Assembly: GCA_051453625.1 (NCBI GenBank)
Contig: JBOZIK010000001.1
Coordinates: 3,222,760-3,278,301, forward strand
DNA length: 55,542 nucleotides
From: Welwitschia mirabilis
Taxonomy: Eukaryota
Reading direction: 5' to 3'
Every line of letters begins with the position of its first letter. The first letter of the stretch is position 1. Positions 1 through 55,542 of the stretch are shown one piece after another. A model generated the notes under the pieces. The model was given only the letters and a program-made list of their open reading frames with translations. It made no database searches and was not told the origin of the DNA. The position numbers and the translations under genes were made by a program.

Positions 1-3000
1 CAATCTAAGATCTTTTAACCATTGAGAAAAACATCAACAATAAAGCATCTTCATTCAACTTAAAGTTCATGGACTTGTGAATGTTCTAAGATTGGGTGAA
101 TCCAATCTTACCACTAAAATGCCTAAGTCAAAAAACTAGTCATGGAAATAAAAACATAAATCAAGTTTAAAAAATAATCAAGTAATTCCATAATGACCTC
201 TAAAAGGAAACAGATAAGAGAAAATTCAAATGATTTACTCAATTAAGTCTAAATTTTTACCCATTAACTTTCTAAAATTCTTAAGCAGTTAGATCAAAAA
301 TTTTAATAGAGTTATAAAAATGTATTTTCATAAAATAATAGAAAAAATCATTATTTTATTGACTTTCATCCTTCTCATCATCCAGATGATCAAGACGATG
401 ATACACACAGGAAATAGAAATAGAATATAGAAGACTTATAGAAAAATAAATATAAAAAGTGAAAAAAGAGACTATCATCTACCTTATCATCTAGATGATA
501 GATTATTATTAAAGATAAAAAATTAAAAATTTAGATTATAAACAGAAATAAAAACTAAAAGTAGAAGAGTGAAAACAAAGATAATAAATAGAGATTATCA
601 AAATAGAAAGCTAAAAATCAAAATCAAAAGATCATGAAAGCTAAAAGGAAATATTAAAACAAGTAAACTTTATTTGAAACCTAAGATCTAATTCATACTT
701 TTATTGAATAAGAAAGAAAGAAAATAAAAGAAAAATGGTCTCAAGACATTTGTATTCTTTCAGAAAAATGAGATCTAAATTAGATATTCACCAATTGATA
801 AAACATAAAAAGTATGCAATCATTTTTCGGTAAAATCAATTGGAAGAAGAGAGAATAAAAAGATAATACTTAGATAGCAGAAATTTCAGAATTCAAATAA
901 GAGACAAAAGAATAATAAGTGTCATTGAAAAATAATCTCTTATGAAAACTTTGTGAATCTTGAGCTTCATTGGAAAATTCATGTGAAAAGAAATTTAAAG
1001 AAAGTTTTTAAGACAATTTTTAAGGATCTTTAAAATGTTTTCTATCATTTGATTTAAGACATGGATCTTTAAGAAGAAAAAAAGGTTTTTTCAATTTTGC
1101 ATAAGCACATGACAGTTTGTTTCTACAAGTATTAATGTAAGAGACAAAAAATTCATACAACTCATGGAAAAACAATCTCTTATCAAATGCATGAGATGAA
1201 GGATTTGAAACATAAATTGCATTTAGAGCTTGATGAACATGGAAGGCTTTATTTAAGATCTAAGGATTTGTAAGAAACTTATTAGGGTAAGAGATTAAGA
1301 TAGGTTTTAAATATCTAAGAAGCTATTTAAAATTTAATTTAAACCATGGATTGGGATTAAGAATATATGGTTTTCCCAGATTAAAGGTTCCAAGATATCC
1401 CAAATTTTATTTTGAAAAAGAATGATCAATGGAAGCACATGGTAGAGTTGACTTTGCAAATGAGAAAAAGATGTTACTTTTTGCACATGAAGTTTAAAAG
1501 GAAGAATTTGAAAGGTTTTTAAACTTAAGTACTCAAGATGATGTGGTTTATTATTTTTAAGGACAAGAATGTGATTTAGAAAGTTATTTTCTTCATTAAT
1601 TATTTCTTCTTTTTCTTTATGATTGATTGTTTCTTGCTTTTCTTTTTTATTTGGTTGAGGATCATTGCTTTTTTTTAAGTTGGTGGATTCCTCCAAAAGA
1701 TCATTAGAAAGATTATATAAAGGAAATCTCTAATTGTTTTCATCATTTGATGAAAGATATTTTAATGTTTCTTGGTTTGATTTCTCTTCCTCTTTGATTT
1801 TTTTCCTCTCTAAATAATTCCATTAACTCTAAACTATAATCCTCATTTGATTTAAGTTGATTAATTTCCATTGATTTCGTTTCAATGATGATTCCCCTTA
1901 ATTTCAAAAGTTAATCCTTTAGTATTGGTAAAACTCCTTCATACTTATAAAATATGTAAAAGTTTGGGATATGATCTAATATTTCAATGTCATCTTCTTC
2001 TTCTTCACTATTCTCATCATCTTGTTACATGTTATTTCTTTCATTAGAAGGGGAAATGTGATCATCATTTTTATCATAGATTAAAGAATTTTTAGATTGC
2101 TTATGAATGCACTTTTCATCTAACAAATGATTTTCTAATACCTCAACATCATCATCTAAATAGCCATTCTCATCTTCATTATTGAAAGAGATAGTAAAAT
2201 TGTCATTATCTATCCTTTGCTTATCTCCTAATGAGTATGATGATAAAGTTTGATCTAAAACTTATTCTCAATTTGAAAGAAAGAATCATAACCATTTATT
2301 CATAAGTTGTTATTATTTTCCTCAAGATAAGATGAATTAGGATAGTTTTGAGAAGTTGGCATTTGAAGAGATCCTTGATTTTGTAGCAGATTTTATTCAA
2401 TAATTACAACCACAGTTTCTATGAATTTGTTGGTATTTTAGTGGTGATTTTTTATTGAGTCCCTCAATTCTTTCATTAGATCATTTTCTTCTTTGTAGTA
2501 GTTCACGGGGATGGATGGAATGGGTAAAAGTTATTGTATGAGGTTGAATCTCTAAGATTTTTATTATTATTCATATATGGGTTTCTAAAAGGAAAGGAGG
2601 AATAATAAGATGGTTTAAAAGAGGAATGGACCCAATCCTATTCTCAACATAATTTTGTGTTGTTCTCTCTTTCTCTACTAAAAGCCCTATAAGTGTCTTC
2701 TTATCATCATCCTCAAATTATTTTTTTCCTTTTTTAGTAAGAATTTCCTGAAGTGTTTTATTACTATTATCCTCAGATTTGTTTTTACACCTTTTAATAA
2801 GAATTTTTTTATATGGTTACTTTTATCACTATTCATTTTTGAGAAGAATGGGAAGAAGAGGATCTAGTTCAAGATGAAGATAGGTGTTCAATGATGATTA
2901 GGTTTTAATGTTTTACAAATAAATAAGCTTGAAAATAAGATAATGTATGCACCTAGAGTTTGCATTCTTGATTTTATGTTGAAACTAAATAGTCTGTCTC

Positions 3001-4587
3001 TAATACTTTCTTCTAATAATAGCCCTCTTTTTTCTAGTCTTTTTCTAGACTAACAATGCCATAGTACTTGTAAATAAAGAAATAATAAAAAACAAATAAA
3101 AAACAACACTATCATCCTATCTATTGTGGAAACAACAAAAGGGATGACACACACAGAAACCAAGAAAATAGAAATAGAATAAAAAATTAAAATAGAAAAT
3201 GAAAAACTCATAACATAGGAATGTCATCCTCCTAGTTGTCTAGATGGCAAAGGAAACGACAGAGACTAATTTTATTATAGAAAAATTAAAATTCAAAAAT
3301 AAAACTAGAAATAAAATAGAAAACTAAAATTACACACTGTCATCCTATCTGTTGNNNNNNNNNNNNNNNNNNNNNNNNNNNNNNNNNNNNNNNNNNNNNN
3401 NNNNNNNNNNNNNNNNNNNNNNNNNNNNNNNNNNNNNNNNNNNNNNNNNNNNNNACTAGAAATAAAATAGAAAACTAAAATTACACACTATCATCCTATC
3501 TGTTGTGAGGATGACAGAAAGGACGACCACTATTTTTCTATAAAAAAATCAAAACTTAAAACTGAAATTGAAAAATAGCAAAAGAAAAAAAATAAAAACT
3601 AAGAACTTAAAAACTGAAAAAAATAAAAACCAAAAACCAAAAAACTAAAAACCAGAAAAATAAAAATTGAAAAATCAAAAAACCAAAAAAATATAAACCA
3701 CAAATAGAAAACCTATGAGATAAAACCTAATATAATATATAATGCAAAATGATCCTAATACTACTTGATTTTAGCCTTAACAAAGGCTGTCATTAATAAT
3801 CTATATTACCTAAGAAATTGTCATTAGATAAAGGGCAACATAGACTATAGGGGTCATTAGAAAATTTACAATGTAATATAAACATGAAAATAAAACAAAG
3901 TTTATATTAATAATAAGTAACAAGAATCTGGGTTACAAAATAGCTAGGTCTTAATGGAGGATACATAGCCCTTCATCAAGTCTACATTTTTTTACAACAC
4001 TTAAGATGGATATCTCATCCTTCAATCTCCCATTATGAGAATTTCTGATGCAACAAAAATAAGGAATAAGAGTCGAAGAGGGACTTATTTATAAGAAATC
4101 CCAGTAGAAAAATATAAATAGAAGGTATGACTAGGCAAACTTATAAATGAAATGGACAAAACACTCAAAGGTTAGTTATCAGAGTCAGTTATATATCAGT
4201 GTCAGCCTGGATGTCGTCTAGATGATGAAAGGGATGACAGTTCATCATAAAAGATAACTCATCAAGCATCTCTGTAGTTAATTTAGTATTCCACACTAGC
4301 AACTTAGCAGTGTTGTGATGCTACTTGTCATGGAGACGGTGGAGGAATGATGGTCTTCTTTGATCATTTTCTTGAGGATAAACTTAGCATTTTTATTAAT
4401 AATTCTTCTTTAAAGCTTTGTGCATTAGAATGTGCCTTTAACATATTAAATTTAAGTAAGAAATGCATATTTCCAAGATTTCCTATTGTATCTCCAAAAT
4501 CCTTAGAATTGCACCTAAGCTTGTGTAAAAATCCTACAAAATAACTTATAAAACCCTATTAAATAACCATAAATTGGCAGTGCAACA
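1..4587 (-). mobile_element. Athila-like Ty3/Gypsy 'family A' copy A1, non-autonomous/internally deleted, runs off the window start
   Basis: The reverse complement starts TGTTGCACTGCCAATTT at 4587, like the family-A LTR starts at 20983, 29189 and 52317. Region ~1-2900 is the reverse-complement homologue of ~24300-26500 (e.g. 2040-2260 vs 24887-25110). An integrase C-terminal 'KVNG' remnant lies near 250-275. Confidence 0.75.
3740..4587 (-). repeat. Partial 5' LTR of copy A1 (diverged family-A subfamily)
   Basis: TG start and recognisable homology to the family-A LTR up to the shared 'cctttgttaaggct' motif (~3775-3788 rc vs ~30092). The 3' end and PBS are not resolved. Confidence 0.6.
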
Positions 4588-4989
4588 CCATTATCATATC
4601 TTTTCTAAAATCCCTTATCTTTTTACATTAAAATTATATGTTTTAGTGGATTCTATAATTTTTAATTAATAGCCCATCATAAAATATTTTATATTTAATC
4701 TTAACCTCTCATGCATCATTAAATTATATCTACTATAAACTGCATACTAAAAGTAATAAATAACTAGAATATCAACTACTCAAATTAACTATGATATTGA
4801 TTTTAATTAAAAATACTTAAAACCTATATTTTAAATTGGTAAAACCTTAACTATGAATTCTATTAGTATTATTTTAATTATATTAACATTATTTCAGATA
4901 GATAAAAATATTATTCATCTATTGTTACCTAAGAAAAATTTAAATGCATTATTAAAACCTGAATATTTATCTATACCCTCATATATGGT

Positions 4990-7900
4990 TTTAATCCCTT
5001 ACTAAATAAAATTGAAATAAAATTATTCCTCATTAACTTATTACCCCAATTTCATGGCCTAGATTCTCAAGATTTCTATGAATACATAAAGGAATTTAAA
5101 GTCTTAATTTAACTAATAAGAGATCAAGGTAAAATAGCTAGGATGAAGATTTTTCCCTTTTCATAACAAGAAAAATGAAAATCTTGACTACATGATGTAA
5201 ATCTATGTTTTATCACATTATAGAGATACTTTTCACATGATTTTTGGAAAAAGTACGTCCTAGCATATAAAACTGGTGAACTTAAAAGGAAAATTATGAA
5301 CTTTCAAGAATAAGATAAAGAACCTTTGCATAAGGAGTTTAAGTGATTGTGAGACTTATTAAAGGGATGTTTATAATATGGCTTTAAATCTTAAAAACTA
5401 TTAAGCTTTCTCTTCAATAGATTAACTCCATAATGTAGGAAATAATATAAATTCTGAGTGGTGTAAATTTTAGGGATAAAGAGTAAGGTAAAGCATGGAA
5501 AACTTTGGAAGACATAGTTAAGAGATTTAAAAATTATAAAATCCATCTTAGAAATACTAAAGAAGCTAAACAATAATTTCAAGCTATAAGACAAAGAGTT
5601 TATAAGCTAGATAAGAAAAAAGTCTTCTCAAGAAATCAAGCCACATAACTAAGCAATTAGATAGCCTTAATACATCTAAACATAAAGGAATGAATGGTGA
5701 CAATATGTGCACTACATGTACCTTTGATACGCATGAAATTGGTAAGTTCTATATTTATTTTATTCTACAAAGAGATACTAAGTAGATAAGTAAACATTAT
5801 ATAAATTAAGAGGACCTTTTTAGAATAATAACAAAAAAGACCATCATTTCATTTTCAATATTCTTTTAACTTAAATTGAAGATAAAAATTCAAATTTTCA
5901 TGGAAGGTCACATAGAATGGGTCATCTACTTTAAAATAATTCATATAATTATTACTAAGGGACATTTTAAAATAATTCATAAGGATCTAATTGGTTACCA
6001 ATAATAAAAGCCTAAAATCAAGAAGAAAACATCTTAAACTCTTTAACATTTAGAATGAGAATTGAACCAACTTTGTCAAACTCAAACCTACATATTAAAT
6101 ACATTTAATAAGAGAAAAAAGGATATGATTCTAGCCCAATATATTCCCAAAATAGAGGGTATCAACACTATGGAACAACAAGTAGTAGTGAAGAAAATTA
6201 ATGCTCTCTTACTTAGAAGTGAATTCCACATAAATAGACATGTCCAACCATTAAGAAAGAACCTTTTACATTTCACTCCTTATCTCAAATCAATTCCAAA
6301 GTTAAAACATATAAAGAGGATAATATAGAGATGTTTAGATGTGAGGAATTCTAAAAACACTCTATTCCAAAATGTCTTACATCATTAGGTAGGAAAATAC
6401 TTGAGGAAGAATATGTAAAAATCTTTAAAAAGTGACAATAGACATTTTACTTTTGGATGTTATTAAACAGGTTTCATATTATAAAATTTCTTTTAGATAA
6501 TGTAAATTATAAAGAGCAAAATAAATGTTAATAAAAATTTCTTTCTAGTCCAATAACTAAGTGCCATATTTTAAAACAAACTTCTATTAAACTTAGATCC
6601 AAGTTCTCCAAAAATCTAATATGTCATAGATGAAAATATAATAGACATATCCCTAATACATCTAGGATTTATCATGAACTTAATGCTTTCACTATGTACA
6701 AAACTTGGTTTAGAATAACTAAAAAACTCTACAATAATCGTACAACTTGTTGACTACTCAACTAAGACTCATAAATGTATAGTAGAAGATATTTTAATAT
6801 AAGTGAATAAAGTTTACTACTCATTACACTTTATAGCTTTAGAGATGAAATAAAGCTCAAGGGATTTCCTCTTATCTTAAGAAGATCATTTCTAACCACT
6901 GATAACTCTCTAATGAATTAAATAAAAATAGTAGTAAAAATGTCATTTGGAAAGATGAACATGAAGTTGCAAGTTTTTCATGCAATAAGAAAGAACCTCA
7001 TGAATAACTTAGAAGATCTAGACTTAGTTGAAATAGATGAAAATGAAGTTCTTTAATATCTTCTTAGAATATAATCCATTACATAAGCATCATGTAGAAG
7101 CAAATCTTACTCTTGAGAAGAATCCTAACTCCGAAACATGTCATAAAAAGGATAAATTTGAACTTGCACCACATGCACCATAAAGATAATCTTCTAATGA
7201 ATAATGCATACCTATTTTTAAATTTAAACCTCTATTTAAAAATCTAAAATATTTATTTCTTGGAGATAACTAATATTATCTCATAGTAGTCTCTATTAAG
7301 TTATCAAATTACTAAGATAATTAATTCCTATATTGAAGTGATGAAAGAAGGCTAGAGGATGAACTATGTATAATTTAAAAGGAATTCATTTTGTTGTATC
7401 CATTCATGGAATTTGTTTAAAACAAAATGATAAGCCTGATATATAGCATTAATATAAACTTAATCCTCATATCAAATAAGTATTGATAAAGAAAGCCCTT
7501 AAGTTTCTAGATGCTAGGATCATGTATTTAATTATAGCTAGTTAATAAATAAGCCCTATATAAATTATTCCAAGGAAGTTTGAAATTATAATAACTGTAA
7601 ATGACAATAATAAATTAATTTCAACTAAAGTGAAATTAGAGTAAATGATATGCATTAAATATAATAAATAAAACATTATGACACATAAGAATTGTTTTTT
7701 TAACCCTTTTTTAGTTAAATATTAAAGATACAAGTGGGTCATAGGTACTACTATTTCCTAGATTAATACTTTAAATATAACTAAATAAAAAATTACCCTT
7801 AAAGACTAAGAAAATACAGCCTTTACATGTTTATTTGGAACTTTAACTTATAACATAATTTCCTTTGGCCTTTTTAATGCCCTAGCCATCTTCTAATAAG

Positions 7901-10020
7901 GCATGATGAGTATCTTATCTAACATGATTAAGAAATTTATTGAAGTATTTATGAATGAATTTTTTATTTTTGATGAAACCTTCAACTCATGTATACTTAT
8001 CTAGAACTTGTTATTACATGGTACAAAGAAAAAAAAATCTCATTCTTAATTATGAGAATTATAATCTCATAGTTACAAATGATATAGTCTTATAACATGT
8101 GATTTATAGGAATGGGATAAAAATGGACCTTATCAAAGTTTAACTTATCAATCATCTTTTCATTATTTAAAATATTTAAGATGTAAGATATTTTCTTGGA
8201 TATGTAATTTATTGTGAAAGATGTATTAAGAATTCTCTAAAATATTAAAATCCTTGAGTTATCTTCTCATTAAAGATGTTTGTTTTAACTAGAACTATAA
8301 TTGTAAGAATACATTTAATAAATTAAAACATCTAATGACTTCATCTGCTATATTATAACCTCCTAGTTATTCTTTTTTATTTTGAGCTATTATGTAATGC
8401 AAGTAACTATGCTATAGATATAAATTTAGATTAATGAAAATATGAAAAACCATATGCTATTTACTATGCAAGTATAATATTACAATATCCTAAACTAAAC
8501 TAATAATAACTGAGAATGATCTCTTAGTAGTAGTTCTTTCCTTGGAAAAATTTAGATCATATTTTACAAGTTTAAAAAGTGTCATCTTCACTAATCATTC
8601 CAATCTAAAATACTTATTGAATAAGAAGGACTCTAAGTCTAGGTTAATGAGATAAATACTACTTATAAAAGAGCTTTATCTTAAAGTTAATGGTATATAG
8701 AGAGTGGAAAATGTAGTTACTGATCACCTATCTTACGTTAGGCCTAACTTCCTACCTCCATTAGATTCAATTCTCATAAGTGACTCCTCTCCTAATGAGA
8801 AAATTTTATTCTTCCAAAAAAAAGCATTTGTATGTTGATATTGCTAACTATCTTACCACTTGTGAACTCTCTAATCCTTTGGATAAATAAGATAAAAAGT
8901 GATTCTTACATAAGGTAAGTACTTTTTAATTGAACCCTACCTTCTTAAATAGCTCCTTGAATAAATAACACATGTGTGCATTCCATAATTTAAAACTTTA
9001 AATGTATTATAATTCACACATGATGAAGTGTGTGGAGGTAATATTTAGCTAAAAAGACTTCTCATAATATCCTTTCATATAGACTCTATTGAATAACTCT
9101 TTTTAAATATGTTTATGAATAATAATGTTACTACTTCGTAATACTAAAATAAGAGACAAGATATTCATCTCACATATTTTTAAGATTTGACCATTCAATA
9201 TTTGGGGTATAGAATTTATTGGGTGATTACCCCATGTTTTGAATAGTTGTACATATTAGTTTAGAAATATTACATCACTAAGTGATGTGAAACTATCCTG
9301 ATTAGGACTAACAATGTTAGAGTTATTGTGAGATTCCTAAAAGAACATATCTTATAGTGATTTAAATATTATAAAGTTATAATGAGTGATATATAAACTC
9401 ATTAACTTACTTTTACACTAACATATTGACCAATGTAATGGGAAAATTTGAAATAACTTACAAAGTTATAACACCTTATCATTTATAAACTCATGGTCAA
9501 GTAGAAGTTATGAATGAAAAGTTAGAAAGGATTCTCTAGAAAATAGTAAAGTCTAATAGAAAAGATCTCTTTCTCTATCTTAATGATTCTCTTTGGGTCT
9601 ATGGACTTCCTATAAGATCATTGAAATAATACCTATAGACTTGTACTTACGAAATTTTATTATTTTCTCTTGAAAATTAAATGCAAAGATTTTTGAGCAA
9701 TAAAATAGCTAAATAAAAACCTATATAAAGCCTTATAATTGAGGAAGCTTAAGCTAAGAGAACTTGAATGAATTATGAATGAAGTCCAATCATAAGAAGC
9801 ACATTTTTAGAAAATCCTTTAAACTAAAGGATCTAGTCATACTATCTGATTTAATAATTTAAAAATTTCTTGATAAACTTGTATCTACATGGATTAGATT
9901 CTTTAAAGTATTATAAGTATTTTTTAATGATGCTCTCAACATTTTAAACCTCAAGGACAACTATTCTTTCAAATTTAATAATCAAATACTTAAACATATT
10001 TATGAATCTACATTTCTATG
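4990..10020 (+). pseudogene. Degenerate Athila-type Ty3/Gypsy gag-pol (gag, protease, RT, RNase H, integrase)
   Basis: Motifs seen through many stops: gag 'LLPQFHGLDSQDFYEYIKEF' (~5038-5097) and 'RMKIFPFS'; protease 'QLVDYSTK...IVEDILI' and 'PLILRRSFLTT'; RT 'SFGLFNALAIF' and 'IEVFMNEF' (YxDD equivalent, ~7948-7962); RNase H 'ENVVTDHLS'; integrase 'TPYHL*THGQVEV' and C-terminal 'FKFNNQILK'. The order PR-RT-RH-INT is that of Gypsy. Confidence 0.9.
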
Positions 10021-11606
10021 CCATGACTTTGATCTTATCTACTTAGCTTAGAATTATAGGTAATAAGAAGAAGACATAAAAGAAGAAAACTTAACAAAAA
10101 AAAAAAAACAATATTAAGCAAAGTTAGAATTAGTGTCACTTAAGAAATGAAGTCTTGATAATGTTAAGTTTTATAATTTATTCTTGGATGAAATCTAGAA
10201 TTATGATAAGAACATAGATTATTTAGTTCACATACAAGACTTTAATCCTTTAGGTATCTTCTACTACTAATTTGATTAGGGACTCATTTGATGAATAAAC
10301 TCTAAAGAAAATATTTATGATTTTTTTATGTTTATCATACCTGATATTATGTATAGACTATAAACTTATTATGATTTTAAATAAATTCATATTAATCATT
10401 ACAAATTTAAAATTTTCTATTTTGAAGATATGACTTAAAACCTTCATATGATATGGAGGAAAAAGATCATATGAAAACATATAAGATGAATAACTTCATG
10501 GTACACATTCGTACTATTAGATAAGATACTTTATATGTACAACTTCTTTTATTTGCATGGAAAAAATATATGCTATTTAAATTATAGGCCTTCATACCAT
10601 TATGATCAATTATGAGAATGACATATGTCTTTGTTGATAATTAATGGTGAAAATTAGCTAACTTATACAAGAATGTTTTAGACATCCTATTTCTAGAAAA
10701 TTAGAACATATGTAATTATCATTTAGCATGGGGAATGGCTAGATGATATATTTTATGCTATAAGTGGACATCTTTTATATTACCACATTTATAATTTACT
10801 TTTTCTTAGATTTGCTACATGGAATACTTTATAATTCATATATCATGATTTATTTCATTGATGAGAAAGCTAGGATGTTTAATTTGGTATATGCATAATG
10901 AAATTAGATGTGATTTTTAAAGGACCTTTTCTTTTTTGATGAATTATTTCTTTTATAATCATGATGAACCTATAGCTATTAAGCAAGTGAACAACAGGGA
11001 TACATTGTATTACATGTATGCTAGGAATGAGATTAAATATCATCATAATAATATTAAAAGTATTATTTAAAATAAAATTTTAGAATGTAAAGTTATTTTT
11101 GGTTTATTTATTTAAGTGAATTACCATATTGTTTTTATTATTTTTCATTTTAGTAGAATAAGACCCCTTGCTTAGGGGAATAAATACAATTTAAAACCTT
11201 ACCTCATTGACAACACCATGAGTAATGCTTTTTAATGATTTAGATTATATTCATAAACCTAGATATCATTTATTATTAATTATTATAATTATTTTTTTAA
11301 AAAAAGGTATGTATATTAAGCTAGAAAATGTACATTAGGGGCGAAAATGCCTAAGAATAATAGGACAATTAAGCTGTTCAAAAAAGGGAAGTAGTTTACT
11401 AGCTGGTAAAGAGGGAATTAAGATACAAACCAAAATGGGGATGAAATCACCTATAGTCACAAGAATCTTCCTATCTAGTAGAGCAAGCATAGTAAAATAA
11501 GAAAAAACATATTACTGCTGACAGACTGGGGGCAAAAATACCCCCTTAAGATTAAAAGTTATAAAAAAATTCAGTTCTAGTGAGGAATAGACTTAAACAG
11601 GGAGGG

Positions 11607-12835
11607 TTAAAACCATCTATAAAATGGGAACATGTTATCATGATTATGGTCAAGAAGGAATTGACCCAAATCATCAGAGAGGACTTTAAATGCTTGATTT
11701 ATCTCCTTAAATTCTATGACACTTGTTGGATTTTTTTCTGGATGAAGACAAAGGGCTTTCTTCTTATAACTCTATTTAACGCTATGAGACAGGGCTCTAT
11801 AAGAGAGCCCTAATGTGATGACGGGATCTCTCTTCAGTTTCTGAATAGTTGCCAGTGACACCTTCCATCTAGCTACATTCATGTTAATGTCCTCCTATGG
11901 TTGAGGTCAAATTTCCAATGAAGAAAAATCTGAAGTGGAGTTTTATGAAGAGCTAGGGCTTAAGGCTAAAGTAGGGGAGGGCTAAGCATACTTATCTCAC
12001 TCCTGAGAGTTAGGTGATGGTTGATCCTGAGCCAGTTCATAGGCTATGCTGGAGTAAGGCTCCTTAACTATCTTTTGTTGGATTGGGAGTGAAGATGTCT
12101 CTCCTAAATGATCTAGGGACGAAGTCATCCATTTCTTACTAGGGTTGCCATGCACAGTGGATTCCTTTGGAATAGGTTTTCTTTCAAAGGAGGTTCTTCT
12201 TACAGAGGTTTTCTTAGGAGGAGTCTAGTGAGGATGATGACTAGGGGATTGGGGAGGGACTTATCTTGCACTTATTTCTTATGCTGCTCTTTAAGGGACC
12301 AAAAATAATCCTAAGTATCTTAAGGAATCCTTTTGTTTAAGAACTTGGATAAAAAAGAATGGCAGGTTTACCTGACATCCCAAGTTAAGAGCTTTGAAGA
12401 AAGCAAAATGAATACCTAAAAGTTTAAAGTAATTCCTTGATTAGATGAAGTAAATCACAAGTTCTACACCTAGTCCCTAAAAGAGCAATAGTGCCTTCTT
12501 AGTAATGTGCTCGCTGGGCAGTTTAGGAACCCCACCGAGGAAAAAGTAGAGTGCTTTATGTTGCTCTCTACTTTTAAATGAAATTCGCTTACCTTCTGTA
12601 GGGATATCCAGTATCCTGGAGAGAGAGAGTCTTTAGTGATTTTTATTAGACTTCTTCACAACATGCTGCATCCTTCTTTCTATCATTTGTAGAAGGGGGA
12701 GATATCAGTCCTCTAGTCTCCTCTAAGCTTATGCAGAAGGGGTCTTCACCCCACCGCCTATACTTTTTCTCATAGAGCAGGGCATTCTTTGAAGAGGCTT
12801 GAACTAGAAGGCTTAATTATTGATATGATCCTCAT
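11607..12835 (-). pseudogene. LINE-borne extra ORF ('ORF3'): env-like/Transposase_32-like domain + Ser/Pro linker + DnaJ J-domain
   Basis: ATG at 12835-12833 to TAA at 11609-11607. One frame throughout except a 2-nt slip in a (CT)n run near 12620-12630. Internal stops are mostly explainable as CAA/CAG/CGA/TGG transitions. N-term 'VG*RPLL...SPFYK...IKITKDSLSRILDIPTEG...ALNLGCQVNLPFFFIQVL'; C-term is a J-domain. Confidence 0.75.
11648..11828 (-). pseudogene. DnaJ/Hsp40 J-domain remnant
   Basis: 'DPVITLGLSYRALSHSVK*SYKKKALCLHPEKNPTSVIEFKEINQAFKVLSDDLGQFLLDH' matches the J-domain pattern (LG..., YK/RKLAL..HPDKN, FKEI..A..VLSD). HPE lies at 11744-11736. Confidence 0.88.
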
Positions 12836-13963
12836 CGTGACTTTGATTTGGAAGTGAAGGTAAATGATTCTCATTGTTGTATTTATAGAAAAGCATAGGA
12901 GACATTATTAAAAATTAAATTATTTTTGACCCACTAAAATCTGCAAAAACATCATGTGAATCCCATCCAATAAATGCATGTTAGGGCATTACAGGTTTGA
13001 TAGTACTTCATAATTATGGATATTAATTCCTTAATCCAAAAGTAGTGATGAAAAAAATGCTGTGCTCTTTTTGAATTGGACTAGAAAATGGGATAGTTAG
13101 AGTCTACTTCAAAATCCCCTTGCTTGAAATCCCCTTTTGAGTAATTGATCTCTAGTTAAAATTCTTTGGTAATCTTTTAACCAGTAAAAAACCTTAATTT
13201 TTTCTAGAATATATCCCTTTCAATACTTCTTATATGCATCCTGTTTTTTATACTTTTTTAGAAGGATCTTCTTGGTTAAATCAGACTGACAAATATTTAA
13301 GTCACAAAGAAGTTGTTGAATTTTGCTGAGATGTTTTCTTAGATAGGACTCCCTATGATCAATTATTCAATCTTTGTATTTGTAATTAATCAAATCACAC
13401 CAAGGTTTATCTCCTTCTTTTAGTCTCTTTAAAATATTACTATGTAATTTTTGGATTTTTGAATTCCCCAACCTCCTGATTCCTTTGGGTAGAAAATAGT
13501 CCTTCATTTGCAAAGATAAACTCAGTGGTGATCCTTTTTTCCTAAACAAATAAAGGCTTTTAAGATTCTATTAATTTTTTATATGATATTTCTTGGGGCA
13601 GGGAGAGAGTAAGGGGTGAGGAGGAACCATAACAGAAGCTGTGTACTAAAAAGAGGAAATTAAGCAAGAGTTTGTGAAAATTATTTTAGCTTTGGAGGAG
13701 AGAAAGTTATTTTACTATAAGCTACACCACCTTTGGATGGATTTCAAGATGTAATTCTAGGTATTTGTCTTATGCTAATTTCAAATTGGGATACCTAGGT
13801 AGATATCCTGTAGATCTCCTAGCCTTGTACTTAGGATTCAGGTGATTTTTCCCCCTCTGTTACATTTTTTGCTTAAAATGTGTATTCTTGATTTGTTTCA
13901 GTTATTGTGTAACCCTGTTGCCATTGCAAAGATGTTCATAGCATTTTTGATTTCTTTTCTTAC
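12832..13963 (-). pseudogene. LINE ORF2 C-terminal part (RT thumb, zf-RVT region)
   Basis: rc translation shows, in canonical plant L1 ORF2 order: 'FAMATGLHNN*NKSRI', 'YLGIPI', 'FLSSKAKIIFTNSCL', 'KAFICLG', 'YPKESGGWGIQ', 'WCDLINYKY', 'KIKVF..RILTRDQLLKRG', 'RF*WVKNNLIFNN'. Confidence 0.9.
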
Positions 13964-14484
13964 TTATAATTAGTATTTTAATTATATATTTGATTATAAC
14001 TTAATACATTAAATGAGCTTAAGTAAAAGATAAAATACATAAAATCAAAATTTCACTTTATTATTTCACTCATTTTCTTTTGAAAAGTTAACTCTCCTTA
14101 TGTGTTATAGCTACCTATTCCATAACAAAGCCCTTGATATTCTAATGTCATGTATACTTTTCTCAACTATCTATTAATACATTTAGTAGCACCACTACTA
14201 TAATAATGAGTGCTATTGCTATTTTAAAATTTTAGTTAATGTTTCTCCTCTTAAATTTGAGCTATAATAGCCCTCTGCCCATTTCCACCTACATCTCCTA
14301 CATTTGATAGTTTTTACTAATACTATCATTAGTTACATTAATGATACCACTCCATTTTCTCATAGACTTCTTAGCTATTGCCATCTTATGAGGTAGGATT
14401 GAAAATTTCATTATGAAGATGGCATTCAAACACTTGCTATTACACTATATAACTACCTATACTAAAGAAGTTGGATGTAAGAAG

Positions 14485-14681
14485 TATTGGATCTAAAGAT
14501 CCATAATGCCCAAGAACTGGGAGAAGTTTCTTAGGAGCATGCAAGATTGACATTTAAACCAATTCAAAGTTTTCTTTTCAGAAATAAAAATATATACAAA
14601 TCTCATGATGGAAATTAGGGAAAAGAGAGAAAATGGGAAGTGGTTGTAACAACCCACTTTAAAATAGGAAAATATCCAACA
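14485..14681 (-). repeat. 3' LTR of the three-LTR element
   Basis: TATTGGATCT...ATCCAACA; adjacent PPT GGGGGGATT (rc of 14682-14690). Confidence 0.9.
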
Positions 14682-14799
14682 AATCCCCCCTGATGACAAA
14701 TCTAAGAATTAGATTTTCATCATATTCAAAGTGCTAGAACATGCTTCTAGCATAGTGATTCATATAAAATTTATCACATAAGTATGTACTAATTATTAT

Positions 14800-14912
14800 A
14801 AGGTGGAATAACTTAGGATAACTTGGCATAACTCAAAATAAAGTGGGATAACTTGGGACAAAGTGGGACAACTTAGGATAACTTGGAATAACTTAGGACA
14901 AAGTGGGACAAC
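14800..14912. repeat. 10-bp tandem array (ACTTRGGAYA / AAGTGGGAYA); second copy at ~16940-17048
   Basis: About 11 consecutive 10-mers, directly visible, at the same position in both internal regions. Confidence 0.85.
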
Positions 14913-16612
14913 CACAATGATGTGAAATAACCATTACAAGGGACATACCTAGCATGGAACTAATCCAAGAAATTTTTATATAAAACAATATTACAAGAAG
15001 TATCCCATACCACTTCTTACAGTATCATTTTACATAAAATTGCATATCACATAAATTGGTTAGGACAAGCCCTCAATCTAACTTTTACTTTGGTGGGGGT
15101 TGGTAAATTTTACCTTATAAAATACAATATTTATGCCCCTATAAAATAATAATTCCTTTTACAATTATGTTTCTACAAAATGATATTAATAACTTGGCCC
15201 CTCCCCCTCCTAACGGATAGCATTTTTTAATATACTCCCATTTAACATAATAAAGAATAATTTTAATATCATGTTATCCTTAAACGTTTATCCTTATCTC
15301 ATCTCATCACATGAAGCTCCATGTTAGCCTCTTTCTGTGTCTCCATATGGCTTATTATAGCCTCATTGAATCTAAAGAGCATTATAGTAGTCTGTTCAGA
15401 ATGCACAACCATTAGCTCATTGACCACCCTATAATCCTTAATATGTGAATTCATCATTATTTCCTAGTAAATAGCATCGCCCCTAGCCAACTGCATCTGC
15501 ATCAAATGTGATTCCTCTACATACAAAAATAGTCTAGTCTTTTGACTAAAATAACCAAACACAACATGCTAAATGATTTCCGTTAGCCCATAACTACATG
15601 ACTTTAAAATTGCAAAGTCTGAAGTAAGCTTCAAAATGAAATAATTCTCACCCTCAATTTGCTTCTCATCGATGCACTTAGTGTGGGCAAATATGATAGT
15701 TATCGATCTGGGATTTAGGCCTTATAGGGTATGCTAGAGAGCCTTATAGGTCTCTTGGATGCTTGTGAAGTGAGTCATGATGTGTGACACCATGCCAATT
15801 TGCTGTTATAGCTTGTGCACATTTTTTTTTCTATTGATCACTACTTCTATGTACCACATGTTAGGCATCATTTACCATAGTATGAATCTACTAGTCTTCC
15901 ATGCCTACATCTGATTAATGAGATTTTTATTGACTCCATGATCGATCACTTGAAAAATGCCCAGTTTTCATAGGTGCTATAGATCTCATGTCTAATTTGG
16001 CTTTACTGGACACCATTGGTAAGACATACAAGCCTTTTGTCTACTTCGCCATTATAGGTCACCAAGGATCTACCTGAAAAAAAATCTTCTCAAGACTATT
16101 TTTTTAAAAAATATCTCAGATTTAGATTTCTTTTTGATCTGCTACAAATCAAGTTTGTTGCAAATCTAAAGATGAATATCTTGAACTCTAATGTATGTCT
16201 CACTTAACAAAAATATATGATGTAGATAACAATGACTATAGAATGTACCGATCAAAGTTAATCTACATGCATCTGAGTCTCAATGCTTAAAATGCTAGCA
16301 TCCTTAATGTAGATGAAGTTTAGCATGGCTAACACATTAAGATTGAAGCCTTGAATCTCTGCATGTAAATTGGTACCTTCCACAGCATAAATTCTCTAGA
16401 TCCTTTTAGGCTACAGAACCACTTGATGTGCTTGAAAAACTAGGACTCTCTTTGCACTACACTAGAATTCCACCATGCTATTCTGGTTGTGATTACTACT
16501 ATGGTTCTTTTATGGCATTGAAAAATTTGTCCTTATCTTTTATGCTACATAGGATTGATGTGTTAAAATTATGAGGCTTCTCTTCTCTATTCAGATTCGC
16601 TCTAATATAATT

Positions 16613-16820
16613 TATTGAATCTAAAGATCCATTATGCATAGAAGACCCAAGAACTAGGAGAAGTTCCTAGGAATAATGTAATATTAGCATTTAGACCATC
16701 TCAAAGTGTTCATTTTAGAAATAAAAATATATATAATTCTCATGAGGGAAATTAGGAAAAAAAGAGATAAAATGGAAAGTGATTGTAACAAACCATTTGA
16801 AAATGGAAAAATATCCAACA
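16613..16820 (-). repeat. Middle (shared) LTR of the three-LTR element
   Basis: TATTGAATCT...ATCCAACA, flanked by a degenerate PPT on the right and a degenerate PBS on the left. Confidence 0.9.
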
Positions 16821-17440
16821 AACCCCACCTTAATGACAAATCTAAGAATTACATTGTCATCATATTCAAAGTGCTAGAACATGCCTTTAGCATAGCAATT
16901 CATATAAAATTATTAGATAAGTGTGGACTAAGCACTACAAAGTGGAATAACTCAGGACAACTTGAGATAGCTTAGGACAAATTAGGACAACTCAGGATAA
17001 AGTGGGATAACTCAAGCTTGGAATAACTTGAGACAAAGTGGAATAACCAAAACCATGTGGACTAACCATGAAAGGGACACACCCAAGAAATAAGATACAC
17101 CTAGCATGGGACTAACCCAAGAAATTTTTATATAAAACAATATTACAAGAAGTGTCCCATACCACTTCTTAAAGTATCATTTTACATAAAATTACATACC
17201 ATATAAATTAGTTGGGACAAGCCCCCAATATAACTTTTACTTTAGTGGGAATTGGTAAATTTTACCTCATAAAATACAATATTTATACCCCTCTCAAATT
17301 TCCTTTCATAATAATGTTTTTATAAAATAATATTAATAACTTGGGCTCCCTTTAACCAATACCATTTTTTAATATAATCCCATTTAACATAATAAAGGAT
17401 AATTTTAATATTATATCATCATTAAACATTTATTCTTATT

Positions 17441-18530
17441 TCACATAACCACACAATGCTCCATGTCAGCCTCTCTCAGCCTCTTCATATGGCTCAGTAC
17501 ATTTTCATCGAATCTAAAGAGTGTTATGGTAGTCTTCCCAAAATGTGGAACCATTAGCTCATCGACCATCCTATAATCCTTAATATGTGAGTTCATCATT
17601 GCTTCCCAATAAATGACATTGTCCCTAGCCAACTACATCTATGTAAAATGAGAATCCTCTAGATACAATAATAGTTTAGTCTTTTAGCTAAAATAATCAA
17701 ACATAACATGCTGAATGATTTTCATCAGCCCATCACTGCATGACATCAAAATTGCAGAGTCTATAGTAAGCTTTAAAATAAAACAATCCTCATCTTAATT
17801 TTCTTCTTGTTGATGCACTTGGTGTAGGCGAACATGTTGGTCATCAATCTAGGATTTAGTTCTTGTAAGATATGCTAGAAAAGCCTTATAAACCCCTTGG
17901 ATGCTTGTGGAGTGAGCCATGACATGTGGCGTCATGCCAATTTGCTATTGTAGCCTACACACATTTTGTTCCTACCTATTACCATTTATATGTACCACAT
18001 ATTGGGCATCATTTATTATAGTATGAATTTGTCAGTCTCCCATGCCTACATCTAGTCAATGAAATTTTCATCAAATCTGTGATTAATTACTTGGAAAATG
18101 TCCAATTTTCACAAGTGCTATAGATCTCGTGTCTAATTTGGCTTTGCTAGACACCATTGATAAGGCATTCAAGCCTTTTGTATACTTTGCCATTGTGATT
18201 CACCAAGGGTCTACCTGAAAAAAAAAAAATCTCCTTGAGACTAAGTTTTTAAAAAATATCTTAAATTTAGACCTTTTTTCAATCTGCTATAAATTAAGAT
18301 TGTTGCAACTTCAAAGATGAAGATTTTGATCTCTAATGTGTGTATTACCTAACAAAAATACATGACAAAGATAATAGTGACTATAAAATGCATCGATTAA
18401 AGTCAATTAGCATGCATCTAAGTCCCAATGCTTAAAATGCCAACATCCTTAATGCAGATGAAGTCTAACATGGCTGACACATTAAGATTGAAGCCTTCAC
18501 TCTCTGCATCTAAATTGGTGCCTTTTACTA
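17441..18530 (-). pseudogene. PPR (PLS-class)-like coding fragments inside the internal region; paralogous copy at ~15300-16380
   Basis: 'EGFNLNVSAMLDFICIKDVGILSIGT*MHA' and 'ARDNVIYWEAMMNSHIKDYRMVDE...MKRLREADMEHCVV', plus 'GLNPRSITI' and 'FAILKSCS' in the other copy, resemble PPR L/S/P motifs. Heavily eroded. Confidence 0.45.
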
Positions 18531-18743
18531 CATGACTTCTCTAGGCCATTTCAGACTATGAAACCACTTGCTGCACTTGAGAAACTAGGATTCTCTTTGC
18601 ACTACACTAGGATTCTACTATGCTATTCTAGTTGTAATTGCTACTGTGGTTTTCTTGTGACATTAAAAAAATTGTCTTCATCTTTTGTGCTATGTAGGAT
18701 TGATGTGTTAAAATTATGAGGCTCCTCTTCTCTATTCATGTTC

Positions 18744-18755
18744 GCTCTAATACCA
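18744..18755 (-). promoter_or_regulatory. Primer binding site, tRNA-iMet type
   Basis: rc TGGTATTAGAGC, one transition from TGGTATCAGAGC, 2 nt from the LTR end. Confidence 0.85.
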
Positions 18756-18757
18756 TT

Positions 18758-18964
18758 TGTTGGATCTAAAGATCCATTATGCATAGAAGGTCCAAGAAAT
18801 GGTAGAAGTTCCTAGGGAGTATGCNNNNNNNNNNNNNNNNNNNNNNNNNNNNNTTCATTTCAGAAATAGAAATATATACAAATCTTATAAGGAAAATTAG
18901 GAAAATAGAGAGAAAATGGGAAGTGGTTGTAACAAACCACTTTAAAATGGGAAAATATCCAACA
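18758..18964 (-). repeat. 5' LTR of the three-LTR element (contains a small N gap)
   Basis: TGTTGGATCT...ATCCAACA, a perfect 8-bp terminal inverted repeat. Confidence 0.9.
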
Positions 18965-20604
18965 AGAAGATCAGGATACTTGATGCAGAAAAATGGAAAG
19001 ACCTATGATTTTCTTCTATATGGTATGAAAGTTTTATCCTTATCTTCCTTTCTTATTTTATACTTTTATATATGTAAAACTTTAATAATAAATAATAGTA
19101 AATTATGTCATTTCTCTTTTTATTATATGACTTTATGTGACATTATCTAACTTTTTGGCTTAATTGAAACATTAAAGATAATGTTTAAATTTGTTTTTAA
19201 GGGGATCAAGATTAAAATAAACATAATTTTTCTGAAATTATATTGAAAATATTTGAATTATGCATAAAGTCATACATTTTCTTTATTATAGTAATTTTTG
19301 AAAATTGAAAATTTACAAAGGTAATAAGATGCTTATTATGAATCTGAATTTTAACATTCTAATTTGCATGATTTAAACTAAATTTTATGATATATAAGAA
19401 CTAATAAAGGATTTCTAGCTTATTGATTTATATAAATTCAATTAAAATTATGATACATGAATAAGATATGTAAAATTTTTAAATTTTGAGATAGTTGTTA
19501 TAAAACTATAATGTGAGAACTTGTTAAGAAACTAGCAAAGGGAATAGTTGAGGGGTGTATTTCCACTATAATTTTTACATGTTTAGACCTTAAAACTTAG
19601 TAATTTAATATGTTTTAAAGATATAAATACCATATTTGTAGTTAATATGTTATTAACCATGTTCTATACATTTAATTCTAAAAGTGTTATTAAGACAGAC
19701 TGACTTTTAGTATTTTAGTTATAGGTTATCTTAAGCTATCTATACTTCATTAGATCTTAAAAGATTAAAGCGATTGACACTACTATCTAGACTACCAAGG
19801 CCATAGTTATTCTAGGATAAGTACATTCTATGAAGGAGGAAGAGCTAATCAAATGATAAGATAATAGATTAATCTTATAGCCTAGTACTAAATCAATCTA
19901 CAAAGACTAAGGACTATATATCTATTTCTTAATGCCCAAAGAAATCCATTGCTACTCATTTTTTAATAATAGAATGAATTAATGAATATATTCATCTATC
20001 ATTCATTCCTTCGTTGATCATGAATATTAGAGTTTACCATCATTGGAGCATTATTTATCATCATCCATTAGAGATCTGCTATTTTATATTTATAATTTTA
20101 ATGGCTATGATGAGGACTTACCTCTATTAGCAAGTTAACTTAATTAACTTAGTAATTATTAACATGATTAACAAACATGAAATAACATTCTATGAAAATA
20201 TGATATAGACATATAACATTAATTTCAAATATAATACAAAGAAAAGAAAACATTTTAGAGTTAGATGAGGCATGACAAAACACTTGGACTTATAGAAGTC
20301 TAAGTTAAAACTTAGATAATGGTTTGTTTATAAATCACATACCTAAAAATAGAATAATATTATTCACCATTCTATTATATTATTATGATGAAATAATTAT
20401 TTGCAATAGCATTAAATTATTAATAATTAATAATATTTTTTAAAATTTATTAAAGTTTTATTTTCTTACTTCTTATTTTACTATTCATAAAACAAATTAA
20501 ACTTCTACTCTTAATTCTAACATTATATCAAAACCTGTGGGATTTTCTTAAAACATAAAGTAGCACAAACATAAAATTTATTGATAAAAACTTAGAATAA
20601 GATT

Positions 20605-22686
20605 TGTAATATGATATTGTAATCTTAACAGAGTGAAATAAATTCATTTATTTCATTAACTAATAATGATAATTAACTTTAGTTATAATGGAAGTTATCA
20701 TTTGAATCATTATAATGAAGATTAATCTAATGTTGAAAAGATATGAGGAGGAAGGAAGTGAGTTTATTTCATTTAGTGCCAATTATTCAAAATCTTAGGA
20801 GTTAGAGTATCTAATCCTAGGAGAAATTAGTTCTTATAGTGTTACATGACTTATGATTTATTAGAATTAGAAGAAAACCCTACTAAATATTTATAGCCTA
20901 TAATTCTAATTAATCAAACTAAAGAATAAACTAGAAGCATTAAGATAAAAATTAATAATATTAATAAAGGACCTATTATAAATGTTGCGATATCAATTTA
21001 TAGGATTTTGATGGCGTATTTTTAGAACTTTTACAGGACATTTATACAGGTTTGGATGCAATTCTGATAATTATGGAGAGTTAATGGGATAACCATGGAA
21101 ACATACAATTCTTAACATATTTAGAGGCATTTCAGACATATTCTGGTACTTAGTGTTTTGAAGAAAGATTAGTGATGAATAAGGCTGATTTTCTTTAGCT
21201 GGAGAGATTTTTAAGATTATCATCTCCACTACCATTTCCATGACAGTCAGGACAACAACACTTTTAGTAGCCTATTATGACAATAATGTGCACTAAATTT
21301 AGGAGCCAATAAGCCCCCTTTTCTAAGGAGTGTCATTTCCATTATCATCCCCATGATATGAAGGATGACAACACAATTAAAACCAATTACAAGGCTGATT
21401 GTAGAGCTAAAAACTAATGAATTACCTATTATTATAGGGCATTGTCCCTAGTGTCATCCCTATGATAGTTAGGATGATAACTATTTTGTATAAATAGAAC
21501 TAAATTATTTTTTAATGGGGTCATGCACCCTATCTGGGCTACTAGGATTTCTTCTTTGACTTCTAGGGTTACAGCTCTAGAACCTTTAATGTAAAACTAT
21601 AAATACCTCCATCGTCCTTACTTCTAATTAATCTTTTATATTAGATATTCTTGTGATGAAAGTTTGAAGAATAAGAAGTTCATCCATTAGCTACAAAGAG
21701 AAAATGATCTTGATGTTGAGCTGAGTATCCTCTATTGAGGTGTTGCTACTTTGTTATAAGTGGATGTAAAGTCAATGATTAATTTAATTAATCTTTTTAC
21801 TCCTATTGTGTAAATGTCACTTATGGTTTAAGTTGATTATGGTTTAATGACAACTCCATAGTTTATTTAGATCATAAAGATAACCTTTGTTAAAGTTGAC
21901 TTTGTTAGTTTAGATTTTGGATTACATTCTATTTCATTTCATATTTGCATTATTCATATTCTATTTGGCACATATTATAGTTTTATGTTTGTTAGAAATA
22001 AGTGATAAACTCTTCTTAATTAATCTAAGTTATAAGAACTAATTCTTGTGAGAGGAGGATTGGAATCCAAATAGAACTCATTACACTTACATTTCATCTA
22101 TTACACTTGATCATCTTCATCTTGCATTGCATTGTCTTGTTGTTTATTTTTCATTTACTAGAATAGAAAAGAATAAAATACTTTATGAAAGCAATTTTCT
22201 AACTGCTAGCCTAGTGCCTCCAATGGATTATGACATTTGGGTTGATTCCTATCTATACTATTATGTGTTTTTTGCAAGTATTATGATTTATAAGTTTTGC
22301 CTAACACTTAAAGATTGTCTAAATTCATACCAAAATAAATAGTTATGATCTAAATATGTAAAGATGTATTCTTTCATTATGCTACTTAACCCTATGATAT
22401 TGGAGTGGATTAACTAGGTGGATGTAACTAAGAATAATCTTAGCTAATCCCCAAGGGCCCCAAGAGGGGAACTCAGGTTACAGTCCATATCTTTACCTTT
22501 GATCACTAGTCTAAGGTTATTCACTAATGATAAGGAATCTAATTCATTAATTTGAATAATAAATTCTACATTTTTTTCAAATTATTTGTTATTATTTATA
22601 TTGATCTTAGCATATGGATTTACATATTTCTTTTATACAAAGTAATACAAAAATAGTAAAATAGAACATTACATTTGGTATCAGAG
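20605..22686 (+). mobile_element. LTR (TGTAAT...ATTACA) with tRNA-iMet PBS, interrupted by a family-A LTR; left boundary approximate
   Basis: ...ACATTACA ends at 22673 and is followed by TT TGGTATCAGAG (22676-22686). Candidate TGTAAT starts at 20605 or 20618. Removing the insert restores CCTATTATAAATAG. Confidence 0.55.
20983..22337 (+). repeat. Family-A LTR, probably solo
   Basis: Starts TGTTGCGATA and is colinear over ~1.35 kb with 29189-30546 and rc 51068-52317. No family PBS or PPT adjacent. Possible TSD ATAAA (20978-20982 / 22335-22339). Confidence 0.85.
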
Positions 22687-25600
22687 TAAATAATAAAGCA
22701 GTAAGCTACTACTTTAAGAAAAATTAAGGAAAGAACTCAGTTTTATAAAAAAATTAAAGTTTTACATTAAGAAAATAATCCTAATGGTAAGAAGTATACA
22801 AGAAAAAGCTATGATATATTAAGCAAACAAGCCACTAGTAAAAATCATGGTGCATGACACCTTGAGAAGTGAAATACAGATTAGTACTGAGGAGGAAGGA
22901 GATCCTTCATGAAGAATGGACTAGGTTGTAACCCTCCACACCTAGGATAGAAGGCTCTGTACCACATAGAAAAACTTCCATCCCAATAGGCTATGTGATA
23001 AGAACTGTAGTACCAATATCAATCAACAAAAAATTTGCTATGGATTGAGTTGACTTGAAATCTAGTCCAAAGCTCTAGTTTAGAATGGTGTTAACTAACT
23101 GCTAGGACTTGCTAGCTGGGGGTTAGTCTTAAAATCTAATTTGAAGTTTTGACTTTAAGTTAGTATCAATATACTAGGCATTTATATGTTTTTGATTATA
23201 GAAAAATAGATATTGGGATTAGCTTGAATTCCAATTCAAATTTTTAACTTTGAGTTAGTATTAGTTAATCATGATATAAGTGTGTAAATGAAACTTATTA
23301 AGGAAGATAAATGGTTTTGAGTATGTAATCCAACTTTGAGTTGGCGTTAGCTCAAAAATTCAAGTTTTAGAAAACTAGCTTGAAGTCTTACTTGAATTTT
23401 TGTCTTTACATTAGTGTCAGAAAATCAAGAAATCTTTCTTTAGCTTCAATGTTTAATTTACGATGGCATCTTGCTAGAGAAAAAAAAAATTAATCCTCTT
23501 TTTATCCTTTTAAAATAAGACAAAAGAAAATCATTTTTGAGTTTTTAGAAATAGCTAAAAAAATTTTGTTTTGATTGCAAAACATCTACAAGTTTCATAG
23601 TAATTATTAATGATGTAGCTCCTGAAAGGAAGATTTGTTGTGTTTGTATAGTATCATAGAGCTCAATAATTCAAAACTAATTATAAATTGATCTAAAGTT
23701 TTAGTTTTAAATTGAATCTTAATCAATTTAGAATCTCTTGATTCTATACTTTCTTGANNNNNNNNNNNNNNNNNNNNNNNNNNNNNNNNNNNNNNNNNNN
23801 NNNNNNNNNNNNNNNNNNNNNNNNNNNNNNNNNNNNNNNNNNNNNNNNNNNNNNNNNTTAAAATAGTGCTATATTTTTATTGTAATTTAGTAGGTTTATT
23901 TCTATAATTTTTATTTTCCATAGCATTACCCTCTATTTCTCCCATGACACTAAGTAAAAAAATTCATATTTTTAGATATTTTTCCCACTTTTTTTAAGGT
24001 TTTATGTTTCTAGCTTTTATAGCATAATAATATGTTGTTTCCACTATCATCCCCATGACACATAGGATGATAGTGGCCAATTGTACTTTTTGAAATTTGT
24101 CCTTCTATTCAATAATTTTTCTTTTTCTCTATGGTCATTCCATTAATTATTCCCATGATGGTTAAAAAAAAACCTATTATACATCTTTTAAGTGTTAAGG
24201 ATTCAAAATTTTTAATAAAAGAATAAAACATCAAAGAGAGAAGAACTTAATCTCTACTGTGTACTTATCTTTCTTACTATATTGAATTAGATTCTCTTAT
24301 TATTCAATCAATAGTAATAGAAGGACCCTAAGGAAAATTCTTTCTAAAAGGAGGAGAAACATGAAAAAATTCTAAGGATAATGATAAGAAAACACATTGA
24401 GAATTTTTTGGAGAAAGAGGGAGAACAATACAAAAGGATGTTGAGAGTAGGAATTGGGCTCCTTCCTCTTCTTAACCATCTTATTCTTTTTCCTATTAGT
24501 TTCAAACTCCATATAGAAATGACAACAAAATTTTATAATATTTTAGAAATTCCACTTCATTTAGAAAAACTTTATATAATCATTTTTATTAATTCACATC
24601 TCTCATGCATTACTATGAAGAGGACAATCCACCTTACATGAATTACTATGAGGAAGAAAAAAATTTAATGAAAGATATGATTGATAAAATAAAGAAGAGC
24701 CAAGAAAATACCAATAAAAACCTAGAAAATTGGATTAAGATCTTTCAATAAATACTATTACAAAATCAAGGTTCTTTTAAAACATAACATCCTCAAACCT
24801 ATCCTTCTATATCCTACCTTGAGGAAAATGAGGAGAACTTAGAAATAATTGACAATAATTTTCACTTTTAAATAGATAATAAAAATTTGGATCAAACTTC
24901 AACATCCTACTCATTAGGAGATGAGAAAAAGGGAGATAATAATAAATCAACTCAATGTTTTAATAATCAAGATGAGGATGACCATTTATTAGATAATGAT
25001 ATTAAGGTATTAGATTATACCCTTGCCATCCATTTATTGCTAGATAATCTAGATGAGGAATCAATTCATGAATAATCTGAAAAAAATTTAATCAATAATG
25101 AAGATAATGATTTTATTTTTCTTAATAAATTTTTTAATAAATCCAATAATTTAGAAAATAAAAGTAATATTCAATAAGAGAAGAAAGATATAGTAACAAA
25201 CAATGATGAGAATAATGAAGAAACAACCTAAATGGTAAAAATAATAATGAATAGACTAACCATAATGAAGGACCCATAGAGATTCATTTAAACTTCATAG
25301 AGGCTAGACTTGTTTATTCTACCCTTACTTCTACATCTTTTCCATTTATGCTTTCATGTACAACTTCAAATCACATACTTCATTTCACTTCTACTTTTAT
25401 TTTCACATTACCTTATGATCTTGATAATGATAACCTTTCTCCATTTCTTCCATTTGAACCTTCATGTAATTCTCAAAGCCATGTTACTTTCCTTAACTTT
25501 TATAAAACTCATAATTTTGAAGAGTCTATTCCTCCTCTCTTTGAACTTCTTCCTTTCAAAAATCTATGTGATACTCAAAGTAACATCCTTTCTTTTTTTA

Positions 25601-26581
25601 TCAAGTCTACTTTACCTTATGATTTTAATGATTATTATTTTTAAAAGTTTGACTTAAAATATCTTAGAATTTGAAATTGGAATAAATCTTATCTTGTTGA
25701 TGATAATCCATGCTTAAAAATGATCTTAAGGATATTTTCAATCTTATTAAACATTCTCAAAAGCCCTTAAAAACATCTGGATCCATTCTTTGAGTTATTC
25801 CTTGCATGAATTTTATAGTGATACTCATGATTTATAATGTTTTAATAAGAGATTATATATCAATGAAATTTATCAATTCTTTATCTCTTATTTGGATTTT
25901 AAAATTTGTGTTGTTAAAGTTTGATCATTTTACTCTTTTTTCCTCGAATTGATTTTACTCCAAAATGATTGTATATATTTTATGTTTTATCAATTGATTT
26001 CTATTTGATTTGGCCCTTATTTTTTTTAAAAAAATATAATACACATTTTACATAACTAGTTAAATCTCTCAATGATTTAGTCCTTATCTTTTAGAAAAAG
26101 TACATCTTAAAATGGCTTAGTTGAAATCTCCAACCTAAACACTTGGGAAATTTAGAAGTTAATAAATAGAAGGTTAAAAATAATTGAAATATCTATTGAT
26201 TAAACTTAAACATGATAGAAGCACTTGTCTTGAATTTTTCTCTTACTATTATCTAAATTTCTTCCTTAGTTGATTCTCTTTGTAAATGTCATACTATCAC
26301 TTGAACATCTTTTACTTGATTAATGTTTTACTTTATAAAGTTACCATGACTAGTAAATCTTCTATTAGATATTTTAAGTGACAAGATTAGATTCATCCAA
26401 TCTTAAGACATTCATATATCTATGTACTTTATTTTGAAAAAAGATACCTTGGTTTCTTTTATGCTCTCTCAATGATGTAAGTCTTTAGTTGTTTAGATGT
26501 TTTTTATTGTTTCTTATTTTATTACTTCATCCTTATTCTTACAAGTACTAGGTCATGTGGAATCTACTATTTTGACTTAAA

Positions 26582-26624
26582 AGAAGAAGAAGAAGAAGAA
26601 GAAGAAGAAGAAGAAGAAGAAGAA
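26582..26624. repeat. (AAG)n microsatellite
   Basis: About 14 perfect units. A (CTT)n run at ~54028-54052 marks the homologous position in copy A3. Confidence 0.95.
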
Positions 26625-27123
26625 TGATCATGATCTTTTGTATCTAAACTAAAACCATGGTCATCATGATGTCCTACCACATGCACACCAAGGCAAATTT
26701 TCCCAAGAGAATCCTTTAGTAGTGTGATATGGTAGTTGTGGAAACTTCACTAGCAGGTTAGTTGGCCATGCTATGTGGTTTCTTACTCTTTTTATAGTGG
26801 TTATACTTCCTTCATCATGAAAAAAATGAAAAAATAAAAATAAATAATAATAATTTTAATTTAGAGGCTATGAGTCAATGATGTCCTTAGTGTCATTAGA
26901 GGCATTGCTTATTTTCTAGACTCAATTTTACATATAGCAATTCTACATGATCATTCTACTTTTTTGGATTCTGGTATTATTTTTGGGAATGAGCTAGTGA
27001 GTTTACTTTTGAGTAACTTTTGANNNNNNNNNNNNNNNNNNNNNNNNNNNNNNNNNNNNNNNNNNNNNNNNNNNNNNNNNNNNNNNNNNNNNNNNNNNNN
27101 NNNNNNNNNNNNNNNNNNNNNNN

Positions 27124-27170
<47 letters not shown>
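27124..27170. repeat. (GA)n microsatellite adjacent to a gap
   Basis: Directly visible. Confidence 0.95.
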
Positions 27171-27173
<3 letters not shown>

Positions 27174-29188
27174 AACAGAAAATAAAATAAATGAATAATG
27201 ATCATGATCTTTTATATCTTAACTAAAACCATGGTCATCATGATGTCCTATTGCAAGCACACTGGGGTAAATTTTCCCAAGAGGGACCTTTGTTAGTATG
27301 ATACAGTAGCTATGAAAACTCCATTAGGGAGTCAGTTGGCTATGTTGTATGGTTCCTTACTCCTTTGACAGTGGTTTCACTTCCTCATCATGGAAAAATA
27401 ATTTTTACTTAGAGGTCAAGGGATCAGTGATGTCCTAGTGTCATCAAAAGCATTTCTTATTTTCTAGACTTATTTTTCATATAGTACTTCTATACGATCA
27501 TTCTACTTTTTTTTGAATTCTAGTATTATTTTGGAATATAAGAAAGTAAGTTCATTTCTGAGTAGCTTTTGGTCTTATCATTCCTTGATTGAAAACATTA
27601 GATATACTTGGTCTCATCATAATCATTGCCTATTTAAGTGGTACTTTATGAGTTTTTTTTTTACATTATGTTATGCATCATTATTAGGTGATTTTTAACA
27701 AGGAACTTTGCCATGTTGAAATTTTGGATAGATAAAGAATCTTCTTCGTGTTCTTAGTTGTTCATTTTTATTATGTTTTATTTAGTCATTTTGTTTGGAA
27801 TTTTCAAAGTCATTTTCATATCTTTTTCCATATAATAATTAGGACTTAATAATTTGGTGGTTTTTGGTTGTCTTTTTATTTTCAATTGTAGTTTTTATCC
27901 ATAAGGATTATTTTTCTTTTAGAACTTTAATTGATGCATTTTTTTTAATTTGATTGATGTGTTCTTTTGTTTTATGCTAATGTCCTTTTTCCATTTCTTT
28001 ACCTTTAATTTTGCATACATCCACTTATAAAATATTAAATGCTTATTGCATTTGAGATATATTTGAGGATTTTATTTAGCATTGATTTTATCTATTTGAT
28101 TCCTTATCATAGCCTGATCCTTTTTTATTTCCTTGAGCTTTTCCTATTTTTGACTCCTTTACCATGATTAATTGGATGATGATTCTTAGCTTTTACCTAT
28201 CTTTTAGAGTTTATGATGACTTTTTGTGGCTTCACTGTTGCTATTCTCAATTATCTAATTCTACTTGAACTTTACTATTTTTCTAGATTCTTATTTTTTC
28301 TAGTGTCATCCCACTTATGTCATTTGGATGATTACATGAATAACACAACTCTTCTTAGCTTATTGCAATACAGGATGTATTGATTCCTCTGTGTAGGGGA
28401 AGGGAGGGAAGGATTGGTTTTTACAAAATCTTAAAGATATTTAAGCAAAAATTTTATTTATGAGGGTTATTTTGAGACTTCATGATACATATATATGGTG
28501 CACTGGTTGATATATGATTTTATATTACTTGTATGATATGTGTTATGGGTATTATTAGTAGGCCACAGTAACACAGTTACTGAACTTTCTTACAGGTGTA
28601 ATTTAAAATACTCAAGAGACCATGAATAAGAGAAGTAATATTATGATTATTTTTTCCTTCAAGATTTTCCCTTATAGAATGTATTTAAAACTCACTAATG
28701 GATTTGTATATATCATTTTGAATTATCACTNNNNNNNNNNNNNNNNNNNNNNNNNNNNNNNNNNNNNNNNNNNNNNNNNNNNNNNNNNNNNNNNNNNNNN
28801 NNNNNNNNNNNNNNNNNNNNNNNNNNNNNNNNNNNNNNNNNNNNNNNNNNNNNNNNNNNNNNNNNNNNNNNNNNNNNNNNNNNNNTAATGAAGATATTAG
28901 TACTTGTATTTTTTTGATGATCATGTTTGTAAGCATCTCATTTTTATTTTGATTTTTTAAGCCTATCATCCCAATTGTCGTCTAGAAAATATATAGGATG
29001 ACATATCTATTATGCATCCTATAGAGGTATTACATCAGTTAATTAGTTTTTTATATTTAATCCTACATGGTAAATATTTCTAAACTTAATTTAAATTTTC
29101 CTAGTTACTATTTATATTAATCAAATTAGCTTACAACATTGTTAATCACTTACTTTTTCAGGGATTGATAAGGCTAAGTAGGGGGTTA

Positions 29189-30546
29189 TATTATAATGTT
29201 AATTTATAGGATTTTTATGGGATATTTTGAGTACTTTTGTAGGACATTTATACAAGTTTAGATGCAATTCTAATGATTATAAAGAGTTGATGAGATGATC
29301 ATGGAAACACACAATTCTTGGCATATTTAGAAGCATTTTAGGCATATTAAGTACTTAGTGTTTTGGAAGAAGATTAATGATGAAGGAGGATCACTTGATT
29401 TAGCTAAAAAGCTTTTGAAGGATGTCATACCCATTATCATCCCCATGACATTCAGGACAACAAAACTTTAGTAGCTTATTACAATAACAACATGGACTAG
29501 AGCTAGGAGCTAATGAGTGCACTTTTTTAAGGAGATGTCATCTCTATTGTCATCCCTATGACATAAAGGATAGAAACAAATTTGGATCTAGCTATGAGGC
29601 CAATTGTAAATCCAAAAGATAAAGACTTATTTATTATTATGGGGCATTATCCCTAGTGTCATCCCCACAATAGTCAAGACTAACAACTATTTTGTATAAA
29701 TAGAACTAAATTATCTTGTAATAGGGTCATGCATCTCATCTAGGCTACTAGGATTTCTTCTCTAAATTCTAGATTTATAGTTCTAGAACCTTTAATGTAA
29801 AAATATAAAAACCTTTCTTGTCCTAACTTCCAATTCATCTTTTATACTAGATATTCTTGTGATAGAAGATCAAAAGATAAGAGGTCAATCCATTAGCTAT
29901 AGAGAGAAGATTACCTTGGTGTTGGGATGGAGTGTCCTCCATTGAGGTGCTACTACTTTGTTGTAAGTGGATGTAAAGTTAATGATTAATTCAATTACTC
30001 TTTTCACTCCTATTATGTAAATGTACCTTATGGTTTAAGTTGATTATGGTTTAGTGATAAATCTATAGTTTTGTTTAGATCATAAGAGAAACCTTTGTTA
30101 AGGCTAACTTTATTAGTTTAGGTTTTGCATTGCATTCTATTTCATTTCATATTTGCATTATTCATATTTTGTTTAGTACACCTTATAGTTTACATTATTT
30201 AGGAATAAGTGATAACCTCTTCCTAATTGATCTAAGTTATAAGAACTAATTCTCATGATAGGAGGATTAAAATCCAAATAGAACTCATTGCACTTGCATT
30301 TCATCCATTGCATTTCATTATCTTCATCTTGCATTATAGTGAATTGTTCTTTATTTTTCATTTATTAAAATAAAAAATATTGAAGTACTTTGTGAAATCA
30401 ATTCTCTAAATTCTAACCTAGTGCCTTCAATGGATTACGACATTTAGGTTAACTCCTATTTATGCTAGAGTGTGTTTTTCTGCAAGTATTGTGATTTACA
30501 AGTTTTATCTAAGGACTTAAATCTTGTATAAATTCATGTCATAATA
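29189..30546 (+). repeat. 3' LTR of copy A2
   Basis: Degenerate termini TATTATAATG...GTCATAATA; colinear with 20983-22337; directly follows the PPT. Confidence 0.88.
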
Positions 30547-31285
30547 ATAGAATATCAAAATATTATAATCCTTACATAATAAAAAATAATTCTATATAGT
30601 ATATGAACTACTACAGTTTTACATTTTAGAATGATAAATCAATCAAACTTAAATTGGCATGACTCATAAAGCTAATATGTTGGAGATGTTATATAAACAT
30701 CTTTTTAAATAAGTAGTAATACAGATATGAAATTAAGAATAAATAGCATTACTAACATGATGTTATTACTATTCAATAAAGACAAAGTTTATCATTATAA
30801 CTAAAGGCTAAAATAACATAAGAATTCATGTTTTCATTCATAACAGAATACCAAAATCCATTTTCTTCTTCCTACTTCATGAAAAAATATTGATGAAATA
30901 GTTCTAATATAATCTCATCTATATTTTCTTTAATAAATAATTAAGATATCTGCTAGTAAATCATATTTTAAAAAGTTCATATATCATGCTTATCAAATTT
31001 AGTAATAAATACACTTGTGAAATTAAATAAAGAATAAATTAATTAAAAATTTTAAATATTTTTAAAATTCACATGCTAAATCTATAAAAGGCCAAAATTT
31101 AAGCTTATTTTACCCTTTTTTCCTTTTTTTAACTAAATAAGTTTTAAATATTAATGTATCAATGATTTCGTACATAGTTTAGCATTTATTTAGCATTTCT
31201 ATGAGTAAGTTTTAGATTACTTACTACAATTTTTCTACATCGTATCTACAATGGTAATTTTTTTATATATTCTCCATGTTTTTCC

Positions 31286-32022
31286 TTTTTTTGAAAAATA
31301 AAAAACCAACTTGCAAACTCTATTTATTCATAAAAAGTACTTATAATATTGAGTAGAAATGTTCCCTTATAGTAGAATTATATTGCAAACACTAGAGATT
31401 ATCAAAAAAGAAAGATTAATTTTTGTAAAAGGAATATGCAATAGCAAATAAAAGAAATAAAAGAGAGTAAAAAGGAGTAATAAAATGGATGAAGCTATAT
31501 ATGAAAAACTCCTATATTTTTAGAAGAGATTCTAATGATATCTCTACACTAAATGCTCTCAAGTTTATCTACCAGGATCTTGAAAGCTTGTTTAACTTCT
31601 TTGAATGCTTCAACTACTTTAGGCTCTTATTTGGGTAAAGTTTGAGAGAAGGTTTCCTATAAATCATTTTGTTAATGCTTTTGGAGTGACTAACTTCTAG
31701 CATGAGGAATTGGCATTTCTGCATCCCTTTAATTATTGTAAATAGAACTAAGCTCCTAGCCTTCTCTAAGTTAAGCTCTTGAACCTCTAGTTCTTGGCCT
31801 AGCTCATGTTGAGACTTACCTTGATTATGTTAAATCTCCTCCTCTTATGGATCATTGTGATACTTTACTACACACATTTTTACTTCTTTTGGATTTTTTA
31901 GAGGCTATATCCCTTCTTCAAAGCCTAAGGGCAGAGCTATTTCAGCTTGTTCTTTAAAGGAAAAAATTAGAACTACTTCATTGATCTAATTATGGTCTAA
32001 GCTGCTTTGTAGATTTCTTCTA
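31286..32022 (-). mobile_element. 3' end of a second J-domain-bearing LINE-like element, cut by the SIRE insertion
   Basis: J-domain remnant followed by a T-rich 3' UTR, AATAAA (rc 31323-31328) and A7 (T7 at 31286-31292). No ORF2 is visible because the element is interrupted at 32023. Confidence 0.65.
31555..31790 (-). pseudogene. DnaJ J-domain remnant (second copy)
   Basis: 'ELNLEKARSLVLFTIIKGMQKCQFLMLEVSHSKSINKMIYRKPSLKLYPNK/[frameshift]/PKVVEAFKEVKQAFKILVD'. YPNK (tac cca aat aag) is two transitions from HPDK. Confidence 0.8.
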
Positions 32023-33590
32023 TGAGGATTGTTGATCTCATAGGAAAGGGATGATTTAATTGTAACAAATGAAATTTAAATTAACAATAGAATAAAATTC
32101 ATAATAAAAAAGCACCTTACTAAGATAATGTGAATTCCCAACCTGGGTACATCCATACACAGAGGGTGTTTTTTACTCAAACCTTTAGATATTCTTGACC
32201 TACAAGAAAATAGTGGTTTTCTAGTGTACCACTAATATTATAATAAATTGGAGTATCCTTGTAAAGCAACACTCTCTTCCCTAGAAGGGAATAGCAGTTT
32301 TCATAAGTACATGATAAACCTTATAATAATGAAAGTCTCCTTACAAGGAAATACTCTCTTCCCTCTAAGGAAATAGTGGTTTTCAAAATTGCATCATGAA
32401 TCTTAAAAGAGTGAAAGTCTCCTTGCAAGATAGCACTCTCTTTTCCATAAGGAAATAATGGTTTTCTATTTTGCTAATAATCTTAGAACAAACAAGGGCT
32501 CACAGGCACTATCTCAAATGCACACCTATACAAGGATTTCCTTACATATAGATTGATTCAATAATGGACTTACAAGAATATTCAATAATAAGATAGTTTA
32601 CAATGTAAAAACAAAAGTATAATACAATAATAAGATCTATCTTTGATGAAGATTTGAGAGTCTTGATGTTATTGTTTTCATCATGAGTATAAGTGAAGAA
32701 TGTAGTAATGAAGATCCAAGAGTGAATAATGAAATCAATGAAAGCTCCTTTTTAAATGATGACTTTGATTTTTCATGAGGAGTTCCTTTCACTTGTGTGT
32801 TCTTTATTCTTTATCTGATTGTTATTTTTCAAGGTTTAAAAAGATGCATATTTGTTAAGGTTTCAAATATTCTTATTTATTTCATAATATTGAGGCTTTT
32901 TATGGTCAAAGAAGATCTAGCCATTTGATCTTGAAAGGTAGTAATTTAATTTTTTAATGGTTGTGTAATGGATAGAAAATGTTTAAGTGTTATTCACGTA
33001 ACTTTAGTTTTTGTCAATATGAACTTTGATATGAGATGTCTTCATTTTTGTAGAGGTCTACTAATAGTCAAACATGTTTACCTTGTAGATGTCTTCAATC
33101 AACTTACTCAGATTTCAATGAAACTTGCTCTATATTATCTTTGGACCCTTGTTATCATGAATTTGCAATGTACAAGTTGATAACTCAATTGAAACATAAG
33201 ATATTAGTTAAAAACTAAATTAACTCTATTACCTATTTCAACTCAGTATAGATGTCTTCAAACATATAGTCATCTTCATCTGTGTTAGGTCTAAGTTTCA
33301 GCATAATTGTCTTAATGAGATAGTTATCTTAAGCGTGTGACATGTTTTTTAATACATTTAAGACATCTTCAATTTCCTAAACATATATACTAGATACGTC
33401 TTCTATTTTTCAGATATCTTTAAACAACTAATTTTATAGTTTAACATTTGTTCCTTTTTATGAGATGTTGTCTTTAAAGATCCATCATGGTCTAAGGCCT
33501 ATCAATGTCTAATTTTCTTGGTATTGACCTATCTAAAAAATGATATAAAATATTTGATAAGTAAAATTATAAAAACTAGATTTACCAACA
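32023..33590 (-). repeat. SIRE 3' LTR with ~58-bp tandem units (~32205-32470) and AGAYRTCT motifs
   Basis: rc starts TGTTGGTAAA at 33590; colinear with 49328-51067. Confidence 0.88.
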
Positions 33591-34399
33591 ATTTTTTTCT
33601 TTCTGATAATGTCCAAAACTTGGTAAATCTCATTAGTGCAATCTTATTAAATCAACTAAAATCAAACATTTATATTTTAGAGAAATGTACATAATCAACG
33701 TTTGCAATGATTTTGAAAAATCATGATATTAACCACTTGAAAGATGAAAACACATAGATATATATCACTTAAAAATAGATTAAGACATATTAAAGAACTA
33801 ATTAAATAGTTTAACTAATGGCACAGAAATAATTAATGAATCATGATATTTTCCATTCAAATAATCATGTAGAATGTAAAGCACAAAAAATATTTTTGAT
33901 CATTCCTTAAGTAAGATATTCTAATAGTAATGTGCAAAAATATCAAAGAATAGAATTGCAATTAAAGTGTCAACAATACATCATAAGAAATATATTGAGA
34001 AATGAACATCAAATTATGATATTATAAAAAATGTGCTAGTATCATATGATATTAAAATAATGAAATAATTTTAATCAATAATGATCAAAGTATACCATGT
34101 TTAAAAGCATGCCAATGAAAGTATTTCATTAAGAAAAAAAGTATGTCAATTATAAAAACATGTGCTAATAAGAAGTAACGTAGAAAATATCAAATAACAA
34201 TAATGTATTCCAAAATATTAGAAGGGATTATTAATAATAATGATGATATTCATGGATCTAATTCAATATCTCGTAATCAGGAACTCTAAGCCCAATAAAG
34301 TGTCCTTAATATAAAAACTATAGTTCCCAACTAAATATCACTGATATATGACTAATTTGCCAATACTTTTCCCTCTTTTTGCATAGCATAAAAGGCTAT

Positions 34400-36214
34400 A
34401 ATCACTAAGAGTGAAGTAGCTGATATAATACTCATTTCAGCCTTCTTCATTACTATTATCATTGCAATGTGTAGTGGAAGTTATTTGGATGTAGGATGAT
34501 GAGGAAGTAGGTGATGAAGTATGTCTCTTCCTAAAAGGATACTCAAATGTCTTTCCATGACCCTTAAACACTTGTCTTCTCATATTTTGATATGTTTGAG
34601 GAGTGATAGACATCCAAAATAAACTAATGGTGGTGATCTATGCAAAGGATGGAGGTAACTACATGAAGAAAAGTGGTTCTATCTAACATGAGATGACAAT
34701 GATAATGATGGACACAATAAATGTGGAGAAGGTACACATGGTGGTGGTGATTAGATTATGGGATGAGATGAAGATGGCTAAGTGAGATGATAGATAGGAA
34801 TATTATGACATGAATGGTAAAATATAAGAGGTAGTATATCTAAGCTTTTGGACTTTATTTATTTCTATGGCTACCTCTCCTATAAAGGACCTAGATCTTT
34901 TTACTCCTCTTGCACATGTGCTTTTATGGGAGCTTCGTACTCCCTCTAAGCTTATGTCTTATATTTAAAAAAATCTACTATAAATTCACTCTCTTTTGCC
35001 TTACTAGAGGTATATCCTATGATAAATGGAGCTAAAGGTTTTGCTTTCTCTTCTTATTCCAACTCCTCCTTTGAGTTTGACCATGTGGGAGTCCTCATGG
35101 ATTCCCAACTCTCTACTGGTGCCTCACCCTTGCTTGCTGTAGATCTATGTTTCTTAAGCCTTAAAAGATTTATTTTAATTTGATCCATCATTTTTGTAAT
35201 GGCTTTAATCCCTTGTTCACCGTTAAAGAGCTATGAGTAGCAATAGAAAATGATCTCTGATACTATGGTATCCTCCTACTTATACCCTCACTTGATGGCA
35301 CCAGTAATCTGTGTTTCTCACTAAACTCTCCTAAAGGCTTCTTCTAATAAACAAGGTTAACTTGAGGCATTGAAATATCTAAACTACTAGTAATCAAGCT
35401 AATAAGATCAGGGTAACCAAAAGTCTATCCTTTATGAAATAATGAGATGATAGTCATGCACAAAATAAAAATCCAAATCTGTCTTTAATCTAGAAAGTAA
35501 ATAAAATACATGAAGGTATGCATAGGTTTGTAATAGCTATAACTTCCTCCTCTAATCAAAATATCATAAAATGTTATGAAACTAAGAAATGAAGCATTTG
35601 AAATCATATGTTTTTTTTTTAAAGTTTTTAATAAAGTTCATTCTACTATGTTCAAACAAAACAATGCTTATATTATACTAAGGCATATTGACAATCCTAG
35701 GACTAAATATTTCGTTAAAAGAATGAGTATAAATTTAAGAAACTTCTGTGCCATCTATGCTGAGCAAGGAATTAACAAAACTAGAAATAAGATGTAAAGT
35801 AGTACCTCTAATCTGTGTTTAAAAGGCACTCATGCTATCATTAATTTCATGTATATTGGCATAGAACTCTCTTATCACTAGATCAAGAATAGGCTAGTAT
35901 AACTTAATGATCATTTTCCATCTAAGTTTAGTAAAGTAATCCATGAATTTATCCCTACACATTGTCTAAAAACTAAAGATTCTTTCTACAATAATAGAAT
36001 TTCTAGACCATGTTCTATATCTTCTTGTACCTAGCTCATGATAGAAATGTTATTCATACTATGATATTTTTTTATTCTAAGGCTTGATCTTTACCTATAG
36101 AAGTTTTAACTACCTTTCTTCTAATAATATTTGCAAATAGAATAAGAAACTAATTAAAAAAAACTAAAATGTAAGAAACTATGAAAAATATTCACCTACT
36201 TAAGAGAAAACCAT
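34400..36214 (-). pseudogene. SIRE env-like ORF (Transposase_32/PF20167-like domain, Pro/His/Ser-rich tail); ends approximate
   Basis: 'SIIVERIF...YFTKLRWK...DLVIREFYANIHE...TQIRGTTLHL' (VIREFYAN at ~35855-35878), located between gag and the PPTs. Confidence 0.75.
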
Positions 36215-36999
36215 GTCGTTGCTTGCTGTTGAGATGTCTTAAAGATCTAAGATGTTTTGCCAAAGAAATTTAAGAAAATGAAGCTTAAAAATTTGAGAGA
36301 GATACCTATTGAGTGAGGACTTGAAAATGAGATTTAGTAGTTTATTCTAAAAATAAAAAGGGTCAAAACCCTAAGTTTTTTTTTTTTTAATTTCTACAAT
36401 AGTATAGTCAAGATGTCTATAACCTAAAAGACATCTAAAATGCAAAAAGTAGATGTCTACAAACTCAAAGACATCTCCAATTAGAAAAATTCAATACATT
36501 TTAAAAAATTAAAATAACATATCTATTCTTTAAAGACATTTACCAAACTTAAGATGTCTGTTTTCAGGATGTTTATAAATCTTAAGACATCTTACTTAAA
36601 AACATCTATAAAACTAAAGATGTTTTCAATGAAAGTTCTAGAATTTGCAAAAAGATCTATGAATATTATAAATATGATAATAACACTTTGAAAAGATAAA
36701 TACTAAGCACATAATTTAACTTTAAGTACATTTACCATATCTAATATTAATCTTAACTCATAAGATAAACATAATGTGGAGTTGAGAATTTAAAAGATGT
36801 TACCTATAGGCTTGCCTAATTTGATAAGGCCTTATCTTTAAGATCTTATACAACTTCACATATCTTTCTGTACCTTAAGATTTTATGGTCTTCTTGCCAT
36901 GTAGATTATTGATGTATTATATTGTAACATCATTATTATATCTTTTGTATTGTATTAGATCCTTTTGGATCAAGTCCTACTTTTTATGACTAGGTTTAT

Positions 37000-38331
37000 A
37001 GTGCCAGCGCTTTTCTTCTCCTATTTTGTTTAATAAACACTTGATTTCATTATTAAAAGAAAATTATAATGTATCTTGTACTAGAAGTACCTGTTTCACT
37101 TTTGGTATCTAAAAATTCCTTGGTTTATCTTTCATAAAATTCTGTACCATTCTACTATGCCTCTTGGTATTGTTAGTATAATACCTGTTTGCTAACTTCA
37201 TTGGACATATATACTAATAATGACATCTATTATGATAATAACAGAAAATAATATTATTTGTAAATATCAAATGTTTATACCTTGACTTATAATTCCATTT
37301 TTCAAATAGAAAGACTGAAGTGCTACTTGTAACTTCATGTATGCCACACCATTCTTAACAATTGAGTTTCTACATTATCCAAGCATTATATTTAAATTCT
37401 TCTTTATTTGGATAAATCTTTTAATGATTTTATTTGAATTTGAAAGTTTCTATCTTACATTCTTTAAATCATACATTAGCTTACCAAACTCAATTTTAAG
37501 ACCTGAGTTTTTAGAGGATAATTTATTGTAAGTATTCTTTTATTATTCATATGCTTCTTCATGAGTATGAAGTTGCTTTCTCATCTTAATGCATAATTTT
37601 TATAGATTAATAAACTATTCATAAATTATAACATACTTTTTTTGAACACTCATACTTGTATCATTTTTACTATCTAAATCATCCTCTTGTTCTGTCTCAT
37701 CATCTTCTTCTTAAAAGTGTGCAATAGCCATGTAGGAAGGATGTGTTTTTTCATCATCAAATGTTTCTTCTTCATTTGCCTTTCCATCATCATTCCATAT
37801 TATAAAGAATTATTTCTTCTTTTTTGGCTTTTTTCTTTATTCTTTATCCCACATTGTGTTAGGACTAAGACATTCTAAGGCTATATGTCATCGATCTATA
37901 CATACCAATATTCTACTTTTGAAATATAAGAAAAAGCATCATTATTAGGAAACTTACCTTTAGACTTACCTTTGGCTACAAAACTAGATGATATTATGAG
38001 GTCCTCCCTTTTGTTATGTTAGTATGCAAGAAGTCTCTTTGCCCATTTTGTAATGAAGGTAAGTTCTTCATCTTCATTATTAGAGTTATCTTTTTCCTTT
38101 GCCTTTCCTTTTGATATCTAATTTATGCTTTGACTTGCCTTTAGTGTAATAGTTTTTTTCTTTTAATACTCTGTCTTGTATAAGAATCATTTCATATGCT
38201 ATAAGAGCACTCTATAGCTCTTCTATCTTCATTGTGTTGAAATCTCTAGACTCTTTCATAGTTGTAGTTTTAGGCTTGTATTCAGACGTTAGTAATCTAA
38301 TAAATTTTTGTATTACCTTTTCTTCTAGAAT
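37000..38331 (-). pseudogene. SIRE gag, C-terminal part
   Basis: 'ILEEKVIQKFIRLLTSEYKPKTTTMKESRDFNTMKIEEL*SALIAYEM' and a zinc-knuckle remnant 'HIALEC' (~37870-37890). Confidence 0.85.
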
Positions 38332-38336
38332 ATCTT

Positions 38337-39579
38337 TGTTAACATGTAAAAATCAATAATTATATTAAGCATTATAGGCCAATTTATTATAAATGAAGAT
38401 ATTAATTTAATTGTTTTAATCACAAAATATGTTTTCTATTATTTTTAAAATAAAATTAAATGTTATGTTTTTCTCCATATTAAATTGTAGATATTTATCC
38501 ACTTCTAGAATACATGGTGGGAAATGGACTTAATTCCATATAAAATGATGATGAAAAATGGAGAAATGAGGTAATGATACATAGTAAAAGTAATTGAAGA
38601 CACATGGTAGAGGCATGTGGATGTGGCATTAGAGACATGTGGCAATAGCGCTGACTGGTAAAGAAATTTGATTCAAAGTCCACATGTTGGACTTATCATG
38701 ATGAATATTCCATGAAATACAACATGATGAAGGCTCCATCAAACGCTACCTTAAGGCCTCCACCAAATTCTACAAGATAGAATCTTATGTATCTAATGCT
38801 AAATAATGAAGATTTTACCTAATGCTATAAGCCAAGAGTTGTAACCACTCCTTTCCTCTATCTCTCCCCTTAAACCCTTAATTATAGGCATCTTTGCCTT
38901 GAAGAAATTAGAGACTTTAAAGCATCAACTTATGATGGCTTTCTAGGCAACTCTTTGATGGAATCTAGTCTTCAAGGATTGTTGAGGAGTTCTTCTTACT
39001 TTCTTCTTTCTTTATTGTAAAGTTATTATTTTTGTAATGCAAAATTTATTTTTCTTTGATCTTGATTCATGAGTAATATCATAATTAGGATGATTAGATA
39101 ACTTCTTTAATTATCAAGTCTAATTTAGTTATATGAACTCCTCTTATTACTTAGTATCTTAACTTCATAGATCTTGAGTGCTTTACAATTCCTTACTTTT
39201 TATTGTTATTTAAGATTAAAATGTTACTTGAATTCATTATTTATCATATGATGGATGAGATTATACCTCATCAATTAGACAAAAAGCCCTTGATGGTTTT
39301 TATTATTTTGCAAGAAGGTGGTTGGATAACTTTGAAGTAAAGAATTGTGAAGGACAAATTGATGATACCTTATAGCTAGTTTACTTTTCTATCCTCTCAA
39401 ACAAATTTTAAACCCAATTCTAAATTTCGTCTCTTCTCCCTTTTAATTTTCTTTTGGTAAATTCCATTATGATTAAAGTTAATGTAATTATAAGAAATAC
39501 CAATTTTATTCTTGAGGAAGAACAATACTAAGTGTTGTACTTAGTTTAAATATGAGACATTGTACTATAAAGTTAATCA
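38337..39579 (+). repeat. 5' LTR of Athila B
   Basis: TGTTAACATG...GTTAATCA; colinear with 47529-48787. Confidence 0.93.
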
Positions 39580-40579
39580 TATTTTGGCACTACTACTACT
39601 AGGAATAACGACATGGTAGTAGCTTAGAGTAATACTATTTTTTCTTTTTACAAGTTTTTATTTTTCTAGTGGAGTTACTGGTCCTTCTTCCAATGATACC
39701 TGAACTGGTCCCTTTTTCCTCTTTTTTTTCTTTATGTTTCTTTTTCTTTTCTTTCTAATGATTGATACTGATCCTTCCAGTGTTATACTAAACTGATTCC
39801 TTTTTGTTGTTTTTGATTTCATAACTTGTTTTTTGCAAGTCTTAACATTTGTTGCACATTTATTTTGAGAGAGGAAAAAAAACTCTAAAAACTTAAGGAG
39901 GAAAAAAAAATTCTAATCAAACTTTATGATTACATTATGTGATTTTCCTTTTTGTTACATTTTCTATGTTTTTACATGCATATAAAAATTAAAATTTTAT
40001 TAAAACTAGTTTGTGATTCTTATTATGTTTTACTTTGTCATTTTATGGTATTTTTAAATGATTAAAATCTTTATAAATTTTCTCATGATTTCACTTGATT
40101 TTATTTATGTCTCTGTTTTATTTCATTATAACCTTGACACTGTAAACATTTTGCCTATTATTTTGAAACTTCTTGTAACCATCTAAACCTATCTCTTGCA
40201 TGATCTAGACCTATTATAGAATAGGAAGATTAACCTAAGATAACATGGACTCCTTTACCAATCTTTAAAGGATGATATAACTTAGAACCCAAACTGAGCT
40301 CATGAGGACTCTCAAGAATAAACCTTAACTATATAAAATAATCAAAAAATCAAATTACCTTACCACAAGATAATCCAAATGACTTACTTAATTCCTTTTA
40401 TGGAACCTTATCAAATCAAGAAATTCTCAATAGGTTATAAACTTATTATTTCATCCAAGAAATGGCTAAATGGCAAGTTTCCCTCTTGAATGCTGTAAAT
40501 CAACTTAGGTAAACCCTTTGTAATTACCTCTAATCGCAAATCTTAGGAACATCTTCTTGCATAGTACTACCACATATTA

Positions 40580-43500
40580 ACTAAAGGATAGAATTTAAAC
40601 CTTCCACTATCCAACTATTACTCCATTTTCATGGNNNNNNNNNNCTTGAATCTGAAGATCCTTACTTACATCATAAGGAATTTAAGTGTGTCTTATCAAG
40701 CATCCCTCAATAGCCTAATACTCATCATGTACTTATACTTACTTTATTATATTTTTTCCTTTTAAAAAAGGGCAAAATCTTAGTTGTACACCTTGAAACC
40801 CTTCTCCATTATAAATTAGATAGAATTGAGTAAAGCCTTTATTTCTAAGTTCTTTCCTACTCATAAGATAAATGCCTTTAGAAAAGAATTTATAAACTTT
40901 TAATAGAAAGACCATGAAACCTTCTCCTAGACCTTAAAAAGATGTAAATATTTATTATTAAGATGCCCCCAATAGGATTTCAAATAATGTAGAGAGATGA
41001 GTTTTTTTATAATGAGTCATCCACAAATAATTGTCAACTAGTGGAAATAATGAGTCATGCTAACTTCCTTAGCATGCCCTTAGATGAGGTTTGGAGTATC
41101 TAAAAAGTGTATCTGAAATATTGAAAAATTGGGAGACACTAATAGAACATTCAAAATCACATCATCTAGTTAAGTCAACCAGTTTCTTCAAGATCTTAGA
41201 AAACTTGGAGATGAATAACAAAATTGACAAACTAATAAAAAAGTTAAAATCATTAATTTCCTCATCCTCAACATCACCTATGGTCACTAAGCCTTAGTGT
41301 TTAATTTACCATATTGACACTCATGAAACTACTAAATTACCATATATCCCATTATTTCAAAACATAGTAATGAATAGGTAAATGTAGTAGGACAATGGTA
41401 AAATCCCAAAAATAATTCATACTTAAAGACTTATAATCCTAGTTGCCGTAATCCTCCAAATTTCTTTGGAAAACAAGACAACATTTCATAACAAAATGTT
41501 TAGCTTAAGAATTCATTTTCCTTATCTTCTAATTCTTATCCTTCATCTTCAAACCATAAAATATCTTTATCTAACTCATCAAATGATACTTTCAAAATGT
41601 CCATGGAAAAATAAGAATAAATAAATCAAAAGTTTTACTAGATCTAAACCAACTCCAACAAATCACTAATCACATTCTTTCATTAATAAACCAAAGAAAA
41701 ATATGAAAACTCCTTGAGCACCCAACTATATTCAAAAGAAGTTAGATTTGTATAAGGCATAGAACACATAAAATAAACCAAGTCTATACACCTTAGGAGT
41801 GGAAAAGAGCTAGAAAATCCATTCATACAAAATAAGCCTAAGGATAAATAAGACCTCACAAAAATAAGGAAAAGGATAAGAGTGAAGATTTATTGCCTAT
41901 TTATAAAGAGTCATTACCCTTTCCCAAACAACTTAGGAAGGAAAATATAATGAAAAACAATTAAGATCTAGAAATTTTCAAAGAAGTTAAAATAAACATT
42001 CCCCTTCTAGAAGCCATCAAATAGATCCCTTCCTATGATAAAATCTTGAAGGACTTATGCACTATAAAAAGGGGAATGACTGTTAAATTTAAATNNNNNN
42101 NNNNNNNNNNNNNNNNNNNNNNNNNNNNNNNNNNNNNNNNNNNNNNNNNNNNNNNNNNNNNNNNNNNNNNNNNNNNNNNNNNNNNNNNNNNNNNNNNNNN
42201 NNNNNNNNNNNNNNNNNNNNNNNNNNNNNNNNNNNNNNNNNNNNNNNNNNNNNNNNNNNNNNNNNNNNNNNNNNNNNNNNNNNNNNNNNNNNNNNNNNNN
42301 NNNNNNNNNNNNNNNNNNNNNNNNNNNNNNNNNNNNNNNNNNNNNNNNNNNNNNNNNNNNNNNNNNNNNNNNNNNNNNNNNNNNNNNNNNNNNNNNNNNN
42401 NNNNNNNNNNNNNNNNNNNNNNNNNNNNNNNNNNNNNNNNNNNNNNNNNNNNNNNNNNNNNNNNNNNNNNNNNNNNNNNNNNNNNNNNNNNNNNNNNNNN
42501 NNNNNNNNNNNNNNNNNNNNNNNNNNNNNNNNNNNNNNNNNNNNNNNNNNNNNNNNNNNNNNNNNNNNNNNNNNNNNNNNNNNNNNNNNNNNNNNNNNNN
42601 NNNNNNNNNNNNNNNNNNNNNNNNNNNNNNNNNNNNNNNNNNNNNNNNNNNNNNNNNNNNNNNNNNNNNNNNNNNNNNNNNNNNNNNNNNNNNNNNNNNN
42701 NNNNNNNNNNNNNNNNNNNNNNNNNNNNNNNNNNNNNNNNNNNNNNNNNNNNNNNNNNNNNNNNNNNNNNNNNNNNNNNNNNNNNNNNNNNNNNNNNNNN
42801 NNNNNNNNNNNNNNNNNNNNNNNNNNNNNNNNNNNNNNNNNNNNNNNNNNNNNNNNNNNNNNNNNNNNNNNNNNNNNNNNNNNNNNNNNNNNNNNNNNNN
42901 NNNNNNNNNNNNNNNNNNNNNNNNNNNNNNNNNNNNNNNNNNNNNNNNNNNNNNNNNNNNNNNNNNNNNNNNNNNNNNNNNNNNNNNNNAATGGATTAAT
43001 GGAAAATGCTATGAAGTTATCTTTGAATGATGAAGGGATAGAGAACATAGATAGGGTAAAATCTCTTGTTAAGAATCAAGAATACACTTCTCATTCTTTT
43101 AAAAATGATAAAATTAGAAAGTCTCAAGAAATGTGCCCCATAACCCAAAACAAAATTGACTTATAACTCAAACCCTCACCTAATAATCTTAAATATGCTT
43201 TCTTAGGGAATAACTTTGTCTTTACGGTAGTCATAAACTCTTTATTGAGCCCATCCAAAGAAGATTAATTTCTTAGACTCTTAAGAAAGAATAAACAAAA
43301 AATAGGATGGATTCTCTCTAACATTAGAGGCATTGACCCCAGTATTTGCATGTACCATATCTACTAAGAGAAAAATAGTAAACCATTAGTTGAAGCACAA
43401 CATAGGATAAATCCAACTATGTGTGAAATTATTAAAAATAAGGTAATTAAACTTCTCAATAATGGGATTATCTATCCTATTTCAGATAGTAAGTGGTAAG

Positions 43501-45985
43501 TCCAACTCATACCATAGCTATTAAATTAGGAATGAACCTTATCCCTAATGAGAATAATGAGCTTATCCCTATTAAACCTATTATAAAATGAAGGATGTGT
43601 ATTAATTATAAAAAACTAAATGCTATATCTAGAAAAGAGCATTTTTGTCTTCCTTTTCTAAATCAAATTTTAGAATAACTCATAGGACATTCTTTTTACT
43701 ATTTCTTAAATGGTTGCTTAGGTTATAGCCAAATTGAAATTGCTACTAAAGATCAAGATAAAACCTTCTTCACTTATCTCTATGAAATATTTGCTTACAA
43801 ATGAATGCTCTTAGGCTTATGCAATGCACTTCCACTTTCCAATGTTGGATGTTTGGAATCTTCTCTGATTCAGGTTTTGAATTATTAATGGATGACTTTT
43901 CAATTTATGAAACTTCATTTAACCATTATTTAAGTAACTTAGAACATGTCCTTAAAAGATGCATTACAAAATGCATTGTACTCAACTAGGAAAAATACCA
44001 CTTTATGATAAATCAAGGTATAGTTTTAGGACATGTCATCTCGAAGGAGGGAATTTAGGTAGATCCTATTAAGATATCATTGATCACATACCTATCAACC
44101 TCCTAGAAACAAAAAGACATTAGATCTTTCTTAGGGCACACAAGATATTATAGGCAATTCATTAAGTATTTTATCAAAATTTCTAAACATTTATGTGATC
44201 TTTTAAGCAAGGATGCTTTCTTTGAATGAAATCTAGAGTGTCAAAATGAATTTGAATAAATTAAAACTAACTTCCACATCCATTATCCAACCACCTAATT
44301 AGAAGTTATCTTTTGAACTTATGTGTTATGTAAGTGACTTTACAATAGAAGCAATGTTAAGATAAAGAGTTGATAAAAATCAAACTGTAATTCACTATAA
44401 TAGTAAAACCTTAAATAATGCTCAAATCAATTACACTATCATAGAGAAGGAGCTTCTAGCTATTTTCTTTATCTTTAAAAAATTTAGGCAATATCCTTTA
44501 GGATCTAAGGTAATTATTTACATTGATCACTCAACCCTTAGATATCTTTTTGTTAAAAAGGATTCAAAACATATCTTATTAGATGGATCCTCCTTCTTTA
44601 AGAATTTGATTTACATATTAAGAATATGAAAGGCTTTAATAATGTTATTGTAGATTACCTTTCACACATATCTCCAAATAATCTATAAACATTTTTACTT
44701 ATTGATGATACTTTTCCTAACAAACATCTCTTTCAGTCAAAGAAATACTTGGTTTGTAGATATTACTAGTTATTTTGTTTATAAAACTATTCCTTTCCAC
44801 TAGATCATTAATGATTAAAAGAGGTTATTAAGCTAATATTTCTTTTTGGATAGCCCCTACCTTTTTAAATATTACTCAGATCAAGTCATTTACAAATGTA
44901 TCCCTCAAAGTAACATCTAAGAAATACTTAAACATTATCATTTTGAGTCTTGTAAGGCTTACTACTTAGCTAACAAGACTGTAATAAGAATCCTCTAATT
45001 CAGTTTTATTAGTGATCAATTTTTAAAGACTCCTATCTTTACTATAAATCTTGTGATAAATATTAATATTTAGGAAGTCTTTCTCATAGAAAAATGATAT
45101 CATTAAATCCCAGCCTGTCTCTTGAACCCTTCGACATATGGGGAATTGATTTATAAGGCCCTTATCCATCATCTAGTGGGCATTAATGTATTCTTATTTA
45201 TATTAACCATGTAGTTAAATGGATCAAAGCTTATGGTTGTCAACAAAATGATGCTAAAACTATAGTTAAATTCTTTAAAAATAATGTTTTAACTCATTTT
45301 AATTATCCACATGTTTTAATTAGTGATGAAGAGACACACTTTTGTAATAAAATATTCAATAACCTTCTCACTAAATATGGGGTTACACATAAAGTTGCAA
45401 CATCTTATCACCTTTAAACAAGTAGCCAAGTTGAGGTTACACATAGGGAACTTAATAAAATCCTTTAAAAAGTAGTAAACTTAATATAAAAAGACTGGTC
45501 TTTTAGACTTAACAATGTCTTATGGGTGTATTACATGGCTTATAAAACACCCTTAGGGATGTTACCTTTTTGATTAATCTATAGTAAATCATGTCAGTTA
45601 CCTATATAACTTGAGCATAGGGCTTACTAGGTGATCAATAATATGAACTTAGACTTAGAGGTCACAAAGAAAAATAGCGCCATACAACTTAATGGACTAG
45701 ATAAAAATTAGAAGTGATGGCTATAATAGCATAAGAATAAATAAGGATAGGATGAATAAGTTTCATGATTAATATATCCTTAGAAAAACTTTTCAGAAGG
45801 GAAAACTAATCTTACTATGTAACTCACACTTACATCTTTTTCTAGGAAAGCTAGTAGCTTAGTGGAAGGAATCTTTCTTAATAAAAAAAAGGTTTTGCCA
45901 CATAGAGTTATTTTCATTGAAAATACCAAAAACAATTAACTCCTTAAAGTTAACGAACATCATCTAAAACATTATCACTCATTTC
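40580..45985 (+). pseudogene. Athila B gag-pol remnant (protease presumably in the 42095-42989 gap)
   Basis: gag 'ESEDPYLHHKEF' and 'FISKFFPTHK'; 'VKINIPLLEAIK*IPSYDKILKDLCT'; RT 'MCINYKKLN' and 'FELLMDDFSIY' (~43885-43899); RNase H 'YTIIEKELLA'; integrase 'PFDIWGID', 'LISDEETHFCN', 'KVNEHHLKHY'. Confidence 0.92.
42095..42989. other. Assembly gap (others at 3355-3454, 18825-18853, 23758-23857, 27024-27123, 28731-28885, 40635-40644, 46664-46763, 49504-49603)
   Basis: Runs of N. Confidence 0.99.
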
Positions 45986-47528
45986 ACAATCCTTTTAAAC
46001 CTTATCATTTACTACATCCATTGTTGAACTACTCTATCAAATTCACAACCATCCACTCAAACCATCAACCCATGAGTTTTTGAGACTTATTGATCCAAGT
46101 TAAAAGCCCTTAAAACAAAAATTAATAATAAGTGATCATGTTATCATTTGAGTAATGATTAATATCTAGTTTACTAATGAGTTTTTAAGGGAAAGAATGC
46201 TTATTTTAAGCAGGCTATTAAGAAAGCATTTACTTAGGGGCTTTGGTTTTGGAAAAACTTAGTTAAAATGGTGGAGTCTACCTTTACATGTGATTTTTAA
46301 GTAAAAAATCCTTTAATAGGGATAAGATTTGTCTTTAATAGGCTAATGAGATAATTACCCCCCTAAAAGTGCATAAAAAATATGTATGGGAATATGAAGC
46401 AAAGAAAATAATATATCTTTTCTCAAAAAGCACATAACACTAATCATGTAGTTAGTTCTAGTTAACTACATCAAGGTTATGAATGCCTGCTAGTAACGTA
46501 GATCTAATGATTTGTTTGTGACATGTTTAACTGCATTGGATTTATAAATGCTTACTGGTAATGCAACACTAATTTCTACATTATAAAACATGCTTAACTC
46601 TATTGGCAAAAAATGTCATAACACTGGATGCTCAATGTGGTTTAAAGGCATAATACTAAGGACNNNNNNNNNNNNNNNNNNNNNNNNNNNNNNNNNNNNN
46701 NNNNNNNNNNNNNNNNNNNNNNNNNNNNNNNNNNNNNNNNNNNNNNNNNNNNNNNNNNNNNNNAACATGCTTAACTCTATTGGCAAAAAATGTCATAACA
46801 CTGGATGCTCAATGTGGTTTAAAGGCATAATACTAAGGACATATGTAAAAGTGGATATGAAAAATAAAGAAATAAAAAGATGGAAATTGAAGGCCTTATG
46901 TAAACTATTATCTCTTTACTTTCATACTGAGGTTTTACATTGATTCCTTATATTCTTATGGGTTACTTGCTTAAAAATTAACTTGGTTAATAACACGGTC
47001 AATTGAAAAATACAAAATTTAATAAAGGACAGATAAATTAGGATAGTTTACTTATTTATTCATTAGTTTTTGGTTTTAATCCATTCACCCTTTTTCCATC
47101 TCATTTACCTCACATCACTTCACCACATTCCACTTCTTATCATTTTTATGAGAATTAACTCCTATGGCATTAACTATTTTTATGAGTAGTTTTTCCACTT
47201 AGAACATGTTTAGTTGTAAATAGCTAGTCTTTTTTCTTAGCTTAATTTTATTTTCAATGGAATAACTCTTTGTGATTTCTCTATGCCTATTTTCTCAAAT
47301 AACTTAATATTTTCATCATAAAATTTGAGGACAAAGTTGAGTTTGATTAGGGGATGCAGCATCTTAATTTTCACATTGATGCCTTGATTACATAAAATTG
47401 GTCATTAAATTTTTAAGTTATATCATTGGCACATTTGACATGCTCTTGAAACAAACAAATTTTCCATGTTTAACCATTTTGTTATCAACATTTTGCTAAT
47501 GCACTAGTAAAATACTAGTTAGGAGGTG

Positions 47529-48787
47529 TGCTAACATGTAAAACTTGATAATTATATCAAGTGTTTTAAGCCAATGTTTTATAAATGAATATATTAATTT
47601 AATTATTTTAATAATAAAATATGTCTTTTATTATTTTTAAAATAAAATTAAATGTTATGTCTTTCTCCATATTAAATCATAAATATTTAGCCACTTTTCT
47701 AATACATGATGGAAAATGGACTTAATTCCACATAAAACAATGATAGAAAACGGAGACATGAGATGGTAACAGGTAGCAGAAGTAATCAAAGACATGTGGC
47801 AAAGGCATGTGGAGGTGGCATTAGAGACATGTGGCGATAACACTGGTTGGTAGAGGAATTTGACTTCAAAGATCACATGTTGGACTTATCATGACGAAGA
47901 CTCCCCTAAATACAACATGATGAAGGCTCCATCAAACGCTACCTAATAGCCTCAACCAAATGCTACAAGATAGAATTTTATATACCTAATGCTACATTAT
48001 GAAGATTCTACCTAATGCTATAAGCTAAGAGTTATAACAACTTCTCACCCCAATCTCTCCCTATAAAAGAGCCTTAAACCCTTCATTGTAGGCATCTTTG
48101 CCTTAGCGAAATTGAAGACTTTGGAGCATCGACTTGTGATGGCTTTCTAGCGACTCTTTAGGGGAGTGAGATATTCTTTTAAGATTTCTAAGAAGTTATT
48201 CTTGCTTTTTTATTCCTTTGTTATAATTTTGTTCTTTTTGTAATGCAAAATTTATTTTTCTTTGATCTTGATTTATGAGTAGTATCATAATTAGGATGCT
48301 TAGATAACTTCTTTAATTATCAAGTTTAGTTTAGTTATGTGAATTTCTCTTATTACTTAGTCTTTTTAATTTTATAGATTTTGAGTGCTTTACAGGTCCT
48401 TACTTTCTATTATTATTTAATATTAAAGTTTTAGTTAAATTTAGTATTTATCATTTGTTGGATGAGATTATGCTCTATGAATTAGATAGAAAGCACTTGA
48501 TGGTTTTTATTATTTTGTAGAAAGATGATTAGATAACTTTGGAGTGAAGTATTATGAAGGACAAATTGACAATACCTTGGAGATAGTTAACTTCCATACT
48601 CTCTTAGACAAATTTTAAAACCAATTCTAAATTTCATGTATTCTTCTCTTTTATTTCCTTATTGTAACTTGCATTAGTATTAAAGTTAGTGCAATTTTAG
48701 CCAATACTCAAGGTTATCCCTGAGAAAGAATGATACTAGGGGGTGTACTTGGTTTAAATCCAAGTCATTATACTATAAAGTTAATTA
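47529..48787 (+). repeat. 3' LTR of Athila B
   Basis: TGCTAACATG...GTTAATTA, directly after the PPT. Confidence 0.93.
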
Positions 48788-48792
48788 ATCTT

Positions 48793-49300
48793 CTCCAATG
48801 TCACATATTGAATTTACAATATTAGAAACTCTAGTAAAGTACTTATGAACTTATTATTCATGGTTCATCTTGAGATCTTTAAACTAATTTATCCATATGA
48901 GAAGATTTGATTGTTTTACAACTAAAGTTCATTCATATGTTTCAATAAGAACATTCCAAATTTCTTATGCTATTTTATAACCTACTATTTTATTGAACTC
49001 TTCTATAGATAAAATATAATAAAGGACATTTTTATCTTTAGAGTTATACATAAAATCAACTTTCTATTTGTATTTCTAATCATTTCTGGTTTTGATCTAG
49101 GTAATGGTATTACCTTTAGCATTTATTTTGGTTTTAGTAAGATCTGTGTAACCTTCTTATATGCTTTACCATACCTAAAACTCAAAAAAGTATAAGCACA
49201 CCCACATGCTCATCTTCCAATAGGTATAGTTTATTTCATAAAAGAGTGGAGGTCTAACTAATGGCATCCTTTCCATTGTTTACTTAAGAAAGTTGCTTCT
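48793..49300 (-). pseudogene. SIRE gag, N-terminal part
   Basis: 'VRPPLFYEINYTYWKMSM...LSIEEFNKIVGYKIA*EIWNVLIETYE...FTRVSNIVNSICDIGED'. Confidence 0.88.
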
Positions 49301-49327
49301 TTTCATAAGTTCCTACTTTGATATCAC

Positions 49328-51067
49328 TGAAGGATCATTAAAATTAGAGGAAAGGGGTGAATGAATTTCATCAAATAAATTTAAACTAATAATAAAATGG
49401 AAATGCATAATAAACAATACCTTACCAAGATAATATGGTTCCCTAACCTAGGTACGTTTACATACAGAGGGTAGCTTCTACTCACACTTGTAGATATTCT
49501 TGANNNNNNNNNNNNNNNNNNNNNNNNNNNNNNNNNNNNNNNNNNNNNNNNNNNNNNNNNNNNNNNNNNNNNNNNNNNNNNNNNNNNNNNNNNNNNNNNN
49601 NNNAAGATAATATGGTTCCCTAACCTAGGTACGTTTACATACAGAGGGTAGCTTCTACTCACACTTGTAGATATTCTTGATCTATAAGAAAATAGTGGTT
49701 TTTTAGCATACCACCAATATTACAACAAATAAGAGTCTTATTACAAGGTAGCATTTTCTTTCCTACAAGGAAATAGTGGTTTTTATAGGTGCACTACGAA
49801 CCTTACAATAGTGAGAGTCTCCTTGCAAGGTAGTACTGTCTCCTCTATAAGGGAATAGTGGTTTTTATAAGTGCATTATAGATTTTGCAATAGTGAGATT
49901 CTTCTTACAAGGCATCACTCTCTTTTTCATAACAAAATAATGGTTTTCTAGATTATCAATAATCTTATAACAAATAAGTACTCATAGGTACTATCTCAAA
50001 TGCACATCCATTCAATATTACCTTATAAAGAGATTAATTCAATAATGGACTTACAATAATATTCAATAATAAGATAGTTTACAATGTAAAATCAAAAGTA
50101 CAATGTAATAATAAGTCTATAGATTTAGCTTTAATGAATATTTTATATCCTTGTTGTTATTATCATTATAAGTGTAAATGAAGAATGTAGTAATGGAAAT
50201 CCAAGAGTGAATGATAAAAGTAACAAAAGATTCTTTTAAAATGATTCCTTTAATTATTTTTGAGAATTTTATTTCACCTATGTGTTCTTTATTCTTGATC
50301 TGATCATTATTTTCTAAGATTTAAAAGATGAGTATTTATTGAGGTCTGAATTCTTCTTATTTATTTTGTGATGTTGAGGCTTTATATGGTTAAAGATGAT
50401 CTAGCCATTTAAGCTTGAAAGTAGCCATTTAACTCTGTAATTATTGTGCAACAGATAGAAAACATTTAGGTGTCAGGTGTGTAACTTTATTTTTTATCAA
50501 CATGAACTTTAGTCCAAGACATATTCATTTTTATAGATATCTACTAATAGTTAGATGTATTTACCTTGTAGACATATTTAGTCAACTTACTCATATTTTG
50601 ATGAAACATACTCTATATATCTATGGACCTTTATGATCATGTATTTGCAATGTACAAGTTGATAGCTTATTTAAAAAATAAGATACTAGTTAAAAACTAG
50701 ATTAACTATGTTACTTATTTCAGCATAGTATAAATATCTTCAAACATGTAGACATCTTCATCTATGTTAAGTTTAACTTTCAGCATAGTTATCTTAATGA
50801 GATAGTTGTCTTAAGTCTGTGACATGATTTTTGATACATTCAAGATTCCAATTTCCTACATGTCTTCACCAGAGATGTATTTAATTTTCCAGACATCTTT
50901 AGACAAGTGATTTTGTAGTTTAGCATTTCATCAGTTTTATGAGATATTGTCTTTGAAGATTCATCATAGTCTAAGGCCTATTAATATCTAATGTTCTTAG
51001 TATTGGCCTATCTACATAATAACATAAAATAGTTGATAAGTAAAATTATTAAAACTAAATTTACCAA
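49328..51067 (-). repeat. SIRE 5' LTR (terminal 2 nt displaced by the A3 insertion; contains a gap)
   Basis: Colinear with 32023-33590. Ends TTTACCAA where the sister LTR reads TTTACCAACA. Confidence 0.88.
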
Positions 51068-52317
51068 TGTTATGATGTGAATTTATGTAATCTTGAAGAC
51101 CTTTAGGTAAACCTATAAACCAAATAACGTGCAGAAAAACACATACTAGTATAGATAGAAGTTCACCTAAATGTCATAACCCCAATGAAGGCACTAGGCT
51201 CAGATTAGAGAATTGATTTCTAAAGATATTTTAAGTATTTTATCTTTTAATAACTAAAAGTAAATAACAAAGTAAAATGCAATGAAATGAAAATGGAGAT
51301 GAAATGCAAATGAAAATAAAATGAATTCTATTAGATTTTATTCCTCCTGTCACAAAAACTAGATCTTTATAATTTAAATCAATTAAGAAGAGTACTCAAC
51401 TTATTCCTAATTAATGTGAACAATGAAATATACTAAGTAGAATCTGGAATGCAATGTGAAATGGAAATGGAATAACCATGCAAATCTAATACTCACAAAA
51501 GTCAACATTCACACAGGTTGTCCTAATGATATAAATAAATTACAAGGCTATGACTTAAACTATAATCAACTTAAACCATAAGAGATATAAATAGAATTAG
51601 AATTAAGAAGAGTAATTGTATTGACTTTAAAGAACTTTACATCCACTTATAACAAAGTAGTAGCACCTTAATGGAAGAAACTTAGCATAACACCAAGAAA
51701 ACTCCTTTCTGTAGCTGCTGGATGGAACTCTTATCCTTCAATGTTTTATCATAAGCATATCAGATATAAAATATGACAAAGAAATAAAGGAGGGGAAGGG
51801 TATTTATAGTTTTACATTGAGGTTCTAGAAACTCAACTCTAGAAGTCAGAAAAGAAATCCTAATAGCTCAAATGAATTGCTTGACCCCATTGTAAAGATA
51901 ATTTTGTTTGACCATTAAAAAATAGATATCGTCCTAACTATTGTGGGGATGACAGAGGAGCTGTCATCCTATGTTAAAAGGAACTTTATTAGCTTCATGT
52001 CCTACTATAAACTCCACAACTTTTTTCCATGTCAGCAGTGCTATCATCCTACCTATTGTGTGGACAATAGAGGGGATGGCATACTTCCTTATCTTCAATC
52101 TCAAAAGTAAGTTAGTATTTTTCATGATGAATCCTTCTTCTAAGTATGTAGTATTAGAATCATCCTAAGAAACCTCCAAATATGCTAAGAATTACCTATT
52201 TTATTGATCATCCTATCAGATCTCCATAATCATCAATATTGCATCTAAACTTAAATAAATGTCCTACAAAAGCACTTTAAACAAATCATAAAATTCCTAC
52301 AAATTGGCATCACAACA
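51068..52317 (-). repeat. 3' LTR of copy A3
   Basis: rc TGTTGTGATG...CATCATAACA, a 10-bp terminal inverted repeat with one mismatch. Confidence 0.9.
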
Positions 52318-54027
52318 TAGCCTTTTACTTAGCCTTATCAGTCCCTAACAAGATGAGCGATCAACTACATTATGAGCCAGTTTGACTAAAACAACATTAA
52401 AAAAATGTAAATTGAGTTCAATTAAATCTTTTAAGAAGAGATATCACAAATAGCCTAACTAATACAAATGATAAAACTATCCCTAAGCCCCCTACTTAAG
52501 CATGTTATGATAGAATAAATGAATGTCATACACATATAGAAATCATAAAAATGTAACATTGGTAGCTCATGGAATAATAATGTATATGCATATTACAAAA
52601 ATAGTGACAATGGATTATTATGACAGACTTAAGTAGTGATAATCTCAAAGGAGTAATGCATTTAAGTTTATTAATGTAATTCATAATTTCAAAAGGATAG
52701 ATTAGATATGATATTCTTTTTTAGATGATATGAAACATAGCTAAAAAAAGAAAAAAAAAAAACTTTATTAGAGTGCTATTGTATTCTTATAAGATAAGGT
52801 CCATGAATTTATTCAATTAACATGAAAAATAAATATGAACAACTCATCATGTACATATAATGTGAAAGCTTAAAACATGATCCTTTCAAAAATTTGTGCT
52901 CTAAATCACAAAATAAAGGCCAAAAAGATGTTCACCTAAGCAAGACATCTTGAATTACATCAAAGAGAAAGAAAGAGTGTCATCTCGTCCATTGTGGGGA
53001 TGACAAGCATGGGACAACAATGATAAATTAGAATATCTGGAGAGAAAAGACAAATCAAAAAATGTGAAAAGTAAGCAAACACATAAAAAATAGCAGAAAA
53101 AAGGAGAAAAAATATAGAAAGAAAAGAAATAAGCTGAAAAACATGCCCATGGTGGAGAGGGATGCATGGAGAAAAGTGAAAAATAGAGGAAAATGCACTA
53201 AGTAAAAAGAAAAAATGCTCACAAACTTCACAAATGTGCCCAAAATCATGGAAAAATAAAAACTAGAACTCAGCAGAGCATGAAACCTATTAAGAATCAA
53301 TCATCTCTAGAATCTAGAAAAATACATCATCTAGGAAATGATGAAATTCATAATATTATGCTAAAAAATTATGAAAAATGATTTTTAAAAATCCAATAGA
53401 ATAGCTAAAGAAAAACAAAAGAAAAATGAACAACTAAGAGCATGAAGAAGATTGCTTTCTTACCCTAAAGTTTAACCTAATAAGTTCTCTTAGTAACAAT
53501 CATAAAATCACTTAATGAAAGATTCATGATAGTATGTAGAGATTATAAAGTAACACTCAATTAGGTAATGATTATGATGATGTCAAGTATATATAATGTT
53601 ATCAAATAATAAATGATAATAAAAATTATTTAAAATAGGAATTTACAAGCTACCATATAAAAACAACACTAGAATCCAAAAAGTAAAGTGATCATGTGAA
53701 AGTATTCTAAAGAAATGAATAAAATGAGTTTAGAAAATAAGCAATGCCTTTGATAATACTAGGGACACCACTAATCTTATATCCTTAAAGTGCAATTTAT
53801 CCTACCATGATGAGGGAAGTGCAACCACTATTAGAGGAATAAGGACCTGCACAGCATAGCCAACTGAACCCCTAGTGGAGTTCGCACAACTACCATATTG
53901 CACTACTAAAGGTCCCTCTTGGGAATATTTGATCTAATGTGCTTGTGGTAGGACATCATGGTGCTCATGTTTTTGAGATATAACATAAAAGAGTGTGGTT
54001 TTTATTTCTTTTATTTTCTTTTCTTTC

Positions 54028-54058
<31 letters not shown>

Positions 54059-54459
54059 TTTGGTGAACATTCCACATGACCAAGTACTTAAAATAATAAA
54101 AGTAAAGTAATGAGATGAGTAACAAAGTATGAACATGTAAAAATAACTAATTACTCATACCATTAAAATAAAATAAAAGAACCAAGGCATCTTTCTTTAA
54201 AATGAAGTTCATAGATATAAGAATGTCTGAAGATTAGATGAAGCTAATTTTATCATCTAAATACCCAAGTAAAGTATTACTGATCATGGAAACTTCATAA
54301 GTAAATACATATGTCAAGTTAAAAATATTCAAGTGATAACATAATGTTTACCTAAGAAATGACTTAAAAAGGAATTTAGATAATGGCAAAAGAAAGGTCC
54401 TCCTCATTAAGATGAGATTACAATACAAGTGCTTGTATCATGTTCAAGGTTTTACCAGA

Positions 54460-55542
54460 AGATAACTCATAAATTTTTAACCTCTATTCATTAACTTTTT
54501 GAATTTATCTAGTATTTCAATCAAAGATTTTAACTGAGTTATTTGAATGTACTTTTTTTATAAGATAAGGACCTAACCATTTAGAAGTTAACTTGTTATG
54601 CAAAAGATGTACTCGAGTGTTATACTAAAGAACAAATTGATTAAGTTTAAATGTCTTATGGATAATCTTTTTATCATGTTTGAACTTGGCTTGAGCTTTA
54701 TGAATGAGTTGAAGATGTAAAGCATGAATACATTTTTCATCTAAATGGTTAAGTTAGACTAAACAAGTTTTAAGGTTATCATTCAAATCTACAAGATCAA
54801 GTTAATAGGTGGAGTGATAAGAATTATAGTAAAAATCAACTAGTAAAATACAAATTTTTTCACACACAAGTTCATATGATAAGAAACCTGTAGAGTTACA
54901 CCAAGTAGTACAGTAAGCCCAAAGAACATCATTAAGTTTAGAGGACCATGTTTTTATATTGATAAAAACTAATTTCTGAAGCATATTTTTGATTTCTCTA
55001 TTTGTGTTTTTAGCTTGACCATTAGTTTGAGGATGCTAGGCATATGAAATTCTATGTTTAACACTAATGGATAAAAGAAGTTTTCGAAAAAGGTGATTAA
55101 TGAAACGAGTTTCCTGATCACTAACAATAATTCGTGGAAAACTAAAAAATTGAAAAATATAAGTTCTAATAAAGATTTAAATAGTTTAGACATCATTTTT
55201 GGTAATATGAAAAACTTCTACCCATTTAGTAACATAATCAACTGCTATAAGGATATAATTTTTGTCATGATAAGGTAGTGTAATCAAGCCTATAAAGTTA
55301 ATTCCCTAATAATAAAAAGGTTTACCTTGAAGTATAGGTTTTAGAAGCATATCTTAAGAACAAGTTAGATGACCATAACGTTGACATGCATCAAATCTTT
55401 TTAAAAGGTTAAAGGAATTCTTGAAAAGAGTAGGCTAATAAAAACTATAGTGAATAACTTTTATGGTAGTTTTTTAGCCACTAAAGTATACCCCACATAC
55501 CCCACAATGATAAAGTTTTAGGATTTCTAAGGTTTACCACTC
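54460..55542 (-). pseudogene. Athila-type integrase remnant
   Basis: HHCC region 'YHCGVCGVYFSG...FDACQRYG', core 'KTWSSKLNDVLWAYCTT', GPY/F 'KLTSKWLGPYLIKKVHSN...KVNE*RLK'. Confidence 0.9.

What the first reader, a model, noticed from the sequence alone, without database searches (positions are those of the whole stretch)
11292..13963. L1-type LINE carrying a third ORF that ends in a DnaJ J-domain
Seen: between the ORF2 C-terminus and the poly(A), inside the candidate TSD, lies a ~409-codon degenerate ORF (12835-11607) ending in 'SYKKKALCLHPEKNP...FKEINQAFKVLSD'. Known: plant L1s have ORF1 and ORF2 (APE, RT, zf-RVT, sometimes RNase H). J-domains stimulate Hsp70 via HPD, polyomavirus T antigens encode their own J-domain, and hepadnaviral RT activation needs Hsp40/Hsp70. 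Inference: this is a LINE lineage with an accessory Hsp70-recruiting protein, for example for RNP assembly/remodelling or anti-silencing. I do not know of such an architecture being described, but I could not search the literature. The ORF track misses it because of deamination stops.
Basis: partly seen in the sequence, partly recalled or inferred. Interest (0 to 1): 0.92.

Follow-up and report, generated by a model that had tools for sequence, protein, structure and literature searches.

The report
Plant LINE relic carrying a J-domain
A dead, front-truncated copy of an abundant plant LINE retrotransposon carries a genuine but broken Hsp70 co-chaperone (J-domain) sequence behind its reverse-transcriptase gene, an arrangement I found no description of, though a working third gene is not shown.

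Summary
The J-domain is real: Pfam DnaJ scores 36.7 bits against a cut-off of 27.8, and it aligns without gaps to 41 solved J-domains. The L1 ORF2 tail upstream is plausible but heavily decayed (zf-RVT 17.2 bits, below cut-off). Contigs from three public DNA runs show that the whole stretch, about 11270-14000, is a multi-copy repeat with sharp edges. Other copies run on across the ORF2-end/'ORF3'-start region. So this is a family feature, not a one-off.

The claimed 409-codon ORF is not supported by this copy. It has 19 stops against 25.4 +/- 4.8 expected (P about 0.11). Its first 330 codons match nothing in Pfam or in 1.84 billion representative proteins. The motif reads HPE, not HPD. PF20167 was not found, and the TSD cannot be verified.

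A second, divergent J-domain relic lies at 31560-31735. It differs from the first mainly at third codon positions.

My odds:
- J-domain once encoded by active elements: about 0.4
- Amplified passenger fragment: about 0.3
- Mosaic of separate repeats: about 0.15

Interest is moderate. The decisive test is a survey of copies in the source genome.

The parts
12800..13963 (-). 5'-truncated, heavily decayed C-terminal part of an L1-type ORF2. It covers the post-RT region, the zf-RVT zinc-binding region at about 13264-12990, and the ORF2 end at roughly 12900-12800.
   Evidence: zf-RVT PF13966 scores 17.2 bits, E 0.0081, below the cut-off. No RT or APE domain lies upstream to 20000. Other copies match up to 13939-13943 (table 8). 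ORF2 motifs were read by eye and compared with recalled plant L1 patterns.
11847..12836 (-). Body of the proposed 'ORF3': about 1 kb between the ORF2 end and the J-domain. GC is 33-44% and it matches no known family.
   Evidence: No Pfam hit at E <= 10. No phmmer hit among 1.84e9 representatives outside the J part. No word-index hit at E <= 10. Stop depletion is not significant. It is multi-copy, with 23-91 distinct contigs at the listed positions.
11628..11846 (-). J-domain relic. HPE lies at 11744-11736, an internal TAG at 11774-11772, and the frame ends at the TAA at 11609-11607.
   Evidence: PF00226 scores 36.7 bits, E 4.7e-9. There are 36 phmmer hits, all to this part, and 41 PDB J-domains. 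Codons were read.
11311..11627 (-). 3' untranslated-like region. It is T-rich on the sense strand and multi-copy.
   Evidence: Composition. Depth is 240-3647 in X1 and X2. No similarity to the C-terminal part of a plant J-protein.
11270..11310 (-). A-rich tail with a (TTAATAATAA)n-like simple repeat; the 3' edge of the repeated unit.
   Evidence: Sequence. TRF row 11270-11293. The depth step lies at about 11270.
31560..31735 (-). Second, more decayed and frameshifted J-domain relic, outside the finding. It reads ...LKLYPNK..., with TAC CCA AAT at 31637-31629.
   Evidence: tblastx E 0.017 against the window. 13 of 36 J-proteins hit this bin, against 1-3 hits in other bins. Nucleotide similarity to copy 1 is significant only in the J part. 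No Pfam hit, because the frame is broken.

Best explanation
The stretch 11270-13963 (minus strand) is one dead, 5'-truncated insertion of a multi-copy plant L1-type LINE family. In that family the 1.6 kb downstream of ORF2 contains a host-derived J-domain coding module.

I think it most likely that active members of the lineage translated this module. That could have been as a third ORF or as a short J-only ORF starting near the ATG at 11881. A J-domain protein made beside ORF1p/ORF2p would then recruit host Hsp70 to the element's own proteins or RNP. A less likely role is countering silencing of methylated copies.

Shown: the J-domain, the L1-like tail, the same strand and order, multi-copy status, and continuity across the junction in other copies.

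Inferred: that it was ever translated, its reading-frame limits, Hsp70 recruitment, and any benefit to the element.

This copy itself is non-functional: it has stops, reads HPE, and lacks RT.
For: - The J-domain passes Pfam's threshold. It aligns gap-free with DNAJA1/dnj-12-type J-domains with only one stop in 73 codons. The neighbouring zf-RVT is decayed to 17 bits.
- It is multi-copy. At 80% likeness, 10239, 13194 and 5748 contig pieces from runs X1, X2 and X5 were laid on 10600-14600. Most are under 90% alike. The flank 14084-14485 has depth 0-20.
- It is continuous in other copies. Loose-end consensus sequences at 12937 (47, 73 and 70 records) and at 12833 (34 records in X5) read, by eye, like this window's own sequence with transitions. 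Joints 12775>12937 and 12821>12984, and an 85%-alike contig over 12834-13053, bridge the ORF2 end and the 'ORF3' start. Joints from 12453 to 12515-12690 bridge the body.
- The number of distinct contigs peaks on the J core: 79-81 contigs, depth about 2700 at 11716. It falls to 3 contigs at 11780 and 20-23 at 11822. Another peak lies at 12342-12475. Such peaks are expected if subfamilies diverged under protein-level constraint.
- A second J relic in the same 55 kb shares 13 of 25 residues with the first. Of those 13, 11 use different codons. Differences by codon position are 10/5/17, P = 0.016. Its YPN is two transitions away from HPD.
Against: - The J frame is not significantly depleted of stops.
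- The 330-codon body has no relatives in Pfam or in 1.84e9 representative proteins.
- No predicted protein combining these parts was found.
- The motif reads HPE. D to E is not a deamination change, and position 11736 is not among the 40 listed majority differences. That list was cut from 1120, so this is weak. It means HPE may be the family state.
- GC differs between the J-bearing part (33-44%) and the ORF2 tail (28-30%). This fits a late capture.
- The second relic shares only the J part with the first at the DNA level. No L1 sequence lies next to it.
- The third-position test is biased, because the block was found by tblastx.
- Depth sums k-mer abundance, so the peaks could reflect blocks shared with other repeats.
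Confidence: 0.4

Rival explanations
1. Amplified passenger. A master L1 picked up a fragment of a host J-protein mRNA or gene in its 3' region, by 3' transduction or template switching. It then spread the fragment as untranslated baggage. The J-domain never served the element.
For: - The linkage and copy-number evidence is the same as for the best explanation.
- There is no significant ORF.
- The body is unrelated to any protein.
- HPE is not visibly corrected in the listed majority differences.
- GC is higher than in the ORF2 tail.
- No intact protein was found in the databases.
Against: - A neutral passenger should not show a conservation peak on the J core, next to a trough 60 nt away.
- It should not show third-position-biased divergence from a second relic.
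- Nothing else of a host J-protein gene is recognisable before or after the J-domain. A captured mRNA piece would be expected to retain more.
Confidence: 0.3
2. Mosaic or nested repeats. The L1 tail and the J-bearing segment belong to different repeat families. They lie side by side here, and in some other places, through nested insertion or a shared block.
For: - Depth along the unit varies more than 10-fold and does not rise steadily toward the 3' end, as simple 5' truncation would predict.
- In X5, 28 contigs end at about 12729 with dissimilar AT-rich continuations (agreement 0.5), which could mark an element edge.
- GC steps at about 12900.
- The second J relic has no L1 next to it.
Against: - Dozens of contigs continue through 12937 and 12833 with sequence like this window's, and joints bridge 12775-12937.
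- Both outer edges of the repeated stretch coincide with a single insertion-like unit.
- The strand and order fit a single LINE.
Confidence: 0.15
3. Single-copy relic of a host J-protein gene or processed pseudogene that merely lies beside an L1 fragment.
For: The J-domain is of an ordinary cytosolic class A/B type. A plant J-protein aligns over 113 residues at 31% identity.
Against: - The J segment is multi-copy: 79-81 distinct contigs, depth 2700-4800 against a flank depth of 5-7.
- Only the J-domain matches host proteins.
- A second relic lies 20 kb away.
Confidence: 0.03

Closest known systems
Plant L1 LINEs with an acquired RNase H domain in ORF2 (Smyshlyaev et al. 2013, as described in passages of PMC5203782)
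   Same: A plant L1 lineage that added a foreign protein module downstream of RT and zf-RVT.
   Different: The RNase H domain is fused in frame within ORF2 and is enzymatically tied to reverse transcription. Here the module is a co-chaperone domain about 1 kb beyond the ORF2 end, and its frame is unproven. The main text of PMC5203782, a survey of 125 plant genomes, has no occurrence of 'DnaJ'. Its supplementary domain tables could not be seen.
Insect R1 LINEs with a tobamovirus-like SF1 helicase domain at the ORF2 C-terminus (PMC4686597; abstract seen in the listing)
   Same: Capture of an accessory domain at the 3' side of a LINE's ORF2, carried by a family.
   Different: The host group, LINE clade and domain all differ. 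There the domain is in frame and intact in the described elements.
LINE 3' transduction and chimeric retrocopies (recalled knowledge; no call)
   Same: Host sequence lies between the LINE body and the A-rich tail, which is the rival reading.
   Different: Transduced pieces are usually unique to one or a few insertions. This one is present in many diverged copies.
Virus-encoded J-domains of polyomavirus T antigens (PMC3973671 abstract, listing: large T antigens are thought to need HSP70; the J-domain itself is recalled)
   Same: A selfish genetic element carrying its own J-domain to use host Hsp70.
   Different: That is a DNA virus with an N-terminal J-domain and intact HPD whose function has been shown. 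There is no homology beyond the domain.
Arabidopsis SUVH1/SUVH3-DNAJ1/DNAJ2 anti-silencing complex (passage of PMC6711733)
   Same: J-domain proteins that raise expression of methylated loci. This is a conceivable benefit for a methylated retroelement.
   Different: These are host genes recruited by methyl-DNA readers. No SUVH-binding part is recognisable here. The link is an analogy only.

Membership tests
J-domain (Pfam PF00226 DnaJ) | Profile match above the curated threshold | tested here: met
   36.7 bits against a cut-off of 27.8, E 4.7e-9, profile positions 6-56 of 63.
J-domain (Pfam PF00226 DnaJ) | Helices I-IV in order, alignable to solved J-domains | tested here: met
   Gap-free alignment of query residues 11-67 to dnj-12 and DNAJA1. 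41 distinct PDB sequences match at E <= 0.01.
J-domain (Pfam PF00226 DnaJ) | HPD tripeptide between helices II and III | tested here: not met
   This copy reads HPE (CAT CCA GAA), with E aligned to the D of HPD. The second relic reads YPN, two transitions away from HPD. The family state is unknown.
J-domain (Pfam PF00226 DnaJ) | Stimulates Hsp70 ATPase | not testable with these tools
   This needs biochemistry on an intact natural copy.
Plant L1-type LINE | APE and RT domains in ORF2 | tested here: not met
   None lie in this copy or upstream to 20000 on the minus strand. This fits 5' truncation but leaves the clade untested.
Plant L1-type LINE | zf-RVT region at the ORF2 C-terminus | tested here: inconclusive
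   17.2 bits, E 0.0081, below the 27.5 cut-off, profile positions 10-57 of 85. The rest lies in another frame.
Plant L1-type LINE | A-rich 3' tail and target-site duplication | tested here: inconclusive
   There is an A-rich simple-repeat tail at 11270-11310. No TSD stands out from the AT-rich background.
Plant L1-type LINE | Many dispersed copies sharing the 3' part | tested here: met
   Between 5748 and 13194 contig pieces were laid per DNA run, with sharp depth edges at about 11270 and about 14000.
LINE with a functional third ORF | Open frame downstream of ORF2 | tested here: not met
   This copy has 19 stops in 410 codons, P about 0.11 against shuffles. Other copies could not be read.
LINE with a functional third ORF | Module linked to ORF2 in other copies | tested here: inconclusive
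   Short contigs chain across 13053-12729 and 12690-12453. No single long record spans from ORF2 to the J-domain.
LINE with a functional third ORF | Purifying selection among copies | tested here: inconclusive
   There is a third-position excess between the two relics (10/5/17, P 0.016), with ascertainment bias. Conservation peaks on the J core.
PF20167 putative plant transposon protein | Profile match | tested here: not met
   No hit at E <= 1 or at E <= 10 on the body alone.
Host J-protein gene or processed pseudogene | Similarity to a host protein beyond the J-domain | tested here: not met
   All 36 phmmer hits cover only query residues from about 293 to 406. The post-J region scores within shuffles against a plant J-protein.

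The most novel reading that the evidence does not exclude
A plant L1 lineage acquired a J-domain gene. It kept this gene under selection as an accessory ORF downstream of ORF2, across diverged subfamilies. That gave the retrotransposon its own Hsp70-recruiting co-chaperone, for RNP assembly or for escaping silencing. No LINE was found described this way in my six literature searches.
Probability: 0.3. Interest if true: 0.8.

Novelty: new variant of a known kind. Interest (0 to 1): 0.5.

Why it matters
LINEs are known to pick up accessory domains such as RNase H, esterase and helicase. A co-chaperone module would be a new kind of accessory. It would point directly to Hsp70 as a limiting host factor for plant L1 retrotransposition, in parallel with viral J-domains.

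Even under the passenger reading, a J-domain fragment spread to hundreds of genomic sites matters for annotation. It inflates apparent 'DnaJ-like' gene families. For example, sunflower repeat libraries list 18 DNAJ-like sequences (PMC3852528, passage).

Tried and rejected
- **Whole genome.** None is held for this window.
- **Protein searches.** The word-index searches all found nothing: the whole 'ORF3', the ORF2 tail against longer proteins, and the body alone at E <= 10. The copy is so decayed that exact 5-residue words are scarce, so these blanks are weak evidence.
- **Metagenome scans.** One scan with peptide patterns and one with a 24-nt stretch found nothing.
- **Copies in the window.** blastn and nhmmer found no second DNA-level copy.
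- **A second L1 beside the second J relic.** tblastx hinted at a zf-RVT-like match at 32169-32368. I rejected it, because that stretch is an 80-bp tandem repeat and Pfam finds nothing there.
- **Host J-protein origin beyond the J-domain.** I considered that the region after the J-domain is the membrane segment of a DNAJB12-like protein. Alignment scores fall within shuffles, so I rejected it.
- **RNA.** No RNA holder was listed. In run X17, 45 reads were laid, 40 of them under 90% alike, so they come from other copies. They say nothing about this locus.
- **ESM Atlas.** I did not pursue it.
- **Wide Pfam scan of the plus strand.** The first attempt was too large. The smaller scan of 10000-15000 found no family.
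- **Other negatives.** Rfam found nothing in the window. The bacterial-type promoter and terminator scan is irrelevant here.
- **Literature.** Six searches found no description of a LINE with a J-domain. Supplementary tables were not available.
Full report
**Setting**

The window is AT-rich (25-28% GC) and has no long ORFs. No whole genome is held for it, and Rfam finds nothing. A strong DUF620 match with in-frame stops (257 bits) and the zf-RVT trace point to a plant. The finding lies on the minus strand.

**What is there**

I read the three minus frames of 11292-14099 with X at stops. Pfam gives two results:
- DnaJ (PF00226): 36.7 bits against a cut-off of 27.8, E 4.7e-9, at about 11813-11670.
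- zf-RVT (PF13966): 17.2 bits, below the 27.5 cut-off, E 0.008, at about 13264-13121.

The J relic aligns without gaps to dnj-12 and DNAJA1 J-domains. In all, 41 distinct PDB sequences match at E <= 0.01, the best at 1e-9. It carries one internal TAG. Its motif reads HPE where HPD is expected.

Upstream of zf-RVT the translation shows motifs I recall from plant L1 ORF2 C-termini. I saw these by eye and did not test them. No RT or APE domain lies further upstream, so the copy is 5'-truncated. The plus strand of 10000-15000 has no Pfam family.

**The claimed long ORF**

- The J frame from 12836 to 11607 has 19 stops in 410 codons. The other two frames have 29 and 38. Shuffles give 25.4 +/- 4.8, and 11% of them have 19 or fewer. 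The trend is in the right direction but is not significant.
- The first 330 codons match no Pfam family even at E <= 10.
- A phmmer search of 1.84 billion representative proteins returned 36 hits at E <= 0.001. All are confined to the J part, query residues about 293-406.
- Three word-index searches found nothing. The copy is decayed enough that these blanks are weak evidence.
- A plant J-protein (P0015) aligns at 31% over 113 residues, but the stretch before the J-domain is low-complexity. Nothing after the J-domain resembles it.

**Is it a family feature?**

I laid contigs from three DNA runs, carrying two organism labels, on 10600-14600 at 80% likeness.

- 10239, 13194 and 5748 pieces were laid. 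In X1, 5882 of the 10239 were under 90% alike.
- Depth over 11270-14083 is in the hundreds to thousands. The flank 14084-14485 has depth 0-20.
- In X5 the 3' edge steps from 7.5 to 630 at about 11270.
- The changes are mostly transitions (720 of 925 listed places in X1), which fits deamination decay.
- Contigs are short (about 200-350 nt), so no single record spans from ORF2 to the J-domain.

The links between segments chain together as follows:
- Loose-end consensus sequences at 12937 (47, 73 and 70 records) and at 12833 (34 records in X5) read, by eye, as this window's own sequence with transitions.
- Joints 12775>12937 and 12821>12984, and an 85%-alike contig over 12834-13053, bridge the ORF2 end and the start of the proposed ORF3.
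- Several joints from 12453 to 12515-12690 bridge the body.

The unit is therefore repeated as a whole in at least part of the family. It is not a one-off.

Two caveats apply:
- Depth varies more than 10-fold along the unit and does not rise steadily toward the 3' end.
- In X5, 28 contigs end near 12729 with dissimilar continuations.

A mosaic of blocks shared among repeat families is therefore not excluded.

**Hints of constraint**

- The number of distinct contigs peaks on the J core: 79-81 at 11716, with depth about 2700. It falls to 3 at 11780 and 20-23 at 11822.
- A second peak lies at 12342-12475, and further peaks lie in ORF2. Such a pattern is expected if diverged subfamilies kept protein motifs. 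Block-wise differences in copy number could mimic it.

A second J-domain relic lies at 31560-31735 on the minus strand:
- 13 of 36 J-proteins hit it, the best at E 0.011. Other 300-nt bins get 1-3 chance hits.
- It is frameshifted and reads YPN (TAC CCA AAT), two transitions away from HPD.
- At the DNA level it resembles copy 1 only in the J part: score 42 against a null maximum of 37, 0 of 300. The pre-J part shows none (147 of 300) and the post-J part is marginal (14 of 300).
- In the 25-codon tblastx block, 13 residues are identical and 11 of these use different codons. Differences fall 10/5/17 by codon position (P 0.016). The block was found by protein similarity, so this test is biased toward that outcome.
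- No L1 sequence is recognisable next to this relic. An apparent zf-RVT-like match there lies in an 80-bp tandem repeat.

**Against a working accessory gene**

- The motif reads HPE. D to E is not a deamination change. Position 11736 is not among the 40 majority differences shown, but the list was cut from 1120, so this is weak evidence.
- The TAA at 12293-12291 is likewise not listed as differing, although the neighbouring position 12295 is.
- GC is 33-44% in the J-bearing part against 28-30% in the ORF2 tail. This suggests a relatively late capture.
- No intact protein of this kind is in the databases searched.

**Verdict**

The long ORF, the TSD, PF20167 and HPD do not.

It is a family-level L1 plus J-domain architecture, but a functional third ORF is unproven.

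| Reading | Odds |
|---|---|
| J-domain once translated by active elements | about 0.4 |
| Amplified passenger | about 0.3 |
| Mosaic or nested repeats | about 0.15 |
| Host pseudogene | about 0.03 |
| Other | remainder |

The proposed mechanism, Hsp70 recruitment to the L1 RNP or anti-silencing, is inference. The nearest analogies are viral J-domains and the SUVH1/3-DNAJ1/2 complex (passage in PMC6711733).

**Literature**

Six full-text searches found no LINE with a J-domain. A survey of L1 in 125 plant genomes has no 'DnaJ' in its main text (PMC5203782, find mode). Its supplementary domain tables could not be seen and might bear on this. A sunflower repeat catalogue lists 18 'DNAJ-like' sequences among its repeats (PMC3852528, passage), which may be a related phenomenon. 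Repbase, Dfam and REXdb could not be consulted.

Noticed in passing
window 15326-15928 and 17794-18060, minus strand: Two DUF620 (PF04788) relics with in-frame stops (257 bits and 64 bits) lie in a roughly 2.1-kb tandem duplication just upstream of the LINE copy. Similar short ORFs recur near 14500, 16700 and 18800.
   Followed up: partly
window 31560-31735, minus strand: A second, frameshifted J-domain relic reads ...LKLYPNK.... At the DNA level it shares only the J part with the first relic.
   Followed up: yes
window 32180-32470, and 32100-32200 versus 49381-49719: About four copies of an 80-bp tandem repeat lie here. Next to them is a stretch encoding ...PRLG.HIILVR..., which recurs twice around the N-gap at 49504-49603. 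I saw this by eye and it is another repeat family.
   Followed up: no
window 11002-11135: A separate multi-copy block lies in the 3' flank of the LINE copy. Depth is 1040-1362 in X1 and X2, and 63-66 contigs diverge at 11115.
   Followed up: no
window 11652-11735: Eleven RNA-seq reads of run X17 match the J core at under 90% likeness and share flanks at 0.98 agreement. They come from one transcribed, degenerate copy elsewhere in the genome, not from this locus.
   Followed up: partly
window 44366-44629, plus strand: An 87-codon open stretch looks like the RT/RNase H junction of a Ty3/gypsy-type LTR retrotransposon. I saw this by eye and ran no Pfam scan on it.
   Followed up: no
window 14798-14931 and 16937-17014: Tandem repeats of 20 to 40 nt (consensus unit ACAAATTGGGATAACTCAGG-like) lie inside each unit of the 2.1-kb duplication.
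   Followed up: no

Follow-up and report, generated by a model that had tools for sequence, protein, structure and literature searches.

J domains dock on Hsp70 by way of an H-P-D loop that joins helix II to helix III, and they stimulate the ATPase of this partner; polyomavirus T antigens carry a J domain as well. Among retroelement proteins, zf-RVT is a zinc-binding region found in reverse transcriptases, and ORF2 of plant L1-type LINEs contains it. Extra ORFs near the 3′ end, sometimes in antisense, are described for the plant LTR-retrotransposons Grande, RIRE2, and Retand (PMC7264820). A J-domain protein, Hsp70, and transposon silencing are linked in SILENZIO, a protein of Arabidopsis that acts with MBD5/6 to silence transposons (PMC8616336).

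We analyzed a stretch of 55,542 nt (the window) with two J-domain copies on its minus strand. Like the J domains of class A and B Hsp40s (PF00226; dnj-12, DNAJA1), the copies have helix I, helix II, the H-P-D loop, and helix III in the same order, with the eight residues from H-P-D to the helix III Phe that are seen in 50 of the 131 J domains examined. Among solved structures, those closest to copy 1 are of class A, C. elegans dnj-12 and human DNAJA1 (E 2e-9), and copy 1 matches 2och_A at E 2e-9. Unlike these Hsp40s, the copies have H-P-E (copy 1) or Y-P-N (copy 2) in place of H-P-D, broken frames, and QAFK in helix III instead of the usual EAYE; they are without the G/F region, the zinc finger, and the C-terminal domain. 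Judged by sequence, both copies are relics of a J-domain family and not working members.

Two J-domain copies among nested retrotransposons

The window is AT-rich, plant-like nuclear DNA (GC, ~0.27). Among its 200 stop-to-stop ORFs of at least 45 amino acids, Pfam detected three minus-strand fragments of the plant family DUF620 (15302 to 17632), Ty3/gypsy-type RT_RNaseH at 8494 and 44366, integrase at 45187 and 55039, and a single DnaJ match (11610 to 11771); LINE domains were found in 0 of the 200. Self-BLAST and reading of the LTR ends revealed a region dense in transposons, with LTR-retrotransposons nested in one another (Table 1). The AACA end of the X-type LTR was read only in element X2, at 51068, and ~80-bp tandem repeats inside the Y repeat (32180 to 32490) reach a summed contig depth of 30,000 to 60,000.

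Copy 2 sits on an island of older DNA enclosed by these elements. Its coding-sense upstream side is cut after 212 bp by an LTR-retrotransposon insertion, and its upstream continuation is beyond element X2, past 55542 and outside the window. A reading of the island as the 3′-terminal internal part of element Y was considered and rejected: local alignment of 31441 to 32051 with 48786 to 49357 scored 21, and the null score is 23.3 ± 2.7.

Table 1. Positions of the J-domain copies, their flanks, and the surrounding elements in the window
Feature	Position	Strand	Remarks
Copy 1, full J domain with H-P-E	11610-11894	-	One in-frame TAG (11772-11774)
GC-richer block with copy 1	11287-12927	-	Bounded by an exact 10-mer
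Weak LINE-like remnant, zf-RVT	13121-13264	-	1.2 kb upstream of copy 1
Copy 2, J-domain relic plus upstream 24 residues	31552-31781	-	
Piece A, reading frame	31617-31829	-	Ends ..IYRKPSLKLYPNKSLK, then stop
Piece A, J-domain part, helices I-II, FLMLEVSHSKSINKMIYRKPSLKLYPN	31629-31709	-	Local J profile positions 12-49
Piece B, HPD-loop end and helix III, EPKVVEAFKEVKQAFKILVDKLESI	31552-31626	-	Stop codon at 31549-31551
QELNLEKARSLVLFTIIKGMQKCQ, the 24 residues preceding the J domain	31710-31781	-	Resembling copy 1
Frame break, one base	31626-31628	-	31626 lies in both the final codon of piece A and the opening codon of piece B
Unit common to other copies (≥80%), ~360 bp	31482-31840	-	J ORF plus ~60-70 nt on each side
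AATAAA (31323-31328), then A7GGA5 (31278-31292) 30 nt downstream	31278-31328	-	
Second copy of the 14-mer AAAAAAAGGAAAAA	31117-31130	-	147 nt downstream of the first (31278-31291)
Island of older DNA with copy 2, 1478 bp	30564-32041		Between X1 3′ LTR and Y 5′ LTR
Element X1, LTR-retrotransposon	20982-30563	+	LTRs 81% alike; LTR start TGTT
3′ LTR of element X1	29083-30563	+	Self-BLAST; LTR end, very high contig depth
5′ LTR-like repeat of element Y	32042-33588	+	Partner 49348-51067, 79% alike
Element Z	38337-48785		Nested inside element Y
Element X2, third X copy	51070 to window end	-	

The minus-strand J-domain peptides that an earlier note had reported for copy 2 are present as two pieces, A and B. 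Pfam DnaJ (PF00226) matched piece B at E 0.022 (15.3 bits over 20 residues; cut-off, 27.8 bits), piece A had no Pfam match, and the read-through frames of copy 2 matched 0 Pfam families. Because Pfam alone was weak on copy 2, we derived a local J-domain profile from the top 150 matches of copy 1, a set that contains no window sequences and is selected for likeness to copy 1, and ran it unfiltered against all 2324 six-frame window ORFs of at least 15 amino acids. The top four ORFs were exactly the pieces of copies 1 and 2 (11610-11771, E 1.7e-14; 31552-31626, E 0.0024; 31617-31829, E 0.056; 11775-11894, E 0.57). Pieces A and B, which hold ranks 2 and 3 of the 2324, are collinear on the profile, piece B covering positions 54 to 71 after piece A; a read-through of copy 2, with X standing for the break, scored 31.6 bits (E 1.4e-8). 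Neither tblastn nor the profile run against the 2324 ORFs revealed a third J copy in the window.

These matches identify copy 2 as a true J-domain relic. The thin Pfam results described above are what one would expect if copy 2 were no such relic and resembled a J domain by chance; set against the collinear pieces, their ranks, the read-through match, and the kinship with copy 1 described below (mutual best matches in the window, common QAFK), this explanation is improbable to the point of being nearly negligible. The tripeptide H-P-D is absent from copy 2, which has Y-P-N at 31629 to 31637. As the note had stated, Y-P-N reverts to H-P-D by two transitions: a single transition turns the Y codon into one for H and the N codon into one for D. 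Copy 2 is disabled by this replacement, the one-base frame break, and the early stop.

Copy 1 passes the Pfam DnaJ cut-off of 27.8 bits (E 2.9e-10; 40.5 bits), and in tblastn searches of the window copies 1 and 2 are mutual best matches (13 of 25 residues identical, E 0.001; 12 of 21 for piece B, E 2.65e-4). By BLASTP, copy 1 matches piece A at 16 of 56 residues (E 3e-4), in an alignment that begins 24 residues before the J domain. That similarity extends upstream of the J domain, as had been noticed, is borne out by this 24-residue stretch, whose ungapped BLOSUM62 score of 21 is reached by only 4 of 14,114 window 24-mers. Helix III reads QAFK in both copies, a motif found in 0 of the 150 best J-domain matches; at its positions Q occurs in 16, F in 8, and K in 12 of 132 J domains, which gives a joint expectation of ~7e-4. 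Among 151 J domains the best match of copy 2 is copy 1, narrowly (30.0 bits; next, 28.0 bits).

At the DNA level the relationship is faint, in agreement with the remark that nucleotide similarity is not obvious. No nucleotide similarity between copy 1 and copy 2 was found by blastn; local alignment of their DNA gave z = 4.7 for the coding parts, 1.25 for the 3′ UTRs, and 1.13 for the upstream parts, and a tblastx comparison of 10500 to 14500 with the window found only the J part in common. Mutual best matches, the common QAFK, and the upstream residues mark copy 2 as specifically, though distantly, related to copy 1, and the earlier description of a second, diverged copy holds. The nearness of the two copies weighs less than it would seem, because the window was flagged for holding two copies.

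Past selection and copies elsewhere in the genome

Over 71 aligned codons, copies 1 and 2 are identical at 35 first, 50 second, and 28 third positions, and second positions (50/71) exceed third positions (28/71) with a Fisher P value of 3.6e-4 in a codon alignment that was made on protein similarity and leans somewhat toward this outcome. An identity so much higher at position 2 than at position 3 shows that the lineages diverged as working genes, and most of the divergence between copy 1 and copy 2 arose under purifying selection on the protein. The claim that the ORF was once under selection is upheld by these counts.

Contigs of runs X1 and X2 (two organisms) and raw RNA reads of runs X13 and X16 were compared with positions 30300 to 32300 at ≥80% likeness. 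Position 31711 is overlapped by 10 contigs of run X1 and 19 of run X2, most of which read the letter giving Pro, the same as copy 1. Contigs of the copy 2 locus itself (records 6, 8, and 11) have a depth of ~3 to 6. One of them, record 11 of run X2 (a run that may be the source of the assembly), spans 30984 to 32164 with 7 differences and no gaps; the frame break is therefore present in run X2 too. Records 7 and 12 match only from 31482 or 31484 to 31623, and record 13 only from 31653 to 31817, all at ~81 to 84% and in contigs of 1.0 to 1.8 kb. The four bins that span 31573 to 31840 have a summed contig depth of 33 to 108, and the bin from 31841 to 31907 has a depth of 0 to 3. The sites listed between 31344 and 31386 are covered by 2 contigs each, except for three run X2 sites with 1. 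The unit common to the other copies (Table 1) stops near 31482, ~190 nt short of the A-tract, and the supposed 3′ UTR lies outside it. RNA reads left the J bins at zero depth in runs X13 and X16, of each of which about a quarter was read, at ≥80% likeness.

The contigs show that the coding part has additional copies at other places in the genome, with the J unit at several loci, perhaps 5 to 10 if about two contigs represent each locus. The multi-copy family proposed before is confirmed by the contigs over 31711 and by the partial matches at ~81 to 84%, and these further copies, taken with the codon pattern, sustain the reading of the ORF as multi-copy and once selected. Abundance, which the same proposal had included, is not borne out, as at most 10 to 19 contigs lie over any listed J site.

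A repeated unit as short as ~360 bp, in a region packed with transposons, would fit an exon or fragment captured from a host J-domain gene and spread by another transposon (Helitron, Pack-MULE, or LTR element, for instance). Copies spread in this way would share their carrier, yet contigs of the other copies resemble the copy 2 locus in the coding part only. No homology links the island to the internal region of element Y, and the codon-position pattern would require two captures from diverged paralogs. We consider such a capture improbable.

Searches for relatives of the copies returned J domains of a general kind. With copy 1 as the query against 1.84 billion representatives, phmmer matched 271 proteins at E ≤1e-3, generic J domains of at most 55% identity, and only one of the 271, a protein with six J repeats, reached E ≤1e-10. 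The 20 matches that were named comprise DnaJ proteins from a nematode, a fungus, and several bacterial or metagenomic sources, and two plant J proteins, which we take to be of the DUF3444 type. Word-based searches found no relative of copy 1 among proteins of 52 to 167 amino acids and none of the copy 1 plus copy 2 alignment among those of 13 to 167 (26 candidates); for the LINE-like frame from 12700 to 13798, none of 3304 candidates among proteins of 201 to 641 amino acids reached E ≤0.01. No parent gene of the copies was found in the word-based searches, which reached proteins of up to 167 amino acids, so that a full-length host parent may exist; clustering of the proteins also narrowed the reach of the searches. 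Among metagenome contigs, 208 pattern-matched stretches yielded no confirmed relative, and a degenerate motif pattern had 0 matches; viral contigs gave 2 pattern matches and no relative. A literature search found no non-LTR element with a J domain.

Ends of the copies and routes of arrival

The earlier note had seen a 3′ UTR and a poly(A) end below copy 2, in the same geometry as at copy 1. An A7 run (31286 to 31292) does lie 257 nt after the copy 2 stop, as part of the A7GGA5 tract of Table 1. Runs of seven or more A are common, with 33 and 32 on the two strands of the 55.5 kb, about one per 1.65 kb per strand, and GC is unchanged at the A-tract. At copy 2 the end of the repeated unit is not marked by an A-rich 3′ terminus. 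With the UTRs of the two copies unlike each other and the other copies lacking the UTR, the geometry at copy 2 is no better than suggestive, and the claim built on it is not supported. The repeated 14-mer AAAAAAAGGAAAAA may have arisen as a target-site duplication when a small insertion later entered the A-tract.

Nor did the LINE context proposed for copy 2 find support: the UTR is unshared, GC does not change at the A-tract, and 212 bp remain upstream. Nothing at copy 2 shows membership in a LINE.

Copy 1 offers clearer boundaries. The block that contains it has a GC content of 0.385 (11300 to 12800), and its neighbors have 0.31 (the LINE-like part) and 0.19; the fall to 0.19 occurs exactly at an A7 run (11292 to 11298) below copy 1. 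An exact 10-mer, AAAAATAATT, present at 12918 to 12927 and at 11287 to 11296, is a candidate target-site duplication, for which the chance of a match of at least 10 nt is 0.039 to 0.054. The jump in GC and the flanking 10-mer suggest that the copy 1 J block is a separate insertion and not part of the LINE-like remnant. A TATA-like motif, CTATAAATA, lies ~40 nt inside the block, at the GC boundary above copy 1.

The remnant, the only evidence for a LINE, bears on the earlier idea that the J ORF, with a 3′ UTR and poly(A) after it, belonged to the 3′ region of a plant non-LTR retrotransposon lineage, and that the two copies are 3′ ends of two of its subfamilies. The remnant lies on the same strand as copy 1 and in read-through frames matches zf-RVT (PF13966) at E 0.018 and at E 0.0033 (18.5 bits; cut-off, 27.5 bits). 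Its flanking translations have motifs that we take to be typical of plant L1 ORF2. No A run of seven or more interrupts the stretch between remnant and copy 1. Weak matches are not dense in such scans, as Pfam recognized 0 families at E ≤0.05 when one 6.9-kb control block was read through its stops. A selected ORF in a multi-copy, silent family, the want of an annotated relative in our searches, and an A-tract at a similar distance below both copies would also be in keeping with a LINE that carried it.

On the other side, the zf-RVT match stays below the Pfam cut-off, and a Reticulon match in the same scan, probably spurious, scored equally. RVT_1, Exo_endo_phos, and RVT_3 were not found near copy 1 by Pfam, and the absence of LINE domains from the 200 longer ORFs tells against a LINE as well. 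Between remnant and J block GC changes from 0.31 to 0.385 across an AT-rich tract, with the 10-mer flanking the block. Where a LINE family should be richest in copies, at the 3′ end, the sequence here is repeated least; the UTRs of copies 1 and 2 are unrelated; and copy 2 retains just 212 bp before the LTR of element Y. We regard a LINE with a J-domain ORF of its own as unlikely.

Another reading is a host origin in place, in which the copies would be decayed local tandem paralogs of a host J-domain gene family and the copies elsewhere its other members. The two are on the same strand, would be ~10 kb apart without element X1, and adjoin tandem-duplicated DUF620 relics (14485 to 18965) in a GC-richer stretch. 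Conservation of the coding part alone among the other copies, the excess of identity at codon position 2 over position 3, and the TATA-like motif at the GC boundary above copy 1 all accord with genes that decayed where they stood. Against such genes, GC falls below copy 1 right at the A7 run, a 10-mer bounds the block, and the J bins drew zero RNA reads in two runs at ≥80% likeness. Pfam detected no further J-protein exons nearby; that our searches found no annotated protein relative is a weak argument on the same side. To this origin, too, we assign a low probability.

The reading that we prefer, and hold tentatively, is that copy 2 is a dead retrocopy of a short J-domain ORF belonging to a small dispersed family. 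For it speak AATAAA 30 nt before A7GGA5 at copy 2 and, at copy 1, the A7 run at the GC drop together with the flanking 10-mer. Against it, the duplication at copy 1 is merely a 10-mer in AT-rich DNA (P ~0.05), and the marks of copy 2 are weak: A7 runs are common, GC is flat, the 5′ end is lost, and the 3′ UTR is unshared. The TATA-like CTATAAATA fits a gene in place better, and same-strand copies within 20 kb, ~10 kb before the insertion of element X1, suit tandem paralogs. Some probability is kept for explanations that we have not thought of.

By analogy with working J domains, the ancestral protein would have docked on Hsp70 via its H-P-D loop and stimulated the Hsp70 ATPase; its ORF lineages diverged under purifying selection on the protein. 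With a retrocopy origin, transcripts, polyadenylated and reverse-transcribed, would have been inserted as retrocopies by LINE machinery acting in trans; the J ORF would not have been part of the LINE's own coding sequence. At copy 1, we infer, a LINE remnant was already present when a separate 1.6-kb unit, oriented alike, was inserted into its A-rich tail. Later LTR-retrotransposon insertions cut off, on both sides, the 1.5-kb island of old DNA with copy 2. Judged by what is established for J domains, copy 2 can no longer dock on Hsp70 or stimulate it.

Comparison with known mobile and host systems

Processed pseudogenes and retrocopies share with these loci the order of a coding part, then 260 to 310 nt, then an A run. 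The copy 1 block is further like a retrocopy in its bounds, a 10-nt A-rich repeat with GC jumps, and in the LINE-like remnant beside it. Unlike in typical retrocopies, no parent was found in our searches, the duplication at copy 1 has a P value of ~0.05, and the 3′ UTR is absent from the other copies.

The likeness to plant L1-type LINEs lies in the zf-RVT-like remnant that precedes copy 1 on its strand; unlike in those elements, Pfam detected no reverse transcriptase or endonuclease here. Copy 2 resembles the extra ORFs of LTR-retrotransposons in being antisense to, and directly upstream of, the LTR of element Y, and differs from them in that the island has no homology to the internal part upstream of Y's other LTR. 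SILENZIO is a host gene, unlike copies 1 and 2; it is likened to them by description, as a lead only.

Taken together, the data show a gene-like ORF that was once selected and now exists in several copies; its carrier they do not show. If the ORF is a retrocopy or a member of a decayed family, the finding is an ordinary one, pseudogenes in a transposon nest. A further prospect, which we think doubtful, is that the J ORF was the working cargo of a plant retroelement, either as a 3′ module of a LINE or as a retroposon traveling with LINEs, and that the two copies are dead members of two old subfamilies. Were that so, selection might have acted via recruitment of Hsp70 to the RNP of the element or via interference with silencing of the SILENZIO type. 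A testable link would then join transposons, Hsp70, and J-domain-dependent silencing, and the ORF would stand in parallel to the J domain of polyomavirus T antigen.

Sequence beside the two J-domain relics

The stretch adjoining copy 1, the first of the two J-domain relics, is a decayed gene island: it consists of a tandem duplication of an ∼2.3-kb unit, 80% alike, and carries fragments of a plant DUF620 gene. Downstream of copy 2, the second relic, the 14-mer AAAAAAAGGAAAAA occurs twice on the minus strand, the copies being separated by 147 nt. The two copies may have arisen as a target-site duplication when a small insertion entered the A-tract, the feature read in the earlier note as the poly(A) end of copy 2.

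Positions of features in the window
Feature	Position	Strand	Remark
Gap-flanking duplicate	3304-3354 / 3455-3505		98% identity
Gap-flanking duplicate	46587-46663 / 46764-46840		100% identity
Gap-flanking duplicate	49427-49503 / 49604-49680		100% identity
Tandem duplication	14485-18965
DUF620 gene fragments	15302-15463, 15572-15721, 17444-17632	minus	within tandem duplication
Repeated 14-mer	31117-31291	minus
Tandem repeats in Y	32180-32490, 49680-49970
Med22 match	41088-41294	plus	within Z
Y/X-family LTR junction	51067/51068

LTR retrotransposons and assembly gaps

Tandem repeats of ∼80 bp lie inside Y, an LTR-retrotransposon repeat pair; their summed contig depth in two organisms reached 30,000 to 60,000, far exceeding that of the remainder of Y, and the unit may lead a satellite existence as well. 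No spacer separates the end of the second LTR of Y from the ..AACA terminus of an inverted LTR of the X family; therefore, either Y inserted at the edge of X2, the third X-family copy, or X2 inserted at the edge of Y. Within Z, an LTR retrotransposon nested inside Y, a weak, below-cutoff Pfam match to Med22 (E = 9.5e-4) may represent a captured gene fragment or noise. The 100-N gaps are bordered on both sides by exact or near-exact duplicates of 51 to 77 bp, which look like scaffolding or gap artifacts rather than biology.

J-domain fragments in another plant

A predicted hypothetical protein of Buddleja alternifolia (P0014) is built from at least five decayed J-domain fragments reading YPDKNK, showing that amplification of J-domain fragments is possible in other plants too.
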